Of a DNA stretch of 64,000 bases, positions 1 to 64,000 are shown in pieces (position 1 is the first letter of the stretch; each line of letters opens with the position of its first letter). Location of the stretch: assembly GCA_013286655.1 (NCBI GenBank), contig JABDFG010000004.1, positions 7,008-71,007 on the forward strand. The letters are read 5' to 3'. The translations under genes were made by a program, and so were the position numbers. Source of the DNA: Bacteroidota bacterium (lineage in GTDB: Bacteria > Bacteroidota > Bacteroidia > JABDFU01). The notes under the pieces are model-generated. The model saw only the letters and a program-made list of their open reading frames with translations, searched no databases and was not told the DNA's origin.

Positions 1-745
1 TTGTCATCCAGGTATAGTAATTAACGGTTCTGTTTTCTACATTTAAAGGGGTAAAACCATTGTCGTGCTCCAGTTTTTTTAACGCATTACTTATGGTCTG
101 AAGACCTTCAATTAAAGAGTTATGACTTATCCAGCTCCATGTTTTATGATTTTCACCGGACTGGAGGTTGTATCTTTTCTGGAGTAAAACATCACCTCCA
201 TCAATTTTTTCGTCTATTTTCAAAACCGTAAATCCGATGTATTCAAAATCTTTGTTCATCAATGCCCACAACGAGGAATGAAGTCCTTTGTACTCGGGTG
301 TTATTCCTTCGTGAATTGTGAACGTTCCGAATTTTGGCAGGTTGTATAGCTTCGGTTGAAAAATAACACTGCAACATATATTTAAGATGATGTCCGGACG
401 CTGCAGATTTATATAATTGAGCCAGTAGTTGCTGTGTATGTTTTCAACATTGAATGCAGGACATTTTACTTCGATGCCATTAATAAAATAATCGGAATTT
501 TTCAGATGTAATTTTTTTTCATTTCTCCTTAACAGGCATCTGTCAAATACATGAAAGGCCAATTCATTTATTACTTGTAGTAAACCGTAACGTTTAATTC
601 TTGATTTTATTTTAGCCACTCTTTCCTGAATAGAATTTCTCCCAGGCTCTACAAATAGACAGCATATAATCTCATGGGCTTCGGATAGCCCATTTACATA
701 TTTACGATTAAAACTATTATCTCTTCCTATAAATATTATTTTCAT
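1..745 (-). CDS. formyltransferase-family protein, N-terminal 248 aa; the 3' end runs off the left edge of the window
   Basis: Absent from the supplied ORF track because no stop lies inside the window. My reverse-complement translation from the ATG at 745-743 is open to position 1. It reads MKIIFIGRDNSFNRKYV...GTFTIHEGITPEYKGLHSSLWAL...FTVLKIDEKIDGGDVLLQ. The H-x-x-x-x-P-x-Y-[KR]-G and ID-G-G-D-x-L-x-Q layout resembles Fmt/PurN-type formyltransferase N-domains. Confidence 0.55.
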   Translation of the reverse strand, partial: MKIIFIGRDNSFNRKYVNGLSEAHEIICCLFVEPGRNSIQERVAKIKSRIKRYGLLQVINELAFHVFDRCLLRRNEKKLHLKNSDYFINGIEVKCPAFNVENIHSNYWLNYINLQRPDIILNICCSVIFQPKLYNLPKFGTFTIHEGITPEYKGLHSSLWALMNKDFEYIGFTVLKIDEKIDGGDVLLQKRYNLQSGENHKTWSWISHNSLIEGLQTISNALKKLEHDNGFTPLNVENRTVNYYTWMT

Positions 746-1146
746 TCCTTTGCAAAATTTTAGTTTACTAAACTATACTGTTTGGAAATTAAACCAAATT
801 AAAATAGACCACTTATGCAAATGCAGAGACCAGTGAGTTTAATTGTGGCACATGATCGGATATGTCCTATAATCAAGGGAGAAAAGCAAAAACAAATTTC
901 AACTACTGTTAGCGCTTATTTAACTTTTAATTGGCCGGATTGAACGAAAATCTAAACTGGCAGGTTCGTGATTTTAATAAGTTTGCTGAAATTTTGAATT
1001 TGTATGCCATGTTAAACAGAGAGATTTTGATAGAATATATCCGGAAGAATGATTCCCGGTTTTCATACGAGGAACTGGAGTCTTACCCGTTTACAACCCT
1101 GGTATTAATTAAGGTACGGGTTGAACTGGAACTCTATAACAAAAAA

Positions 1147-2289
1147 CTAATCTGAAAGAGCTATTGTATGAGGTAAGAATCTGCTGAAATTATCTGTAAT
1201 TGGAGAGTTGCTTTCTCTGATGCCTATTCCTGCAGCACTTCCTCCTATAAGCCAGGAACCGATAACCGGATAATTATTCCCGAAGTCAGGCAACTTACAT
1301 AGTTGTTGAAATACGAATCCTTCTTCTCCATAATTGCCTCCCGTTTGATGTGTGACCTGGTCGCGTTCTACCATCGTTACGTTGGCCCCTTCGCGCGACA
1401 ATAATGGTTTTTTAATGTAATCTTTCATTGTTCCCGGCCCGTTATAATAACTTTCCAGCAAATTGGGATGTCCGGGAAATAACTTCCAAAGTATGGGAAG
1501 TATGGCTTTGTTGCTGAGAATCATTTTCCAGGCCGGTTCTATCCATAGTGTATCTGTTTTCAATATATGGGGAGCGAATTTTTCGTGCATAAGCCATTCC
1601 CAGGGATACAATTTAAACATATTGAAAATCTTTTTTTCCTCAAGATCTGTAAAACAGGTTCCGTTCCATCCTATATCTTGCACACTTATGAATTTTGTCC
1701 GGATTCCCGCCTCTGAAGCGCAATCCTGAATATACTGCACATTTACAAAGTCCTCTGGAAATTCGTCCAAACAGGAAAAGTATAAGGCTTGTTTGTTCAA
1801 ATAGGGTTTTATCTTTTTCCACCAATGAACCATTTTTTCGTGTATGGAGTTGAATTGATCCCGTTCCGGAAAACAATCTTGCAGCCAATGCCATTGTACC
1901 ACCGAAGCCTCGAAAAGCGAGGTAGGCGTATCGGCATTAAATTCCAACATTTTGGGTGGGATGGCTATGTTTCCATTCCAGGACAAATCGAAGCGTCCAT
2001 AGATGGATGGGTCTGAATGATCCCAACTCGAAAGGATGGGATGGATGAATTCATCAGGGATGAAAAACTGAGCGAAAAGTTTGTGTTTAATTACGTGTTC
2101 CACGGCTTTTAAACACATGAAATACAATTCGGTTGTAGCCTTTTCTACTATTTCTACCTGCTGAAGATCGAACTCGTAATAAGCGCGTTCATCCCAATAA
2201 ACTTCGGCGTTCAACGTGTGGTAGCTAAAGCCGAGTTCCTCTACTTTTTTCTGCCAATCAGGCCGGACCTGGATAGTGTGTCTTCTCAA
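1147..2289 (-). CDS. glutathionylspermidine synthase-like pre-ATP-grasp family protein (YgiC/YjfC-like amidoligase)
   Basis: 380-aa ORF. End-to-end resemblance to the GspS C-terminal synthetase family (RPDWQKKVEELGFSYHT..., EFNADTPTSLFEASVVQW, KPLLSREGANV). Confidence 0.8.
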   Translation of the reverse strand: MRRHTIQVRPDWQKKVEELGFSYHTLNAEVYWDERAYYEFDLQQVEIVEKATTELYFMCLKAVEHVIKHKLFAQFFIPDEFIHPILSSWDHSDPSIYGRFDLSWNGNIAIPPKMLEFNADTPTSLFEASVVQWHWLQDCFPERDQFNSIHEKMVHWWKKIKPYLNKQALYFSCLDEFPEDFVNVQYIQDCASEAGIRTKFISVQDIGWNGTCFTDLEEKKIFNMFKLYPWEWLMHEKFAPHILKTDTLWIEPAWKMILSNKAILPILWKLFPGHPNLLESYYNGPGTMKDYIKKPLLSREGANVTMVERDQVTHQTGGNYGEEGFVFQQLCKLPDFGNNYPVIGSWLIGGSAAGIGIRESNSPITDNFSRFLPHTIALSD

Positions 2290-2300
2290 CCTTGGAGTAT

Positions 2301-2795
2301 TTATGCAGCGGCGGAGCGTGCACCGGAACTTCCAAAACCACCTCTACTGCTTCCTGAATTATACCGGCCAGGTGTCGCTGTTCCTCTGGCTCCGTAACCC
2401 GATGAGCGGGCTCCATAACCTAAGCCCCTGGCCCCATAACCTGCTATTCTTGGCCCGTAACCTGGTCTTCGGGCGTAGAAATGATTATAATAACCACCAT
2501 ATCTGGAATAAGGGTATGGATAGCCATAGCCATATACCCCATAATAAGGGTAACCATATACATATGGGTCATAATAATAGTCGGGACCGGGACCATAGGA
2601 ATAGTTGGAATAAGACAACGTGTCCTGAGCAGAATACCGGTCATTGTGATAGGGAGTCGAATTGGATCCGGAATAGCCGGATCCATTCTGAGCATGAGGG
2701 GTATAATAGGTATCGTCTTCAACCCCATTCTGGGCGATCGATAGGGTTATCACTAAACTTGATACCAAAGTCAGTATGTAAGAGCGCGTTTTCAT
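2301..2795 (-). CDS. secreted, extremely Tyr/Gly-rich low-complexity protein
   Basis: 164-aa ORF with an N-terminal signal-like segment (MKTRSYILTLVSSLVITLSIAQ). This is followed by YGYPYYGVYGYGYPYPY and GYGARG repeats. The stop is 11 nt upstream of the GspS-like start. Confidence 0.6.
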   Translation of the reverse strand: MKTRSYILTLVSSLVITLSIAQNGVEDDTYYTPHAQNGSGYSGSNSTPYHNDRYSAQDTLSYSNYSYGPGPDYYYDPYVYGYPYYGVYGYGYPYPYSRYGGYYNHFYARRPGYGPRIAGYGARGLGYGARSSGYGARGTATPGRYNSGSSRGGFGSSGARSAAA

Positions 2796-2868
2796 GTTCC
2801 GTAGTTTTCACATACTATTCAGCAATTCCCTTGCCAAAGGCTGTTAATTAGTGTTAATAACGTCTTTA

Positions 2869-3192
2869 TTATTTCACCGGAGCGGCCGTTGGGGCGGTAG
2901 CTGCTTGTTTATTAGCCTTGTAACGCATATCGGGCGTGCCATCTTTCTTGGTAGGTCCAGGTGCGGGAGCAGGGGCTTGTTTGTTAGCCTTGTAACGCAT
3001 ATCGGGTGTACCATCCTTCTTGGTAGGTCCGGCAGCCGGTTGTACTGCCGGGACTTTAGCGGGAGCTGTTTGTGCAGAAGTTGAAGTGGTTTTTACCTTT
3101 TTAGGAGAAGAGGTTGTGGTAGCCGGAGTTTGAGCTACAGACATTAAAGCGAATAATAAAGCAGTGCAAAAAAGCGTGAATCGTGAGTTCAT
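2869..3192 (-). CDS. small secreted Lys/Pro/Thr-rich protein with a duplicated GPTKKDGTPDMRYKANKQA module
   Basis: 107-aa ORF with a signal peptide (LFALMSVAQT). It contains a 24-aa internal duplication, and all four DNA differences between the copies are synonymous. Confidence 0.7.
   Translation of the reverse strand: MNSRFTLFCTALLFALMSVAQTPATTTSSPKKVKTTSTSAQTAPAKVPAVQPAAGPTKKDGTPDMRYKANKQAPAPAPGPTKKDGTPDMRYKANKQAATAPTAAPVK
2903..3030 (-). repeat. intragenic direct duplication, two 56-nt copies (2903-2958 and 2975-3030) with a 72-nt period
   Basis: The copies differ at 4 positions, and all four are synonymous in the minus-strand frame (GPTKKDGTPDMRYKANKQA twice). Confidence 0.9.
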
Positions 3193-3215
3193 GTGAATTT
3201 GGTTTTTGTTTGAAT

Positions 3216-3223
3216 CAAATTTA
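3216..3223 (-). promoter_or_regulatory. Bacteroidota -7 box TAAATTTG
   Basis: Exact TAnnTTTG match on the minus strand, 23 nt upstream of the ATG at 3192. Confidence 0.45.
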
Positions 3224-3332
3224 GGGAAATTAATGAATTAATTACTTCTTGTATCCAAGCTCATCAAGTGATTTTCCGTACATTTAATTGGCAGCGAATT
3301 AACGAAATCACAGAAAACACCTCCCCGCAGTT

Positions 3333-3557
3333 ATGGAAAACAAAATCGAAGAAGGTGACACGGTCAAATTAAATATCGACAATAGTCCAAACATGACCAT
3401 TGAGAATGTCAATGGGAAAAGTGCGACCTGTATTTGGTTTGACAAAGAACAAAGGTTTAACAAGGAAGATTTTCTGATCGAGGATTTGTTATTTATCAGG
3501 AAGAAGGATAGTAAAAGTGGGATCGGTTTTGGTAAAAATAATGGCCCGAAAAGTTAG
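3333..3557 (+). CDS. small YodC/DUF2158-like protein
   Basis: 74 aa. EGDTVKLNIDNSPNMTIENVNGKSATCIWFD resembles the YodC-type small beta-barrel family. Confidence 0.5.
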   Translation: MENKIEEGDTVKLNIDNSPNMTIENVNGKSATCIWFDKEQRFNKEDFLIEDLLFIRKKDSKSGIGFGKNNGPKS

Positions 3558-4573
3558 CTTAGTTCCCCTCTTAAAGATCGACTAAGTGAAGTCTGCATTT
3601 TCCTTGCAGAGCTATTTTGAGCGAGCAGAAACATCAGTTTGGTCACGGCTGCCTCATAAGTAATATCAGCTCCTCCGATAACGCCTATCTTTTTCAATTG
3701 AATACTTGTTTCGTATTTACCCTGTTCTACGGCACCGGAATTGCACTGAGTTATGTTGTATACAATTATACCTCTCGCTATCGTCTTTTTGAGCAGGTTG
3801 ATAAACCATTTGTCGGTTGGTGCATTACCTGAACCAAATGTTTCCAGTATCACCGCCTTTAGCTTTTTTGTTTTCAATACCGCATTTATGGCATTTTCGT
3901 TGATCCCGGGAAATAACTTCAAAACAGCAATCCCCGCATCAAGTTTGGTATGTACTTTTAGTTTTTTATTCGTGGTTTTCTGAATAGCATTCTTGTTAAA
4001 TTTAATGTGCACTCCTGCTTCCGCCAGAACGGGATAGTTGGCACTTTGGAAAGCCTGAAAATGTTCTGAATTGAACTTATGTGTGCGATTACCCCTGTAT
4101 AATTGATATTCAAAATAGATACAGACTTCGGGAACTAAAGCCTTCCCATTCTCCTGTTTGGAAGCTATCTCAATGGCCGTTATTAAATTTTCTTTCCCAT
4201 CCGTGCGGATGATCCCCATTGGCAATTGTGAACCTGTTAATACGACCGGTTTACTTAAATTTTCCAGCATAAAACTGAGTGCAGATGCAGTAAAGGCCAT
4301 GGTATCGGATCCATGTAATATCACAAAACCATCGTATTTGGAATAGTTTTTCTCGATGAGCTTTGCCAATTGAATCCAGACATCCGGGCTCATATTGGAG
4401 GAATCGATGGGTTCATCAAACGAAATTGAGCTGAGTTGCACATTGAACGACTTTAGCTCAGGAATACGATCCGTAATCTGATTAAAATCAAAAGGCTTCA
4501 GACTTTTTGAACGGGTGTCCTCCACCATTCCTATTGTTCCCCCGGTATAGATCAAAAGTATAGATGGTTTCAT
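3554..4573 (-). CDS. ansA: type I (cytoplasmic) L-asparaginase
   Basis: 339 aa. Has the ILLIYTGGTIGM threonine motif, the HGSDTM motif, and full-length asparaginase/glutaminase architecture. Confidence 0.9.
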   Translation of the reverse strand: MKPSILLIYTGGTIGMVEDTRSKSLKPFDFNQITDRIPELKSFNVQLSSISFDEPIDSSNMSPDVWIQLAKLIEKNYSKYDGFVILHGSDTMAFTASALSFMLENLSKPVVLTGSQLPMGIIRTDGKENLITAIEIASKQENGKALVPEVCIYFEYQLYRGNRTHKFNSEHFQAFQSANYPVLAEAGVHIKFNKNAIQKTTNKKLKVHTKLDAGIAVLKLFPGINENAINAVLKTKKLKAVILETFGSGNAPTDKWFINLLKKTIARGIIVYNITQCNSGAVEQGKYETSIQLKKIGVIGGADITYEAAVTKLMFLLAQNSSARKMQTSLSRSLRGELS

Positions 4574-4597
4574 TTTTTATTCAGTTACAATTATATA

Positions 4598-4716
4598 GTT
4601 TGAACGTTCAAAGTTCGAAAGTTTGAAAGTTCAAGTTTAAAGTTAAAGTAAACTTTCAAACTTTAAACTTTCAAACTTTAAACTTTCCAACTGATTTACT
4701 TTCCAACTGATTTACC
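4598..4716. repeat. AT-rich simple-repeat palindrome (AAAGTTTG / CAAACTTT words) plus a 15-nt tandem duplication
   Basis: The left arm (4598-4649) is made of agtttgaa/aagtttaaagtt words. The right arm (4651-4688) is made of their reverse complements (aactttcaaactttaaacttt). The unit ttccaactgatttac then occurs twice at 4685-4716, and the second copy contains the stop codon of the TatD-family gene. Confidence 0.85.
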
Positions 4717-5488
4717 TTCCGAATACATTAATGGAATTCTGTGTTGTTTGTTCCGCAACCTCTTCTATTGAACAGTTTTTCAGCTCCGCCACCTTTTGTG
4801 CTATTAATGTGAGGTAGCTGCTTTCATTCCGCTTACCTCTGTGTGGAACCGGCGCCAGATAAGGCGCATCGGTTTCCAGTACGAGGTATTCCATTGGGAT
4901 ATGCGGTACCACCTCGCTCAAGCCTCCATTTTTAAACGTAACAACCCCTCCTATTCCTAACTTGAATTTTTTCAGGGACATTACTTGTTTTGCTTCCTCC
5001 AGACTGCCTGAAAAACAGTGAAAAATTCCTCTTAAGTCCTTATCCGCATATTCCTGGACTATCTCCAATGTTTCCTTCCATGCTTTCCGAACATGGATTA
5101 TAATGGGTAATCCTTCCTGAAGGGCAAAATCTATTTGTTTCCGAAAAGCAATCTTTTGTTGCTCCGCAAAAGTTGTATCCCAATAAAAATCCAAGCCTAT
5201 CTCCCCTACCGCATAGTATTTCGTTTCCTTTCTATTAAAATATTCCCGGACAGACTCCCACTCGGCTTCATAATCCAGCTTGATAGAACAGGGATGAAGT
5301 CCCAACATCGGAAAACAATTTTCGGGATATTGCTTGACTAATTCCAGCATATTTTCCATTGAACTGTAATCAATATTTGGGAGAAATAAGCGGCTGACTC
5401 CTTCCTGGAAAGAATGACTCATCACCTGAGCCCGGTCTTCGTTAAATTCCTTTGCGTATAGATGGGTATGCGTATCCGCAAGAATCAT
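4712..5488 (-). CDS. TatD-family metal-dependent hydrolase
   Basis: 258 aa. Starts with MILADTHTHL, then GLHP..., EIGLDFYW and LETDAPYL, which are typical TatD/YcfH motifs. Confidence 0.9.
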   Translation of the reverse strand: MILADTHTHLYAKEFNEDRAQVMSHSFQEGVSRLFLPNIDYSSMENMLELVKQYPENCFPMLGLHPCSIKLDYEAEWESVREYFNRKETKYYAVGEIGLDFYWDTTFAEQQKIAFRKQIDFALQEGLPIIIHVRKAWKETLEIVQEYADKDLRGIFHCFSGSLEEAKQVMSLKKFKLGIGGVVTFKNGGLSEVVPHIPMEYLVLETDAPYLAPVPHRGKRNESSYLTLIAQKVAELKNCSIEEVAEQTTQNSINVFGR

Positions 5489-5511
5489 GTGCTAAAGTTA
5501 AGCAAAATCAA

Positions 5512-5519
5512 TACATTTG
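5512..5519 (+). promoter_or_regulatory. -7 box TACATTTG
   Basis: Exact TAnnTTTG match, 20 nt upstream of the ATG at 5540. Confidence 0.45.
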
Positions 5520-5539
5520 TAGCCCTAAGAAAGGTTGGT

Positions 5540-6004
5540 ATGATAGCTGAAAAAATACATTTTTTAAAACAAGAATATTTACGCTTGCTTGAAAAAACCG
5601 ATCCTGAAACTAAAGCAGCCTGGGGCAAGATGAATTTTCAGCAAATGCTCGAGCATATGAGCGATTCCTTCCGTATTGCCAATGGGAAAGACCCGCATCG
5701 TCTTTATACCCCTGTTGAAGCGGTCGAAAAATACAAAGCGTTTGCAATGAGTGACAAACCGTTCAAAGAAAATACAAAAAATGCACTTTTAGCTGACGAA
5801 CCGGCTCTTCTCCGCAATGCAAAGCCTGAACAAGCACTCACTGAATTACAACTGGAAATAAATGACTTCTTTAATGTGTTCGAATCTGAACCAGGTAAAA
5901 CAATCACCAATCCAATCTTCGGCGACCTGAATTTTAAAGAATGGATACAATTACTTCACAAACACGCAATTCATCATTTGAAACAATTTGGAATTAATAC
6001 CTGA
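5540..6004 (+). CDS. DinB-superfamily / DUF1569-like protein
   Basis: I moved the start to the ATG at 5540 (MIAEKIHFLKQ...). This avoids overlap with the tatD-like start and places a TACATTTG box (5512-5519) upstream. The C-terminal HKHAIHHLKQFG is DinB-like. Confidence 0.6.
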   Translation: MIAEKIHFLKQEYLRLLEKTDPETKAAWGKMNFQQMLEHMSDSFRIANGKDPHRLYTPVEAVEKYKAFAMSDKPFKENTKNALLADEPALLRNAKPEQALTELQLEINDFFNVFESEPGKTITNPIFGDLNFKEWIQLLHKHAIHHLKQFGINT

Positions 6005-6007
6005 TTT

Positions 6008-6427
6008 ATGCTCATCGTAAAAAAATCAAGAATACCCAATGCCGGTAAGGGCTTGTTCACGACCTCCGTTATCCGGAAAGGTGATCTGATCGTTGCTTAC
6101 AAAGGAGAGAAAATGACCTGGGCTCAATGCATGAAACGTTATGGAAAGAACATCTCCAATGCACGTTACCTGTATTATGTTTCACCGAAAAACTGTATTG
6201 ATGCACAACTTACGCCGAATGAGCTGGCGCGATATGCGAACGATGCAGGAGGTTTCAGCGTTAAAAAGGGACTTAAAAACAACTCGGAGTATACCAATAT
6301 CAAAGGCGTTCCTCATATTGTCGCTACAAAAAAAATCGGCCCAGGCTCTGAAATCCTGGTCGATTATGCCGGCGATTACTGGGAAATGATGAAAAAGGAG
6401 ATGAAGGAAGAATTGAAAGGGAAATAG
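6008..6427 (+). CDS. SET-domain protein (putative protein-lysine methyltransferase)
   Basis: 139 aa. IPNAGKGLFT..., RYANDAGG..., NSEY... and EILVDYAGDYW match the SET-domain core and post-SET-less bacterial SET proteins. Confidence 0.75.
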   Translation: MLIVKKSRIPNAGKGLFTTSVIRKGDLIVAYKGEKMTWAQCMKRYGKNISNARYLYYVSPKNCIDAQLTPNELARYANDAGGFSVKKGLKNNSEYTNIKGVPHIVATKKIGPGSEILVDYAGDYWEMMKKEMKEELKGK

Positions 6428-6429
6428 AA

Positions 6430-7032
6430 ATGAAAAAAAATGATGCATTCTCATTTCTGTATATAACGTCCTTCGCTTTTTTATTTACAGGCTGTTTCAT
6501 GCATAACAACCCCTCTGATGTTTCCTCTTACCATTCAGACAGCTTAGCCATTGTGCAAACGATAAAAAATGCATACAGGTGGAATGAGGATACTGCTTCC
6601 GCTCCGCACATTGAATTTCCTCTTTTTTCAAAAAATGACACCATTCTTGGAATTGATCAAACTGAACTTGAAAAAAGCATTACCCTGATTAAGAAAACAG
6701 ATTTGTTTTCCAATACTTTTCTTACCCAATACAGGCTGGTTGCTCACAAGATTGATAGTTGTTTTAAAAAAGACACCGCTACCTACAGTGACGGCATTCC
6801 TCCCTACGGTCCCTATGATTATGATCTTTTTTGCGATTGTCAGGATGGACCGGATGACCCTATTGCAAGTATGCAATTTGACTCTTTAAAAATATCAGAT
6901 ACGTCGGCATCTCTTGTTTGGAAATGGAAAGAATGGAACGACAAAGCCCCTTATTATATAAAATTGGTAAAAGAAAATAACCATTGGAAAATAGCGAATC
7001 TCCTTGGATTGGATGAATTACCAAACTACTAA
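6430..7032 (+). CDS. hypothetical lipoprotein
   Basis: 200 aa with a lipobox-like LFTGC at the end of the signal segment. I recognise no family. Confidence 0.6.
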   Translation: MKKNDAFSFLYITSFAFLFTGCFMHNNPSDVSSYHSDSLAIVQTIKNAYRWNEDTASAPHIEFPLFSKNDTILGIDQTELEKSITLIKKTDLFSNTFLTQYRLVAHKIDSCFKKDTATYSDGIPPYGPYDYDLFCDCQDGPDDPIASMQFDSLKISDTSASLVWKWKEWNDKAPYYIKLVKENNHWKIANLLGLDELPNY

Positions 7033-7135
7033 TAAACCTGGAAAGTGTAGCTCCCTCTCTTCTAAACTGTCTAAAATGGGTTTCATTTCCCGTAAATTAC
7101 CATCCCATAAATCCTTCAATCCGGGACATTTTCTT

Positions 7136-7143
7136 TAAATTTG
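7136..7143 (+). promoter_or_regulatory. -7 box TAAATTTG upstream of paaZ
   Basis: Exact TAnnTTTG match, 26 nt upstream of the ATG at 7170. Confidence 0.45.
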
Positions 7144-7169
7144 TTGTGCTTAAAAACACCTGAATTATT

Positions 7170-9242
7170 ATGGCTACCCTCACAAAAACCACTTTACGGA
7201 AATTAGAAAATTACACCCTTGGAAAATGGATCAGCGGAGATGGAGATGGACAGATCCTTTACAATGCCATCACAGGAGATGAAATAGCAAGCACCAGCAG
7301 CAAAGGAATTGATTTTGCAAAAATGACGGAATATGCCCGAAAAACAGGAGGTCCTGCGCTACGTAAACTTACTTTCCATGAAAGAGGACGCAGACTCAAA
7401 GCACTCGCGATGCACCTGCAGTCAAAAAAAGAAGAATTTTACAGGATAAGTTGGGCTACCGGAGCAACGCGTGCGGATAGTTGGGTAGATATTGAGGGTG
7501 GAATTGGTAATTTGTTTTCTTATGCCAGTCTTCGCAGACAATTTCCGGATGAAACCTTTTGCCTTGATGGAGATGTTGCCAAACTTTCAAAAGCCGGAAC
7601 ATTTATTGGCCACCATATTTGCGTACCCAAAGAGGGTGTCGCGATTCACATCAATGCGTTTAACTTCCCGGTATGGGGAATGTTGGAAAAAGTGGCCGTT
7701 AACTGGCTGGCGGGTGTTCCGGCAATTGTGAAGCCTGCAACCGTTACTTCCTTTCTAACAGAAGCCGTCGCGAAGGAAATTATTGCTTCGGGTATTTTAC
7801 CGGAAGGTTCGCTTCAATTGATTTGTGGAAGCGCTAATGGTTTATTGGATCATGTGCTTAACCAGGATGTAGTAACTTTCACGGGCTCCGCACATACCGG
7901 CAAACTGTTAAAAGCTCATCCCCGTCTCCTGGAAGAAGCAGTCCCTTTCAATATGGAAGCCGATTCTTTGAACTGCTGTATTTTGGGTACTGACGTTTCT
8001 CCAGACAAACCTGAATTTGATATTTTTATAAAAGAGGTAGTTCGTGAAATAACCACCAAGGCGGGACAAAAGTGTACCGCCGTTCGAAGGATCATCGTCC
8101 CTGAAAACAAAATAGAAGAGGTGCGCACAGCACTTGGCAAACGTTTGGCACAGAACATTATCGGCGATCCGAATGTGGAAGGAGTGCGCATGGGATCTCT
8201 GGCTGGCCAGACACAGTTAGCTGAGGTGAAAGAAAAGGTTGCTCAACTGAGTAAAACACAAAAAATAATTATCGGAGATTTCGAACAATTTGAAGTAAAA
8301 GGAGCTGATAAACATAAAGGAGCTTTTATGCCTCCGATCATTTTCCTGAATGAAAATCCCTTTAAGAATATAGATTGCCATAGCGTGGAGGCCTTTGGTC
8401 CGGTGAGCACCCTGATGCCTTACAAAAATACAGAAGAAGCAATTCAACTTGCTAAAATGGGCAAGGGCTCCCTGGTAAGTTCCATTATCACTGCGGATGA
8501 CACGATTGCGAAACACTATGTGTTAGGTGCAGCAAGTATGCATGGCCGGATCTTAATTCTGAATGCGGATTGTGCGAAAGAAAGCACAGGACATGGTTCT
8601 CCTTTGCCGCTGTTAGTGCATGGAGGTCCGGGTCGCGCGGGCGGTGGAGAAGAAATGGGTGGCAAACGTGGAGTCTTTCATTATTTGCAGCGCACCGCCA
8701 TTCAGGGCTCCCCCACCACACTGACAAAAATTACCAATCAATACCAATACGGAGCAAAATACCTAACTAAGGAAATTCATCCTTTCAAACGTTATTTTGA
8801 AGAACTTGAAATTGGGGAAACACTTATTACGGATACCCATCTGGTTACACTAAAAAACATAGAAGATTTTGCTGAGTTAAGCGGGGACAAATTTTATGCG
8901 CACATGGATGCCAATTCCCTGGAAGGGACCATTTTTACCGGGCGAGTAGCACATGGATATTACATTTTATCCAGGGCAGCCGGTCTTTTTGTTGACGCGC
9001 CTAAGGGACCCGTATTATTGAATTACGGGATTGATGAATGTCGGTTTACAAAACCTGTTTACCCGGGTTCTACGATTGCGGTCCGGTTCACCTGTAAAGA
9101 AAAGGCCGAACAGGAAAAGAAAACACCCGAAGACATTGCAAAGGGCATTGTAAAATGGCTGGTAGATGTTTACGATGAAACAGGTGAAACAGTTGCGATT
9201 GCTACTATTTTGACGATGGTAAAAAAGAAAAATCAAGATTAA
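7170..9242 (+). CDS. paaZ: bifunctional oxepin-CoA hydrolase / 3-oxo-5,6-dehydrosuberyl-CoA semialdehyde dehydrogenase
   Basis: 690 aa. An N-terminal aldehyde-dehydrogenase fold ([17 protein letters not shown]) is joined to a C-terminal MaoC hot-dog domain ([10 protein letters not shown]). Confidence 0.85.
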
Positions 9243-9243
9243 A

Positions 9244-10035
9244 ATGACCGAAAATCTAATAACCAGTAACGTGAATACAGGAACAGTAAACTCCGTAATT
9301 GAAAATGGTATAGCTACCATCACCTTTTTTCATCCCCAAAGTAATTCTTTGCCAGGAACCCTTTTAATGACACTGGCAGCTGAAATAACAAAAGCAGGAA
9401 ACAATCCTGCTACCCGGGTGATTTTGCTCAAAAGTGAAGGTGAAAAATCTTTTTGTGCGGGAGCTTCTTTTGACGAACTGATCGCTATTAAAGATCTTGC
9501 AGCGGGAAAGAAATTCTTCTCCGGATTCGCAGCCGTTATCAATGCCATGCGAAAAACACCTCAATTTGTGATAGCACGCATACAGGGGAAAGCAGTTGGC
9601 GGTGGTGTCGGGCTTGCCAGCGCTGCTGATTATGCGTTTGCGACAGAAACAGCCTCTGTAAAATTAAGTGAATTGGCCATTGGTATTGGTCCGTTTGTGG
9701 TAGGTCCAGCCGTAAAACGCAAAATCGGAACGTCTGCATTTTCTCAATTGACGATTAATGCAACAGAATGGCAAAGTGCGCAATGGGCGAAAGAAAAAGG
9801 ATTGTATGCCGAGTTGTTTTCAAACGTGGAGGAAATGGACAAAGCAATTCATGCCTTGGCTTCCAGGCTGGCCAAGAGTAATCCGGAAGCTATGCTAATG
9901 CTTAAAAAAGTCCTCTGGGAAGGTACCGATAACTGGGACTCTTTGCTGATTGAACGTGCCGAAATGAGCGGGAAACTTGTGCTTTCAGAATTTACCCGAA
10001 ATGCGATTGAGAAATTTAAGGCTGGCACACGATAG
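9244..10035 (+). CDS. enoyl-CoA hydratase/isomerase (crotonase) family protein
   Basis: 263 aa with the crotonase oxyanion motifs FCAGASFDE and GKAVGGGVGLA. It starts 1 nt after the paaZ stop. Confidence 0.85.
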   Translation: MTENLITSNVNTGTVNSVIENGIATITFFHPQSNSLPGTLLMTLAAEITKAGNNPATRVILLKSEGEKSFCAGASFDELIAIKDLAAGKKFFSGFAAVINAMRKTPQFVIARIQGKAVGGGVGLASAADYAFATETASVKLSELAIGIGPFVVGPAVKRKIGTSAFSQLTINATEWQSAQWAKEKGLYAELFSNVEEMDKAIHALASRLAKSNPEAMLMLKKVLWEGTDNWDSLLIERAEMSGKLVLSEFTRNAIEKFKAGTR

Positions 10036-10055
10036 AATTTTGCAGCTTTAATTCG

Positions 10056-10862
10056 CTACTTCCAGGCTTTCACAATAAGACCTGTTCCGGTCGGATGGCT
10101 CATTCCCACATCAAAATAATTCAGAACAAAAGCAATCGGATAAGTGATCAAATAATAAAAGGGAAGCAGGATAAAAAACAATTTGCTTAACCCTAACATG
10201 ACGATGGGATATTTCATGGATAAACGCCAGGAGATTTTCCCCGGAGTTCCATACGAATAGCGCGCAACAACCTTTGAAAAACCGGCCGTTTTTAACTTGG
10301 TTTCGATTTCCTTTATATTATATCCATCCCGTACATGCTCTTCTATAAAGGAGGTCTCTCCGTCACCCTGAACATCGGACCCTCCTTGATCGGAAGGAGT
10401 GGAAATCAGCAACATCCCTCCGGGTTTTAAGGATGCGTATATGTTTTGAAAAACGAGGACGTCTTCCACGATATGTTCCATCACATCAACGGATAGCGCC
10501 AGGTCGAACGTATTTTCCTGTTTAAATTTAGTCAGGTCTGCCATTTCAAACTTCACATTTTTTCGGTTGAGTTGTTGGTAAAAAGCATTGCAGTCCTCCA
10601 CCTGCTCCTGTTTTACATCCACCGCCAGGATTTTAAAATCCGGATTAATCCCCGATAAATAATAAGAATATTGGCCGTACCCTGCACCTGCATCTAAAAT
10701 ACTCACATGGGTAGGGATCGTTTTCAACCAGGCCCGGATCTCTTTATGAATGTGCCAGGCACGAAGTAAAAGAAGGTCCAGTAAATTATAAAACAGCTTC
10801 CGCAATAAGGGAGAGCGGTTAAAAACACTGCCGAGGGTTCGCTTTATCGGATCGTATTGCAT
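10056..10862 (-). CDS. class I SAM-dependent methyltransferase with a C-terminal membrane segment
   Basis: 268 aa. Motif I is ILDAGAGYGQYS, followed by VDVMEHI and hydrophobic C-terminal helices. Confidence 0.8.
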   Translation of the reverse strand: MQYDPIKRTLGSVFNRSPLLRKLFYNLLDLLLLRAWHIHKEIRAWLKTIPTHVSILDAGAGYGQYSYYLSGINPDFKILAVDVKQEQVEDCNAFYQQLNRKNVKFEMADLTKFKQENTFDLALSVDVMEHIVEDVLVFQNIYASLKPGGMLLISTPSDQGGSDVQGDGETSFIEEHVRDGYNIKEIETKLKTAGFSKVVARYSYGTPGKISWRLSMKYPIVMLGLSKLFFILLPFYYLITYPIAFVLNYFDVGMSHPTGTGLIVKAWK

Positions 10863-10866
10863 AGTC

Positions 10867-11205
10867 CTATTTGTTCAACAGTTCATTTATCCGTTGGGCA
10901 TAATCCATGGTATCGTCCAGGTAAAAATTAAGTTCCGGGATGATGCGAACCTGTTTTTTAATACGTTGGCCCAGATACTTTCGCAGTTCGGCCTGATGTT
11001 CTTTAATGAGCTTGAGCAAAGCATCTCTGTCTTTGGTACCAAACAAACTCAGGTATATCTTTGCGAAGGATAAGTCCGGACTGATCCGGACTCCCGTAAC
11101 CGTGATGAAAGCAAGTCCGAAATAATTCTTGCCTTCCCGAAGAAATATATCGGCTATTTCCTTTTGTACAAGGCGTGCTACCTTCAGTTGCCGGGTTGTT
11201 TCCAT
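10867..11205 (-). CDS. rbfA: ribosome-binding factor A
   Basis: 112 aa. RQLKVARLVQKEIADIF...VTGVRISPDLSFAKIY is the typical RbfA KH-like core. Confidence 0.9.
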   Translation of the reverse strand: METTRQLKVARLVQKEIADIFLREGKNYFGLAFITVTGVRISPDLSFAKIYLSLFGTKDRDALLKLIKEHQAELRKYLGQRIKKQVRIIPELNFYLDDTMDYAQRINELLNK

Positions 11206-11210
11206 TTAGG

Positions 11211-11218
11211 CAAAGTTA
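11211..11218 (-). promoter_or_regulatory. -7 box TAACTTTG upstream of rbfA
   Basis: Exact match on the minus strand, with 5 nt between the box and the ATG at 11205. Confidence 0.45.
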
Positions 11219-11241
11219 TCAAAATAAAACAAAGATTCGTT

Positions 11242-11249
11242 TATCTTTG
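11242..11249 (+). promoter_or_regulatory. -7 box TATCTTTG upstream of the ABC exporter gene
   Basis: Exact match, with 6 nt between the box and the ATG at 11256. Confidence 0.45.
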
Positions 11250-11255
11250 TGGAAG

Positions 11256-13100
11256 ATGAAGCAACTGCTGGGTGTCTTTAAATACATAAAGGGTTATTGG
11301 AATTACGCCGTATTGAATATTGTATTCAATATACTCTCTGTTGTGTTTTCCCTTTTTTCAATCGCGATGATTTTTCCTTTTCTGCAAATACTTTTTTCTG
11401 ACAATCCCGCTAAAATAAATGAAATTATACAAAAGGGAGAGCCCGCTTTAGAATGGAAAACGAACGCTATCATTGATTATGTAAATTTCAGATTAGCCAG
11501 TGATGCGGTGAGCCATGGTGAATTGAGTGTTTTGTTAGGGATCTGCATGATAGTCATTGTCAGTATTTTCTTAAAAAACCTTACGAAATACCTTGCCATG
11601 TTTTTTCTTGCGCCTATACGAAATGGAGTGGTGCGGGATATTCGAAATACTATTTTTAACAAAACGCTTCAGCTACCCTTATCGTATTATTCCGACGAAC
11701 GCAAAGGAGATATCATTTCACGCATGACCATTGATGTTCAGGAAATAGAATGGAGCATTATGCAGTCACTGGAAATGATTTTTCGTGAACCGCTTAATAT
11801 CATTCTGTTTTTAATTATGATGGTGGCCATGGCCCCTCAACTTACGATTGTTGCATTTATCCTTCTGCCATTAACCGCTATTTTGATCGCAAGGATCGGG
11901 AAAAGCCTCAAACGTTCCTCCTTTAAGGTAAAGGAAAAAATGGGAGTATTGCTTTCGATTATGGAAGAAACACTTGGCGGCTTACGCATCATTAAAGGTT
12001 TCAATGCCGAAGGATCGATCAAAAATAAATTTAGCAGCGAAAATCAGCAATATACCAGGGTTATGAACCGCCTTTACCGGAAAGTTGACCTTGCTTCTCC
12101 CCTGAGCGAATTCCTGGGAATTACCGTGTTTGTGGTCATTCTTTATTTAGGTGGCAAAATGGTATTGACGGATAAAACAATGAATGGATCCATTTTTATT
12201 ACTTACCTGGCCATCTTTTCACAATTGATACCTCCCGCAAAATCCGTAACAACAGCTTATTATAACGTTCAAAAAGGTCTGGCTTCGGCAGAACGTATTG
12301 AAAAAATCACAGCGGCTCCGGTTACTATCCAGGATCCGGAAAAACCAATGCAACTTTTGGCTTTTGAAAAAGAAATTGAATACAAGAATGTTTCTTTTGC
12401 TTACACCCGTGGAGATGAAGGCTGGGCATTGAGAAACATCGACCTGAAAATACAAAGAGGTAAAACGATTGCCCTGGTTGGTCAGTCCGGTTCGGGCAAA
12501 ACGACTTTGGCAGATATGTTGCCCCGCTTTTACGATGCGACCGACGGGACTATTTTAATTGACGGCATCTCTATTAAGGAATTAAAACTTGCCGACTTAC
12601 GCAAACTGATGGGCATTGTTACCCAGGAATCCATCTTATTTAATGATACGGTATTCAATAACATTGCTTTTGGAATGGAAAACGTCCGGGAGGAAGATGT
12701 TATTGCCGCTGCCCAAGTAGCCAATGCCCATGAATTTATTTTGCAAATGCCTCAGGGTTATCAAACCAATATCGGGGACCGTGGAGGAAAAATGTCGGGT
12801 GGTCAAAGGCAAAGAATCAGCATTGCCCGGGCAGTATTGAAGAATCCTCCAATACTTATATTGGATGAGGCTACTTCTGCACTGGACACGGAATCAGAAC
12901 GACTGGTACAAGATGCTCTGAATAAACTGATGAAAAACCGCACCTCAATTGTCATTGCTCATCGTTTATCTACCATACAGCATGCCGATGAAATCATTGT
13001 CCTTCAAAAAGCTCAAATAGTTGAACGGGGAACGCATAATCAGCTTTTACTTCAAAATGGCGCCTATAAGCGCCTGTATGAACTTCAGGCTTTTGTATAA
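11256..13100 (+). CDS. ABC transporter permease/ATP-binding fusion (MsbA-like exporter)
   Basis: I chose the ATG at 11256 (MKQLLGVFKYIKGYW). It avoids overlap with rbfA and has TATCTTTG at 11242-11249. The protein has a 6-TM domain, Walker A GQSGSGKTT, signature MSGGQRQR and Walker B ILILDEATSALD. Confidence 0.9.
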   Translation: MKQLLGVFKYIKGYWNYAVLNIVFNILSVVFSLFSIAMIFPFLQILFSDNPAKINEIIQKGEPALEWKTNAIIDYVNFRLASDAVSHGELSVLLGICMIVIVSIFLKNLTKYLAMFFLAPIRNGVVRDIRNTIFNKTLQLPLSYYSDERKGDIISRMTIDVQEIEWSIMQSLEMIFREPLNIILFLIMMVAMAPQLTIVAFILLPLTAILIARIGKSLKRSSFKVKEKMGVLLSIMEETLGGLRIIKGFNAEGSIKNKFSSENQQYTRVMNRLYRKVDLASPLSEFLGITVFVVILYLGGKMVLTDKTMNGSIFITYLAIFSQLIPPAKSVTTAYYNVQKGLASAERIEKITAAPVTIQDPEKPMQLLAFEKEIEYKNVSFAYTRGDEGWALRNIDLKIQRGKTIALVGQSGSGKTTLADMLPRFYDATDGTILIDGISIKELKLADLRKLMGIVTQESILFNDTVFNNIAFGMENVREEDVIAAAQVANAHEFILQMPQGYQTNIGDRGGKMSGGQRQRISIARAVLKNPPILILDEATSALDTESERLVQDALNKLMKNRTSIVIAHRLSTIQHADEIIVLQKAQIVERGTHNQLLLQNGAYKRLYELQAFV

Positions 13101-13262
13101 TTCACTAACTCGGAGGCAACCATTTCAGGAATGCCTCGTCTTATCAACAAACTCATTTTTTAACTTAATTAAAACCTCATGGAAACGAAAACCATTTACA
13201 AAAACCCATTGCATTATCTGCAATTTTTTACTAGATTTGAGTATAAACCAATAATTAGCCTT

Positions 13263-14219
13263 ATGTCTAAAAAATTACTTTCTCTTGCCGTTATAGCGTC
13301 TTTAACTTTTGTAACGAGTAGCTTTGCGCAACAGGTTCCAAATAGCAGCTTCGAAACCTGGGGGGCCGGCCCTCTTGGTGATGATCCGGTTAGCTGGGGA
13401 ACTCCGAATATTTTCAGTAATCCCCTTTTAGGTAGCAGTGGCGTTTCCGTCACTAAAAACACAACGAATTTTCACACCGGATCCGCAGCAATGCAGATCG
13501 TTACCACTAAACTTTCCGCCTCAGCGCCTCCCGGTACTTCTACTTATCTGCCTAATGGAACACTTGATTTTGCTTTTACAGGTTCTATTACAGCCAGCAC
13601 TCCTTATTTTCATCCGGGCTATGCTGAAACAACACGTTACGCCCAGCTTAATTTTTTTGCTATCTATATACCAGAGGCCAGCAGCAGCGATGTAGGAACC
13701 TGCACTGCATTCTTATTTAAAACAAACGGATCCGTAATAGACACCATTGCTATTGGTGCAACTACTATTTCCAAAACAGCTTCGGCAACGTCCTTCTCTT
13801 CTTTCACCGTTAATCTTTCCTATCGCTCAGGCGAAACTCCTGATTCTGCTGCCGTTGTTTTCACCTCCAGCGGAACGAAAGCGCAGGCAACATACGGAAG
13901 CACCCTTATTGTGGATGATGTGACTTTCAGTGGGATCGTTGCAGGTGTTCATGAATACAGCTTGCTTTCAGGCAATATGAATGCATTCCCAAATCCTGCT
14001 ACAGAAAGCATTACACTGAAAACTACAAACAACTCCAATCAAAACCTTTCCTTAGTGGAAATTTTTGATATAACAGGCCGTAAAACGGATGCCGTTTTGG
14101 TTCAAAACAATCAAACAACCTTGAACACCAGCGCTTATGCTAAAGGCTTATACCTGTACAATGCGTATAACGAAAATCATGAATTGATGGGTGTTGGCAA
14201 ATTTACTGTCGCAAAATAG
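13263..14219 (+). CDS. secreted protein with a T9SS type-A C-terminal sorting domain
   Basis: I chose the ATG at 13263 (MSKKLLSLAVIASLTFVTSSFAQ). The N-terminal VPNSSFETWG motif is present. The C-terminus AFPNPATESITLKT...GLYLYNAY...KFTVAK is a Por-type CTD. Confidence 0.75.
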   Translation: MSKKLLSLAVIASLTFVTSSFAQQVPNSSFETWGAGPLGDDPVSWGTPNIFSNPLLGSSGVSVTKNTTNFHTGSAAMQIVTTKLSASAPPGTSTYLPNGTLDFAFTGSITASTPYFHPGYAETTRYAQLNFFAIYIPEASSSDVGTCTAFLFKTNGSVIDTIAIGATTISKTASATSFSSFTVNLSYRSGETPDSAAVVFTSSGTKAQATYGSTLIVDDVTFSGIVAGVHEYSLLSGNMNAFPNPATESITLKTTNNSNQNLSLVEIFDITGRKTDAVLVQNNQTTLNTSAYAKGLYLYNAYNENHELMGVGKFTVAK

Positions 14220-14240
14220 AATTAACATAATTCACCGAGA

Positions 14241-14273
14241 CCCTTTCACGAAAAAACGTGAAAGGGTTTTTTA
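14241..14273 (+). terminator. rho-independent terminator
   Basis: The hairpin ccctttcacg-aaaaaa-cgtgaaaggg has a 10-bp stem and is followed by tttttt. It lies 22 nt after the stop at 14219. Confidence 0.8.
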
Positions 14274-14292
14274 TTTATGCAGCTAAAAAATC

Positions 14293-14300
14293 TATCTTTG
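14293..14300 (+). promoter_or_regulatory. -7 box TATCTTTG upstream of dnaX
   Basis: Exact match, with 12 nt between the box and the ATG at 14313. Confidence 0.45.
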
Positions 14301-14312
14301 TTATTCTGAAGC

Positions 14313-16115
14313 ATGGAAAACTTTGTTGTATCGGCGCGAAAATACCGGCCCGTAACCTTTGATACGGTTGTTGGCCAAAGTTCTATTACCTCCACGCTTA
14401 AAAATGCCATTAAGAATCATCATTTAGCCCAGGCCTTCTTGTTCTGTGGACCACGGGGAGTCGGAAAAACTACTTGTGCACGTATTTTGGCCAAAACGAT
14501 TAACTGCCAGAATATTACTGCTGCTACGGAAGCTTGCGACCAATGTGACTCCTGCAAATCATTCAACAACGGACAATCCCTGAATGTATATGAACTGGAT
14601 GCCGCTTCCAATAATTCGGTTGACGATATCCGTAACCTGGTAGATCAGGTGCGCTTTGCACCTCAAATGGGCGATTACCGCGTGTACATCATCGATGAGG
14701 TTCACATGCTATCCCAGTCGGCATTCAATGCATTCCTGAAAACCCTGGAAGAACCTCCGAAACATGCTATTTTCATTTTAGCAACTACAGAAAAACACAA
14801 GATCATTCCAACCATTCTCTCGCGTTGCCAGATTTTTGATTTTAACCGGATACAGGTGGAAGATATTTCCAGTCACATGGCATTCATCGCGAAAAGTGAA
14901 GGGATAACAGCCGATGCCGACGCCTTGCACATCATTGCACAAAAGGCCGATGGCGCCTTACGTGATGCCTGTTCCATTTTTGACCAGATTGTAAGTTTTG
15001 CGGGAAACAATCTCACTTACAAAGCTGTTATTGATAACCTGAACATACTGGATTATGATTATTATTTCAAGATCACAGATGCTCTGCTGACAGAAAATAT
15101 TCCGGCCTCCCTGCTTCTCTTCAATGAAATTCTAAACAATGGGTTTGATGGACATAATTTTATAACGGGCCTGGGTGAGCATTTCCGTAACCTGCTTGTT
15201 TGCAAAGACCTTTCTACCCTGGAACTGCTTGAAGTAAGTGCAAACATAAAGGATAAATACAAGGAACAAAGTGGAAAATCTACGCTCCCCTTCCTCCTCC
15301 GGGCATTGAACATTTCAAACAAGTGTGACGCTCAGTATAAATCCAGTAAAAATCAGCGATTGCAAGTGGAGTTAACGCTGATGCAAATTGCTTCTATTAA
15401 TGCTACAGAGGCCGAAAAAAAAAAGGACATAATTCAGATAAATGAACGACCAATTGCGAATAGCGAAAAGCCAATAGCCAATAGGGGAGAGCAACCGGTT
15501 AAATCGGAATCCCAAATCCCAAATCCGGAATCCCAATTATTCACATCTCTTCCTGTATCTTCATCTGAGTTCATGAATGCTTCGCATTTCCCAAATTCTA
15601 ACCCCCCTGTTCTTCCATTAAAAAAGTCTGCTTTAAAAACCTCCTCTCCTTCCATCAGCCAATTCATCGGACAAAACAAAACCGAAGAAACAAAAACGAA
15701 CGTTTTGGCTAATGAAGCTTTTTTAAAAGACAAAGAACGTCCATCACTTCCTTTTTCACAAGATATGCTTGAAAGTACCTGGAATAATTATGCCCGGCAA
15801 ATGCAGCAAAAAGGAAAACTTAATCTATATAGCACCCTCACCTTTCGCAAACCACTTTTGAAAGAAAATTTCCTGATTGAGTTTACCATAGAAAATAAAG
15901 TTCAGGAAGAAACGCTTGAACTGGAAAAAACAGATCTTTTAGGATTTCTGCGCAAAGAACTGAACAACTATACCACTACGCTCAAAACAATTATCAACAC
16001 GGTCGAAAGTGAACGCAAGCCTTACACAGCAAGTGATAAATTCAAACGTATGGCTGAAAAAAATCCAATGATCAATAAGTTAAAGCAACAATTCGACCTT
16101 GATATTGAAATCTAA
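14313..16115 (+). CDS. dnaX: DNA polymerase III subunit gamma/tau
   Basis: 600 aa. Contains Walker A GPRGVGKTT, DEVHML, the zinc module CDQCDSCKSF and SRCQIFDF. A long low-complexity linker follows residue ~371. Confidence 0.95.
   Translation: MENFVVSARKYRPVTFDTVVGQSSITSTLKNAIKNHHLAQAFLFCGPRGVGKTTCARILAKTINCQNITAATEACDQCDSCKSFNNGQSLNVYELDAASNNSVDDIRNLVDQVRFAPQMGDYRVYIIDEVHMLSQSAFNAFLKTLEEPPKHAIFILATTEKHKIIPTILSRCQIFDFNRIQVEDISSHMAFIAKSEGITADADALHIIAQKADGALRDACSIFDQIVSFAGNNLTYKAVIDNLNILDYDYYFKITDALLTENIPASLLLFNEILNNGFDGHNFITGLGEHFRNLLVCKDLSTLELLEVSANIKDKYKEQSGKSTLPFLLRALNISNKCDAQYKSSKNQRLQVELTLMQIASINATEAEKKKDIIQINERPIANSEKPIANRGEQPVKSESQIPNPESQLFTSLPVSSSEFMNASHFPNSNPPVLPLKKSALKTSSPSISQFIGQNKTEETKTNVLANEAFLKDKERPSLPFSQDMLESTWNNYARQMQQKGKLNLYSTLTFRKPLLKENFLIEFTIENKVQEETLELEKTDLLGFLRKELNNYTTTLKTIINTVESERKPYTASDKFKRMAEKNPMINKLKQQFDLDIEI
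15419..15425 (+). other. candidate recoding site in dnaX: slippery heptamer A_AAA_AAG inside a 10-A run (15415-15424)
   Basis: The zero frame reads GAA AAA AAA AAG GAC. The -1 frame stops at TGA 15443-15445, and the +1 frame stops at TAA 15430-15432. Confidence 0.45.
15447..15600 (+). repeat. in-frame copy of the intergenic heptamer/hairpin repeat family inside the dnaX linker
   Basis: 15454-15481 is a gcNaata-type heptamer run. 15502-15538 reads aatcggaatcccaaatcccaaatccggaatcccaatt. Segment 15529-15589 matches the intergenic segment 55592-55651 at about 54 of 61 positions, including 30/31 over cttcat(c/t)tgagttcatgaatgcttcgcattt. Confidence 0.85.
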
Positions 16116-19065
16116 AGGATCCTTGTTAAACCGCAGCTTCATCTTTTGCAGTATGGCCCTGCTTTTACTGTCCGCATGTCATTCTTCCAAGGTCAGAGAG
16201 ATAGCATATGAAACTGCAGAACATGATCCTCTTAAAGCCCGTATCTATACGCTTGACAATGGACTCAAAGTATTCATGACCGTATACAAAGGCGCTCCGA
16301 GGATTCAAACGTATATTGCCGTAAAGGCCGGTAGCAAGAACGATCCTTCAGATGCCACCGGCCTGGCACATTACCTGGAACATATGTTATTTAAAGGGAC
16401 AGATAAATATGGCTCCAGAGATTTTACGAAGGAGGAACCTGAAATAAAAAAAATCGAACAACTATTTGATGCATATCGCCGGTTAAAAGATCCTGAAAAA
16501 CGCAAAGCCATGTATCACCAGATAGATAGCATTTCGGGAGTCGCTTCTACTTATGCTATTGCCAATGAATACGACAAAATGATGTCTTCACTGGGAACGG
16601 TTGGCAGCAATGCTTATACTTCATTGGAACAAACCGTATATGTGGAAGATATTCCTTCCAACCAATTTGAAAAATGGGCCAGTATACAGGCCGAACGATT
16701 CCGGAAACCAGTCATGCGCTTATTCCACACCGAACTGGAAGCCGTTTACGAAGAAAAAAACAGGGGACTTGACAATGACAATGAAAAAGAATGGGAGGCC
16801 CTGTTTTCGGGATTATTTCAAAAACACACCTATGGAACGCAGACAACGCTTGGAACGGTTGAGCATTTAAAGAATCCTTCTATTACCAAGATCAATGATT
16901 ATTTCAATAGTTATTATGTTCCCAATAATATGGCTATTTGCTTGTCCGGAGATTTTGATCCGGATTCTGCCATTCAGGTCATCCGGCAAAAATTTTCGGG
17001 GTTGAAAAGCAAACCGGTTCCTGCTTTTGTTTCCGCAAAGGAAAATCCAATTATCCAACCCATAGTGAAGGAAGTACTTGGTCCTAATGCAGAAGAGGTG
17101 ATGCTGGGCTTTCGTTTTGACGGCGCCAATACCGAGCAGGCCCTTATGATCACATTGTTGTCCAAAGTCCTTACAAATGGGAAAGCAGGTCTGATCGATT
17201 TAAATCTTAACCAGAAACAGGAAGTGCTGGGAGCAGTTGCGCTTTCCGAGATCATGAAAGATTATTCTGTTCTGATACTCGAGGGTCAGCCCAAACAGGG
17301 CCAAACACTTGACCAGGTAAAGGATTTACTGCTTCAGCAACTTGAAAAAATAAAACAAGGAGATTTCCCGGATTGGTTGTTGGACGCCATTATCAATAAT
17401 ATGAAACTGGAGGAAATTAAAGCCTATGAAGAAAATTCCAAACGAGCAGAGGCATTTGTCAAATCCTTCACTAGTGGTGTAAAATGGGAAGACTACGCCA
17501 ACCAACCGGAAAAAATTGCACAAATCACTAAACAACAAATCGTCGATTTTGCAAAGACCAATTTCAAGACCAATTACGTTGTTGTTTATAAACGAACAGG
17601 AGAAGATAAAACCTTGCAAAAAGTTGAAAAGCCAGTTATTACTCCTGTTGCAGTGAATCGTAATGAACAATCCCTGTTTGTAAAAAGCATTCTCTCAGCC
17701 TCCTCTCCTGCCATTGAGCCCGTATTTATTAATTACAAAACGGATATTAAACGCTTTACCGTAAAAAATAATATTCCTGTTTTATATCACGAAAATACTG
17801 AAAACAAAACATTCGATCTGCTGTATGTTGTTAATATAGGTACCAATCAAGATCCGAAAATGAAAATAGCCATTGATTATCTGAACTATCTTGGCACCTC
17901 AAGGTACACTCCCCGGCAAGTGCAACAGGAATTTTACAAATTGGGTTGCTCCTACAATGTATTCAGTTCCGAAAACGAAACAAGGGTTAGCTTAAGCGGA
18001 TTAAGTAAACATTTTGATAAGGCCCTTCAATTGTTCGAAGAACTATTGAACGATGCTCAACCGGATAAGGGCGCTTTGTCCAATCTTATCTCCGATATCC
18101 AGAAAAAGCGCCAGGATGATCTGCTGGATAAAAATGTTATTCTTTTTGGCGGCATGTTTAACTATGGTATGTACGGAGCAAAATCCCCTTTTACAAATAT
18201 TTTATCGGGAGCTGGATTAAAAGCTTTAAAGCCAGAAGAATTGATACATCTTATTAACAGGCTTTGCACGTATGAGCATCATATTTTATATTATGGGGAT
18301 TTATCTCCCGAAGAACTAAGGACTTTCCTTAACAAATACCATGAAGTTCCCGATAAATTAAATCCCGTTCCGCCCGACAGTTGTTTTATTTTCAAAACTG
18401 CTTCCAATAATGTCTACGTCATAGATTACGATATGAAGCAAGCTGAAATTCTGATGTTGTCTAAAAGCGATCCCTACAATAAAGACTTGGTTCCACAGGC
18501 TTCTATTTTCAATGAATATTTTGGCGGAGGTATGGCCTCTATTGTATTTCAGGATCTTCGGGAATCAAAAGCTTTAGCATACAGTGTTTATTCGGGCTAC
18601 CAAATGGGTGCCAAAAAAAACAAAGACAATTACATCCTTTCTTATATCGGAACGCAAAGTGATAAATTAGGGGAAGCAATGGCCGGAATGTCGAATCTTC
18701 TGAACCATATGCCGGAATCAGAAACTGTATTCAAATCGGCTAAAGAATCACTGCTTCAAAAATTGCGAACAGAACGCATCAGCAAAATCAACATTTTACT
18801 TGATTACGACAAAAACATCAAATTGGGTGTTGATTACGATTTACGGAGAGATACTTATACTATGCTACCAGGCATGACCCTGAGGGATGTGAAAAAATTC
18901 CAGGAACATTACATCAAAGATAAAAATTACACAATTGTAGTTTTAGGCAAAAAAGAAGGACTTGACTTTAAATCGTTGGAAAAATATGGCAAAGTAAGTG
19001 TTCTTCAGCTAAAGGACATTTTTGGTTACGATAAAACTTACACTGCGGAAAAACTCTTAAATTAA
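16099..19065 (+). CDS. M16-family (insulinase/pitrilysin-like) zinc peptidase, probable lipoprotein
   Basis: 988 aa. Has the inverted zinc motif HYLEHMLFKGT and two M16 active/inactive domain pairs. The start is uncertain: either TTG at 16099 (17-nt overlap with dnaX) or ATG at 16153. Both keep the LLSAC lipobox. Confidence 0.85.
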   Translation: MILKSKGSLLNRSFIFCSMALLLLSACHSSKVREIAYETAEHDPLKARIYTLDNGLKVFMTVYKGAPRIQTYIAVKAGSKNDPSDATGLAHYLEHMLFKGTDKYGSRDFTKEEPEIKKIEQLFDAYRRLKDPEKRKAMYHQIDSISGVASTYAIANEYDKMMSSLGTVGSNAYTSLEQTVYVEDIPSNQFEKWASIQAERFRKPVMRLFHTELEAVYEEKNRGLDNDNEKEWEALFSGLFQKHTYGTQTTLGTVEHLKNPSITKINDYFNSYYVPNNMAICLSGDFDPDSAIQVIRQKFSGLKSKPVPAFVSAKENPIIQPIVKEVLGPNAEEVMLGFRFDGANTEQALMITLLSKVLTNGKAGLIDLNLNQKQEVLGAVALSEIMKDYSVLILEGQPKQGQTLDQVKDLLLQQLEKIKQGDFPDWLLDAIINNMKLEEIKAYEENSKRAEAFVKSFTSGVKWEDYANQPEKIAQITKQQIVDFAKTNFKTNYVVVYKRTGEDKTLQKVEKPVITPVAVNRNEQSLFVKSILSASSPAIEPVFINYKTDIKRFTVKNNIPVLYHENTENKTFDLLYVVNIGTNQDPKMKIAIDYLNYLGTSRYTPRQVQQEFYKLGCSYNVFSSENETRVSLSGLSKHFDKALQLFEELLNDAQPDKGALSNLISDIQKKRQDDLLDKNVILFGGMFNYGMYGAKSPFTNILSGAGLKALKPEELIHLINRLCTYEHHILYYGDLSPEELRTFLNKYHEVPDKLNPVPPDSCFIFKTASNNVYVIDYDMKQAEILMLSKSDPYNKDLVPQASIFNEYFGGGMASIVFQDLRESKALAYSVYSGYQMGAKKNKDNYILSYIGTQSDKLGEAMAGMSNLLNHMPESETVFKSAKESLLQKLRTERISKINILLDYDKNIKLGVDYDLRRDTYTMLPGMTLRDVKKFQEHYIKDKNYTIVVLGKKEGLDFKSLEKYGKVSVLQLKDIFGYDKTYTAEKLLN

Positions 19066-19099
19066 TTATATTTACTTATTCATTTAAACGATTGAAATT

Positions 19100-20329
19100 A
19101 TGGAGAAAATTAAAGTCAGTAACCCGGTTGTAGAACTTGATGGCGACGAAATGACCAGAGTAATCTGGAAATATATTAAAGACAAATTAATTCTCCCTTA
19201 TATTGACGTGGATATTAAATACTACGACCTTGGCATGGAACACCGTGACAAGACGGATGACAAGGTTACGGTTGAGTCGGCTGAGGCAATAAAAAAATAC
19301 AATGTAGGTATTAAATGTGCTACCATTACTCCGGATGAGGCCCGTGTTAAAGAATTCAATCTCAAACAAATGTGGAAATCCCCGAATGGAACCATTCGGA
19401 ACATTTTAGATGGTACAGTTTTCAGGGAGCCCATTGTCTGTAAAAATATTCCCCGGCTTGTACCCAACTGGACCGCTCCTATTTGTGTTGGCCGCCATGC
19501 TTTTGGAGATCAGTATAGAGCGACTGATTTTCTAACCAAAGGCAAAGGAAAACTGACGATAACCTATACACCGGAAGATGGTAGTGCCCCCCAATCTTAC
19601 GAAGTTTTTAATTACAAAGGCGATGGAGTTGCATTGGCGATGTATAATACCGATGAATCGATACGCGGCTTTGCGAATGCCTGTTTTAATACCGCTTTAT
19701 TAAAAAAATGGCCAATCTACCTTTCAACTAAAAATACGATTCTAAAAAAATACGATGGTCGGTTTAAAGATATTTTTCAGGAAATTTTTGAAAAAGATTT
19801 CAAAGTCAGGTTTGATGCGGCGGGTATTACCTACGAGCATCGTTTGATTGATGACATGGTAGCCAGTGCATTGAAATGGAACGGAAATTTTGTCTGGGCT
19901 TGTAAAAATTACGACGGGGATGTACAAAGTGACACGGTCGCCCAGGGCTTTGGTTCATTGGGCCTCATGACCTCCACCCTGATCACACCGGATGGCAAAA
20001 CAATGGAGGCAGAAGCCGCTCATGGTACAGTAACGCGGCATTTTCGCGAACATCAGCAGGGAAAACCAACCTCCACCAATCCGATTGCATCTATTTTTGC
20101 CTGGACGCAGGGTTTGGCCTTCCGGGGAAAACTGGACAATAACCAGCGGCTTGTCGATTTTTGTAAAAAGCTGGAGCAGGTATGTGTGGAAACCGTTGAG
20201 TCGGGAAAGATGACCAAAGATCTTGCCGTGTGCTTATATGGAAACAAAGTGAATCATGGAGAGCACTACCTCTATACGGACGAATTTTTATCCGCTATTG
20301 ATGCTAATTTGAATGCTAAATTAAAATAG
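19100..20329 (+). CDS. icd: NADP-dependent isocitrate dehydrogenase (eukaryote-like subfamily II)
   Basis: 409 aa. Includes [23 protein letters not shown] and NYDGDVQSD, with full-length similarity to IDH1-type enzymes. Confidence 0.95.
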
Positions 20330-20353
20330 ACGAATACTTTTCAAAAGCCCGGT

Positions 20354-21601
20354 TTATTTAACATATTTCACCAGCTTTTTATCAGGAAACTTTTCGATGC
20401 ACTCTTTCACTGCTTCCTTGCTCAGGGTAAGTGTCATCATCTTAAGTTTTAAATAATCTTCGTGCATGTAAAAATACCCTGGACTATTCACGTTATTATG
20501 TCCTCCGCTTCCTGAATCTTTGATCAGGAACCAGGTACCATTAGGCTTTTCCACATAGCCCATCAGGTGCATAGCATGATCATCCGTTGTAGCTCCATTG
20601 ATAAAACGAAGTTCACGTGCGTTCTCATCGATATACTGAGATGGGATATCATAAGACGGTATCATCATGACCCCCGTATAAATATTAATGCCACTTTCCG
20701 ACACGTCACCGCCAACGGATATAGAATAACCATTCTTAACGGCACTTTTAACGATTGCCACAAAATCAGTTAAGGGAACGTTATAATAATCATCCGAATG
20801 CCACCAGTTGTCGGTAGCTTTGTATTCTGCCTGCGTCCAATAAGGTGCTTCCATTAATGACATAAAATCGACATAATCATCCGGGTTCAGCTTACAGGTA
20901 TTTGCCAGGTAAGCCTGAGGAGTTATTTTTACATCACCTGAACCAATTTCCTGAGGAGGAGTGCCCATGTAATAATTCAGGATGGATTTAATCGTAGAAA
21001 CAATTTCCTCTTCGTTCCAGGCATCCGTTTTCTTAACCGATTGCAAATAACCTTTCATCTCCTCTATCATTTTTCGATGGTCATGGAAAGGTTGTCCGAT
21101 TTTAAGACCGGTGTACTCATTTTCCGGCACAGCTCCATATTTACGCATCATATTGATCACAGCATTCGTTTCTGAGCCTTCATCAAACGCAGACTTTCCA
21201 CGTGTCCTTACAAATTCACGCGCTTTTTCCACATATTGCCAGTACACAATATAGGCTTCGGACAATTTTATCTCCTGCTTGGTTAAGCGGTAGATTTCGG
21301 ATTCATAAAAAGAAGTCGTCGAAAAGCTCCAGCAGGTGCTTGACTCCCCTTGAGAAATGGGTTTTTCAGCCCAAACAGTTTTGAATTCCGTCGCGCTCTT
21401 AGGCACATCAATGCCCGTCTGATCCATCATAAATTTTTTCGGAACATCCTTTTTTTCTTCATTAAATGAGTCCGCAGCTTTTTTCATTTGCTGATAGTAA
21501 TCATTTACAGTAGCCCGAAATGCAGCTTTGTCTTTCCTTTCCTGTGCCAGGCCCGAAAATGTAATAGCTGTTACTAAAAGAATCGTAATTTGTTTTTTCA
21601 T
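20354..21601 (-). CDS. pepC: C1B-family cysteine aminopeptidase (PepC/bleomycin-hydrolase-like), secreted
   Basis: 415 aa with a signal peptide, the catalytic QGESSTCWSFS cysteine motif and a DDHAMHLMGY histidine motif. Confidence 0.8.
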   Translation of the reverse strand: MKKQITILLVTAITFSGLAQERKDKAAFRATVNDYYQQMKKAADSFNEEKKDVPKKFMMDQTGIDVPKSATEFKTVWAEKPISQGESSTCWSFSTTSFYESEIYRLTKQEIKLSEAYIVYWQYVEKAREFVRTRGKSAFDEGSETNAVINMMRKYGAVPENEYTGLKIGQPFHDHRKMIEEMKGYLQSVKKTDAWNEEEIVSTIKSILNYYMGTPPQEIGSGDVKITPQAYLANTCKLNPDDYVDFMSLMEAPYWTQAEYKATDNWWHSDDYYNVPLTDFVAIVKSAVKNGYSISVGGDVSESGINIYTGVMMIPSYDIPSQYIDENARELRFINGATTDDHAMHLMGYVEKPNGTWFLIKDSGSGGHNNVNSPGYFYMHEDYLKLKMMTLTLSKEAVKECIEKFPDKKLVKYVK

Positions 21602-21671
21602 ACTCTTTTTTTGCGTTTATAAAAGTTCATTCTTACGGTTTATTGGGTACTCCGCATTTGGCTAATCACTT

Positions 21672-21775
21672 TTATTCACTCGTTTTATTTTTATTTAAAA
21701 GTGTTCATAAATACTTCCCAAATCCCAAATCCTTAATCCCAAATCCTTAATCCTTAATCCCAAATCCTTAACCCC
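21672..21775. repeat. hairpin-unit remnant plus a heptamer tract (CCCAAAT/CCTTAAT)x8
   Basis: The 20-mer cactcgttttatttttattt at 21677-21696 is identical to 39427-39446. The heptamer tract at 21717-21775 runs into the last codons of rlmB. Confidence 0.85.
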
Positions 21776-22538
21776 TATCCCCCATCCTCTGCCGGATCAC
21801 TTCAAACAAAACAATTCCCGTGGCAACTGAAACATTCAAAGATTCGATCGTTCCCTGCATGGGAATTTTAACAAGATCATCCGCACGTTTCAAATATTCA
21901 GAAGATATTCCATCCTCCTCTGAACCCATCAGGATTGCCAGAGGGACCTTCAGATCACAATCAAAATGATAGTGCTCAGCCTTTTCCGAACAAGCTATAA
22001 TTCTAAGACCACTCTCTTTCAGATAATCAATCGTCTGTTTCAGATTTTCTTCTCTGCACACGGCTATTTTATGCAAGGCTCCCGCTGATGTTTTAATCGC
22101 ATCCGCATTTACCTGAGCTGCACCACGGGAAGGAATGATGATCGCATCAACACCGGCACATTCTGCACTCCTGCTAATGGCTCCGAAATTCCTTACGTCT
22201 GTGATTCTGTCAAGCACCAGTAACAAGGGAACTTTCCCCTGCTCAAATAAAAAAGGAAGGATGTCTTCGATTTTCTGATAGCTCAGTTCTGACAAATACC
22301 CCACGACTCCCTGATGATTCTTCCCTGTCAAACGATTGAGTTTTTCGACAGGTACATATTGAAAGGGTATGTTCTGCTCTTTAATAAGCATCATCAATTC
22401 TCTTGACAATTCATTATTCAGACTGGTCTGTAAATAAAGTTTATCTATTTCCTTATCGGATTTAATAGCTTCAATTACGGCCCGGGTACCGAACAACAAC
22501 ATCTTATCCTCCTGTTTGTTTCTGCCGGTTGTATACAT
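21768..22538 (-). CDS. rlmB: 23S rRNA (guanosine-2'-O)-methyltransferase, SpoU/TrmH family
   Basis: 256 aa. Has the SpoU substrate-binding N-domain (LFGTRAVIEAI) and SPOUT motifs (NFGAISRSAE, ILMGSEEDGIS, ESLNVSVATGI). Confidence 0.85.
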   Translation of the reverse strand: MYTTGRNKQEDKMLLFGTRAVIEAIKSDKEIDKLYLQTSLNNELSRELMMLIKEQNIPFQYVPVEKLNRLTGKNHQGVVGYLSELSYQKIEDILPFLFEQGKVPLLLVLDRITDVRNFGAISRSAECAGVDAIIIPSRGAAQVNADAIKTSAGALHKIAVCREENLKQTIDYLKESGLRIIACSEKAEHYHFDCDLKVPLAILMGSEEDGISSEYLKRADDLVKIPMQGTIESLNVSVATGIVLFEVIRQRMGDRG

Positions 22539-22544
22539 TTTGAA

Positions 22545-23813
22545 CTAGTTTTGAAGGTAAACACGTCCCTGTCTCCAAATATCATCTACCTCACGGAACC
22601 AGCCCGACTTGTATATATTTGAACGCTGCAGGAAATAATCATTGTCGCTTAAGGGGTTAATCAGCCGGTTAAAATTAAAACTGACCGAATTCGCATTACT
22701 CTCTTCTCCATAGACCCATGTTTCAGATCCCGTCGCCTGGTATACAAGATTAGGAGGTCCGAAGATAATGTAGATCATGCCACGATCGGTCTTCCATCCT
22801 TCCAGGTAGGAACTAAAATACATATTGGCATAGCGGACACGGGTATAGTAAGTACGTATTATATCCTTTCCCCGGTCTTTATTACCCGCACAGTTGAGCC
22901 AAAACGTTTCAACCGCCAGCTTTTTATTCTTGCTGCCCGTGATCTCCTCATATTCTTCCTTGGAAGTAATATACCTTAAGGGAAATACCATTTGCTCAGC
23001 CTTGACAATATCCGGAAAACCATCATAGTACCTATAAAGCGTTAACCCTTCCCGTCGATTCGAATCAATTGAGAAATTATAAATTCCTTTTTGAGGCGCC
23101 CGAAAAGTCACCATGCCGGTATCATTTAGTTGTACTATAAACATGCTGTCGGGTTTATAACTAAAAGCTTTAGGTTCCATTACAGAGAAAGGAGGATTAG
23201 CAGCAGGATAGTTGCTTTTAAAAAACCTTCCATACAGTTTTCCTTTGGGAGCCCGTTTATAGGTTATCATCACTTGTTCATTAGCAGAAACAGTATTTTT
23301 GAACAAAGGAGTACCCGACTCCGTACTTACAAAAAAATTTTGTGGAGTTCCAACACTGCTCTTAAATACATCTATGTATTTATCAAATCCCTGTTTTCTG
23401 TTTAAGTCGTAAAATATAACCTTCAGTAAACCATTATTTCCCATTCCTGCCTTAATCGAAAATTTACCCCGGACAAATTTGGGGATATTTCCGTTATTGA
23501 TGTCTGTTACGCTTATTCTACCGCTATCTACCACCACTTTCGATTCATAAGAAGCTGTTAGCAGGTACGAAATGCTGAACCGCGAGGTAAAATCTGTTTC
23601 GTTGGATTGTCGGGAGTACAACAGCTCTTTTGAACTAACAGAAAAATAAACATCCGAAGTGGATTCCGCATTATGGTAAACGAGGAAGTCAGGGTGCACG
23701 GAGGTAGACTCAAACTTATAGGTGCTTGACATATCCTGATAATAGGCCATACGGGATACGTTACAGGAATAAACAAAAACCAAAATAAAAAGAATGGCCG
23801 GAAAGCACTTCAT
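22545..23813 (-). CDS. GWxTD domain-containing protein
   Basis: 422 aa. Contains the diagnostic GWKTDRGMIYIIFGPP motif and has an N-terminal signal or lipoprotein segment. Confidence 0.8.
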   Translation of the reverse strand: MKCFPAILFILVFVYSCNVSRMAYYQDMSSTYKFESTSVHPDFLVYHNAESTSDVYFSVSSKELLYSRQSNETDFTSRFSISYLLTASYESKVVVDSGRISVTDINNGNIPKFVRGKFSIKAGMGNNGLLKVIFYDLNRKQGFDKYIDVFKSSVGTPQNFFVSTESGTPLFKNTVSANEQVMITYKRAPKGKLYGRFFKSNYPAANPPFSVMEPKAFSYKPDSMFIVQLNDTGMVTFRAPQKGIYNFSIDSNRREGLTLYRYYDGFPDIVKAEQMVFPLRYITSKEEYEEITGSKNKKLAVETFWLNCAGNKDRGKDIIRTYYTRVRYANMYFSSYLEGWKTDRGMIYIIFGPPNLVYQATGSETWVYGEESNANSVSFNFNRLINPLSDNDYFLQRSNIYKSGWFREVDDIWRQGRVYLQN

Positions 23814-23868
23814 ATGGGTAAATTTAGTGTTTATTAGCTAAGAGTCTGTTCAAAATTTTGAACAGACT

Positions 23869-26037
23869 TTAAAAATAACTCACAATTCCAAAGTGTATTT
23901 TACCGGCCTTCAGGTAAATTGGGTTCCCACCCTGGCTACCAAGGGCGTAATCGAGTGAAAAAATTCCGGCTTTGGTCTCAAAACTAACGCCCGTACCAAA
24001 ACCATAGGGAGTATCATGAATATATTTTGCACTCACATTATCATTCTCATAATAAGCCTGGTCAAAAAACAGGTGGAGAAATGAGTTTTGCTCCAGCAAA
24101 TACCGGTATTCTATCGTACCAATTGCATACGTTGAAGCGTAAATAGATTCTTCATCAAAACCACGTAAGGTATTCAGTCCCCCAATCCGGTATAAATCAT
24201 TTAAAAACAAACTGGGACCAGAGATAAAGGCTGACTGCAATCCGAATTTCAGGACGCTTTTTCCCACAATGGGTATATATAGTGCGGCATTTACATCACC
24301 CGAATACTCCAAAGAATGTAAGCTGATATTTTGGTACACTACTGGGTTCAAATTCGGATTGACCGAAATTTCCTTTTCACCAACAGATGCATTAGCCGTC
24401 AGGCTGTATCCTTTACGGGGATTAAAACGGTAATCCAGCTTTTCGAGCTTAAGTCCCAAACCATAAGAATTGGAGGAAACGTCTGCAAAATCCGGCAACG
24501 TGGTGACAGATTCCAACCCGCTTGTAGAAAGAAGACTGGATATTTTATTGGCATAGAAAATTTTGAAATAATTCCCTCCCGAAAGCAGGTATTGAATCCC
24601 TATATTGTTATATACATCCAGGTATGTGGTATCCAGCTTATACAATTTGAAATTATAATCGATACCAAAGGGCAATGAAAATAAAAAGGGGTATGTTAGC
24701 TCAAGGTTCAGGTCCTGGGTATTTTGCGGCAGACTGTGCCAGGTAAGATCAATGAGCTCACCATGATCCAGTTTATTTTGAAGTTTCAGTTGTACGTCTC
24801 CCGTTACAACAAGCTTACCGGTAGTATTATCCGGCAAAAAACCGATTATACCATCAAACTGACTGGCCTTTTTACTTTCAAGCTCTACTATTAATTTAGT
24901 TTCCTTTTCGGTAAACACAATCCGCAAAGGTTTTTTCTCCCGCAAAAATGGCAAACTTTTCAGGCGGGAACTAATGGCCCTGATACGTGATTCATTGTAA
25001 AGACTCCCCTGTTTTATTCCAATATAACTCTGCAGATACACGGGAGTGATCGCGGAAGTACCTTTTATGATAAGACTGTCAATTTTTATCAGTTTATTTT
25101 TATCGATCTTTAAGCGGGCCGTGATTGTATTTTCCCGGACCCTTACACTATCCAATCTTACCGATGCGAAGGGATAACCATTATCTTCCTGGTATACGAT
25201 AATTTTTTCCAATAGACTTTTTACTTCCTTATAGTTCAATTTCTTGCCGAAATAAATTTTTTCACGGAAACCAACTTCCGTCAGGACAGCATCTTCCACA
25301 TTTCCTTTGGAAAGATGCGCCCATTTGTAGGGCGCACCCAGATGTAAATAGGCGGTCAATTTTAAAGAATCCGTTAACAAGCTGTCATAAGTAGCCGCCA
25401 GAAAAGCATTATCATACAGTGTCAGTAAAACATTTTGCAGTTCTTTTGTGCGCTCAGCTTTAGAAACAAGATTTGTTTTGTAGTTGATTCTTTTCAGCAA
25501 TCCATTATCATCCAGCGATTTTATTTCCAATACATATGCTTTCTGGATTCTGTTCTGCGCTTTAACTAATGTGTCTTTATTATCCAAGGGGTAAAAATTT
25601 TGTTCTTTTACCGGAATCCCCTCCTCATAGTCAATTTCGTTTTTGGGTTTGCCATCTTTATAGAATATTTTCATAATAGCATGGTCTTCATCAATAGGAA
25701 TAAATTCCCGTTCCATCTGCCCGTTATCGTAGTAATTCTTATACTGTTTCAATTGCCCTGCGGCATAAAAGCCACGGTGGAGCAGCTGTCCATTGGAATA
25801 CTTGTCTTCCACCCATCCATGACAGGCATATCCGTCGGAAGTATTACGAACCGAATCTCCACCGATTTGAAAATTCAACTTATCATACTTCATAATCCCA
25901 CAATCGGGGTCCAGAACATCTTCTTCCCGGTAAACTGCAGACGGATCGTTCTTGTCAATACCTGATTGCTGGGCATGCAGACGGAAACTACAGCCCATTA
26001 TTAGAAGTATAATACGGAAGAGCTGACTATTTTTCAA
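23869..26037 (-). CDS. BamA/Omp85-family outer-membrane protein with N-terminal MORN/YwqK-like repeats
   Basis: 722 aa. Signal peptide, then GWVEDKYSNGQL..YYDNGQ repeats, a POTRA-like middle region, and a C-terminal beta-barrel ending in an aromatic residue (GIVSYF). Confidence 0.7.
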   Translation of the reverse strand: MKNSQLFRIILLIMGCSFRLHAQQSGIDKNDPSAVYREEDVLDPDCGIMKYDKLNFQIGGDSVRNTSDGYACHGWVEDKYSNGQLLHRGFYAAGQLKQYKNYYDNGQMEREFIPIDEDHAIMKIFYKDGKPKNEIDYEEGIPVKEQNFYPLDNKDTLVKAQNRIQKAYVLEIKSLDDNGLLKRINYKTNLVSKAERTKELQNVLLTLYDNAFLAATYDSLLTDSLKLTAYLHLGAPYKWAHLSKGNVEDAVLTEVGFREKIYFGKKLNYKEVKSLLEKIIVYQEDNGYPFASVRLDSVRVRENTITARLKIDKNKLIKIDSLIIKGTSAITPVYLQSYIGIKQGSLYNESRIRAISSRLKSLPFLREKKPLRIVFTEKETKLIVELESKKASQFDGIIGFLPDNTTGKLVVTGDVQLKLQNKLDHGELIDLTWHSLPQNTQDLNLELTYPFLFSLPFGIDYNFKLYKLDTTYLDVYNNIGIQYLLSGGNYFKIFYANKISSLLSTSGLESVTTLPDFADVSSNSYGLGLKLEKLDYRFNPRKGYSLTANASVGEKEISVNPNLNPVVYQNISLHSLEYSGDVNAALYIPIVGKSVLKFGLQSAFISGPSLFLNDLYRIGGLNTLRGFDEESIYASTYAIGTIEYRYLLEQNSFLHLFFDQAYYENDNVSAKYIHDTPYGFGTGVSFETKAGIFSLDYALGSQGGNPIYLKAGKIHFGIVSYF

Positions 26038-26182
26038 TTTAAATACCTTACTAACGCGAATCAGACTTCTCTATTGCGTTTTATTTGATTTATATTCAAG
26101 TAGTTATATTTTTCAATTACGCTAAACAGACAACCTTTCTCAAATCTTGCGTCTTTCTTGTAAGTCATTAAACATACATTCC

Positions 26183-26380
26183 ATGAAATCAGCTCTTGAT
26201 CTAATCTCAGACGGACTTAAACAAGGCCATATCTTCTTATATTCATTAGGAGATATAGCTAATATCCGGCTCGAAAAAAACAAACGTAAAATATTAAAAA
26301 AGGCGATTGGAAAAAAGGATTATTATGAAATAAAAAGCATTCTTTTGAATTGTAACAAATTTAAAGTTCGATCCGTTTAA
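26183..26380 (+). CDS. hypothetical small protein (65 aa)
   Basis: The only ORF in an otherwise empty 340-nt gap. It has no recognisable family and its 3' end overlaps the metF stop by 4 nt. Confidence 0.25.
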   Translation: MKSALDLISDGLKQGHIFLYSLGDIANIRLEKNKRKILKKAIGKKDYYEIKSILLNCNKFKVRSV

Positions 26381-27330
26381 AACACTTTGCTGGCTACCCT
26401 TCGGATTGCTTCACTTTGGCCCATGGTATAAAAATGGAGACAGGGAACTCCGAATTTGATCAGTTCTTTGGATTGACGGGTACACCATTCGATGCCCACT
26501 TCCCTGACTTCGGAATCTGTCTGACACTTTTCAATTTCTTCAAGAAAATCCTGCGGTATATCTATATTAAAAAGTTTAGGAAGAATACTGGACTGTTTTT
26601 TCGTAGTCAAAATTTTCAGACCTGGAAGAATTGGGACATGAATATCCATCTCCCGGCAGGCGTTAACAAATTCTATGAATTTTTTATTGTCAAAAAACAT
26701 TTGGGTCACAATGTATTCAGCACCCGCATCTACCTTGCGTTTCAGATTTTTCAGATCGGCGGTCAGGTTAGGTGCCTCAAAATGCTTTTCAGGATAGCCC
26801 GCAACGCCTATGCTGAAACCGGTAGGAGCAACGTCTACCAGGTCTTCTTCCAGGTAATGTCCTTTGTTCATGGTAACAATTTGTTTAACCAGGTCGTATG
26901 CATAATGATGTCCTCCCGGCTCGGGCATAAAAGCACCCTCGGATTTAATAGCATCTCCCCGCAAAGCCAATACATTGTCTATTCCTAAAAAATGGAGATC
27001 TATCAATGCATTCTCCGTTTCTTCCCGGGTAAAGCCCCCGCAAATAATGTGCGGAACCACATCAATTTTATATTTATTGATGATAGCTGCACAGATACCG
27101 ACGGTACCAGGACGTTTGCGGATGCTCACTTTTTCAAGAAACCCTCCCTCCCGCTTTTTGTAAAAATATTCTTCCCGATGGTAGGTCACATCAATAAAGG
27201 AAGGATTAAACTCCAACAAAGGATCTATGCCATCAAAAATAGATTGGATGCTTTTTCCCTTTAAAGGCGGTAAAATTTCTATCGAAAATAAAGCAGATTT
27301 TGCATTCTTTATATGATCAATAACCTTCAT
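26377..27330 (-). CDS. metF: methylenetetrahydrofolate reductase [NAD(P)H]
   Basis: 317 aa. Full-length MTHFR TIM-barrel similarity ([12 protein letters not shown]-type ICGG segment, [14 protein letters not shown]). Confidence 0.9.
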
Positions 27331-27384
27331 TTATCTATTAATTACGAATATGGGCGCTAATATACAAATAATGGCAATTCTTTG

Positions 27385-27392
27385 TAGATTTG
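27385..27392 (+). promoter_or_regulatory. -7 box TAGATTTG upstream of lepA
   Basis: Exact match, with 8 nt between the box and the ATG at 27401. Confidence 0.45.
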
Positions 27393-27400
27393 CAGCCCCT

Positions 27401-29191
27401 ATGCAAAACATACGCAACTTCTGTATCATTGCCCATATCGATCACGGTAAAAGCACCCTGGCCGACCGCTTGCTGGAATACACCAAAACCATCTCCAAAC
27501 GGGATATGGAGGCTCAGGTACTGGATGATATGGACCTGGAAAAGGAACGTGGAATTACGATCAAGAGCCATGCGATCCAGATGGAACACCTTTACCAGGA
27601 AAAAAACTACATTTTAAACCTTATTGATACGCCAGGACACGTCGACTTTTCGTATGAAGTATCCCGATCCATTGCGGCCTGCGAAGGCGCGCTGCTGCTT
27701 GTTGACGCAGCGCAGGGCATACAAGCGCAAACGATATCCAACTTATACCTTGCTTTGGACCAGGGATTAACAATTATTCCCGTTCTCAATAAAATCGATT
27801 TGCCCAGCGCCAATCCCGAAGAAGTGAAAGACCAGATTGTTGAACTGATTGGTTGTCAGCGTGAAGAGATCATGGTCGCGTCAGGGAAAACAGGACAAGG
27901 TGTAATGGAAATTCTGAGTGCCATTATCGAACGAATACCTGCCCCAAAAGGTGATCCAGCTGCACCCTTGCAGGCTTTAATTTTCGATTCCGTGTTCAAT
28001 TCTTTCCGGGGCATTATTGCCTATTTCCGGATCATGAATGGGGAGCTTCGGAAAAATGATAAGGTAAAATTTGTCGCTACCGACCGGGAATACAATGCAG
28101 ACGAAATAGGTATTCTTAAAATGACCTTGATTCCTAAGAATCATTTAAGCGTTGGAGATGTCGGCTACATTATTTCGGGTATTAAACAGGCGAACGAAGT
28201 AAAAGTGGGGGATACGATTACGCATGTTGTAAACCCATGTACCGAAATGATCAAAGGTTTTGAAAATGTTAAACCGATGGTCTTTGCCGGTATTTATCCG
28301 GTTGACACCGAAGATTTTGAAGAACTCCGCTCTTCCATGGAAAAGTTGCAACTCAACGATGCTTCCCTTACCTGGGAACCGGAGAGTTCTGCAGCCTTAG
28401 GTTTTGGTTTCCGCTGTGGATTTTTGGGAATGTTACACATGGAAATTATACAGGAACGACTGGAACGTGAGTTCAATATGAGCGTGATCACGACCGTACC
28501 CAACGTATCTTATATTGCCTATACAACAAAAGGAACCCGGCTGGATTTGCGCAATCCTTCCGACTTTCCGGACCCCAGCACACTTGAACGTGTTGAAGAA
28601 CCCTACATAAAGGCTAATATCATTACCAAATCCGAATTTGTTGGTTCTGTTATGAGTTTATGTATGGATAAACGGGGTATTATTCAAAACCAGGTTTACC
28701 TTACTACCGACCGGGTTGAGTTGGTATTCGAGATGCCATTAGGCGAAATCGTATTTGACTTTTACGACAAATTGAAAAGCATTTCCAAAGGCTATGCCTC
28801 TTTTGACTATACACCGATCGCTTACAAAGCATCTGACCTGGTGAAAATGGACATTTTAATCAATGGAGACCCCATTGATGCGCTCTCCGCCCTTATACAC
28901 CGGGACAGATCCTACGACTTCGGAAAAAAGATTTGTGAAAAACTAAAAGAACTGATCCCTAAGCAACAGTTCCAGATTGCCATACAGGCTGCCATCGGAG
29001 CAAAAATCATTTCCCGGGAAACCATATCGGCCATGCGAAAAGATGTTACGGCCAAATGTTACGGAGGTGATATCTCCCGCAAACGTAAACTCCTTGAAAA
29101 ACAAAAAGAAGGCAAAAAGCGAATGCGCCAGATCGGCAGTGTAGAAATTCCTCAAAGTGCTTTTATGGCTGTGTTGAAGCTGAATGATTGA
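27401..29191 (+). CDS. lepA: translation elongation factor 4
   Basis: I chose the ATG at 27401 ([24 protein letters not shown]). This is the conserved LepA N-terminus, and TAGATTTG lies at 27385-27392. The C-terminal LepA-specific domain is present. Confidence 0.95.
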
Positions 29192-29460
29192 TTAATGCCT
29201 CTATCTTAGACAAAAAGAATGTCTTTTTTCAGTACTTGAAAAATCATTTAGCATCCTTGCAGATAGAAGAAAAGTTGGCAACAACGAGGGGTTACTAACT
29301 CTTATAATAATAAATGAGAGAGCATGGCGGAAATAGACTTCTTATTGCAGAAAGCGCTGAGTCGAATTCTCATCAGGAGTTTAATGTTTGTATAGATTTA
29401 AATGGACTTGCTAAAACCCGTTGACAGCGTTTTTCGTAAATTGTCCTAGATTAAAATGTT

Positions 29461-29727
29461 TTGTTCAAAACGACACTTTTAAGTTTAGCATTGTGGGTTC
29501 CTTGTCAGCTGAGCGCCCAAACAAATCTCAGCGACAAGACCAATTCTCTTCTGCATAATAATGCCTCCAACCCTGGTTTCATTGAAAATAAGGGGCAAAT
29601 CGTTGACCAGGACAATAAACCTAACCCAGGCTGCCTGTACCTTCTTAACTTAAAGGACTTTAAGGTTCAATTGCGTAAGGATGGATTTTCGTATGAGGTT
29701 AAAATAAACATTTTACTTATTAATTAG
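29461..29727 (+). pseudogene. probable 5' remnant of a secreted T9SS-cargo-type gene
   Basis: 88-aa TTG-initiated ORF. A signal peptide is followed by GFIENKGQIVDQDNKPNP..LYLLN...QLRKDGFSYE, an N-terminal module that normally opens much larger Bacteroidota surface proteins. Here it terminates abruptly in AT-rich sequence. Confidence 0.4.
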
Positions 29728-29929
29728 AAAACAAACTACAATTAGAAACTTAATGTTTAGCCATAGATTTATTTGACAAGCAGAAACCGAATACATAATT
29801 TAGCCCATCAAATTCTAACTGCATAAATTGGGCTACAGTCTACCTCGGTGAAGGCTTTAAGTTTATTGTCTGCATTAGCCTTTGAGTACAAACCAACGAA
29901 CGTCGCTACTAATTTTTGAAAATTTATTT

Positions 29930-32593
29930 ATGAAAAACACTTTACATAAAATTAGCAAAGGACTAATTTATCTCAGTTTGGGAATTTTAATTGCATCAGA
30001 ATCTCTTCCTGCACAACATGTTTACCCATCAGCTGGCGCCTTTTGGGTGGGAGGTAATGGAAACTATAATCCCACTGATAGTGCAACCAGAGCACAGGGA
30101 TTAAAAACAGATACTAACGTTTTCAACTGGGAAGCACATCATGCAGATTTTGGTGCCTGGATGACAGCTTCCTATTGGTATAACAATAATAACAATTTTA
30201 CACTTTTGGATTACATGTATACCGGACAGATAAGCCACGATGGCTTGTATGTTTGGGAAATTGGCTTTCACGAGCAGGCGATCCGTTTAGGGCATAATTG
30301 GGAAAATTACTTTCTTCATTATAGCCAGGATACCTGGCTCACTTATACCACGTTATATGGAGATTCCTGTGCCTGGGCCGGTGTTGCTTCCGGTGTTGGC
30401 TATACAAGGAGTTCCAGTGATCAAAATGGGCCTGTCCTGCATGGTACAGGAACATGGCATGCCGATATTTTTCAGTATGTCCCGGAGGGAGGAGCCTTCT
30501 ATCTGGTAAATCCGGATAAATTCGGAGAAGCTACGCTCTCTTTCGCTACAGGTGGAACTAATGGAACAATTAGTATTGAATATGCTTCAGCGGTGGATGC
30601 TTATTTCAATGTAACCCAATGGAGTCCTTTGAATCTGACCAGTGATGGAACAAATAATTTTAGTCAGAATGGGAGAATAAGCTGGGCACCTCCTGCTAAC
30701 TGGGTATGGGGGAATAACAGTTCGCTTCAGTTGGCAGACCGGAAAAATTTTGGTTACTGGATTCGCGTTACGGGTACAGGGTATAGTCAGATGCCGATTT
30801 TATCTAATCTCAAAACAAGACAATATCTTGGTCTTGCCAATTACACCTTAGACCCCTCTGGTCCACTTATTACTACGGGCCCAAAGTTTTTATTGAATCT
30901 AGGATGGGATTCCATCAATGACCGCAATCACGACGGATATGTAGATGACTCTGAATACCAAAGCCTGCTGGATCCAAATGCCAAGGCCCGTTTCCGGTAC
31001 GAAGCGCGACTGGCATTGAATAACGTCGGTTTCTGGGACTATTGGTCACCATGCATGACAAATACAGGAAATCCACAGTACCAGCAGGACATAGGAGCAT
31101 TCTATCGGTCTAGTTGGGAAAGCAATGGTGTAAAAGGGGGGTACAACGATAATTTTTTTGTTAATCTCAATAAGTGGTTCTTTCCGGTTCTGGCCGGAGG
31201 CCTGCTGACCCCAGAGGGGCCGATTCGGGGACCTGTCCAGGATACCTCAGCAAATTTGGCTTACAGTACGGGCTTCGCTGCCACACTTAAGGCTGTGAAA
31301 AATAGCACAGGCAGTAATTGGATCGGAGCGAATATTTACTTCATCAATCCTTATGATTACCATGATTATTGCGTTCCCTACCCGGATTTGGGAAAGGAAA
31401 TGCTGAATTCGGGCGCTTTTGATTGGTTACTCTCAGAAGCTACGATTTACGATTCCTGGTCCATGGTGGATGCATCTTCTTTTTTGGGACCGTTTTCAGG
31501 TCTAAGTCGGATATGGAATATCCCGGCATGGGCAAAGGCTGGAAAAAAATCGGCCATCATGGCCAGAGTCGGTTCTTACCTTCTGACTCCACCGAGTACA
31601 GAAGCCAAATGGGAACGCTCCCAGATGGGAATATTGGCTGAGTATTACCTTTATCATTTCCCAAATCTGACGTCGTTGCAAACCATTTATACCAATTGTG
31701 GTGATATTACACAGCTAACAGATACATCTAATTATTATAAAAAGGGTGTTCCTAAAAATTATGCTTATCAACAGCACGCTATGATGGCCGTTGACATCGG
31801 TACTCCAACAGGCATGATGCCTCGGCAGGGAGTGTATCGTCCTATGCAATATACAGCACGGGTTGATGGAACCGGCGAGCTTAATAATACGGTTGTTGGA
31901 AATTCTATTGGCACGGTATTAAATCATCCCGTCTATGGTTCTATTCCTGTGCTTCCGACGGCCACCTATTATCTGGACACGATTGCCAACGCACCTTATA
32001 CAACGATTGTTAATGACCCGAATGGACATCCTTTTCCGGCAGAAGTTGTTTTGGCAAGACAATACACCAAAGGGATGGTGGTCTTCCGTACTTCTTTTAC
32101 TGCACCAACAAATTTTTTGGAATATAGTTCTGATGCAAATGAAATTACTGTTAATCTGCCGGGATCTTATTATAGAGTAAATTATGACGGAACTCTAGGA
32201 CCTTTATCAAATCAGGTCAGACTGCATGGTTTTGAGGGTGCAGTGTTCACAAACACAAGCACAGCACCCGGAGATATAGGTATTCGCACTAGGAAAAACA
32301 ACATGATACTCAACGATTCGTCAAGCACAACTATCATAGTTTACCCCAACCCCTGCTCAACACAGAATATGGAATCTCAGATCAATTTCGGTCAAATACC
32401 TGCGGGCAGCAACATGAAATTATTTTCCATGTCAACGGGTCGCCTGATAAAGACCATGATCGGATTATCGGGAACAGCATACTGGGATCTTACCAATGAT
32501 TCAGGAGAAAGTGTTGCGTCGGGAATATACCTCTATGCAATTACAGACCAGCAAAACAATACGGTCCGTGGGAAAGTTTGCGTTATACGTTAA
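29930..32593 (+). CDS. large secreted protein of unknown function with a T9SS type-A / FlgD-Ig-like C-terminal domain
   Basis: I chose the ATG at 29930 (MKNTLHKISKGLIYLSLGILIASESLPAQ). The C-terminus is VYPNPCS...GIYLYAITDQQNNTVRGKVCVIR. I could not place the ~800-aa N-terminal body in any family with confidence. Confidence 0.65.
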   Translation: MKNTLHKISKGLIYLSLGILIASESLPAQHVYPSAGAFWVGGNGNYNPTDSATRAQGLKTDTNVFNWEAHHADFGAWMTASYWYNNNNNFTLLDYMYTGQISHDGLYVWEIGFHEQAIRLGHNWENYFLHYSQDTWLTYTTLYGDSCAWAGVASGVGYTRSSSDQNGPVLHGTGTWHADIFQYVPEGGAFYLVNPDKFGEATLSFATGGTNGTISIEYASAVDAYFNVTQWSPLNLTSDGTNNFSQNGRISWAPPANWVWGNNSSLQLADRKNFGYWIRVTGTGYSQMPILSNLKTRQYLGLANYTLDPSGPLITTGPKFLLNLGWDSINDRNHDGYVDDSEYQSLLDPNAKARFRYEARLALNNVGFWDYWSPCMTNTGNPQYQQDIGAFYRSSWESNGVKGGYNDNFFVNLNKWFFPVLAGGLLTPEGPIRGPVQDTSANLAYSTGFAATLKAVKNSTGSNWIGANIYFINPYDYHDYCVPYPDLGKEMLNSGAFDWLLSEATIYDSWSMVDASSFLGPFSGLSRIWNIPAWAKAGKKSAIMARVGSYLLTPPSTEAKWERSQMGILAEYYLYHFPNLTSLQTIYTNCGDITQLTDTSNYYKKGVPKNYAYQQHAMMAVDIGTPTGMMPRQGVYRPMQYTARVDGTGELNNTVVGNSIGTVLNHPVYGSIPVLPTATYYLDTIANAPYTTIVNDPNGHPFPAEVVLARQYTKGMVVFRTSFTAPTNFLEYSSDANEITVNLPGSYYRVNYDGTLGPLSNQVRLHGFEGAVFTNTSTAPGDIGIRTRKNNMILNDSSSTTIIVYPNPCSTQNMESQINFGQIPAGSNMKLFSMSTGRLIKTMIGLSGTAYWDLTNDSGESVASGIYLYAITDQQNNTVRGKVCVIR

Positions 32594-32648
32594 AAATCAA
32601 AACGTAGTCAATTACAATTTGGCACTCAGGTGAATGCATAGCTGAAAA

Positions 32649-33521
32649 CTATGATCTAAACTCTATTTTAAAAATGGTCCCTTTCGGTTTATTATCCAGA
32701 ACCTTTATCCCTCCACCATGTTCTTCCACCAGGTGTTTGACAATGTACAGTCCCAGACCCGTCCCTTTAGTGGTACGGGTTTCCTCTTTACCAACCCGGT
32801 AAAATTTCTCAAATACCTGCTTCTTATTTTCGTCGCTGATTCCATAGCCCTCGTCTGTAACACTCAGTAAAAAAGCAGGACCTGCTTTTTTAAGTTCCAC
32901 CGATATCTGGGATCCCTTGGCCGAGTATTTACAGGCATTATCCAACAAATTAAGAATAATGGAAGCAAAATGAGTGTTATCAATTTTAAAACGCAGGCCC
33001 GGTTCAATCGTAAAAATCAAGCGATGATCGGGTGCGGTCCCTGGACGGGATAATAAATCCAGGAGATATTCGGAGAGGTCCTCTTCCTTCCGGTGCAATA
33101 CAAAATTACTCTTGTCAATTTGTGCAGCCAGCAATATATTTTCAACAAGAGCATTTAACCTGTCCGTATCCCCTATGGCATTTCTTAAAATGCTCTTTTG
33201 TTTCTCCCGCTCAATGTCTCTTAACAATAACGTTTCCAATTGCAATCGGGCAGAAGCTATGGGTGATTTCAATTCATGTGTAACCGAAAGCAGAAAATTA
33301 CTCTGCTGTCGTGCCAGCTGCGTTTCTTTTCTAAATGTTCTTCTGATCCTTACCACTCCGACAAGCAATAAAACCAGAAAAACACTACCCTCCCCAATCA
33401 CCATGAACCATTTCTTATTCAACTTAAGCATTAGGTAGCCCCACCAGGTAAACTGCAGCAGGACGTACGTCAAAAGCAAATAAAATCCAATTAAAGAAGG
33501 TGATTTCCGTTTTTTAAACAT
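32649..33521 (-). CDS. membrane sensor histidine kinase (HisKA + HATPase_c), no adjacent response regulator
   Basis: 290 aa with two TM helices, H-box SVTHELKSPIA, N-box LLDNACKYS and G-boxes DEGYGI / GTGLGLYIV. Confidence 0.9.
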   Translation of the reverse strand: MFKKRKSPSLIGFYLLLTYVLLQFTWWGYLMLKLNKKWFMVIGEGSVFLVLLLVGVVRIRRTFRKETQLARQQSNFLLSVTHELKSPIASARLQLETLLLRDIEREKQKSILRNAIGDTDRLNALVENILLAAQIDKSNFVLHRKEEDLSEYLLDLLSRPGTAPDHRLIFTIEPGLRFKIDNTHFASIILNLLDNACKYSAKGSQISVELKKAGPAFLLSVTDEGYGISDENKKQVFEKFYRVGKEETRTTKGTGLGLYIVKHLVEEHGGGIKVLDNKPKGTIFKIEFRS

Positions 33522-33525
33522 TAAA

Positions 33526-33533
33526 CAAATTTA
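33526..33533 (-). promoter_or_regulatory. -7 box TAAATTTG upstream of the orphan histidine kinase
   Basis: Exact match on the minus strand, with 4 nt between the box and the ATG at 33521. Confidence 0.4.
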
Positions 33534-33584
33534 CACATTCAACTGCATATTGTGATTTCATTTCCTTTTTATACTTTAGTCGCG

Positions 33585-35711
33585 ATGATGAGGCACTATC
33601 TGTTTTTATTGGGTTTTTTATTTTGTTTGAATAGTTTTGCCGTGAACTACAGAACAGATTCACTGCTGCGTGTTCTGGCCATGCAGCCTGATGATTCCAA
33701 CAAGGTAAAAACGCTCAATTTCCTTTGCCAGACTTTTTCTGATCAAAGAGACTACAAAAAAACCATAACATATGCCTTTCAGGCGATTTCGCTCGCACGA
33801 ACGGTAAATTACAAAAGAGGCCTTGGGGAAGGATACTGGAACCTGGGCTATGGGCAGAGTTACGATACTTATTTTAATGATAAAATTGTAGATTACAGTG
33901 AAGGCCTGAAAAATTACTTCATCGCTGAAAAGATTTTCGCCGAATTGGGGAATAAAAAATTTCTCGCCAAAATATGCTACTCGATAGCAGATAATTATGA
34001 ATATGAATCCAATTTCAATAAGGCAATCGAATATTTCATAAAATCCTCCGGTTATGCGGAAGAAAGCAAAATGGATTCTATTTTTTTTGAAAGTAAATTA
34101 CGTGTCGCGGGCATATTTATTTCCATTAATGATCCGGAAAAAGCACTGCCCTATTTTAAATCAACCCTCGATCTGGCAATTTCAAACAGGGATACCTTGC
34201 ACATTGTATCTTCTTTAAAGGGAATGGCTCGTCTACAATATATTAATAAAGAATATGATAATGCTTTACAAACTAATTACAATGCGTTAAAACTTTCGAG
34301 AAATCTTAAAGATTCTCTCAAAAGAGGAGAAATCCATCGGGCAATCGGTTCTATCTTCTACGAACGGGGAAAATACGAAGAAGCTCTTCATCATTTTTTA
34401 AGCGCCTACGCAATCTACAGCAAGTCTAAAGACCGAAGAATCATCTCGGATGCACTTTCCTGTATCGCCGATGTTTACTTCCAGAAAAAAAAATATTCCG
34501 AAGCACTTTCCTACTATAAACGTTCTTTCGATATGAGTACTGCTATTGGCTTGCCCGAGTCAATTGCCACTGCAGAACAGTCCATGAGCGCCACTTACGA
34601 GCAAACCGGTGATTATAAGCTGGCGCTTGAATATTATAAAAGAGCCGTTATTATCAATGATAGTATTCTGGATTTTAAAAAGACCAAAGAAATAACGCGC
34701 AATGAAATGCAGTATCAATTCGACAAAAAGGAAGCAGTAAAAAAAGCAGCTCAGGATATAAGAGATGCTGTATCATCCGAGAATCTAAAACATCAGAAAT
34801 TTATCCGGAATATTTTTATCGCCGGATTTTTACTGATGCTGATATTTGCTTTTTTTATTCTTCAGGGTTATCAGCAAAAGAAAAAAGCAAACAAAATCAT
34901 TTCTAAACAAAAACGCGAAGTAGAACTTCAAAAAGAAATTACAGAAGAAAAAAACAACGAAATCATTGCCAGTATTACCTATGCCAAACTGATTCAATTG
35001 GCCATACTTCCAGCCTCCTCAGACATTGAATCTATATTCCCGGATAGTTTCGTTCTGTTTAAACCCAAAGCTATTGTTAGCGGAGATTTTTACTGGATGC
35101 AGGAAAAAAACGATTTTATTTATTACGCAGTTGCTGATTGCACAGGTCACGGTGTTCCGGGAGGGTTTATGAGTATGCTGGGCTCTTCTCTGCTGAATGA
35201 AATCGTTCTGGAACGAAATGCTACCGAACCTGCTGAAATACTAAATATGTTGCGTGACAAAATCATCAATGCGCTCAAACAAAAAGGCGCTATCGGAGAA
35301 AATCAGGATGGAATGGACATTGTCCTTTTCCGCATGGACAAACTGCATCAGACACTTACCTATTCTGCTGCCAATAATCCTTTATGGATTATTCAAGAAG
35401 ACAAACTGATGGAATATGCATATGACAAACAACCGGTCGGTATTTCAATTGGAGAGCGGAAATCTTTTAATCAAAAAAGTATTGCGCTTCGCAAAGGAGA
35501 TTGCATCTACGCTTTCAGTGATGGTTTTGCCGATCAATTTGGAGGAAGTGAAGGAAAAAAATTCAAAAGCAAACTTTTTCGGAACCTTCTTCAATCTATC
35601 CATCAGCTGTCAATGAAGGAGCAGAAAGCCATTATCAATAAGACATTCGAGGACTGGAAAGGGATCTTCGAACAAATAGATGATGTCTGTATTATAGGTA
35701 TTCGCATTTAG
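33585..35711 (+). CDS. TPR-repeat sensor fused through one TM helix to a PP2C/SpoIIE-type serine phosphatase
   Basis: I chose the ATG at 33585 (MMRHYLFLLGFLFCLNSFA). About 350 aa of TPR-like repeats are followed by the TM segment IFIAGFLLMLIFAFFILQG and a coiled region. SpoIIE motifs are present (GDFYW, DCTGHGVPGGFMS, SDGFADQFGG). Confidence 0.85.
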   Translation: MMRHYLFLLGFLFCLNSFAVNYRTDSLLRVLAMQPDDSNKVKTLNFLCQTFSDQRDYKKTITYAFQAISLARTVNYKRGLGEGYWNLGYGQSYDTYFNDKIVDYSEGLKNYFIAEKIFAELGNKKFLAKICYSIADNYEYESNFNKAIEYFIKSSGYAEESKMDSIFFESKLRVAGIFISINDPEKALPYFKSTLDLAISNRDTLHIVSSLKGMARLQYINKEYDNALQTNYNALKLSRNLKDSLKRGEIHRAIGSIFYERGKYEEALHHFLSAYAIYSKSKDRRIISDALSCIADVYFQKKKYSEALSYYKRSFDMSTAIGLPESIATAEQSMSATYEQTGDYKLALEYYKRAVIINDSILDFKKTKEITRNEMQYQFDKKEAVKKAAQDIRDAVSSENLKHQKFIRNIFIAGFLLMLIFAFFILQGYQQKKKANKIISKQKREVELQKEITEEKNNEIIASITYAKLIQLAILPASSDIESIFPDSFVLFKPKAIVSGDFYWMQEKNDFIYYAVADCTGHGVPGGFMSMLGSSLLNEIVLERNATEPAEILNMLRDKIINALKQKGAIGENQDGMDIVLFRMDKLHQTLTYSAANNPLWIIQEDKLMEYAYDKQPVGISIGERKSFNQKSIALRKGDCIYAFSDGFADQFGGSEGKKFKSKLFRNLLQSIHQLSMKEQKAIINKTFEDWKGIFEQIDDVCIIGIRI

Positions 35712-35762
35712 GTATAAATACCTAGTTTCTCTATGATCGAAAACTTATAATTTTGGCCCATC

Positions 35763-36182
35763 ATGCCTAAAATAGCCTCTGACACCGACTACTTCTACCT
35801 TGAACTAAAAGAGGGTATTATCCATTTCCAACACAAACCAGGCACAATTGATCTGACAATGGCGAAAAAGATTGTGGAAGAACGCCTGCGTCTTTTTAAT
35901 GGTCGTTCATATCCTCTTCTTATTACCGGAGAGGGTCTCGCTGATATCAGTAAAGATGCCCGACTGTACCTGTCCTCTGACAAAGGAACAGAAGGTATTT
36001 TGGCCGGAGCGCTCCTCAGCAATTCTGTTTTCGAAACATTCCTTGGCAATTTCATCATCCAGGTTACACGGCCAGGTATACCCGTCAGGTTATTCATGGA
36101 AAAGTGGAAGGCACTGGAGTGGCTGGAGCAATTCAAGACCGTTAACCTGAAACAAAAAATAAGCTGTGGATCCGAGGTATAA
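35763..36182 (+). CDS. STAS/SpoIIAA-like small protein (tentative)
   Basis: 139 aa. The pattern of alternating beta/alpha segments ending in ...VRLFMEKWKALEWLEQF resembles STAS/SEC14-like (SpoIIAA-like) domain proteins. The ORF overlaps the next gene by 17 nt. Confidence 0.45.
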   Translation: MPKIASDTDYFYLELKEGIIHFQHKPGTIDLTMAKKIVEERLRLFNGRSYPLLITGEGLADISKDARLYLSSDKGTEGILAGALLSNSVFETFLGNFIIQVTRPGIPVRLFMEKWKALEWLEQFKTVNLKQKISCGSEV

Positions 36183-37347
36183 AAAAATAAGCGATTTGCT
36201 GATCGACTATTCCATGGGGCATTTCGAAAACCGGATAGAACTATCGGAAAAGCTGGATGAAACCGACGCTTTTATCTCGGGAATTAACATGCTGGGAGAA
36301 GAATTAAAGACCACAACAATTTCCCGCAATTACTTTAACAATATATTTAATTCCGTATCCGATATGATTTTTGTTCTGACGGATGGCGGGATGATTGAGA
36401 ATGTAAACCGGACGGCGCTTGAAAAACTGGACAAAAAGTATTCCGATTTGATTGGACTTCCTATTGATCAATTGCTGGTAGAAGGGGAAAAACCCTTGTT
36501 CGAATTTATTAAAAAAAAGCTGGGCAATTCTAATCAGGGAGTTGAAGCAGAAAAAAAATTCAAAACCTCCCCGACAGATTATATCCCAGCCTCCTGCTCT
36601 GTCAATTTTCTTCACCGGGAAGTTAAAGGTGAACTAAGGTATCTGGTAACGGTTCGTGATTTGAGCAAACAAAAAGAAATGGAAAATCTCGTGATACGAA
36701 CCATTGTTGATACACTGGAAAATGAACGAATCCGCGTAGCCAAAGATCTGCATGACAGCCTTGGACAACAACTCTCGGCGGTAAAATTTTACCTGGAAAC
36801 ACTTATTAATATTACCGAAGACAAAAAAATCAGCCCGATTCTGACAAAATCAGGCGATGCCCTGAAAGCGGCCCAAGCAGAACTCCGGGAAATTTGTTTT
36901 GATCTGATGCCCATGACCTTGGAAACCTATGGGTTGGTTGAATCCGTTCACGAACTATGCCGGAAAATCGGACATAAAAATTTGCTGGAATTCATTATTC
37001 TTCCGGACAAGCACTTCCCCTTATTAAATAAACAGCTCGAAATAGCTATTTTCAGGATCGTACAGGAGTTCATCAACAATTCTATTAAACATGGAAGGGC
37101 TACCAGGATCACTCTGAAATTTAACTTTGGCAGGGATAAGGATGAAGTGAAAATTGAATTGAAGGACGATGGAAAAGGTTTTGATAAAAACAAATTATAC
37201 TCAGGTTCGGGTACGGGTATGGGCCTTCAGAATGTCCGCTCGCGCATCCGTTCGTATGATGGAACTATAAAAATAAACAGCCTGCCCGGGAAAGGCACGG
37301 AATATGGCATCCTTATCCCTTTAAACAAAACGACACTTCAACGCTGA
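36166..37347 (+). CDS. cytoplasmic PAS-domain sensor histidine kinase (HisKA_3 / NarX-DegS type)
   Basis: 393 aa. PAS-like region (FNSVSDMIFVLTDGG), H-box AKDLHDSLGQQLS and HATPase motifs (NNSIKHG, DDGKGF, GTGMGLQNVRSR). The start is either GTG at 36166 or ATG at 36214. Confidence 0.85.
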   Translation: MDPRYKKISDLLIDYSMGHFENRIELSEKLDETDAFISGINMLGEELKTTTISRNYFNNIFNSVSDMIFVLTDGGMIENVNRTALEKLDKKYSDLIGLPIDQLLVEGEKPLFEFIKKKLGNSNQGVEAEKKFKTSPTDYIPASCSVNFLHREVKGELRYLVTVRDLSKQKEMENLVIRTIVDTLENERIRVAKDLHDSLGQQLSAVKFYLETLINITEDKKISPILTKSGDALKAAQAELREICFDLMPMTLETYGLVESVHELCRKIGHKNLLEFIILPDKHFPLLNKQLEIAIFRIVQEFINNSIKHGRATRITLKFNFGRDKDEVKIELKDDGKGFDKNKLYSGSGTGMGLQNVRSRIRSYDGTIKINSLPGKGTEYGILIPLNKTTLQR

Positions 37348-37351
37348 ACAT

Positions 37352-38032
37352 ATGACCAGACAAACTAAAAAAACACAAAAGATTACAGAAACCAAAAAGA
37401 TAAATGTCCTGATCGTGGATGACCATCAGATGGTGGTGGATGGCTTACGTACGATGCTGGAGTCGCAAGCAGATAAGTACCCGTTCAGAATTTCCGAAGC
37501 TTCCAATGGGGAAGATGCAATAGCTAAAGTGAGAAAGCATGAGTTTGACATTGTTTTAATGGACTATCAGCTTCCCGGTATGACCGGAGCCCAGGCGGTA
37601 TATGAGATACTGATCTATAAGCCAGGAACCAAAATCCTCGCCCTTTCCAACTATGATGAATATAAGTATGTAACGCATATCATGGAAGCCGGCGCCAAAG
37701 GGTATGTACTTAAAAACATAGGTCCATCTGAACTTATTCTCGCAATTGAAAAAATCATCAGTGGTAAAGCTCATTTTTCAGATGATATTCATCGGTTATT
37801 GTTAAATAAAAAAGGAAATGAAAATCCTGCTTTAGGAAACAAACAAATGACCAAAAGGGAAACGGAAGTGCTCCCGCTTATTGCAGACGGGATGAGCAAC
37901 AAGGAAATAGCCCAAAAATTACATATTGAAAAAAGAACGGTAGATGCCCATCGCCAGAATTTGCTTAAGAAATTGAATGTTAAGAATACCGCAGGTCTTG
38001 TGCGCAAAGCCATTGAATATAAATTGATCTGA
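37352..38032 (+). CDS. NarL/LuxR-family response regulator
   Basis: 226 aa. Receiver domain (VLIVDDH, LMDYQLPGMTG, LSNYDE) plus a LuxR HTH (TKRETEVLPLIADGMSNKEIAQKLHIEKRTVDAHRQNL). Confidence 0.92.
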   Translation: MTRQTKKTQKITETKKINVLIVDDHQMVVDGLRTMLESQADKYPFRISEASNGEDAIAKVRKHEFDIVLMDYQLPGMTGAQAVYEILIYKPGTKILALSNYDEYKYVTHIMEAGAKGYVLKNIGPSELILAIEKIISGKAHFSDDIHRLLLNKKGNENPALGNKQMTKRETEVLPLIADGMSNKEIAQKLHIEKRTVDAHRQNLLKKLNVKNTAGLVRKAIEYKLI

Positions 38033-38038
38033 TTTTAC

Positions 38039-38046
38039 TACCTTTG
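38039..38046 (+). promoter_or_regulatory. -7 box TACCTTTG upstream of the Mrp/ApbC gene
   Basis: Exact match, with 18 nt between the box and the ATG at 38065. Confidence 0.45.
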
Positions 38047-38064
38047 GCATATCAAAGATAAAGG

Positions 38065-39147
38065 ATGAAAATTACGAAGGAGCAGGTATTAGAAGCCCTG
38101 AAAAATGTCGACGATCCGGACCTGAAAAAGGACATTGTCACACTGGGCATGGTGAGGGATTTGATTGTAGAGGGGCAAAATGTGCGCTTTACGGTGATGC
38201 TGACAACACCTGCCTGTCCTATGAAGGATATGATACACAAGGCCTCGGTAAATGCTGTTTTGCACTATGTGGACAAGGAGGCAAAGGTCGAGGTGAAAAT
38301 GGATGCGGATGTAACTTCCCGTAAAAAGGATAAAGCTTCCTTACCAGACGTAAAAAATATCATTGCGGTAGCCTCGGGCAAAGGCGGTGTCGGCAAATCA
38401 ACTGTTGCTGCCAATCTTGCCGTAGCGCTTGCCAGACAGGGAGCGAAAGTGGGCCTGTTGGATGCTGATATTTATGGTCCATCCATACCAACTATGTTTG
38501 ATGTGGTTCATGAACATCCTCCGGTTAAAAACATAGATGGCGTAAGTAAAATGATCCCCATTGAAAGCTATGGAGTTAAACTTAACTCCATTGGATTTAT
38601 GGCCGCACCCGATCAGGCAGTTCCCTGGAGAGGACCAATGGCAACGAAAGCACTGAATGAACTCATTAATAAAACGGAATGGGGAGAACTGGATTATTTA
38701 ATTATTGATTTACCCCCCGGAACAGGAGACATTCACCTTTCCGTTGTTACCAATGTTTCCATAACAGGTGCTATTATTGTCAGCACGCCCCAGCAAGTCG
38801 CATTATCGGATGTACAGCGGGGAGTAAGTATGTTCCGTTTGCCGGCTGTGAATGTCCCCATACTTGGAATTGTGGAAAATATGGCATGGTTTACGCCTGC
38901 CGAATTGCCCGGAAATAAGTATTTCATTTTTGGAAAGGATGGGGTTCAAAACCTGGCCGCCAAAGCAGGTATGCCGGTTCTGGGACAAATACCCTTAGTG
39001 CAAAGCATTCGCGAGGCCGGAGATGCCGGCCGGCCCGTCGTTTTACAGGAAGACACACCACAGGCACTGGCATTTATGGATTTGGCGAAAGCGGTAGCCC
39101 AGCAAATCGCAATTAAAAACAACGCGGTGATTGCAGAAACAGTTTAA
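38065..39147 (+). CDS. apbC: Mrp/NBP35-family iron-sulfur cluster carrier ATPase
   Basis: 360 aa. N-terminal DUF59-like segment, deviant Walker A SGKGGVGKST, and a C-terminal Fe-S binding region. Confidence 0.9.
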   Translation: MKITKEQVLEALKNVDDPDLKKDIVTLGMVRDLIVEGQNVRFTVMLTTPACPMKDMIHKASVNAVLHYVDKEAKVEVKMDADVTSRKKDKASLPDVKNIIAVASGKGGVGKSTVAANLAVALARQGAKVGLLDADIYGPSIPTMFDVVHEHPPVKNIDGVSKMIPIESYGVKLNSIGFMAAPDQAVPWRGPMATKALNELINKTEWGELDYLIIDLPPGTGDIHLSVVTNVSITGAIIVSTPQQVALSDVQRGVSMFRLPAVNVPILGIVENMAWFTPAELPGNKYFIFGKDGVQNLAAKAGMPVLGQIPLVQSIREAGDAGRPVVLQEDTPQALAFMDLAKAVAQQIAIKNNAVIAETV

Positions 39148-39150
39148 TAA

Positions 39151-39393
39151 ATGGAGAATAAAGAATTATATAACCGCATTGAAGAGGCCCTTAACCAGAT
39201 CAGACCTTATCTGGAAGCCGACGGAGGGAATGTTTCCCTTGTTGAAGTTACCAGCGATTCGGTGGTCCGTTTAAAATTACTGGGTGCATGCAAAACTTGT
39301 TCTATGAGTATGATGACTCTGAAAGCGGGTATTGAAGAAAGTATTAAGCGTGCTGTTCCTGAAATAAAAGGCGTAGAGTCCGTAAATAATTAG
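39151..39393 (+). CDS. NifU-like (C-terminal domain) Fe-S cluster protein
   Basis: 80 aa. IRPYLEADGGNVSLVEV...LLGACKTCSMS contains the CxxC motif. Confidence 0.85.
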   Translation: MENKELYNRIEEALNQIRPYLEADGGNVSLVEVTSDSVVRLKLLGACKTCSMSMMTLKAGIEESIKRAVPEIKGVESVNN

Positions 39394-39413
39394 CAATAGT
39401 GATCAGCCAACAC

Positions 39414-39565
39414 ATTCGCTATTACTCACTCGTTTTATTTTTATTTCAACGGTGTTCATGAATCCGCCATCGTCGGATTTCGCTATTATTCGCATCCTTT
39501 GTTCTTATTTAAAAGGTGCTCATGAATCCTCCTCTCGTCGGATTTCGCTATTCGCTGATCGCTAA
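39414..39565. repeat. two tandem ~65-nt REP-like units, each with a tgaatcc-N7-10-ggattt stem-loop, ending in ttcgctatt words
   Basis: Unit 1 is about 39421-39488 and unit 2 about 39489-39556. The 31-mer ggtgctcatgaatcctcctctcgtcggattt (39515-39545) matches 55678-55708 at 30/31 positions. Confidence 0.85.
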
Positions 39566-39573
39566 CACACACG

Positions 39574-40137
39574 CTACACCGTCATGATCTCCTTCTCTTT
39601 CCCTTCCAGGTGCTTTTCAGCTTTGACCGCATAGCCGTCCGTCAATTGCTGAACCTTCGCCTCCGCTTCTTTGGCTTCGTCTTCGGGCAAACCATTTGCC
39701 TTTAATTTTTTGATCGCATCATTTGCATCTTTCCGGATGGTCCGGAGCGTGACTTTACAATCTTCGCCTACTGTTTTTGCTTTTTTCACCAGATCTCTTC
39801 TTCTTTCTTCTGTCAAAGAGGGAACGTTGATACGAAGAACCGTTCCATCACTTTGGGGATTGAGGTTCAGATTTGCATCGATAATAGCTTTGGACAAAGG
39901 TTCCAGCATTGCTTTTTCCCAGGGCTGTACGACTATTGTACGTGCGTCCAGGGTATTGACATTGGCTGTCTGATTTAAAGGCATTTTTGACCCATAATAG
40001 TCAACCATAACACTGTCAAGCATGGAAGGATTCGCTTTTCCCGCCCTCACTTTTAAAAGTTCGTCTTCTAAGTGCGAAATCGCTTTTTCCATAAGCTGTT
40101 TGGCGGCATCTAAACAAGTTTGAACTTTGGGATCCAT
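39574..40137 (-). CDS. frr: ribosome recycling factor
   Basis: 187 aa. Full-length RRF similarity (LKVRAGKANPSMLD, PSLTEERRRDLVK). Confidence 0.95.
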   Translation of the reverse strand: MDPKVQTCLDAAKQLMEKAISHLEDELLKVRAGKANPSMLDSVMVDYYGSKMPLNQTANVNTLDARTIVVQPWEKAMLEPLSKAIIDANLNLNPQSDGTVLRINVPSLTEERRRDLVKKAKTVGEDCKVTLRTIRKDANDAIKKLKANGLPEDEAKEAEAKVQQLTDGYAVKAEKHLEGKEKEIMTV

Positions 40138-40138
40138 A

Positions 40139-40180
40139 GGAAGGATTTAGGATTATTGAATTTAGGAATTAGGATTTAAC
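40139..40180. repeat. degenerate heptamer tract (GGATTTA/GGAATTA), opposite orientation
   Basis: The sequence aaggatttaggattattgaatttaggaattaggattt lies immediately upstream of the frr start codon. Confidence 0.7.
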
Positions 40181-40286
40181 GTTTTAGATATCGGGCTAAT
40201 TCCAAACTTTAGCTAAGTTATAGTTTAATCAATAATTCTACAAATCAAATATTCCCATAAATTTTCCATTCCCTTATTTTGACAAT

Positions 40287-41993
40287 CTATTTCTTTGCTT
40301 CTTCGGTTAATAATTCCTCCAGTTTTTTTAACCGATCTTCGTATTGAGAAAATTTTCGCGTGTTTTCCAATTTTATTTTCTCTATTTCCGACTGTTGATT
40401 GTTATTGTTCGCTTCTAATTTAATGATTGCAGATCGCTGATCTTCAATCATTTTTTGTTGTTCTTTAATCGCCTCTACCAGAACCGGTGTAAGTTTTGCG
40501 TAGTCAATACTTTTGTATCCGTCTTTATTTGTGGTTACTATTTCAGGGAATGTTTTTTCCATTTCCTGGGCAATGAATCCAATATCTCTTTTGTCATTAA
40601 AATGCATGTTGGGAAACTCGCCTACACGCCAATTGTATTTAATACCCTGCAATTTTAACAAATCAGGTAAAACATTTTTCAAAGAAGTGATGTCTTTTTT
40701 ATATCTAATGTCTGAACAAGTCATAGAGCTAAGCCATTTATTGCAATTATTGACAAATACATCATCAACGTATAAATCTTTCCAAAAGTTGTTTGGAGTT
40801 GAACCAAGATTTCTGGAATGATTTGAATCTGGCACTACATCTCCCCCAAACACATAGGTTTCATTACCAGTAACGTCAAAATATACCACTCCTTGCGCAT
40901 TATTAACTCCCACTAAATTGTTTCCATAAGAAATCGAAAACGGAGAGGGCGATCCTCCCGGAACCGAAATCCGGACTATTTCCGAATTAAGAGCCCCTGA
41001 AACTTCTAATTTTGCACCTGGGGCGATTGTGCCAATGCCGACATTACCATTATTTTCAATTCGCATAGCTTCAGAAGGAACGCTGGCAGCGTTTTTGGTC
41101 ACCGAAAAAGTGAGATTCGTGCCACGGGCCAAATCAGTCCAGGCCGGATCTGTAACATTGGCGGATATGTTGGCAGTTTGCAAATAAGGTGTAGGCGAGA
41201 ATACATAGCCCATAAATGATAACTGACCAATCACGTCGTTTTGTAGCAAAGTGGATGGAGCGCCAGGCGTACCACGCGCTTTTTTAAATGCAATTTGAGC
41301 CCCGCTGACATCCGCACTGTATCTATTTGCCGCAATACCGGTAATGCCCAAAACCTCCAGATTGCTCAAAGGCGCTGTCGTACCAATCCCCACATTACCG
41401 CCGGCGAGAACCCTTAAACGTTCGGTATTAGCCGTACCAAAAACCAAATCCTTGTTGTCCCTGGTTCCTAAAAAATTAACCGGAGGATTCGTCCCGTTAT
41501 TGCCATGCAATAACCACGCAGTTGAAATAATAGAATCCTGAATAAGCGTTTGTATCGGAGTTCCGTTGATATACAAAGAATCTGTTTTTGTTGTTTTACT
41601 TGATATGTAGGTATTTATAACTGTATCGAACTTAGCATAATTGACTTTCAGGTAATTTATAATTGCGGTATCAGCCGTTATATTAGTCGAGTTAAAATAT
41701 TTATTGGAAAGTGAATCGGTCGTGCATATTCTTTCCCAATTTGTTTTCATTCTATACCAAAAGCATTGATCCTGCTTATTAAATACAATAAGGCCATTCG
41801 CCGGGTTTACGATTGCCTTTATCTGCGAAGAATCGAGCCTTGTCATTAAAAAACCCTGGGTAATACCTTCCAGGTCAAGTATAGCGGAATTATCCGGCGT
41901 TAAAGACCCGATTGAAACACTTTTATTCTGCGCAAAAATGCCGCTCAGAGAAAATGACATTACTGCAACGCAAAAAACGATTTTCTTATTCAT
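40287..41993 (-). CDS. secreted tail-fibre-like protein with a C-terminal S74 intramolecular-chaperone (endosialidase chaperone) domain
   Basis: 568 aa with a signal peptide. GNVGIGT(T/I)AP..(N/K)LEV motifs occur twice. The C-terminus reads CSDIRYKKDITSL..LQGIKYNW...GFIAQEMEKTFPEIV...SIDYAKLTPVLVEAIKEQQ and is followed by a coiled coil. Confidence 0.75.
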   Translation of the reverse strand: MNKKIVFCVAVMSFSLSGIFAQNKSVSIGSLTPDNSAILDLEGITQGFLMTRLDSSQIKAIVNPANGLIVFNKQDQCFWYRMKTNWERICTTDSLSNKYFNSTNITADTAIINYLKVNYAKFDTVINTYISSKTTKTDSLYINGTPIQTLIQDSIISTAWLLHGNNGTNPPVNFLGTRDNKDLVFGTANTERLRVLAGGNVGIGTTAPLSNLEVLGITGIAANRYSADVSGAQIAFKKARGTPGAPSTLLQNDVIGQLSFMGYVFSPTPYLQTANISANVTDPAWTDLARGTNLTFSVTKNAASVPSEAMRIENNGNVGIGTIAPGAKLEVSGALNSEIVRISVPGGSPSPFSISYGNNLVGVNNAQGVVYFDVTGNETYVFGGDVVPDSNHSRNLGSTPNNFWKDLYVDDVFVNNCNKWLSSMTCSDIRYKKDITSLKNVLPDLLKLQGIKYNWRVGEFPNMHFNDKRDIGFIAQEMEKTFPEIVTTNKDGYKSIDYAKLTPVLVEAIKEQQKMIEDQRSAIIKLEANNNNQQSEIEKIKLENTRKFSQYEDRLKKLEELLTEEAKK

Positions 41994-43014
41994 CTTTTTT
42001 ATCCTTATTTATATCTGTTTCCGGCTTTTCCGGTTCAATCACTGCTTTATTTTCCTTTGATGGCTCATGACCAATCCCTTCTTTGTCAATTAATAAACCT
42101 TTTTTAGTCATGGGTTCTTTATCATAAATATCCGGTATCCCGTCATTATCCGTATCTATTAAACAGCCATGTCTGTCAACCTTTTGACCTCTCGGCGTAT
42201 CAGGGCATTGATCATCAAAATCCCTTATCCCATCACCGTCTGAGTCTGCCTTTTCCATAACCCCGAAATTAGAATCCGTAAGTTTGGCCTTTGTTGCGTT
42301 GAAATGAAAACACAGACCAACCTTATTATAAAACAAAAAAGTTGATTTTAACTCGGGTGTATTAGCTACCTTCTGTACCAGGGGAACATACAATGCGGAT
42401 CCGAAATTTGCAGAGATTCTGTCACTCAAATGTAAATTCAGCCCGACAGAAATATTGCCAAGCAGCATGCCAAAATTTCCAATGTTTGTTGCGTATTTGA
42501 AATCCCTTTCTACCTTGGTTGAGGTGAAAATGGCAGCATACGATTGCGGCTGATTCCGGATAGAGCCATCAGACCAATAATAATAAGGATTGCCGCTTGC
42601 ATCTGACAGATCCTGGGATAAATTATAATACATCCAATCCAATCCGAAACCTGATTCTACACTTACCATTTTTAGATTAACCGGACTGTACGACAAACCG
42701 AGACCTACAGAATTGCCATGAGCCTTGAAGTTATTTGCCTGCAAATAATAATTGCTGTTCTGACCATAATTCATCGAAACATAATGTGAGTTAATGCTCA
42801 CTGCTTTAAATTTTCTGATCATTGAAACCTGGTAGGAGGGAGAGTTATCAGTGCTAAATGGCACCGAGCGGTTATTTACAGAACCATAATAAGTAAGCAT
42901 ACCACATTCTCCTTTTAGAGCCCAGGCATATTGTTCATCGTATCCAATATCCTTATTCTGAGTAAAAGCTTCAACACTTGTAATTACTAAAAATAAAAAC
43001 GCGTATAGTTTCAT
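41986..43014 (-). CDS. outer-membrane beta-barrel-like protein with thrombospondin type-3 (Ca-binding) repeats and no OmpA domain
   Basis: 342 aa. Signal peptide, about 240 aa of alternating beta-strand pattern, then DSDGDGIRDFDDQCPDTP and DTDNDGIPDIYDKEP repeats and an acidic/lysine tail. Confidence 0.6.
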   Translation of the reverse strand: MKLYAFLFLVITSVEAFTQNKDIGYDEQYAWALKGECGMLTYYGSVNNRSVPFSTDNSPSYQVSMIRKFKAVSINSHYVSMNYGQNSNYYLQANNFKAHGNSVGLGLSYSPVNLKMVSVESGFGLDWMYYNLSQDLSDASGNPYYYWSDGSIRNQPQSYAAIFTSTKVERDFKYATNIGNFGMLLGNISVGLNLHLSDRISANFGSALYVPLVQKVANTPELKSTFLFYNKVGLCFHFNATKAKLTDSNFGVMEKADSDGDGIRDFDDQCPDTPRGQKVDRHGCLIDTDNDGIPDIYDKEPMTKKGLLIDKEGIGHEPSKENKAVIEPEKPETDINKDKKDE

Positions 43015-44786
43015 TTTAATAACGTAATAAATCCATTCATTTTTTGATCTTCGTTTCCATTATTTGTTTGTAGTGTAAAATAATAGGTTCCTTCAGGACA
43101 CAGCTGACCTGAAGAGGTTCTGCCATCCCAGGATAAATTTTCCTGTGTGCCTTTGTATACAAGCAAACCCCAACGATCCAAAATCTGAATGGTATAATTT
43201 TGAATGCAAGTACTTTCAATAGAAAATACATCATTAATACCATCCCCATTCGGAGTAAATACATTTGGAATTTTCAGGTAACAATCAATAAGCAACTTTC
43301 TTTCAGTTGAATCTTTGCAACCAAGTGTATCCGTTACGACCTGTTTTATTAAATAGTTACCGCCGTTGGAATAAGAGGTTTGAGGATTCGGATTTTTTGA
43401 GGTATAGCCATTGCCAAAGTCCCATAACCAGGAATTGGCTCTTTGACTACTATCCGTGAAAGTAATGGGTGTATTTAGGAATAAGTTAACATAGCTAACT
43501 GAAAATCCGGCTTTCGGACCTTGCGAAACAGTAATTGATTTTGAAACAGTCGTTGAGGAACACCCTGATGTAGGATCCGACACTTTTAAAAACAATTGCT
43601 TCTTACCCTCAGATGTAAATTTTACAGTAACACCCTCAGCTGTTGTATCACCAAGAAAGGTGGCATCCGCAGATGTCCAGGAATAAACATAACTACCCGC
43701 ATTATTCATATACGCTTTGTAATTTGAAGCAGACAATCCGCAAAGCAAATTTTCCCCAGCCAACGAATCAATAATGGGATTGTTTTTTTCTAAAGAATAG
43801 GGATTATCTGTAAAGTTATTCCACCCTGAGCGCTTTACAGCACTATAGGAATTAATGTTCGAGGTTACACCATTATTAGTATTTATCCATTTTAATCCCG
43901 TTTTTTCCCAATTCCCAATTTCATTCCAAAAACCATCTGTTGAATTTAAGTAAGCTATATACAAATCAACAGGAGAAGTACCGTTCAGACGATTAATCGT
44001 ATGGTAAAAAAAAGGATTTACTGCACACACAGTTGTATCCTTATTGGATACGTAATAACCATTTACATCCGGTTTTTTATTTTGAAAGGATAAAGCAAAT
44101 TCATTATCTGAAATATCATTAGGAGTAAGGGCTATGGGCCTAAAACGTCGGGGGCCAATTATTGAACCGAATGGCAGGTAGTACGTTTCAACACTATTTG
44201 TTTTGCGGACAAGTCTTCCGATATCCAGCGTTGAAATAAAGCCTTCACTACCTAAAACCGTACTTGCATCTATTGCCGAAGCCTTAGGGTTTTGAATAAA
44301 CAAAGTATCTTCATTTATTGCAAGCTCTGAAGAATTTAAGTGTAGGTTATTATAAACATTGGCATTAACCATTAGTATTTTTCGTCCTACCCCTTCAACA
44401 GACAGGTTATAAAAACTCGTTATACTATCCCCCTCAATATACTCAGTCAATCCTTTCAAATGTACAAAACTGGTATCCATAGCAAAATGTGCTGAATTCA
44501 CCCAATTGAGAGAAACATCATACTCTCCGTTTCCCTTTTGTTTACTATTGTGCAAATTATAAAAAGAGGAATCGATGACTAAAATCCCATTATTATCGCT
44601 AAACGCATTTGAGTCATTTTCAAACGAACCTTCAACTCTCAGTTGTAAACCAGGATCAGAATGAAATAGCTGACCTTTATTATATAAAAGTTGAGCCTTC
44701 GAATTAAAAGAAATTAATACAAGTAAGGTGAAATATCGTAAATAGTTACACGCTGCTGAGTGCTTTAATCCATAACAGGTAACCAT
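43011..44786 (-). CDS. PKD-domain surface protein with a T9SS type-B (gliding-motility-associated) C-terminal domain
   Basis: 591 aa. Signal-like N-terminus, PKD motif WLWDFGNGYTS..., and a C-terminus IPNVFTPNGDGINDVFSIE...YFTL...GFITLLK typical of type-B CTDs. Confidence 0.8.
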   Translation of the reverse strand: MVTCYGLKHSAACNYLRYFTLLVLISFNSKAQLLYNKGQLFHSDPGLQLRVEGSFENDSNAFSDNNGILVIDSSFYNLHNSKQKGNGEYDVSLNWVNSAHFAMDTSFVHLKGLTEYIEGDSITSFYNLSVEGVGRKILMVNANVYNNLHLNSSELAINEDTLFIQNPKASAIDASTVLGSEGFISTLDIGRLVRKTNSVETYYLPFGSIIGPRRFRPIALTPNDISDNEFALSFQNKKPDVNGYYVSNKDTTVCAVNPFFYHTINRLNGTSPVDLYIAYLNSTDGFWNEIGNWEKTGLKWINTNNGVTSNINSYSAVKRSGWNNFTDNPYSLEKNNPIIDSLAGENLLCGLSASNYKAYMNNAGSYVYSWTSADATFLGDTTAEGVTVKFTSEGKKQLFLKVSDPTSGCSSTTVSKSITVSQGPKAGFSVSYVNLFLNTPITFTDSSQRANSWLWDFGNGYTSKNPNPQTSYSNGGNYLIKQVVTDTLGCKDSTERKLLIDCYLKIPNVFTPNGDGINDVFSIESTCIQNYTIQILDRWGLLVYKGTQENLSWDGRTSSGQLCPEGTYYFTLQTNNGNEDQKMNGFITLLK

Positions 44787-44804
44787 AACTAATGACTAAG
44801 GCCT

Positions 44805-44812
44805 CAAATTTA
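44805..44812 (-). promoter_or_regulatory. -7 box TAAATTTG upstream of the three-gene surface cassette
   Basis: Exact match on the minus strand, with 18 nt between the box and the ATG at 44786. Confidence 0.45.
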
Positions 44813-45002
44813 CCAGTATTAAAACCCGATATAGGGGAATCTGAAATATTTAACATTATGTTATTATGATTAACAATTATTTAACCTGAAGAGTGGTAAA
44901 ACCCAATCAGAAATAAGGTCAAATTTTAAAAAAACGGAATTGATCTGAATCGAATGTTTTCAGATCGGCAACATTTAATGGAATTATCCAATTCCTTAAT
45001 CC

Positions 45003-45719
<717 letters not shown>

Positions 45720-45773
45720 CTAGTTAGTTGTACGAATTGAAATGAGCGATGAGCGTTTTAAAAAATAGCTATC

Positions 45774-45800
45774 AAAAAAAATCCCCCGATTTCGGAGGAT
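45774..45800 (-). terminator. rho-independent terminator downstream of tsf
   Basis: On the minus strand the sequence is atcctccg-aaat-cgggggat (8 bp including one G-U), followed by a run of 7 T. It starts 7 nt after the tsf stop. Confidence 0.7.
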
Positions 45801-45806
45801 TTCAAT

Positions 45807-46640
45807 TTAACTTAATGAATACCGCTTGAAGCCTGTTACAGTCAGGCCATTGCCCGACTCTTTGAGGTATTGGGCGACGGTTTTCTTACTATCCTTAATA
45901 AACTCCTGGTTTAACAAAGTTGATTCTTTATAGAATTTAGCAATTTTTCCTTGTGCAATTTTCTCCACCATCTCTTCCGGCTTGCCTTCCTGACGTATCA
46001 GATCACGGGCAATTTCCAATTCCTTTTCAAGCATTTTAGGATCAACGTCTGCTTTGTCAACAGCTACCGGCGCCATTGCGGCAACCTGCATTGCAACATC
46101 CTTTAAAACATCTGCGGCCACATCCGGAAGGTTGAACCCTACTACTGTCGCCAACCTGTTTCCGGGATGAATATAGGCGGTCACTTTCGCAGCCTCTACT
46201 ATTTCATAGCGGGTCAAATCTATTTTTTCACCTATCTTACCTACTTGTTCCGTAATTTTATCGGCAATAGTCAAACCATTACCGTTATACGATAGCGCTT
46301 TTAGCTCTTCAATTGTTTTGGGCTTTTTATCAATTGCAATTTCTGCAATCTTATTTACGAATTGGGTGAATTCTTCATTTTTTGCGACAAAATCAGTTTC
46401 ACAATTCACAACAATGAGAACACCACGTTTGTTATCCGTTGTAGTTCTGGCAAGTACCACACCTTCGTTGGCATCCCGGTCACTTCGGCTGGCAGCAACT
46501 TTCTGTCCCTTCTTACGAAGAAGATCAATGGCCTTTTCAAAATCTCCCTCTGCTTCAGTAAGCGCCTTCTTGCAGTCCATCATCCCTGCACCAGTGGTCT
46601 GTCTTAATTTATTTACATCAGTGGCGGTTATTGTAGGCAT
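45807..46640 (-). CDS. tsf: translation elongation factor Ts
   Basis: 277 aa. The UBA-like N-terminus is VNKLRQTTGAGMMDCKKAL. Confidence 0.95.
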   Translation of the reverse strand: MPTITATDVNKLRQTTGAGMMDCKKALTEAEGDFEKAIDLLRKKGQKVAASRSDRDANEGVVLARTTTDNKRGVLIVVNCETDFVAKNEEFTQFVNKIAEIAIDKKPKTIEELKALSYNGNGLTIADKITEQVGKIGEKIDLTRYEIVEAAKVTAYIHPGNRLATVVGFNLPDVAADVLKDVAMQVAAMAPVAVDKADVDPKMLEKELEIARDLIRQEGKPEEMVEKIAQGKIAKFYKESTLLNQEFIKDSKKTVAQYLKESGNGLTVTGFKRYSLS

Positions 46641-46688
46641 CTTATTTCAATAGTTTAATATTTTATTCACCCGATTAATCATTCAATC

Positions 46689-47654
46689 CTATTTCTTTCT
46701 TGCCTGACCAGGACGTGAGGAAGCTCCTCCTGGGCGGGAAGAAGAACCACCCGGACGTGAGGAAGAATTACCTGGGCGTGACGAAGTAGATGGAGCAGCT
46801 CCTTTACGCGGGCGTTGCTTGGTGGCAACCGCCTCAGGACGCGCTTCTTCTTCTGAATATTTTTTCAACTTCGAAGAGCCGCTGATCAATTCTTCTGCTT
46901 CTTCTTTCGAGGTTTTATCTTCTGCATCAGCCTTCTCTTCAGCGGCAGCGGCAGCTTCTTTGTCCATTTTCCGATCTCCTAAACCTTCTTCAATTGCTTT
47001 AACAATAAGTTCAGTTATAATAGCAATAGAGGAGGAAGCGTCATCGTTTCCAGGAATAGCAAGATCTACCTTGTTAGGGTCAGAATTCGTATCAACAATC
47101 GCATAGGTTGGGATGTTCAAACGTTTTGCTTCCGCAACAGCAATGTGTTCCTTCATGATATCAACAATAAACAAGGCTGCTGGAAGACGTGTTAAATCGG
47201 CTACGCTACCCAATTGTGATTCAAGTTTCGCCCGCTCGCGGGCAATCATCAAACGCTCCTTTTTAGAAATATTATTATAGGTACCATCCGCTGTCAACTT
47301 ATCGATTTGTGCCATTTTACGAATGGCCTTACGGATAGTGGCGAAATTAGTCAACATGCCACCTGGCCAACGTTCCGTAACATAAGGCATGTTAATGCGT
47401 TTTACCTTTTCAGCAACAATTTCTTTGCCTTGCTTTTTAGTAGCAACAAATAATATTTTTTTACCTGAACGTGCAATCGCTTTTAAAGCAGTAGACGCTT
47501 CTTCAATTTTAGCAACTGTTTTATTCAGATCAATGATATGAATCCCATTCTTTTCAGTAAAAATATAGGGAGCCATTGCAGGATTCCATTTTCTACGTAG
47601 GTGACCAAAATGTACACCAGCTTCGAGTAAATCGTTGAAATTTGTTCTTGACAT
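46689..47654 (-). CDS. rpsB: 30S ribosomal protein S2 with a ~85-aa C-terminal low-complexity extension
   Basis: 321 aa. The S2 core is present ([20 protein letters not shown]). The tail is acidic and then contains (S)SSRPGG repeats. Confidence 0.95.
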
Positions 47655-47703
47655 TCTTTCAGTTTATAATTTTATTGTACGTTGGTTATTTGTAAGGTAA
47701 AGA

Positions 47704-48090
47704 TTAACGTTTGCTGAACTGGAAGCGCTTGCGGGCTTTCTTTTGACCAGGCTTTTTACGCTCCACCATGCGGGGATCACGGGTCAAAAGACGATCCGGT
47801 TTAAAGGCAACCCTTAAGGTATCGTCTGTTGTAATCATCGCCTTGGCAATTGCCAGACGTAAAGCTTCTGCTTGTCCTGTCAGACCACCACCATCAATGG
47901 TTGCCGTAATATCATATTTATCAACAGATTTAGCTATTACAAGTGCTTGTGTAACCTTGTACCGTAGAATTTCTGTTGGAAAGTATTCTTTGTAATCTTT
48001 ACCGTTAACAGTGATTTCTCCTTTTCCACGGACCGCATAAATGCGGGCCTTAGAGGTTTTTCTTCTTCCTGATGTGTTAATTACTTCCAT
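47704..48090 (-). CDS. rpsI: 30S ribosomal protein S9
   Basis: 128 aa, ending in KKARKRFQFSKR. Confidence 0.95.
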   Translation of the reverse strand: MEVINTSGRRKTSKARIYAVRGKGEITVNGKDYKEYFPTEILRYKVTQALVIAKSVDKYDITATIDGGGLTGQAEALRLAIAKAMITTDDTLRVAFKPDRLLTRDPRMVERKKPGQKKARKRFQFSKR

Positions 48091-48096
48091 CCTGAT

Positions 48097-48552
48097 TTAT
48101 TTAATTGATGTTAATTTAACTGCTTTAGGTTGTTGTGCTTCATGCGGATGCTTTGCACCAACATAAACGAAAAGATTTTTGTAAACATGATCCCCTAATT
48201 TCGTTTTAGGTAACATACGTTTTACCGCCATTTCAACAATGCGTTCCGGAAACGTACGCATTAACTCTTTAGGAGTTGCAAAACGTTGTCCTCCAGGATG
48301 ACCCGTATGACGGATGTACACTTTGTCAGTCAGTTTTTTGCCTGTCAGTTTGATTTTTTCTGCGTTGATAACAACAATGTTATCTCCACTGTCAACATGG
48401 GGGGTAAAGGATGGTTTGTGTTTGCCTCGCAGCATATAGGCAACGCGTGATGCAAGACGACCTAACACTTCGTTTTCAGCATCTACCAATACCCAGTTTT
48501 TTTGCGCAGTTTCCTTATTTTTATAAACTGTTTTGTAGCTAATTGAATCCAC
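48097..48552 (-). CDS. rplM: 50S ribosomal protein L13
   Basis: 151 aa. [16 protein letters not shown] and HTGHPGG motifs. Confidence 0.95.
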
Positions 48553-48633
48553 TTTTCACGTATTTTTTAGTTCAATAAAATAGACACTATCCCACAAAGG
48601 GGTTGCGAAGATAAAAAGGTTTTTGAAACTGAG

Positions 48634-48641
48634 CAAATTTA
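48634..48641 (-). promoter_or_regulatory. -7 box TAAATTTG upstream of rplM
   Basis: Exact match on the minus strand, about 80 nt upstream of the rplM ATG. A second copy lies at 48646-48653. Confidence 0.4.
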
Positions 48642-48654
48642 GGCACAAATTTAT

Positions 48655-49536
48655 TCAAAAGTGGTAGTCTTTATAGTCTTTTGTAAATTCTTCCGGCGCG
48701 ATTGGAGGATTTACCTGCAGGTTACGGTATTCATATGATTCAAAAAGACCTCTGTCGTCATATACCCTTATTACCAAAGGTACGTGATACTGCTTATCGA
48801 TGTCCATAACGGTCATTTTCGCATAGTAATTAGGAATCAGGATGTCCTGCCCTTCCCTTATATCCGTATAGCTTTTAATCTTCGGGTTTCGTTCCTTAAT
48901 CATATATTCGCTCAGCCTGAGTCTGCGTGCAATACTGATCAGCGTTTCCTCCTTCTTTACCTTGTAATGAACAAAAGCAAAATCTTCATTGAGTACGATT
49001 ACCTTATACGCATCCTTCCCTTCTACTTTTTCTTCCCCTTTATATAAAAAAATTTTATCGAAATCAGGCCCCGCCTGTAACGCATTAAATGCGATAATTT
49101 CCCGAAAATAGTCATACCCCACTTCATAAATAGTATGGTGCTGATCGCCAATCATCAGCGATCCATAGGGGTTTAAATTCAGATTGATGTAAGGAAAACT
49201 ATTCGGGTTCACCAGGGCATTTCCATTGTTTACACCTTCCAGCCAAAGCACTTCCGTCCCATTTAAATTAAGATAAAGCTTACGGGGAGAACATTGCAGC
49301 TTTACCTTCGATTCATAGCTTTTCACCGGTCCATTGCTGCGTTCCGAAATTTCAAGATTGTATTTCAATGTTTTAACGTTGTCTATGCCTTTCATGAGCT
49401 GATCGATCAGTTCACGACTATTCATAATATTCTCCTGTGCTCCAGAAAGTGGACAGATTACCAACAACGACAGGCAAACAATAGATATAAAAAAGGCTTC
49501 ACGATTAGGTGAAGCCTTAATTTCTTTATCCGGCAT
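48655..49536 (-). CDS. secreted LolA-fold/DUF1571-like protein with an embedded LysM motif
   Basis: 293 aa with a signal/TM segment. ETLISIARRLRLSEYMIKERNP...IREGQDILIP is LysM-like. The overall family call is tentative. Confidence 0.5.
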   Translation of the reverse strand: MPDKEIKASPNREAFFISIVCLSLLVICPLSGAQENIMNSRELIDQLMKGIDNVKTLKYNLEISERSNGPVKSYESKVKLQCSPRKLYLNLNGTEVLWLEGVNNGNALVNPNSFPYINLNLNPYGSLMIGDQHHTIYEVGYDYFREIIAFNALQAGPDFDKIFLYKGEEKVEGKDAYKVIVLNEDFAFVHYKVKKEETLISIARRLRLSEYMIKERNPKIKSYTDIREGQDILIPNYYAKMTVMDIDKQYHVPLVIRVYDDRGLFESYEYRNLQVNPPIAPEEFTKDYKDYHF

Positions 49537-49539
49537 ACT

Positions 49540-49806
49540 TTATGCTTTCTTATCCCCAATAGCATTTACATGCCTGGTGAGCTTAGACTTAATATTTGCC
49601 GCTTTATTTTTATGAATAACATTTTTCTTGGCCAGCTTATCGATCATAGACGTTATTTTAGGAAGCTCTCCTTCTGCCTTTGTCTTATCTGTTTCCGTTC
49701 TCAATGCTTTTATAGCAGTACGTGCAGTTTTAGTAAAATACCTGTTTCTCAGACGCTTTGTATCATTCGCGCGTATACGTTTTTCAGACGATTTATGATT
49801 GGCCAT
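49540..49806 (-). CDS. rpsT: 30S ribosomal protein S20
   Basis: 88 aa, starting [14 protein letters not shown]. Confidence 0.95.
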
Positions 49807-49878
49807 TTTTTAGTTTTTAATCAATTGGACGGCAAAGGTAAGCCTTTTCATTGAAATTGCAAATTACTTTTTATTGCT

Positions 49879-49886
49879 TAACTTTG
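49879..49886 (+). promoter_or_regulatory. -7 box TAACTTTG upstream of pdhA
   Basis: Exact match, with 5 nt between the box and the ATG at 49892. Confidence 0.45.
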
Positions 49887-49891
49887 GTTTC

Positions 49892-50878
49892 ATGAAATTT
49901 AACAAGGAAACGTACCTGAATTGGTACGAATTAATGTTATTGATGCGCAGGTTTGAGGAGCGCGCCGGTCAATTATACATACAGCAGAAGATCAGGGGGT
50001 TTTGTCATTTATACATCGGGCAGGAAGCGCTTGTTGCAGGAGCGGAAAGCGCCATCCGAAAAGAAGACCGTGTTATTACCGCCTACCGGGACCACGTGCA
50101 TCCAATTGCCAGAGGCGTCGAAGCTAAATACATTATGGCAGAACTTTTCGCCAAAGCTACGGGTTGCTCCAAAGGTAAAGGCGGATCTATGCACATGTTC
50201 AGCAAAGAACATAATTTTTTCGGAGGACATGGAATTGTAGGCGGACAGATTCCACTTGGAGCAGGAATCGCTTTCGCGGATAAATACAATGGCAACGATC
50301 GGGTAACGCTTTGTTATATGGGAGACGGCGCCGTCCGTCAGGGTGCTTTACATGAGGCCTTTAACATGGCTATGTTGTGGAAGTTGCCGGTACTGTTTAT
50401 TATTGAAAACAATAATTATGCAATGGGGACCTCCGTTGAACGCACCTCCAATGTTCATGAATTATACAAACTGGGCTTGTCTTATGATATGCCTTCTGTG
50501 GCTGTTGATGGCATGAGTTGTGAGGCGGTTCACCAAGCTATTGCTGCTGCTGCCGATTTTGCGCGCAAGGGCAATGGTCCTACCCTTCTTGAAATGAAGA
50601 CCTATCGCTACCGCGGCCATTCCATGAGTGATCCCGGAACCTACCGCAGCAAAGAAGAAGTAGAAGAGCATAAAAAACAGGATCCAATAGAACTTGTATT
50701 GGCTACTTTAAAGAAAAAGACCTGGATAACGGACAAGGAAGTTGAATCCTTTGAAGCCAAAATAAAAGCACAGGTGGATGAAGCGATTAAATTTGCAGAA
50801 GAATCACCCTATCCCGATCCTTCTGAACTTTACAAAGATGTATACACTCAGGCAGATTATCCGTATATAATGGATTGA
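49892..50878 (+). CDS. pdhA: pyruvate (2-oxo acid) dehydrogenase E1 component, alpha subunit
   Basis: I chose the ATG at 49892 (MKFNKETYLNWY), with TAACTTTG at 49879-49886. The TPP motif is GDGAVRQGALHEAFNMA...NN, and YRYRGHSMSDP is present. Confidence 0.9.
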   Translation: MKFNKETYLNWYELMLLMRRFEERAGQLYIQQKIRGFCHLYIGQEALVAGAESAIRKEDRVITAYRDHVHPIARGVEAKYIMAELFAKATGCSKGKGGSMHMFSKEHNFFGGHGIVGGQIPLGAGIAFADKYNGNDRVTLCYMGDGAVRQGALHEAFNMAMLWKLPVLFIIENNNYAMGTSVERTSNVHELYKLGLSYDMPSVAVDGMSCEAVHQAIAAAADFARKGNGPTLLEMKTYRYRGHSMSDPGTYRSKEEVEEHKKQDPIELVLATLKKKTWITDKEVESFEAKIKAQVDEAIKFAEESPYPDPSELYKDVYTQADYPYIMD

Positions 50879-50880
50879 CG

Positions 50881-50989
50881 AATAGTAAATAGTAAATAGT
50901 AAATAGTAAATAGTAAAATCCCAAATCCCAAATCCTTAATCCTTAATCCTTAATCCCTAATCCTTAATCCTAATTCCCAAATCCTAAAT
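50881..50989. repeat. about 15.5 consecutive heptamers in one register: (AATAGTA)5 followed by AAATCCC/TAATCCT variants
   Basis: This tract fills essentially the whole 117-nt pdhA-E2 spacer (50879-50995). Confidence 0.95.
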
Positions 50990-50995
50990 AGAAAC

Positions 50996-52273
50996 ATGGC
51001 CGAAGTAGTAAAAATGCCCAAACTAAGCGACACCATGACAGAAGGTGTCGTTTCCAAATGGTTAAAAAAAGTGGGGGATAAGGTTAAATCAGGCGATATT
51101 CTGGCCGAAATTGACAGTGACAAGGCTACCATGGAATTTGAATCATTTTACGATGGCGTGTTATTGTACATCGGCGTTCCGGATAAGAAAGCGGCACCCG
51201 TAGACTCCATTCTGGCAATCATAGGGAAAGAAGGAGAAGATGTATCGGCCATCATTAATAGTCAGAAAGCGGAAGGAACCAAGCAAAAATCAGAAGATAA
51301 GACTCCGGCCCCGGCAGCAAAAGCCGAGCCGAAAAAAGAAGCAGCGATTAGCAAGCCAACAACAGAGAATACAGCAGCTGCAAGCGTCCGACATTCCGCG
51401 CCTCCTGTTCAAACAGCATCGGCCAACGGTCGCACAAAAGCTTCTCCCCTGGCAAAAAAGCTTGCGGAAGAAAAAGGCATCCCTGTCAACATGCTGCGTG
51501 GCACAGGTGATGGAGGACGTATTATAAAAAGAGACATTGAAAACTATGGAGGCTCCGCCGCCGCCGCTTTTGTCGGCACGGAAAGTTTTGAAGAAGTTGA
51601 AATCTCCCAGATGCGCAAAACAATTGCGCGCAGGTTGGCAGAAAGTAAATTTACTTCTCCTCATTTTTACCTCACCATGGAAATTAACATGGAAGAGGCC
51701 ATGAAAGCCAGGGAAGCAATCAATACAGTTGCACCGGTTAAAGTTTCCTTCAATGATATCGTCATAAAAGCTGTTGCAGCTTCCCTGCGAAAAAATCCAA
51801 AAGTCAACTCTTCCTGGCTGGGAGAGGTGATCCGCTACAATCATCATATTCACATCGGCGTTGCCGTAGCTGTAGAAGATGGGTTGCTTGTGCCGGTAGT
51901 CCGTTTTGCGGATGGAAAAACGCTTTCACAAATAGCAGTGGAAGTAAAAACCTTTGCGCAAAAGGCGAAAGACAAAAAATTGCAGCCCCAGGACTGGGAA
52001 GGAAATACCTTCACCATTTCCAATCTGGGTATGTTTGGTATAGATGAATTTACCGCTATCATCAATCCTCCCGATGCTTGTATCCTTGCGATCGGAGGAA
52101 TAAAGGAAACGCCCATAGTGAAAAACGGGCAATTGGTTCCGGGACATGTAATGAAGGTTACCTTATCCTGCGATCACCGGGTGGTAGATGGCGCAACGGG
52201 TTCTGCCTTCCTGCAAACGCTGAAACAGATGCTGGAAAATCCGGTATTACTGCTGGGAGCGCAGTCGATTTAA
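50996..52273 (+). CDS. dihydrolipoamide acyltransferase (E2) of the pyruvate dehydrogenase complex
   Basis: 425 aa. Lipoyl domain (EIDSDKATMEFES), Ala/Pro linker, E3-binding domain (ASPLAKKLAEEKGI) and the catalytic DHRVVDGA. Confidence 0.9.
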   Translation: MAEVVKMPKLSDTMTEGVVSKWLKKVGDKVKSGDILAEIDSDKATMEFESFYDGVLLYIGVPDKKAAPVDSILAIIGKEGEDVSAIINSQKAEGTKQKSEDKTPAPAAKAEPKKEAAISKPTTENTAAASVRHSAPPVQTASANGRTKASPLAKKLAEEKGIPVNMLRGTGDGGRIIKRDIENYGGSAAAAFVGTESFEEVEISQMRKTIARRLAESKFTSPHFYLTMEINMEEAMKAREAINTVAPVKVSFNDIVIKAVAASLRKNPKVNSSWLGEVIRYNHHIHIGVAVAVEDGLLVPVVRFADGKTLSQIAVEVKTFAQKAKDKKLQPQDWEGNTFTISNLGMFGIDEFTAIINPPDACILAIGGIKETPIVKNGQLVPGHVMKVTLSCDHRVVDGATGSAFLQTLKQMLENPVLLLGAQSI

Positions 52274-52310
52274 AACGAAACTATCCTTTCGCATAATTTT
52301 ATACCTTTAC

Positions 52311-52348
52311 GTATAATACCATTTGGTATAATACCATTTGGTATAATT
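52311..52348. repeat. 15-nt tandem repeat gtataataccatttg x2.5
   Basis: Copies lie at 52311-52325 and 52326-52340, with a partial copy at 52341-52348. The repeat ends 8 nt before the ATPase ATG. Each unit contains tggtataat. Confidence 0.9.
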
Positions 52349-52356
52349 ATCGAACT

Positions 52357-53505
52357 ATGAAAGATTCACCATTTATTTACGGGACCACGGTAAGCATTCA
52401 CTCATTTACGAATAGAGAGTCTGAGTCAGCGAAATTACAAAGCAACCTGCTAAACGGAATCAATACTACCATTATATCCCCCAGAAGATGGGGGAAATCA
52501 TCTTTGGTGGAAAAAGTAATAACCGATATAAACAAGAAAGAACGAAAAACTAAAACAGTAATTATTGACCTCTTTTCAATAAGCAGCGAAGAAGAATTTC
52601 TGGAGTGCTTTGCTAAAGAAGTAATTAAAGCCTCCTCCTCCAAATGGCAAGAATGGATGATCAGTGGCAAAGAGTTTTTTAAAAAACTGATTCCAAAATT
52701 GAGTCTTGGTATTGATCCTGTCACCGACTTTAGTTTAAGTTTCGATTGGCATGAATTAAAAAAAAATAGCGACGAAATTTTAAACCTGCCTGAAACAATT
52801 GCAAAAAAAAAGAATATTAAATTCATTATCTGTTTAGACGAATTTCAAAATCTTCCTTCTTTTAATGACTACCTTATTTTCGAAAAAAAATTAAGATCCT
52901 GTTGGCAACGGCATCAATCAGTCACCTATTGCTTATACGGGAGCAAACGACACATGATGACTGATATTTTCAATAATCCCTCTAAGCCTTTTTATCGCTT
53001 TGGAGATATTATGCTATTGCAGAAAATTGAAACCAAAAAATGGGTGTCGTTTATATGTAAGGGCTTTACCCTAACTGGCAAACAAATAGATGAAAAAACA
53101 GCTGAAATGATTCCAGCGGTAATGAAGAATCATTCCTGGTATGTTCAACAATTGGCGCATTACACTTGGAATATAACACACAAAAAAGCCACTGCGATGG
53201 AAATCCATATTGCATTGAATGAATTAATAAATGCCAACACACCCTTATATCAAAAGGAAACGGAAAGTATTGGACATACACAATTAAATCTATTAAAAGC
53301 AGTAGCGAAAGGCGAAACTCAATTTACAAGCACTTTCGTTATGAACAAACATCAATTGGGCACACCACGCAACGTGAGCAAAAACAAAACCTTACTCATA
53401 AACAACGATATTATTCACGAAATAAATAACAAATTTGAATTTGTCGACCCCGCTTTTGAACTCTGGTTTAAAAAACAATTTTTTAATCGGCCTTATGTGT
53501 CCTAA
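52357..53505 (+). CDS. AAA-type ATP-binding protein of the 'archaeal ATPase' (ATPase_2) family
   Basis: 382 aa. Walker A ISPRRWGKSSLV, Walker B IICLDEFQ, and a C-terminal winged-helix-like region. Confidence 0.75.
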   Translation: MKDSPFIYGTTVSIHSFTNRESESAKLQSNLLNGINTTIISPRRWGKSSLVEKVITDINKKERKTKTVIIDLFSISSEEEFLECFAKEVIKASSSKWQEWMISGKEFFKKLIPKLSLGIDPVTDFSLSFDWHELKKNSDEILNLPETIAKKKNIKFIICLDEFQNLPSFNDYLIFEKKLRSCWQRHQSVTYCLYGSKRHMMTDIFNNPSKPFYRFGDIMLLQKIETKKWVSFICKGFTLTGKQIDEKTAEMIPAVMKNHSWYVQQLAHYTWNITHKKATAMEIHIALNELINANTPLYQKETESIGHTQLNLLKAVAKGETQFTSTFVMNKHQLGTPRNVSKNKTLLINNDIIHEINNKFEFVDPAFELWFKKQFFNRPYVS

Positions 53506-53554
53506 CAAGAATTTATGGACGCCGAAAGGAATGAGACGTATTTAAAACAATTTA

Positions 53555-54466
53555 TCAATCAAACAACCCTTTCTGCCTGATAAATTTTACTTCGGGTATC
53601 TGCAATTTACAAACCCTGTTCAATTCCTTGATGGTGTATGCGCATAACTCGGGAGAGTGCATTTCCTCATGCTGGTGCATAAAGAAATAAATTTCCTGAA
53701 TTCCGGCAGCTATCCATTTCTTTATGCGCTTTACCCAATCATCAATCCGTGTATAATCGGTAGGATGCAAACCATTCCCAACAAAGCGAATGAAAGCCTT
53801 TGGCGTAGTCAGCCCCATGTGAACACAATCTCTTCTCCCCGAGGCATCCGTGATGACGGTTCCAAAACCGGTTTCTGCAAGCATTTCAAATAACCGGGCG
53901 AAATTACCTTCTGCATACCAATCCTTGTGACGCACTTCAACAAAAACATCCAGGTCCTTTGGCAATGATTTCAAATAGGCTTTCATGGAATCGAATTCTT
54001 TCGGCCCGTAGTTGTCGGAAAGTTGAAGAAAACAAGGCCCAAGATGTTTCCCAAATGTATAAATAGCATCCAAAAAACTATCCGTAACCTCTTTCGCATT
54101 TTTCAAACGACGAATATGTGAGATTGAATTAGTAAACTTGGGGCAAAACAAGAAATCCTTTCCAACTTTACTGACCCATTTTTCAATCGTGCTTTTGGGA
54201 AATATCTGGTAGAACATCGCATTAAATTCGATGCAGTTAAAATGTTTAGCATAATTATCCAGGAAGTCAGCTTCTTTGGTTCCTTTGGGATAAATTTTTC
54301 CGATCCATTCTTTTCTGCCCCATTTGGCACAGCCCACATGCACCTTCACTTCCTTTCCCTTGGGTCTTGCATGCTTTTTTAATAACGCAATCGTTTCCGG
54401 TCTGTCAAGCGGTAGCGTAAAATCAATCTTGTTTATTTCCGAGGGAAGAACTTTTCCGAATTCCAT
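53555..54466 (-). CDS. DUF72 (YecE-like) family protein
   Basis: 303 aa. The sequence VHVGCAKWGRKEW...FNCIEFNAMFY...VEVRHKDW resembles the DUF72 family. Confidence 0.8.
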   Translation of the reverse strand: MEFGKVLPSEINKIDFTLPLDRPETIALLKKHARPKGKEVKVHVGCAKWGRKEWIGKIYPKGTKEADFLDNYAKHFNCIEFNAMFYQIFPKSTIEKWVSKVGKDFLFCPKFTNSISHIRRLKNAKEVTDSFLDAIYTFGKHLGPCFLQLSDNYGPKEFDSMKAYLKSLPKDLDVFVEVRHKDWYAEGNFARLFEMLAETGFGTVITDASGRRDCVHMGLTTPKAFIRFVGNGLHPTDYTRIDDWVKRIKKWIAAGIQEIYFFMHQHEEMHSPELCAYTIKELNRVCKLQIPEVKFIRQKGLFD

Positions 54467-54477
54467 GAGGTAAAGAT

Positions 54478-54550
54478 TTGGGATTAAGGATTAAGGATTA
54501 AGGATTGGGGATTGGGGATTGGGGATTGGGGATTTAAAGATGAAGGATTC
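54478..54550. repeat. heptamer tract (AAGGATT)3(GGGGATT)4 in G-rich orientation
   Basis: Four GGGG runs lie at 54507-10, 54514-17, 54521-24 and 54528-31, separated by ATT. The tract sits in the spacer between paaY and the DUF72 gene. Confidence 0.95.
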
Positions 54551-54553
54551 AAA

Positions 54554-55153
54554 TTATGGATTTTTATTAGTCTGCCTCCAGGTTTTATAAACATCATCCT
54601 GAGATCTCCTGTCTTGGGGTACTTCTCTCAAAGGGTCACATGATTTAAGCGTAGCGTGGCATTCGGAAGGCAATTGCTGGTAGAGCGCGGTACCTGCTGT
54701 TTTCCATTTGATCATTTCTTCACTAACATCTTTTACAATTTTAGCGGGACTTCCTACCACCACTTTTCGTTCCGGGATGATCATGCCCTCCGGCACAAAG
54801 GTCAATGAACCAATAATACTGTTATCTCCTATGACCACATTGTCCATCACGACAGCATTCATCCCGATCAACACATTTTTACCGATTGTACTCCCATGTA
54901 CAATAGCCCCGTGGCCAATATGAGCACCTTCTTTCAATAAAACGGTTGTTCCCGGAAACATGTGGATGGTACAATTTTCCTGTACATTGCAGCCGTCCTC
55001 AAGGATGATTTGCCCCCAGTCTCCGCGGATCGCCGCACCCGGTCCTATGTACACATCCTTCCCGATGATGACATTCCCTGTCACGGCAGCCTGCGGATGT
55101 ATAAAAGCACTGGGATGAATGACCGGTATGTATCCTTTGAATTCGTAGATCAT
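54554..55153 (-). CDS. paaY: hexapeptide-repeat (gamma-carbonic-anhydrase-like) protein, PaaY-type
   Basis: 199 aa. Left-handed beta-helix repeats (IGKDVYIGPGAAIRGD..., IGHGAIVHGSTIGKNVLIGMNAVV) in a paa-cluster context. Confidence 0.7.
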   Translation of the reverse strand: MIYEFKGYIPVIHPSAFIHPQAAVTGNVIIGKDVYIGPGAAIRGDWGQIILEDGCNVQENCTIHMFPGTTVLLKEGAHIGHGAIVHGSTIGKNVLIGMNAVVMDNVVIGDNSIIGSLTFVPEGMIIPERKVVVGSPAKIVKDVSEEMIKWKTAGTALYQQLPSECHATLKSCDPLREVPQDRRSQDDVYKTWRQTNKNP

Positions 55154-55192
55154 GGAAGATTTAGGATTTAGAAATCGGGATTAGGGATTTTT
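55154..55192. repeat. degenerate heptamer tract (GGATTTA / GGGATTA)
   Basis: The sequence ggaagatttaggatttagaaatcgggattagggatttttt lies between the four-helix-bundle gene and paaY. Confidence 0.75.
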
Positions 55193-55202
55193 TATAACTC
55201 AT

Positions 55203-55571
55203 TTATAAATCCTTGTTTTTTGATTTAATGGTCCTGATTGCGGCGGAAAAAATGGAAACCAATTCGTTAGCCTCTTTTAATAAAATTTCTAACTTATTTT
55301 TGTCACATTTAAGTTCCAGTTCATTAATAAATTCAAGCCAGAACATACTTTCATCCGCTTCTTCATCAACTATTTTAAGTTTATTCAAAAAATCAGAACT
55401 CGATTTACCTCTACACACAGCTCGATAATTAGCTGCGACAGACGAGGATGCTTTAAATAATTGATACGAAATAACTTCCGTTGACTTCTCTTTAGGTAAA
55501 GTTTCCAAAAATTTAAAAACGTTTATTGCAAATACTTTTGTTCTTTTCTTTAATTCCTCCTTATCCATCAA
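55203..55571 (-). CDS. four-helix-bundle protein (23S rRNA intervening-sequence protein / Avd-like family)
   Basis: 122 aa. FKFLETLPKEKSTEVISYQLFKASSSVAANYRAVCRGKS..DFLNKLKIVDEEADESMFWLEF matches the family pattern. Confidence 0.85.
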   Translation of the reverse strand: MMDKEELKKRTKVFAINVFKFLETLPKEKSTEVISYQLFKASSSVAANYRAVCRGKSSSDFLNKLKIVDEEADESMFWLEFINELELKCDKNKLEILLKEANELVSIFSAAIRTIKSKNKDL

Positions 55572-55584
55572 TTATCCGAATTAA

Positions 55585-55805
55585 AATCCTTAATCCCAAT
55601 TATTCACATTTTTTCTTTGTCTTCATTTGAGTTCATGAATGCTTCGCATTTATTCGCATCATTTTTTATTTTTCTTCGGTGCTCATGAATCCTCCTTTCG
55701 TCGGATTTCCCAATTCCCAATTCCCAATTCCCAATTCCCAATTCCCAATTCCCAATTCCCAATTCCCAATTCCTTAATCCCAAATCCTAATTCCTTAATT
55801 CCTTC
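55585..55805. repeat. composite element: heptamer stub, two hairpin units, (CCCAATT)9, then four degenerate heptamers
   Basis: Nine perfect CCCAATT copies occupy 55709-55771, followed by ccttaat cccaaat cctaatt ccttaat. Units at 55622-55651 and 55678-55708 match dnaX 15560-15589 and 39515-39545 respectively. Confidence 0.95.
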
Positions 55806-55809
55806 ATCA

Positions 55810-57024
55810 TTATATTTTTTCAATTACAACAGCATACCCCTGCCCTACCCCTATGCACATAGTGATGAGTGCATATTTTTTATTCTGTTCCTGTAATTCA
55901 ATCGCTGCTGAATTTAAAATCCTTGCCCCACTCATTCCCAGAGGATGTCCTATTGCAATTGCTCCTCCATTCGGATTAATACGCGAATCGGTATCTTCCA
56001 AACCCCAGGCCCGTATGCAAGCCAGGCTTTGGGCAGCGAAAGCTTCATTCAATTCAATTATACCCATATCTGCCATTTTCAGGCCGGCCTTTTGCAAAGC
56101 CTTGTTGCTGGCTCCTACGGGTCCAATTCCCATGATGCGGGGTTCAACTCCCACTGCTGCAGAAGAAACAATTCTTGCTATAGGTTTCAGCTTGTATTTT
56201 TTAACAGCCTCTTCCGAAGCAATTAGCAGTGCCGCAGCTCCATCATTTAAACCAGAAGCGTTACCAGCGGTTACCGTGCCGTCCTTCCTGAAAGAGGGCT
56301 TAAGCTTACTCAGGATATCAAGCGTCGTTCCCGCTTTGATAAATTCATCCCGATCAAATACTTCCGGATCGCCCTTGCGCTGAGGAATACTAAGCGACAC
56401 AATCTCTTTCAGGAAACGGCCCTTTTTTTGGGCCGCAGTTGCCTTGAGCTGACTATGCAAGGCGAATTTATCCTGGTCTTCCCGGCTTATCTTATCCCGT
56501 TCCGCAAGATTTTCCGCTGTTTCGCCCATAGCATCCGTTCCGTATAATTCCTTCATTTTAGGATTTATGAAGCGCCAGCCGAAACTACTGTCAAACATCT
56601 GCGCGTCTCTCCCGAACGCAGTACTGGTTTTGGAAATTACCCAAGGCCCCCTGGTCATATTTTCCACACCACCCGCAATCATCAGTTCAGCATCACCCAC
56701 CATAATGGCACGTGCAGCAGCAATGGAAGCCGACAAGCCCGAAGCACATAAGCGGTTCACCGTTTCTCCTGGAACAGAAACAGGCAATCCAGCCATCAGG
56801 GAAGCCATACGTGCCACATTGCGATTATCCTCACCCGATTGATTGGCACATCCTAAAATCACGTCTCCAATTTCGTTTGGATCTATGCCGGAGTTCCTTT
56901 TCAATAGTTCCTTCAAAACAATAACGGCCAGATCATCCGTCCGAATAGAAGCTAAGGTTCCACCGAAACTCCCGATCGGGGTCCGGATTCCATCTATTAT
57001 ATAAGCTGAGTTCATATTTCCCAT
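55810..57024 (-). CDS. paaJ: 3-oxoadipyl-CoA / 3-oxo-5,6-dehydrosuberyl-CoA thiolase
   Basis: 404 aa. Thiolase motifs [22 protein letters not shown] and CIGVGQG. Confidence 0.9.
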
Positions 57025-57434
57025 TCTTTGCTTGTTCTATAAACCGTTCCTTTAAACAGCGCTACTTTTTTGTTATCCTGATTGGTTATCGTAATCGTAT
57101 AAATTCCAATTTTATCCGAACAGGAAATTTCTTCTGCTACAGCCATGATAACGTCCCCTTCTTTTAATGGATGAATATGGGATATCGACGTTTCAACGGA
57201 AACACTTTTTCTTCCATGGGAATTGGAGGCGAATGCCAATGCACTATCCGCAAATGAGTATGTAATACCACCATGCGCGATCGAAAATCCGTTGAGCATT
57301 TCTTTACGGATCTTCATTCGCAGTGAACAATATCCCGGTTTTACTTCCAATCGTTCAATACCCAACCACTGACTGAAAACGTCATGACTATACATTTTTT
57401 CAACTACCCTTTTGGCAAGCACTTCAGCCATCAT
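57012..57434 (-). CDS. paaI: hydroxyphenylacetyl-CoA thioesterase (hot-dog fold)
   Basis: 140 aa. The sequence LNGFSIAHGGITYSFADSA resembles PaaI-type hot-dog thioesterases. There is a 13-nt overlap with paaJ. Confidence 0.85.
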   Translation of the reverse strand: MMAEVLAKRVVEKMYSHDVFSQWLGIERLEVKPGYCSLRMKIRKEMLNGFSIAHGGITYSFADSALAFASNSHGRKSVSVETSISHIHPLKEGDVIMAVAEEISCSDKIGIYTITITNQDNKKVALFKGTVYRTSKEWEI

Positions 57435-57435
57435 T

Positions 57436-58608
57436 TTAATGGTAAAATTTTTGATTTGCTTTAACCATTTTTTTCAAAAGAAAACTTGGACGGTAGCGAT
57501 CCTCTCCATATTCTTCATACAAATACTGAATCAAATCAGTCACCTTTCCAATTCCAATTTCATCTGCCCATTTTAAAAGACCCTGTGGATAATTCACGCC
57601 TTTGGTCATCGCCAGATCGATATCATCGCGGGAAGCAACACCCAGATATAATGCATCAGCCGCTTCATTGATCAACATGATCAATACCCGAAGGAAAATA
57701 TCGTTTCCCAGCTGCGTATCTTTTTTAGGTGAAGGCATCGAAACGCCTCCGGAATAATTATAGTAACCTTGTCCCGATTTTTTACCAAAACGTTTTGCCT
57801 CGAATAATCTCTTTTGGGTGAGGGACGGTTTGTATCGCTGATCATAGAACAATTGCGTCCAGACCGTTTCCGTTACGGTGTAGTTAATATCATTCCCGAT
57901 CATGTCCATGAGTTCAAAAGGACCCATTTTGAATCCTCCAAATTCTTTTAGTGCCCAATCAATAGTAGCGAAATCGGCGAAGCCTTCTTCATAAATCCGG
58001 ATAGCTTCACCGTAAAATGGGCGGGCCACGCGGTTTACAATAAAGCCGGGTGTATCTTTTGCCAGCACCGTAACTTTCTTCCAGCTATCGATTACTTTTT
58101 TTGCTTCCTTCGTTACTTGCTGATCTGTTGCGATACCTGGAATAATCTCTACCAAAGGCATTAGCGGAGCCGGATTGAAAAAGTGAATTCCGATTACCCT
58201 TTCCGGCTTTTTACATGCTGAAGCGATTGCTGTAATGGAAAGAGAGGAAGTATTGCTGGCCAGAATACATTCAGCCGAAACAACTGTTTCCAATTCGGAA
58301 AAAACTTTCTGTTTTACACTAAGATTTTCAACGATTGCTTCTATTGTTAAACCGCAGTCCTTAAAATCAGACAGACTGGAAACATATTTGGTCCGTTTTA
58401 AAATATCATCCGCCAAAGCCTCACTTAGCTTTTGCTTTTCAATTAGCCTGGCAAGTGTAGTTTTTAAAGCCGTTTTTGCTTTGTCCAATGCCGACTCATT
58501 CGTATCGTACAACACGACTTCATGACCTGCTGTTGCTGCAATCTGAGCAATGCCGCTACCCATTGCACCCGATCCGATCACTCCAACCATATACTTTATA
58601 TCTGTCAT
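57436..58608 (-). CDS. paaH: 3-hydroxyacyl-CoA dehydrogenase
   Basis: 390 aa. Rossmann motif VIGSGAMGSGIAQ and a 3HCDH C-terminal domain. Confidence 0.88.
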   Translation of the reverse strand: MTDIKYMVGVIGSGAMGSGIAQIAATAGHEVVLYDTNESALDKAKTALKTTLARLIEKQKLSEALADDILKRTKYVSSLSDFKDCGLTIEAIVENLSVKQKVFSELETVVSAECILASNTSSLSITAIASACKKPERVIGIHFFNPAPLMPLVEIIPGIATDQQVTKEAKKVIDSWKKVTVLAKDTPGFIVNRVARPFYGEAIRIYEEGFADFATIDWALKEFGGFKMGPFELMDMIGNDINYTVTETVWTQLFYDQRYKPSLTQKRLFEAKRFGKKSGQGYYNYSGGVSMPSPKKDTQLGNDIFLRVLIMLINEAADALYLGVASRDDIDLAMTKGVNYPQGLLKWADEIGIGKVTDLIQYLYEEYGEDRYRPSFLLKKMVKANQKFYH

Positions 58609-58656
58609 TATTTCCCTATTAGCTATTCCCTACTCGCTATTGGCTAGTCCATTTTA
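58609..58656. repeat. 7-nt-periodic spacer (ccctatt agctatt ccctact cgctatt ggctagt)
   Basis: This fills the entire paaH-paaG intergenic spacer. Confidence 0.8.
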
Positions 58657-59433
58657 TTACTCCCCTCTAAAAATTGCTTTTCGTTTTTCTAAAAATGCGC
58701 TCACGCCCTCTTTAAAATCATAACTGTTGCATGCCTCCACCTGCATCTTTGCTTCCTGCTCTACTTGTTGCTCCAATGTATTCTCCATCGAAGTATTCAA
58801 CAAACGTTTCGTAAGCCCAATTCCCCGGGTTGGCATTTTCGCAAGATGCGACGCCAACTTCATTCCTTCCTCCTGCAAAATTTCATCCTGAAAAACTTTA
58901 TAGATCATTCCCATTTGCAATGCATCCCCGGCACTTACTTTATCACCCAACATCATTAAAGCCGTAGCCCGTTGAAAACCGATCAGCCTTGGCAGAAAAA
59001 ATGTTCCGCCGCTATCCGGTATCAAACCTATTTTACTAAAAGCTTGTATAAAGGAAGCTGAATTTCCCGCTATAACGATATCGCAGGCTAAAGCAATGTT
59101 TGCTCCGGCTCCCGCTGCTACCCCATTTACCGCGCATACAACAGGTTTTTCAATACTTCGAATAAGGTGGATAATGGGATTGTAATGTTCGCGAACGATA
59201 CGTTCTATTCCCGGCCCACTTCCATCTATTGCTTCTGCAAGATCCTGTCCGGCACAAAAAGCTTTTCCTTCCGCAGATAAATAGATCGCCCGCACACTTT
59301 TATTTTTCTGTCCCTCCTTTAAGGCATCCTGCAACTGCAATGCCATTTCCCGGTTAAAACTGTTAAACTTATCCGGACGATTGAGGCTAATCCTGAAAAC
59401 TGAATCAAGTAATTCCGATTTTATTAACTGCAT
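58657..59433 (-). CDS. paaG: crotonase-family 1,2-epoxyphenylacetyl-CoA isomerase / enoyl-CoA hydratase
   Basis: 258 aa. Has FCAGQDL and GVAAGAGANIALACD. The position in the cluster supports the PaaG call. Confidence 0.8.
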   Translation of the reverse strand: MQLIKSELLDSVFRISLNRPDKFNSFNREMALQLQDALKEGQKNKSVRAIYLSAEGKAFCAGQDLAEAIDGSGPGIERIVREHYNPIIHLIRSIEKPVVCAVNGVAAGAGANIALACDIVIAGNSASFIQAFSKIGLIPDSGGTFFLPRLIGFQRATALMMLGDKVSAGDALQMGMIYKVFQDEILQEEGMKLASHLAKMPTRGIGLTKRLLNTSMENTLEQQVEQEAKMQVEACNSYDFKEGVSAFLEKRKAIFRGE

Positions 59434-59463
59434 TTCTTTTTTATTAAATTATTATTGCTCGTT

Positions 59464-59961
59464 TTAAATGCATTTAAAATAGTCAAAAGGCTCTTTGCAA
59501 TCCTTACAGCGGTATAACGCCTTGCATGCCGTTGAACCAAACTGGCTGATCATTTCTGTATTCATTGAACCACACTGCGGACAGGCTGGATGCTTCGCTT
59601 TTCCAAGCAGCGAACCTTTATCCAGGCTTTTTTTTTCCGGAGGAGCGATCCCATACTTTCTCAATTTTTCTTTCGCCTCATCCGATATCCAATCCGTTGT
59701 CCATACCGGAGCATAAAGCGTTTTGATTTCCACATTACCTATTCCGTGCAATTGTAAGGTAGATCTGATCTGATCTTCAATAGCTTTCATGGCAGGGCAA
59801 CCCGAATAGGTTGGCGTAATCGTCACCCTGCACCCTTCTGAATTCAGCTCCACATTTCGCAGTATACCCAGGTCTTTTATCGTAATTACAGGAATTTCCG
59901 GATCCGGAATCTCCGAAAGAATTTTCAGGATCATTTCCCTGCTATGCGTTTCAGTATACAT
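59464..59961 (-). CDS. paaD: 1,2-phenylacetyl-CoA epoxidase subunit D
   Basis: 165 aa. DPEIPVITIKDLGILR (DUF59-like) and a C-terminal Cys cluster, CPQCGS...CKDC. Confidence 0.88.
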   Translation of the reverse strand: MYTETHSREMILKILSEIPDPEIPVITIKDLGILRNVELNSEGCRVTITPTYSGCPAMKAIEDQIRSTLQLHGIGNVEIKTLYAPVWTTDWISDEAKEKLRKYGIAPPEKKSLDKGSLLGKAKHPACPQCGSMNTEMISQFGSTACKALYRCKDCKEPFDYFKCI

Positions 59962-59973
59962 GGTAAGTATTTA

Positions 59974-60741
59974 TTACCATTTTACATCCGGGTAAGTCCG
60001 TTGGAGGTATTGCATTTCAGCTAATAAAAAACCTAAATGCTCTGTATGTTTACCTGCACGACTTCCGGCTTGCATAAATGTCTGAACAGGTAATTGCAGA
60101 GTCGCTTTTTCTAAAAGCTCGGCTACATGATTTTCCCATTTACCCTTTACTTCTTTTAAATCAATACTAACACCTTCTTTTAGCAAGAGCGCATCTACCT
60201 CATCCATATCAAACAAATCACCGGTAAACATCCATAATTCATTTATCGCGCGTTGAACACGCTCATGACTTTCCGGCGTTCCGTCACCCAATCTCAGCAT
60301 CCATTGGGAAGTATGACGTAAATGATAGGTAACTTCTTTTAAAGACTTTTCGGATAGAGCCGAGAGGGTTTCATCCTTGCTTTTTTGCAGGCTCTGATAA
60401 TAATAATATTGATATACATCAAACAGAAACTGACGGGCAATCGTAAAAGCATAATCTCCATTCGGCTGTTCCGCCAGCAATACATTTCTGAACTCTCTTT
60501 CCGGCCGCAGAAAAGCAAGGTCATCCTCTGTGTGTCCTTTGCCTTCCACCTTTCCGGCATAGTTCAAAATGGCCGTAGCCTGCCCTACCAGATCCAGCGC
60601 TATATTCGTCAATGCGATATCTTCTTCCAGGACAGGTCCATGTCCGCACCATTCCGATAAGCGTTGACCCATAATCAAACTGCTATCTGCTAATCGCAAA
60701 CAATATTGAAACAATGCTTTTTGCTTATCCATGGTCAACAA
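59974..60741 (-). CDS. paaC: 1,2-phenylacetyl-CoA epoxidase subunit C
   Basis: 255 aa. Ferritin-like PaaC pattern (YCLRLADSSLIMGQRLSEW). Confidence 0.88.
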   Translation of the reverse strand: MLTMDKQKALFQYCLRLADSSLIMGQRLSEWCGHGPVLEEDIALTNIALDLVGQATAILNYAGKVEGKGHTEDDLAFLRPEREFRNVLLAEQPNGDYAFTIARQFLFDVYQYYYYQSLQKSKDETLSALSEKSLKEVTYHLRHTSQWMLRLGDGTPESHERVQRAINELWMFTGDLFDMDEVDALLLKEGVSIDLKEVKGKWENHVAELLEKATLQLPVQTFMQAGSRAGKHTEHLGFLLAEMQYLQRTYPDVKW

Positions 60742-60744
60742 AAC

Positions 60745-61035
60745 TTAAAGGTGTTTTACACCATCCGGCACCTTGTAAAAAGTGGGGTGTCTGTATACTT
60801 TATCATTAGCAGGCTCAAAAAAGGAGCCGATATCTTCCGGACTCGATGCTTTAATATTTTTCGCTTCCACCACCCAAATACTTATTCCTTCTTTTCTCCG
60901 GGTATACACATCCCGGGCATTCTGCAGGGCCATCTCCTCATCCGAGGCATGCAAACTACCCACATGTTTATGCGGAATACCCGGATTTGCCTGAACAAAA
61001 ACTTCCCAAAGTGTCCCTTGCGTGTCTTTTTCCAT
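60745..61035 (-). CDS. paaB: 1,2-phenylacetyl-CoA epoxidase subunit B
   Basis: 96 aa. WEVFVQ...HKHVGSLHA.D...AL.NARDVYTRR. Confidence 0.9.
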   Translation of the reverse strand: MEKDTQGTLWEVFVQANPGIPHKHVGSLHASDEEMALQNARDVYTRRKEGISIWVVEAKNIKASSPEDIGSFFEPANDKVYRHPTFYKVPDGVKHL

Positions 61036-61043
61036 AATATAAT

Positions 61044-61092
61044 GAGCTATCCCTATTAACTATTCGCTTTTAACTATTAACTATTCGCTTTT
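61044..61092. repeat. 7-nt-periodic spacer (gagctat ccctatt aactatt cgctttt aactatt aactatt cgctttt)
   Basis: This fills the paaB-paaA spacer and extends into the last 7 codons of paaA (..KKRIVNS*). Confidence 0.8.
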
Positions 61093-62008
61093 TAGCAGCA
61101 TATGCTTCCGTCGCTTCCCTTACCCATCTGCCATTCCTGTCCGCATCAACCCTGGCCTTTAACCTTATCTTATTACAAGGGCCATTCCCTTTTATCACAT
61201 TAAAGAATTCTTCCCAATTGATCGGCCCGTGTTTGTAATGACCTGTTTCTTTGTTGAACATAAGATCGGGATCGGGAATAGTCAGTCCGATATAATCGGC
61301 CTGGGGAACAGTACGGTCAATAAACCGCTCACGGATAGCGTCATTGCTTTCCATTTTTACTTTCCAGCGCATCAATTCGTCTGAATTCGGAGAGCTGTCG
61401 TCACTGGGACCTAACATCATAATTGCCGGCCACCACCATCTGTTTAAGGCATCCTGAGCCATTTGCTTTTGTTCTTCCGAACCAAAGGCCAGTGAACACA
61501 TGATCTCATAGCCTTGCCGGTTATGAAAACTTTCTTCTTTGCAGATACGGACCATTGCACGTGAATAAGGCCCATAAGAACCTTTTGCCAATGCCGTCTG
61601 ATTCATGATCGCCGCGCCATCTACCAGCCAACCTATGGCCCCGATATCTGCCCAGGTTAAGGTAGGGTAATTAAAAATACTTGAATATTTTGCCTTGCCC
61701 GTGTGCAATTGTTCCAATAATTCGGAACGATCAATACCAAGGGTTTCCGTTGCACTATAAAGGTACATGCCATGTCCGGCTTCATCCTGCACCTTGGCCA
61801 GCAAAATTGCCTTCCTGCGCAAACTGGGTGCACGTGTAATCCAGTTACCCTCCGGCAACATCCCTACAATCTCCGAATGTGCATGCTGCGACATCATTCG
61901 TATCAATTGCTTCCGATATTTTTCAGGCATCCAGTCCTTGGGCTCAATTTTGATGCCTTTATCAATTTTCGATTGAAATTCTTCCAGTAGCGTTTTTTCG
62001 TCTTTCAT
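61070..62008 (-). CDS. paaA: 1,2-phenylacetyl-CoA epoxidase catalytic subunit A
   Basis: 312 aa. Di-iron motifs [10 protein letters not shown] and [11 protein letters not shown]. Confidence 0.92.
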
Positions 62009-62043
62009 TAAGGGAGACAGAATTATTGTGACCGTAAAATTAC

Positions 62044-62076
62044 AAAAAAAAGGCCGTTCCGGTTGAGTGGAACGGC
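62044..62076 (-). terminator. rho-independent terminator downstream of the M43 protease gene
   Basis: On the minus strand the sequence is gccgttcc-actcaacc-ggaacggc, then c and tttttttt. Confidence 0.8.
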
Positions 62077-62114
62077 TTTAAATATAGCAGAAATTGTTTA
62101 GCGCATTAAGGCTT

Positions 62115-64000
62115 CTATTTTACCACTACTTTTTTCACAAACAGTTGGTCATCAATTAGCAATTTAACAAAATAGACACCGGAATTCAGCTCAGAGGCAT
62201 TGAAAGCATACTTATAATTTCCGCTTACTAAATTCTGACTCTCAACCAGATCCGCAACATCTTTGCCCAATACATTAAATACTTGTACCGAGACTTTGGC
62301 GCTATTAACCAGGCTGAAGTTCACGGTTGATTTGTTTTCAGAAGGATTGGGATAAATAGTAAAATCCAGGGCACTTTCAACCAGGTCATTCATACCGGTG
62401 ATATTATTGCTGCTGCTGATATTAATGTCGTCCAGGTAAATATTATTTCCGCTTCCATTGGTAAACTGAAACATAATCCGCACATTTTTGTCAGAAGCAT
62501 AGAGGGTTAACGGCACGGAATCAAGTCTCCACTGACTCGCAGAATTCGGCGTAAATGCTGAACTTTCTACCTGAGGACTTACCGTAGAAAGTACACTACC
62601 CGACTTACTTTGCCTTGCTGCTCCCCAGTTGGCTCCGCAATTGGAAGATACAAATACGCTCAATTTATCAGTACTGCTGGCATTAGATTGGGCGTAGGCA
62701 ACCCGGTAATATAATTTAGGATTGGAAATAGTAGTCAAGTCGATGGTTGGACTTATCAGCTGACTATAACTTGACGAATCGCTGTCAAAATTATTGATAA
62801 AAACACTTGAACTACTGGAATAGCCGACAGTGTTGGTAGTTGTCCAGGTATATTTATTGTCGCTTGTAACATTGTTTACTGTCCAGTTATTGTTAGGAAC
62901 AGGCCCTGATTCAAATCCTTCTGTAAAAGGAGCCACATGTTCTGCTGTAGTGGCAAATACCGTAATAAAACCACTCTTTGTAATAGCAGGGGAAGAGGTT
63001 CCATTACTTACCGTCAGCGAAACATCATATGTTCCGGCAGCAGGATACATAACTTCAACCTGAGAAGTAGTACCTGTGCTGGGACTACCTCCAGGAAAGG
63101 ACCAATTCCAACTGGTAGGAGTACCATTCCAGGAATTATCCGTAAATGTGGTATTGCCTCCTTCGCAAAAAACAAGTCTACTTGCACTAAAATCCGCAGT
63201 ACATAAATTATTCACAGTAGTATCTATATTAACACCTGTGGCAATCAGGTTGGAAGGCTGCCATAATGAGCTACGCGAGGCAACCCCGGAATTAAGGGTC
63301 GCCTGCATACGCGCGGCCTGACCCGCAGTGAACATTTCACTGCAATAAGAGTACTCCATATAGTTCTGATAGTTTTCAACTGTTGGTGGGTTACATACTT
63401 CCGCCTGACTAAGCGTTGAAGGACAGAAATTGAAACCCTGTGTGTCAGGAGTGTCATTGACATTATCAGAACCTGCACAGGAAACACCCGGAGAATTGGT
63501 TGGCCCCCAGGGGTGATACAGGTTTAAACAATGCCCTATCTCATGCGTAAGCGCCCGGGACGTTTCCGGATTCCCCGTACCAATATTTCCAATATAAGTA
63601 CTTAATATAACAACCCCGTCATCAGCCGATTTCGGCATAGCGCCAGGAAGATAGGCATATCCTGCAAGATCTCCACTCAACGTTGCCACCACCCATATAT
63701 TCAAATATTTCGAAGGAGACCATTGATTTAATTTTGAATTATCCCCTGCATTATAGGTTAGCAGACTGGGAATACGATCAATTCCGTTGGTACATTTACC
63801 ATTCGGGTCTATTTGCGCAAGCCGGAATTCTATATGGCAATCAGCCGCAATTGTTTTGAACTGTGAAATAATAAGAGAGGTATCCGAATTAAGTTTACGG
63901 TAATCCTTATTAAGTTGAACCATTTCGTTATAAATCTGTGCGTCCGAAATGTTTTCCGGACCATAATTATGAATAATGTGAAAAACAAGAGGAATCACAT
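62115..64000 (-). CDS. secreted M43-family (cytophagalysin/pappalysin-like) zinc metalloprotease with a PKD domain and a T9SS type-A CTD; the 5' end lies beyond the window
   Basis: The ORF stays open to the window edge. It has the metzincin motif HEIGHCLNLYHPW and a PKD-like WNWSFPGGSPS...YDVSLTV. The C-terminus is IYPNPSENKSTVNF...GVYFVKLL...KKVVVK. Confidence 0.85.
   Translation of the reverse strand, partial: VIPLVFHIIHNYGPENISDAQIYNEMVQLNKDYRKLNSDTSLIISQFKTIAADCHIEFRLAQIDPNGKCTNGIDRIPSLLTYNAGDNSKLNQWSPSKYLNIWVVATLSGDLAGYAYLPGAMPKSADDGVVILSTYIGNIGTGNPETSRALTHEIGHCLNLYHPWGPTNSPGVSCAGSDNVNDTPDTQGFNFCPSTLSQAEVCNPPTVENYQNYMEYSYCSEMFTAGQAARMQATLNSGVASRSSLWQPSNLIATGVNIDTTVNNLCTADFSASRLVFCEGGNTTFTDNSWNGTPTSWNWSFPGGSPSTGTTSQVEVMYPAAGTYDVSLTVSNGTSSPAITKSGFITVFATTAEHVAPFTEGFESGPVPNNNWTVNNVTSDNKYTWTTTNTVGYSSSSSVFINNFDSDSSSYSQLISPTIDLTTISNPKLYYRVAYAQSNASSTDKLSVFVSSNCGANWGAARQSKSGSVLSTVSPQVESSAFTPNSASQWRLDSVPLTLYASDKNVRIMFQFTNGSGNNIYLDDINISSSNNITGMNDLVESALDFTIYPNPSENKSTVNFSLVNSAKVSVQVFNVLGKDVADLVESQNLVSGNYKYAFNASELNSGVYFVKLLIDDQLFVKKVVVK

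Follow-up and report, generated by a model that had tools for sequence, protein, structure and literature searches.

Modular repeat DNA of intergenic type, read in frame within the tau linker of dnaX in a Bacteroidota genome

How does repeat DNA of the kind that fills spacers between genes come to be translated as part of an essential protein, and does it serve any purpose there? The question is raised by dnaX in a 64,000-nt stretch of DNA (the window) from the MAG of an uncultured member of the Bacteroidia, 2.6 Mb in 125 contigs and 72% complete. Shortly after a putative slippery site, the coding sequence of this gene is made up of heptamer arrays and a core that have close copies in intergenic DNA. 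An earlier note had placed three such modules in dnaX, which both the sequence and the TRF arrays bear out, and the peptides that it gave for them (PIANSEKPIANRGE, SESQIPNPESQ and SSSEFMNASHF) are those of the dnaX frame. The features of the gene and of the block are as follows, with contig positions in brackets.

14313..16115, + strand: dnaX, tau/gamma clamp-loader subunit, 600 aa, reading frame intact in the ORF list
15414-15425, + strand: A10G slippery run GAA AAA AAA AAG, from sequence reading
15443-15445 and 15430-15432, + strand: alternative-frame stops, TGA in the -1 frame and TAA in the +1 frame, respectively, from sequence reading
15450-15484 (C4:22457-22491), + strand: heptamer array 1, CCAATAG/GCGAATA type, 5.0 units by TRF, translated PIANSEKPIANR
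15508-15536 (C4:22515-22543), + strand: heptamer array 2, AATCCCA type (complement GGGATTT), 4.1 units by TRF, translated ESQIPNPESQ
15536-15589 (C4:22543-22596), + strand: 54-nt core, attattcac...gagttcatgaatgcttcgcattt, nhmmer E 8e-16, translated LFTSLPVSSSEFMNASHF
15576..15588, - strand (opposite to the dnaX sense): mini-hairpin AATGC-GAA-GCATT of 5 bp containing GCGAAGC, from sequence reading
15590..15617, + strand: degenerate trailing heptamers cccaaat tctaacc and junction to conserved dnaX, which resumes with KKSALKTSSPSISQF from about 15618

The gene itself is a regular dnaX. Its product carries the Pfam domains DNA_pol3_delta2 (aa 22-180), the ATPase lid (185-231) and domain III (245-363), and is 73-78% identical to three full-length congener dnaX genes; an exact-protein look-up returned no record. 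The slippery heptamer A AAA AAG lies at 15419-15425 and is followed by early stops in both shifted frames. As read from the sequence, this arrangement would resemble the tau-gamma recoding site of E. coli and Thermus dnaX, in which A AAA AAG likewise belongs to an A10 run at the close of domain III and both alternative frames soon reach a stop. It differs in that a downstream stimulatory structure was not detected and that a repeat block follows the putative gamma stop. The congeners keep the A-run and a nearby -1-frame stop, and nucleotide homology with them ends there. The repeat block starts 2 nt past the -1-frame stop. Since it lies wholly downstream of this putative gamma-ending stop, it belongs to the tau-only part of dnaX and is translated only in the full-length protein. 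The peptides predicted to be encoded in the block are SESQIPNPESQLFTSLPVSSSEFMNASHFPNSNPPVLPLK.

Array 2 and the core are contiguous in a 94-nt block with about 90% identity to intergenic copies. It matches the copies at C3:10327-10445 and C38:17242-17330 with 89-90% identity over 92-94 contiguous nt (E about 1e-32), the C3 match reaching 15601 in dnaX. Over the core alone, dnaX and C3:10339-10392 agree at 53/54 positions and are the closest pair in the family. Within the window, the similarity that the earlier note had seen between 15529-15589 and a non-coding segment at 55592-55651 amounts to 90.2% over 61 nt with 5 mismatches and 1 gap, and the 31-mer cttcatNtgagttcatgaatgcttcgcattt occurs exactly twice (15559 and 55621) and in none of 100 dinucleotide shuffles. 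The dnaX core is read antisense to the way in which most intergenic copies are oriented towards their flanking genes, and only one of its three frames is open in the dnaX orientation. Its most conserved part is AATGC-GAA-GCATT, with an exact GCGAAGC; as DNA this is d(AAATGCGAAGCATT), which may form a hairpin at the dnaX block. Beyond this 5-bp mini-hairpin the core folds no better than shuffles on either strand (z -0.7 to +0.3). On the antisense strand of the dnaX copy, a G-quadruplex would have no more than three consecutive GGG tracts to draw on. Heptamer phase is not continuous through the core. The flanking arrays are 1-2 nt out of phase and thus give no support to a core 'counted' in 7-nt steps. 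A search of the window against Rfam gave no family at gathering score.

Comparison with relatives shows what the block has displaced. Congener dnaX genes can be aligned as far as about 15445, and alignment resumes at about 15618; in between they have an unrelated linker of similar length. The block is absent from dnaX of four congeners (G001, G002, G004 and G005) and of about 15 other Bacteroidia. The protein measures 600 aa, the congener proteins 601, 594 and 617 aa. Because the congener linkers are unrelated but of near-equal length, the linker has been replaced and not lengthened: the block was substituted for ancestral linker DNA in the lineage of this genome after its split from the sampled congeners. 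The insertion into an essential gene that the earlier note had proposed holds in one respect, namely that a repeat copy lacking in congeners is present; it is not a simple insertion, which explains the near-zero net change in length less readily than replacement does. Lag-7 autocorrelation is found only in this linker (z 4.7) and not in those of the congeners, and its lag-3 match fraction has dropped to 0.22 from 0.29-0.37 in congeners, so codon periodicity has been lost. In the AlphaFold2 model, residues 369-471 have pLDDT <50 and no secondary structure, which places the block in the predicted-disordered stretch that links domain III to the C-terminal domain. This agrees with the suggestion that repeat DNA of intergenic type sits in frame in a tolerant tau linker, the repeat being absent from the dnaX of relatives. 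A metagenome scan for nearer dnaX relatives showing presence/absence polymorphism gave a best match of only 70% identity. A candidate second dnaX linker array (L125) was left out on account of its ambiguous frame.

The similarity is not a unique coincidence. Searched with an nhmmer profile of the 54-nt core, the genome yields 31 copies (E<1e-3), and a 23-mer of the core has 26-28 copies (28 with up to 3 mismatches, against 0 for a reversed-pattern control). Congeners hold 0-3 copies of the 23-mer. Across the class it occurs in 16 of 401 genomes, the other 385 having none; its distribution over genera is sporadic (12/200), with bursts in copy number of 26 in this genome (G000) and 7 in another (G123). 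Together with its partner GTGAATAAA it turns up in a further 18 species of Bacteroidota, in contexts that are unrelated, one of them inside a group II intron, and the foreign copies share no gene neighbour. Rfam matches at the foreign loci were group II introns and tRNAs only. In the intron case (L043) the 54-nt module is an insertion in domain 1 relative to the RF02001 consensus and not a part of it. A group II intron fragment was accordingly rejected as the identity of the element, the window having no Rfam match at gathering score. As the 23-mer is perfectly conserved between families, the core would seem to have some sequence-level function somewhere. Core copies vary in modular make-up and are set within heptamer arrays, and tandem arrays of the core with a 51-52-nt period also occur. 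The genome holds 101 period-7 arrays (TRF score >=36, that is at least 36), 82 of which are not deep in long open frames; the commonest heptamer families, AATAGCG and AATAGCC, make up 35 of the 101, and GGGATTT and GGGAATT units are present too.

The intergenic reference copy within the window lies beside a gene of its own, with these features.

55203..55568, - strand: gene for a four-helix-bundle / 23S rRNA intervening-sequence protein of 121 aa (PF05635; Pfam E 7e-12, passing the family cut-off)
55599..55650 (C4:62606-62657), - strand: intergenic reference copy of the core, from nhmmer and gene context
55707..55810, unstranded: (TTCCCAA)n array of 12.6 units, TRF score 141

The sole PF05635 gene in the genome has its ATG 31 nt downstream of this core copy, in the same orientation. 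The (TTCCCAA)n array forms an inverted arm to GGATTxx arrays at 55158-55190 and 54465-54535 (pairs I1-I7, 72-78% complementary), and inverted heptamer arms thus enclose the PF05635 gene at 55158-55810. The intergenic copy at 55592-55651 is in this respect like a 23S rRNA intervening-sequence cassette, whereas the dnaX copy carries no such ORF. The idea that the core is a general 5′ end or leader of PF05635 genes was rejected, since tblastn finds none beside the 18 foreign loci. With a PF05635-like ORF near 0 of these 18, the association is one of a single locus and not a rule.

Other genes of the same genome were checked for in-frame modules, as the earlier note had advised, and several carry them. 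Four DUF7948 paralogs have the core in frame with the other strand read, giving a 15-residue peptide. In these four, 37-55 aa separate YPGIDWVLY from YDFVVHPGAD, a loop that the shortest paralogs and most sampled congener copies keep to 5-8 aa. Over all 25 paralogs the loop ranges from 5 to 55 aa, and three different heptamer classes are found at this one site. A thioredoxin-like lipoprotein contains an array and the opening ~22 nt of the core, read in the frame that dnaX uses. MetRS exceeds its congener counterparts by 12 aa and those of other families by up to 21 aa, the extra segment containing a heptamer array, and a UbiD-like enzyme with in-frame repeat modules is about 14-22 aa longer. 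ValRS was rejected as a case of length insertion, relatives being equal in length; its loop is a heptamer hot spot of constant length with a different word in each of the five sampled species, and the word AAAGTTC is common to two different families.

The reading that we favour, at a probability of roughly three in four, is that modular repeat DNA, normally resident in spacers, was recently copied in frame into 15447-15617 of dnaX and is tolerated there. Two heptamer arrays and a 54-nt core with the GCGAAGC mini-hairpin would have been copied over the linker. The block would persist solely by virtue of being stop-free in the one usable frame, in a linker that probably accepts nearly any sequence of the right length. 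It appears to do nothing useful in tau, a judgement that rests on absence of evidence. Copying was presumably a process other than transposition by a transposase, the likeliest candidates being template switching or gene conversion between 7-nt-periodic arrays during replication, possibly with help from the stable DNA hairpin. In this genome, that process would also have written arrays and cores into the loops of further proteins.

The exaptation that the earlier note had considered would have the block serve dnaX. It could do so as an RNA structure that adjusts slippage or frameshifting on the A10G run, which lies 22 nt upstream, or by giving tau a new peptide motif. Frameshifting in E. coli dnaX needs a downstream stem-loop, and the block does start directly after a slippery run and a -1-frame stop. 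However, a stable stem-loop just 3′ of the slip site was not found (15426-15500 gives -8.7 kcal/mol, z -0.17 against dinucleotide shuffles); neither 15500-15610 (z -0.66) nor the core (z -0.71) folds better than shuffles as RNA, and the nearest plausible pairing is more than 20 nt away from the slip site. The congeners retain the A-run and stop without the block, which is not conserved in relatives; the peptide falls in the region of pLDDT below 50, and codon periodicity is lost. A role in dnaX is on these grounds very unlikely. The converse proposal, that the dnaX linker is the source from which the element was later copied to spacers, draws on the near-identity of the dnaX and C3 copies, between which the direction of copying is indeterminable. 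But the 23-mer and its partner occur in the 18 other species without a common neighbour gene, and even in an intron, none of the congener dnaX genes has the element, and the family consensus is best matched by the C38 copy and not that of dnaX, so that an origin in the linker has next to no probability.

A repeat-induced mis-join or collapse in the assembly might also have put a repeat into dnaX. The genome is a fragmented MAG rich in the element, and errors of this sort are known in the group from a congener contig (G001:C71) on which dnaX is split and inverted. Here, though, both flanks are dnaX in one frame, the total of 600 aa fits the 594-617 aa of congeners, and gene order up- and downstream agrees with G001; a repeat mis-join would normally connect dnaX to another locus. 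An artefact is highly improbable. A classical MITE, that is a non-autonomous transposon moved into dnaX by a transposase acting in trans, with an independent deletion of similar size afterwards, would suit the multi-copy, sporadic and burst-like distribution of the element, a pattern typical of mobile DNA. Against it, the block has neither terminal inverted repeats nor target-site duplications around it, only weak inverted matches of 9-12 nt; the copies are variable in their modules and lie within heptamer arrays, the core itself occurs in tandem, and an insertion followed by an equal-sized deletion is unparsimonious. A screen for the Y1/RAYT transposase family PF01797, the one family covered, found none in the 72%-complete genome, and REP/RAYT-type mobilisation was put aside on this result as improbable. 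A MITE is distinctly unlikely, and a tolerated copy of spacer-type repeat DNA remains the preferred reading.

Several known systems bear comparison with such a copy. One is the selfish DNA known from within Rickettsia genes, the palindromic elements (RPEs) of Ogata et al. 2000 and 2002, reviewed in PMC10969869: palindromes of ~150 bp found in frame in intact unrelated genes, including housekeeping genes. Common to both are a dispersed short family, in-frame copies in intact ORFs (here dnaX, four DUF7948 genes and the lipoprotein), peptides in fold-compatible regions, and element-free orthologues. The whole-element palindrome or stable hairpin of RPEs is not found here, as the fold z-scores indicate: RPEs are palindromic and about 150 bp long, whereas the present element is modular (arrays and a 54-nt core) and folds no better than shuffles. 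The dnaX element also replaced sequence and added no length, and its host is a free-living-type Bacteroidia MAG, in contrast to the obligate intracellular alphaproteobacterium that carries RPEs. The resemblance is functional only; sequence homology is not expected.

The arrays themselves belong with known heptamers. G-rich heptamers include GGGAATC of Xanthomonas and the STRR-type GGGGA(C/T)T of Nostoc (Rehm et al. 2015, PMC4692102), and heptamer long simple-sequence repeats (LSSR) are known from Mrazek et al. 2007, summarised in PMC4679880. On the complementary strand the AATCCCA and AATTCCC arrays read GGGATTT and GGGAATT, units of the same kind, and as tandem 7-nt units that are mostly intergenic the present arrays fall into the LSSR/STRR/GGGAATC class. 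In both the Xanthomonas/Nostoc-type heptamers and the arrays described here, repeats lie mostly between same-strand genes and change rapidly in length and sequence between relatives. GGGAATC-type repeats of Xanthomonas have been reported as depleted in coding sequence (PMC4692102); here, by contrast, arrays are in frame in several housekeeping proteins and joined to a conserved non-repeat core. TAACTGA heptamer direct repeats occur in Beggiatoaceae, Cyanobacteria and a few Bacteroidetes (MacGregor 2015, PMC4679880), and in the available text of that paper they are tandem, near start codons and of sporadic phylogeny suggesting horizontal spread, with one intragenic case, a pair of repeats close to where a putative purC ends in Flexibacter litoralis. 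The heptamer word is a different one, and the same text describes no associated core module. Lastly, d(GCGAAGC) is described as a DNA mini-hairpin of extraordinary stability (Hirao group; review PMC13037366), known from phage and plasmid single-strand initiation sites; a role in the spread of repeats is not described in that review. The core has this exact heptamer, and from its sequence a hairpin may be expected to form.

A bolder proposition is that an active copying process in Bacteroidia makes heptamer arrays together with the GCGAAGC-hairpin core, overwrites DNA at constant or near-constant length and so rewrites loops and linkers of essential proteins. It would operate by replication-linked template switching between 7-nt-periodic tracts or through a dedicated enzyme. 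We regard this as speculative and, for now, unlikely. If true, the dnaX linker, the DUF7948 loop and the ValRS loop would be footprints of one mechanism driving fast loop and linker evolution.

The dnaX finding by itself reveals no new function or mechanism. It does mean that heptamer/hairpin repeats of Bacteroidota are not limited to spacers: stretches of essential genes can be overwritten by them and the repeat DNA translated. A natural data set on how such repeats copy, and on how much sequence freedom linkers and loops have, is formed by the dnaX linker, MetRS, the ValRS loop and the 25 DUF7948 paralogs. For annotation it is a warning that, where a conserved gene in such a genome has a low-complexity segment, this may be repeat DNA and not evolved protein.

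The linker of dnaX that is specific to tau carries, behind the slippery run, a block of repeat-derived sequence (residues 379-430) made up of two heptamer arrays and a 54-nt core. The block is in frame and lies within the tau-only part of the gene, which is arranged as follows:

14313-16115, + strand: dnaX, 600 aa
dnaX aa 22-180: clamp-loader ATPase (Pfam)
dnaX aa 185-231: lid (Pfam)
dnaX aa 245-363: domain III (Pfam)
15414-15425, + strand: slip site, codons 368-371, GAA AAA AAA AAG
15430-15432: TAA, +1-frame stop after the slip site (read from the sequence)
15443-15445: TGA, -1-frame stop after the slip site (read from the sequence)
15450-15484, + strand: CCAATAG-type heptamer array (TRF), followed by a short spacer
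15508-15536, + strand: AATCCCA array (TRF)
15536-15589, + strand: 54-nt core (nhmmer)
to ~15605, + strand: degenerate heptamers closing the block

The block is a copy of a dispersed repeat family. The resemblance to the non-coding segment 55592-55651 reported in the earlier note is borne out, with 90% identity over a 61-nt stretch, and the 31-mer named there occurs twice in the window against none expected by chance. It is not a unique coincidence: a profile search of the source genome G000 (2.62 Mb in 125 contigs, 72% complete) finds 31 copies of the core, both intragenic and intergenic, 11 of them full length. The conserved word of the core, the 23-mer AAATGCGAAGCATTCATGAACTC, has 28 copies with up to three mismatches and its reversed control none. 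The dnaX copy is 89-90% identical to intergenic copies on contigs C3 and C38 across 92-94 contiguous nt comprising array, core and array, and no two cores of the family are closer than its own and that of C3, which agree at 53 of 54 positions. The core amplifies in tandem too, since three head-to-tail copies with a period of 51-52 nt are found at two loci (C19:3691-3850 and C36:15688-15837). The second copy in the window flanks a gene for a 23S rRNA IVS protein:

55203-55568, - strand: PF05635 gene, the only one in G000
55599-55650, - strand: intergenic core copy, 31 nt upstream of this gene

Inverted heptamer arms (54465-55810) enclose the PF05635 gene together with an adjacent ORF of 199 aa, and the stretch from the ATG of the gene to a 12-unit array contains one core and a related second module. 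This pairing of core and PF05635 gene is seen at one locus.

The dnaX gene was aligned with those of four same-genus genomes (congeners) and about 15 other Bacteroidia. Nucleotide homology with the congeners extends through the A-run to ~15445, where the -1-frame stop lies, and is found again from ~15618 (KKSALKTSSPSISQF). The interval in between has its own sequence in each species, of similar length throughout, and no core match was found in the congener dnaX genes. The product is 600 aa long in G000 versus 601, 594 and 617 aa in congeners. Such unrelated linkers of similar length indicate that the copy was gained in the G000 lineage by linker replacement and not by lengthening. Thus, the proposal of an insertion holds in so far as the block is absent from congener dnaX, but an old linker gave way to it and the length stayed similar (600 versus 594-617 aa). 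The block is lineage-specific and caused no net length change. Congener genomes hold 0-4 core matches each, mostly partial. With up to two mismatches the 23-mer is present in 16 of 401 sampled genomes of the class, in 26 copies in G000, seven in one other genome and one to three in the remaining carriers. This abundance in G000 and scarcity elsewhere point to an expansion in its lineage; no close strains of G000 were found. A second burst genome in the class sample, G123 of family f24, carries the variant AAATGCGAAGCATTCACGAACAC seven times, spread over seven contigs.

Among the dnaX linkers compared, only that of G000 shows lag-7 autocorrelation (z 4.7 against codon shuffles), and its lag-3 signal is 0.22 versus 0.29-0.37 in congener linkers. 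In an AlphaFold2 model built on a 27-sequence alignment, residues 369-471 lack secondary structure and stay below a pLDDT of 50, placing the block within a region predicted to be disordered. The lag-7 signal, the missing lag-3 signal and the low pLDDT together fit a recent origin from non-coding DNA and a site that tolerates such sequence. The dnaX gene of the closest congener (G001, C71:5800-9110) is split, with its N-terminal part on one strand and its C-terminal part on the other of a contig that ends inside the gene; the probable cause is mis-assembly at this variable linker. A metagenomic dnaX, 53% identical to that of G000, carries an in-frame (CAGTCGT)x4.4 array at ~aa 376 of the linker (L088:2126-2156); heptamer arrays in the tau linker are thus not confined to G000.

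In-frame copies, sought in other genes as the earlier note had suggested, are indeed found there, as are heptamer arrays without the core (MetRS, UbiD-family decarboxylase, ValRS):

G000 C35:20226-23477, C5:23803-27450, C7:66553-70284 and C5:20429-23827: examples of the DUF7948 paralogs
G000 C6:39701-40420: thioredoxin-like lipoprotein, AATCCCA array and first ~22 nt of the core (ESQIPNPNSQLFASF) before the CPMC motif
G000 C41:18818-18847 (L060-L065): MetRS, (TAAACTT)n array in the loop between GYISATKEL and W..YW
G000 C46:9566-9699 (L057, L058): UbiD-family decarboxylase, AAAGTTC and AGTTTAA arrays in frame after MCVDATTKFPEE
G000 C37:2541-2566 (L050-L056): ValRS loop before KQDEDVLDTWFSS

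Five of the 11 full-length cores are in long ORFs: one in dnaX and the others in four paralogs that span 1084-1244 codons from stop to stop and have an N-terminal DUF7948. In these four the core is read on the strand opposite to the dnaX reading. In each orientation the core has one open frame of three, as read from the sequence. The remaining copies lie in spacers. Most of them have genes of one strand on either side and point the same way as these genes. Relative to this prevailing orientation, the copy in dnaX runs antisense. DUF7948 paralogs number at least 25 in G000, with 124 matches in the congener G004. Their loop between YPGIDWVLY and YDFVVHPGAD varies from 5 to 55 aa across G000 paralogs, the long loops being made of three different heptamer classes and four also holding the core, while in the best-matching congener paralogs it is mostly 7-8 aa. 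The lipoprotein has its truncated core in the same frame as dnaX and is ~20 aa longer than congener orthologues at this site. The MetRS insertion ESLELESLKFKSLEFSNTKG adds 12 aa relative to congeners and up to 21 aa relative to other families. The UbiD-like enzyme exceeds its congener counterparts by 14-22 aa, and in G004 SSKFKVQSSKL already stands at the array site. Core-free heptamer arrays at least 70 codons inside long open frames occur in 19 frames of G000. Deep in-frame arrays are also seen in the linker of a dihydrolipoamide acyltransferase (E2; C81:3907-3947), in a coproporphyrinogen oxidase-like protein (C49:13792-13825) and in UvrA (C26:215-237). A length insertion is ruled out for the ValRS loop, which has the same length in six of seven relatives compared and is not lengthened in G000. 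In five sampled species it is made of a heptamer word: G000 shares AAAGTTC with G025, a member of another family, and the words are AATTAAG for G004, AACGTCA for G021 and TTAATCC for G002. The pattern suggests an in-frame hot spot for heptamers at constant length.

The exact 23-mer is found in 18 other Bacteroidota species (Flavobacteriaceae, Cyclobacteriaceae and others), in most of which a GTGAATAAA-type word follows after ~20 nt, as in the 54-nt core. No neighbouring gene recurs around these foreign loci, and none of them lies near a PF05635 gene. Two Flavobacteriaceae have the module within a group II intron (L043:4789-5008 and L034:4881-5070), so another mobile element can host it; a cmscan alignment of L043 to the Rfam RF02001 consensus places the module as an insertion in domain 1. 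At three loci 12-bp inverted flanks enclose the module, and differences between copies read as compensatory. The most conserved part of the core, AATGC-GAA-GCATT, includes GCGAAGC, a DNA mini-hairpin whose stability has been called extraordinary (PMC13037366), which gives a possible lead to a role at the DNA level.

A role in frameshifting, one form that the exaptation entertained in the earlier note could take, finds no support: the region after the slip site folds as RNA no better than shuffles, and congeners retain the slip site without the block. The dnaX copy itself, on either strand, also folds no better than shuffles. Replacement-type copying appears a better account of the block than cut-and-paste transposition. 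Neither terminal inverted repeats nor target duplications were seen around the block, and no Y1 transposase was detected in the 72%-complete G000.

No publication describing this composite element, or placing it in dnaX, was found in a limited literature search. The arrays group with G-rich heptamer repeats known from Xanthomonas and Nostoc (PMC4692102) and with the simple-sequence repeats of heptamer units that MacGregor discusses (PMC4679880); both are reported mainly between genes. The closest analogue by function is the Rickettsia palindromic element, which makes in-frame insertions in many genes (PMC10969869); unlike it, the dnaX element is not a palindrome. The block would have arisen by replacement-type copying, e.g., a template switch or gene conversion between tracts with 7-nt periodicity. 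In dnaX it is probably neutral or nearly neutral, with the need to keep the frame open as the likely filter.

Follow-up and report, generated by a model that had tools for sequence, protein, structure and literature searches.

A three-gene cassette for a predicted surface fibre between pyrH and frr of a Bacteroidota bacterium and its relatives in tra-type operons

Why should three genes for predicted surface proteins be lodged between pyrH and frr, where do they come from, and what could they do? The question is raised by a stretch of 64 kb of Bacteroidota DNA, hereafter the window, in which pyrH (UMP kinase, 45003-45710; Pfam AA_kinase, 70-83% identity to Bacteroidia pyrH), preceded upstream by tsf, rpsB, rpsI and rplM, is separated by a cassette from frr (ribosome recycling factor, 39574-40137; Pfam RRF, 9.7e-63). 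Both flanking genes, the cassette and the features located below lie on the minus strand. Gene 1 (43011-44786) encodes a 591-aa PKD protein with a C-terminal sorting domain (CTD), gene 2 (41986-43014) a barrel protein of 342 aa, and gene 3 (40287-41993) a tail-fibre-like protein of 568 aa. The ORF check bore out the preliminary description of three intact, overlapping genes: the stop of gene 1 and the start of gene 2 share an ATGA (4 nt, 43011-43014), and genes 2 and 3 overlap by 8 nt (41986-41993).

Signals around the cassette are of uneven quality. A Bacteroidota -7-type promoter-like box, TAAATTTG (44805-44812), is found where it had been reported, 18 nt upstream of the gene 1 ATG. The box by itself does not count as promoter evidence, because TAnnTTTG occurs in the window at chance frequency (66 matches observed vs 73 expected), and TAAATTTG is plausible as the promoter of gene 1 by position only. 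An 8-bp hairpin (GATCTGAA/TTCAGATC) with a T7 run behind it (44928-44966), visible in sequence and fold 37 nt past the pyrH stop, is a possible weak terminator parting pyrH from the cassette; it is absent from the terminator-scan calls, and its fold z-score (-0.84) is not significant. At the other end, terminator, pattern and fold scans revealed neither a terminator-like site nor an exact TAnnTTTG box in the 149-nt spacer between fibre stop and frr start (40138-40286), and frr may for this reason be transcribed by readthrough from the cassette.

The product of gene 1 begins with a signal peptide, read from the sequence and kept in orthologues, which ends ...FTLLVLISFNSKA|QLL. An uncharacterised N-domain follows (residues about 33-345, 43752-44690), then an Ig-like domain, a PKD domain (43302-43481; Pfam 7.9e-11) and a T9SS type B CTD (43014-43277; Pfam and NCBIfam). 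The earlier assignment as a PKD protein with a type B CTD holds, as TIGR04131 scores 65.4 bits vs a cutoff of 35, and CHU_C (PF13585, residues 504-590) 83.6 bits vs 27, with an E-value of 1.1e-23. In the AF2 model (pLDDT 73) the N-region is rich in short beta strands, and is followed by the Ig/PKD domains and the CTD. The N-domain has no match in Pfam or PDB, matches at least 615 representative protein clusters, and CHU_C is the C-terminal domain of 49 of 60 relatives. The window also encodes two type A CTD proteins, and the host therefore probably has a T9SS.

Gene 2 encodes a signal peptide, a predicted 8-stranded OmpA-like beta-barrel (42304-42927; AF2 model, pLDDT 78) and thrombospondin-type-3 (TSP3) Ca-binding repeats (about 42100-42264), after which the chain ends. 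A 40-residue loop conserved in the family alignment (42490-42612) carries an invariant YxWSDG motif. By fold the model comes closest to OmpA, OmpX and Ail, among structures that did not include a PorP/SprF protein; Foldseek pairs the model with the OmpA transmembrane domains 9fzc, 9fzd and 1bxw (TM 0.72-0.79). The TSP_3 match is weak (2e-4, below the Pfam cutoff), but the repeats are supported by the family, since TSP_3 is detected in 21 of 24 members, and the D-x-D-x-D columns are invariant in the alignment. OMP_b-brl is found by Pfam in 14 of 24 relatives, and DUF6089 occurs in the family as well. OmpA_C (PF00691) is absent from gene 2 and from all 24 aligned members, in agreement with the initial reading of a barrel-like protein with TSP3 repeats and no OmpA domain. 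The best distant matches are Bacteroidota OmpA-family proteins with TSP3 repeats. Gene 2 resembles the OMP_b-brl + TSP_3 + OmpA_C proteins of Bacteroidota in its predicted 8-stranded N-terminal barrel followed by Ca-binding repeats, and differs from them in the lack of OmpA_C and in the YxWSDG loop; members of the wider subfamily end in EF-hand domains instead. Gene 2 was also considered as a PorP/SprF shuttle, and by sequence it is none, as no family member (0/24) matches PF11751 at E-values up to 1.

Gene 3 had been described as a signal-peptide-bearing tail-fibre protein with an S74 chaperone domain, and this stands. Behind the signal peptide (...IFA|Q) come a conserved N-terminal domain (41574-41930), which a precomputed annotation names PF26696 PTL_trimer, then a repetitive shaft (40923-41468) and, at the C-terminus, an S74 intramolecular chaperone (40290-40715; Peptidase_S74, PF13884, 2.9e-13). 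The SDxxxK motif is intact (CSDIRYK at S427, with 141 residues beyond), as it is in every fibre copy checked. Residues 221-537 match PHROG tail-fibre families, up to 2.6e-27. The protein has no T9SS sorting domain, and is a member of a very large family of Bacteroidota proteins (>3,143 homologues), across which the PF26696 domain is conserved and which resembles the mosaic adhesive trimer (MAT) adhesins of Bdellovibrio. By phmmer, shaft residues 176-357 match the solved MAT fibres 8oml (9.3e-12), 8ond (2.6e-9) and 8ol4 (8e-8). The comparison is with the S74 subgroup of MAT fibres in Bdellovibrio bacteriovorus (Caulton et al. 2024, PMC10769870; PDB 8oml, 8ond, 8ol4). Like them, gene 3 is cell-encoded rather than phage-encoded, and combines a repetitive, presumably trimeric shaft that bears the loop motif G-N-V-G-I-G-x-x-A-P-x-x-x-L-x-V and is homologous in sequence (E 9e-12), a variable tip and a C-terminal S74 chaperone with SDxxxK; the order of a signal peptide and then a conserved N-terminal domain (about 130 aa) is a likeness in layout. 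Unlike them, it resides in Bacteroidota, not in Bdellovibrionota, and is fixed beside a T9SS cargo gene, often with an OmpA-like barrel gene, and usually in a tra operon; Bdellovibrio MATs have no known surface or anchoring partner (PMC10769870). S74 domain and shaft repeats are shared with phage tail fibres and spikes as well (K1F endosialidase, T5 pb1, and the T4-like distal long tail fibre 6f45, which gene 3 also matches in PDB). In contrast to these, gene 3 starts with a Sec signal peptide and has an N-domain of cellular type, no phage genes lie nearby, and its partners have no full-length relatives in IMG/VR.

The cassette is a lineage-specific insertion, not an ancestral arrangement. In 49 of 74 assessable Bacteroidia loci pyrH and frr are less than 300 bp apart, and none carries the cassette. 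The same trio is absent from all 80 related pyrH loci, in line with the lineage-specific module considered in the preliminary description. The premise of that description, that the two genes are normally neighbours, is true of the 49 loci, and fails in 21, closest MAGs included, where no frr at all occurs within 3-8 kb of pyrH. In GC and GC3 the cassette falls 1-2.9 SD short of the window mean. Gene scans of the 64-kb window confirmed that no phage, integrase or transposase gene accompanies the cassette, and neither do tRNA genes; Tra homologues are missing from the window too, so that the copy in it lacks the tra-cluster setting of an accessory module of Bacteroidota conjugative T4SS (MPF-B type), which the module has in seven of its nine loci. 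Neither a target-site duplication nor a direct-repeat scar was found at the cassette flanks. The low-complexity DNA noted at both flanks is there as written; the similarity in opposite orientation attributed to it is at chance level, an equal score being reached in 214 of 500 shuffles.

The origin of the genes is suggested by their relatives. The module was found in nine distinct loci (the window, L008, L001, L003, L005, L176, L177, L180 and L173), all on uncultured metagenomic contigs, several of which come from one project. The L177 contig begins inside the upstream TPR gene, and therefore shows no more of the module than the CTD and barrel genes; L173 has fibre and CTD protein without barrel. 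Orthologues share 41-63% identity for the CTD protein and 34-57% for the barrel, and in all eight barrel-bearing loci the CTD and barrel genes are tightly coupled, either overlapping by 4 nt or 1 nt or standing 3 nt apart. The three families thus co-occur elsewhere as a unit. Since this is so, and the insertion is not ancestral, the idea of an acquired or lineage-specific module escapes two of the findings that the preliminary description had named as fatal to it. That the trio had not been characterised as a unit also seems correct, as a literature search found no paper describing it.

In seven of the nine loci the module is embedded in a divergent Bacteroidota tra (type IV secretion) operon. 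The clusters encode homologues of TraG/VirB4, TraJ, TraK, TraN (DUF4138), TraM and TraO, and the module adjoins TraM and TraO. The tra loci examined show neither a relaxase nor a coupling protein, and the label conjugative therefore rests on homology below NCBIfam cutoffs. Standalone copies are confined to the window and its closest relative, L008, and have a rearranged gene order, which L008 maintains intact in a different genomic context. The two are sisters in the CTD-protein and barrel trees (72% and 60% bootstrap), and in both trees nest among the tra-linked copies, with moderate bootstrap for the nesting. Pairing of fibre and N-domain genes reaches further, to the outgroups L175 and L181 and to a Chitinophagaceae locus (L083, retrieved only for its pyrH), where the N-domain protein bears a type A CTD. 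The outgroup pairs are without barrel; together with L173, this indicates that the barrel is dispensable for the pair.

On balance, we favour the view that the cassette is a surface-fibre operon with two envelope partners, which entered the pyrH-frr interval as a detached and reordered copy of a tra module. The module probably derived from the apparatus of a conjugative element. It would function as a surface cell-contact fibre module, or outer-membrane-anchored adhesin. All three proteins are predicted to be exported by Sec, their N-terminal signal peptides, read from sequence, ending in A/T|Q. The gene 2 product would form its 8-stranded OmpA-like barrel in the outer membrane; if its topology is that of OmpA, the YxWSDG loop would face outward, and the Ca-binding TSP3 tail reside in the periplasm. 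The PKD protein carries the type B CTD by which it would be exported through the T9SS and kept on the surface. Its membrane platform may be either the barrel, or a PorP-like shuttle encoded elsewhere; we infer so because CTD and barrel genes are coupled in eight loci, and no PorP/SprF-like gene is adjacent in any locus examined. An 8-stranded barrel as anchor of a type B cargo would be without precedent, known anchors being PorP/SprF-like (PMC9143113, PMC12618676). The fibre would trimerise via the S74 chaperone, which, its motif being intact, may then self-cleave at S427. The fibre N-domain may dock on the N-domain of the PKD protein, as hinted by a gene adjacency kept across distant lineages, and so display the variable tip, which would bind another cell or a surface. 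In the tra-operon copies the tip might contact the mating partner, and in the standalone copy of the window serve general cell or surface adhesion.

A different account, less probable and still to be taken seriously, is that the module is adhesin cargo beneficial to the host, used for attachment to surfaces or particles or for capture of prey or partners, with no role in DNA transfer, that mobile elements are mere carriers of it, and that the copy in the window marks a further landing site. Two of nine loci are indeed standalone, a lone fibre gene sits in a chromosomal context (L178), and the L083 pair lies among other T9SS cargo genes. More than 3,143 fibre matches and at least 615 N-domain clusters far exceed the needs of a single tra lineage, and both MAT fibres and GhpA, the type B cargo of Aureispira, work in prey capture. 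A pilus adhesin borne by a Bacteroides ICE is dispensable for transfer, and location on a mobile element is therefore no proof of a mating role. Yet, in seven loci the module is part of the tra operon itself, beside TraM and TraO or between them, rather than of a cargo region. That it was kept in place as the Tra proteins drifted apart to 22-40% identity speaks for its integration with the apparatus.

It seems very improbable that the locus is a canonical T9SS type B one, made of cargo, PorP/SprF-like anchor and PorE/OmpA-like tether, to which an unrelated fibre was appended. Loci of this type are sprB-sprF and the ghpA-ghpB(PorP-like)-ghpC(PorE-like) genes of Aureispira (PMC9143113, PMC12618676, bioRxiv 10.1101/2024.01.29.577165). 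The cassette shares with them PKD/Ig-like repeats, a type B CTD (above the curated cutoff in gene 1), and an outer-membrane protein gene directly downstream, in the usual porP/sprF position; the CTD region and the C-terminus of GhpA are homologues (gene 1 residues 337-575 vs GhpA 5647-5892, E 1e-66). The downstream barrel is instead predicted to be 8-stranded and of OmpA type, with TSP3 repeats, and none of its relatives matches PorP_SprF. The PorE/OmpA_C tether of the ghpA locus, with its peptidoglycan-binding domain, is missing, the cargo, at 591 aa, is short and carries a conserved N-domain that is distinct, and the unit includes a CTD-less fibre. Fibre and CTD protein are inherited together in every assessable locus, and the fibre is thus not an accidental neighbour. 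PorP_SprF found no match among the proteins scanned from the window, several smaller ORFs being outside the scan, and no ORF so annotated occurs in the eight related loci. The missing adjacent shuttle does not by itself bar gene 1 from the type B cargoes, because orphan cargoes with shuttles encoded elsewhere are known (PMC12618676).

It is very unlikely that an integrated conjugative element or prophage has decayed here and left the cassette behind in a non-functional state, since tail-fibre homology, relatives on tra elements, low GC and the loss of any mobility genes are countered by three ORFs that are full length compared with their orthologues, by conserved motifs, an intact catalytic SDxxxK and overlapping starts and stops, by the same rearranged order intact in L008 in another context, by the absence from IMG/VR of full-length relatives of barrel or CTD protein, and by a 64-kb window free of further phage or tra fragments. 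A prophage or phage tail module was rejected, as no phage genes occur in the window and PHROG matches concern the fibre only.

If the tra-linked reading of the surface-fibre operon is true, the fibre would be a surface adhesin of transfer operons, with a variable tip. Adhesins stabilise mating pairs in proteobacterial plasmids, where TraN of F binds OmpA of the recipient, and R64 has PilV tip adhesins. The comparison, drawn from general knowledge, is one of role and implies no sequence or structural kinship; the fibre is of the phage-tail-fibre type, and its module would reach the surface by Sec and T9SS, not by a pilus. In related uncultured Bacteroidia, conjugation-type gene clusters are the usual place of the trio, which suggests that the cassette encodes a fibre for cell-to-cell contact.

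The three genes that separate pyrH (45003-45710) from frr (39574-40137) on the minus strand encode a CTD protein of 591 aa (43011-44786), a barrel protein of 342 aa (41986-43014) and a fibre protein of 568 aa (40287-41993); pyrH is in turn preceded by rplM, rpsI, rpsB and tsf in the same orientation. The gene overlaps reported in the preliminary description, an ATGA stop/start at 43011-43014 and 8 nt at 41986-41993, are both present, and the domain assignments made there were borne out. The first protein carries PKD and type B T9SS sorting domains (CHU_C, 1.1e-23; TIGR04131, 65 bits, cutoff 35), the second TSP3 repeats without an OmpA_C domain, the third a Peptidase_S74 domain. The rpsB gene (46689-47654) is long (321 aa), and ends in a low-complexity C-terminal tail of repeated SSSRPGG units.

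The organization of the pyrH-frr interval was surveyed in 80 Bacteroidia loci fetched by pyrH (70-83% identity), in which frr and the cassette proteins were located. The host is itself one of the uncultured Bacteroidia and lacks a close genome (best matches, 82-83% identity for pyrH and 68% for tsf). In 49 of the 74 assessable loci frr is found less than 300 bp from pyrH; the gap measures 300-1000 bp in three loci and 2.4 kb in one (L038), and frr is absent within 3-8 kb of pyrH in 21, among which are those of Chitinophagaceae and of the nearest MAGs (L010, L013, L023). No cassette gene was found in any of the 80 loci, which makes the cassette a lineage-specific insertion, as had been proposed, rather than an ancestral arrangement. 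The L038 gap (1663-3532, Flavobacteriales bacterium UBA6049) is filled by three genes on the opposite strand, unrelated to the cassette and judged by eye to encode a sigma-factor-like protein, a membrane protein and one of unknown function; the same junction has thus been interrupted independently. Where frr is not next, T9SS cargo genes are frequent 3' of pyrH (L013:3644-6262, L023:11074-14589, L083:8802-16607); they encode DUF7619, M4 peptidase and Ig_7/HYR proteins, all with Por_Secre_tail, and in such lineages the region possibly serves as a variable locus for surface proteins.

No integrase or transposase gene resides near the cassette, in agreement with the first reading, direct and inverted repeat searches revealed no target-site duplication, and neither tRNA genes nor matches to Rfam elements occur at the site. 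The low-complexity sequences noticed at the two flanks exist, but their inverted similarity was equalled in 214 of 500 shuffles, and is at chance level. Similarly, the promoter-like TAAATTTG is present at 44805-44812, but TAnnTTTG occurs in the window 66 times against 73 expected, hence not above chance. A scan for sigma-70-type promoters gave background levels, and folds of the cassette flanks were not significant. The GC and GC3 of the cassette genes fall 1.1-2.4 SD and 1.0-2.9 SD, respectively, below those of the other window genes, a composition that hints weakly at foreign origin. In the spacer ahead of frr (40138-40286) neither a terminator-like site nor an exact TAnnTTTG box occurs, the closest sequence being TAAAGTTTG, one base too many. 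The insertion directly precedes frr, an essential gene, which may thus share a transcript with the acquired surface operon, and possibly relies on read-through out of it. Two type A CTD (Por_Secre_tail) proteins are encoded elsewhere in the window, at 13179-14219 and 62115-63998, the latter an M43 peptidase with PKD and MAM domains, and the host organism is thus probably equipped with a T9SS. A 903-aa ORF starting with TTG (29882-32593) matches nothing in Pfam at E up to 1e-5.

Over residues 337-575 the CTD protein shows homology (E 1e-66) to the C-terminal end of GhpA, the grappling-hook protein of Aureispira and a T9SS substrate encoded in the same locus as PorP-like and PorE-like proteins. 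In the predicted structure (pLDDT 73) a beta-rich N-region with short strands is followed by Ig/PKD domains and the CTD, and fold searches with this model retrieved Ig/PKD chains only. The N-domain (residues ~33-345), analyzed alone, found nothing in a Pfam scan or in a PDB profile search. It is matched by 615 representative clusters, 185 of which at E up to 1e-30, and occupies, with few exceptions, the N-terminus in the 150 matches listed, in proteins ranging from ~300 to 2,900 aa. Among 60 relatives sampled, 49 end with CHU_C and seven with a type A CTD.

The barrel was modelled as eight strands (pLDDT 78), superimposable on OmpA transmembrane domains with TM scores of 0.72-0.79. A 40-residue loop connecting strands 5 and 6 contains an invariant YxWSDG motif; should the topology be that of OmpA, the loop would lie outside the cell and the TSP3 repeats in the periplasm. 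Relatives match OMP_b-brl, DUF6089 and TSP_3, members of the wider family carry C-terminal EF-hands, and matches to PorP_SprF or OmpA_C are absent throughout the family. The EF-hand members generally do not adjoin CHU_C genes; a tie to T9SS cargo is therefore not general to the barrel family. On a single metagenomic contig (L114:1502-11650) five paralogues from the wider barrel/TSP3/EF-hand family are arrayed in tandem.

The fibre protein resembles the mosaic adhesive trimer (MAT) fibres of Bdellovibrio, a bacterium in which recent work showed that cell-encoded tail-fibre-like adhesins act in cell recognition. MAT proteins consist of a signal peptide, a conserved ~130-aa N-domain, a trimeric shaft, a variable tip and an S74 domain with the SDxxxK motif, and the surface element bound by the MAT N-domain is given as unknown (PMC10769870). 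Signal peptide, shaft and S74 domain with SDxxxK are all found in the window fibre, together with an N-domain conserved among Bacteroidota fibres, and its shaft hits MAT structures in the PDB (8oml, 9e-12; 8ond; 8ol4). The fibre also matches a solved T4-like distal fibre chaperone, and its residues 221-537 are matched by phage tail-fibre PHROGs. The family numbers more than 3,143 matches, nearly all with PF26696 (PTL_trimer) and S74. The N-terminal ~120 aa are conserved, while shaft and length, 494 to 1132 aa, vary.

Both the barrel (43-57% identity) and the CTD protein (52-63%) have few homologues, and the three families lie side by side on the contigs of these, so that the co-occurrence looked for elsewhere was found. 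In one metagenomic locus (L008) gene order is the same as in the window, and the trio adjoins a SprB-like gene and not pyrH or frr. In five others (L001, L003, L005, L176, L177) fibre, in some cases a TPR protein, CTD protein and barrel genes are directly followed by TraO. L001 and L003, long enough to display the upstream region, open with TraG/VirB4, TraJ, TraK, DUF4138/TraN, TraM and a conserved ~295-aa protein; L005 begins within TraM, and L176 and L177 are short contigs spanning the module and TraO only. In L173 this tra cluster includes the fibre and CTD-protein genes, and lacks the barrel. In the more divergent L180 (CTD protein 41%, barrel 34% identical) the order is TraN, TraM, TraO, fibre, CTD protein, barrel. 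The Tra proteins match models of Bacteroidetes conjugative transposons only below curated cutoffs, no relaxase was seen in the tra-locus stretches examined, and no Tra homologue occurs in the 64-kb window. Searches against known plasmids gave no match for the N-domain of the CTD protein, and TSP3-level matches only for the barrel.

Two further proteins accompany the module. One, of ~295-315 aa, has no match in Pfam or NCBIfam, invariably follows TraM in five tra clusters (L001:4529-5425, L003:3825-4703, L005:858-1736, L173:7476-8375, L180:5210-6154) and precedes the fibre in four of them. The other, a conserved TPR-like protein of ~520-620 aa, travels with the module in one tra sub-lineage and is absent from the window; its gene is found between fibre and CTD protein (L003:6559-8259, L176:400-2268), directly upstream of the CTD gene (L177:1-1497, where the contig starts inside it) or downstream of the module (L180:14306-15859). 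CTD-protein and barrel genes overlap by 4 nt in five of the eight loci hosting both, by 1 nt in one, and are 3 nt apart in two. In neighbour-joining trees of CTD proteins and barrels the standalone copies (window and L008) are sisters (72% and 60% bootstrap, respectively), nested among tra-linked ones in both cases. The simplest reading of these trees is that the module detached once, with reordering, and may later have settled at differing chromosomal sites.

Fibre and N-domain genes are neighbours outside the trio clade as well. A PTL-type fibre lies beside an N-domain protein devoid of CTD in L175, and the S74 C-terminus of a fibre directly upstream of an outgroup protein (P0078, 27% identical) in L181. 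L083, a Chitinophagaceae MAG locus fetched solely by pyrH (8001-8699), hosts at 11030-14475 a PTL-type fibre gene whose immediate downstream neighbour encodes an N-domain protein ending with a type A CTD (Por_Secre_tail), and is an independent case of the pairing, again near pyrH. The fibre there is 609 aa long with no S74 match, and the pair lies ~2.3 kb downstream of pyrH amid other T9SS cargo genes. In ~1.9 Mb of loci not chosen for these genes, the sole fibre N-domain match adjoins one of two N-domain matches. Exceptions are an N-domain gene with no fibre neighbour (L142) and a fibre alone (L178).

The best-supported reading is that the trio encodes a surface fibre apparatus of three elements. 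The OmpA-like barrel, exported by Sec, would provide the membrane platform; the CTD protein would be exported by the T9SS and retained at the surface; the trimeric fibre, matured by its own S74 chaperone, would dock through its conserved N-domain, and present a variable tip to bind another cell or surface. The analysis shows the structure of the genes, their domains, predicted folds and intact motifs, and the recurrence and genomic contexts of the trio; co-transcription, export routes, every protein-protein contact, surface display and the ligand are inferred. Type B cargo needs PorP/SprF-like shuttles, often co-encoded, and orphans use distant ones (PMC9143113, PMC12618676). As no such gene is adjacent, the barrel may replace the shuttle, or the shuttle may be encoded elsewhere.

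That tra-linked copies have kept their position next to TraM and TraO, although the clusters have diverged deeply, suggests that they may have a role in mating. A Bacteroides adhesin borne by an ICE was, however, dispensable for transfer, and a serious alternative is therefore that the trio is an adhesin beneficial to the host, for which mobile elements are just the carriers. A canonical PorP/PorE-type locus, such as that of GhpA, is unlikely, and sequence and predicted fold argue against the barrel as PorP/SprF. A prophage remnant is unlikely as well: barrel and CTD protein lack full-length relatives in IMG/VR and PHROG matches, which speaks against a phage origin. A decayed element is also unlikely; the S74 motif, SDIRYK at S427 in the window fibre, is kept by all orthologues.

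The surface fibre apparatus is made of parts of known kinds, a T9SS type B cargo, an OmpA-like barrel and an S74 tail-fibre-like adhesin. Its novelty as a unit, surmised in the preliminary description, held in the literature searched, in which we found neither the conserved three-gene combination, nor the coupling of type B cargo genes to an OmpA-like barrel where PorP/SprF genes are missing from the neighbourhood, nor the N-domain family, nor the fibre/N-domain pairing, nor anything relevant on T9SS cargo or S74 fibres inside Bacteroidota tra operons. A broader scenario is put forward tentatively, as possible rather than probable. The thousands of signal-peptide-bearing PF26696 fibres of Bacteroidota would be displayed by dedicated T9SS cargo, the uncharacterised 310-residue N-domain of which would dock the fibre, answering the anchor question posed by MAT fibres; one lineage of conjugative elements would have incorporated the pair and an OmpA-like barrel in its tra operon, to recognise recipients in a phage-like manner, and the window copy would be a domesticated derivative.

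Tail-fibre-like adhesins are abundant in Bacteroidota, and the partnership with T9SS cargo represents a concrete candidate for their anchor. The consistent association of type B cargo with an OmpA-like barrel, and no adjacent PorP/SprF gene, would widen the rule by which T9SS cargo is anchored. If tra-linked copies act in mating, conjugation in Bacteroidota would pick recipients by phage-like receptor-binding fibres, which, if true, has implications for the range of hosts reached by gene transfer, in the environment as well as in gut communities.
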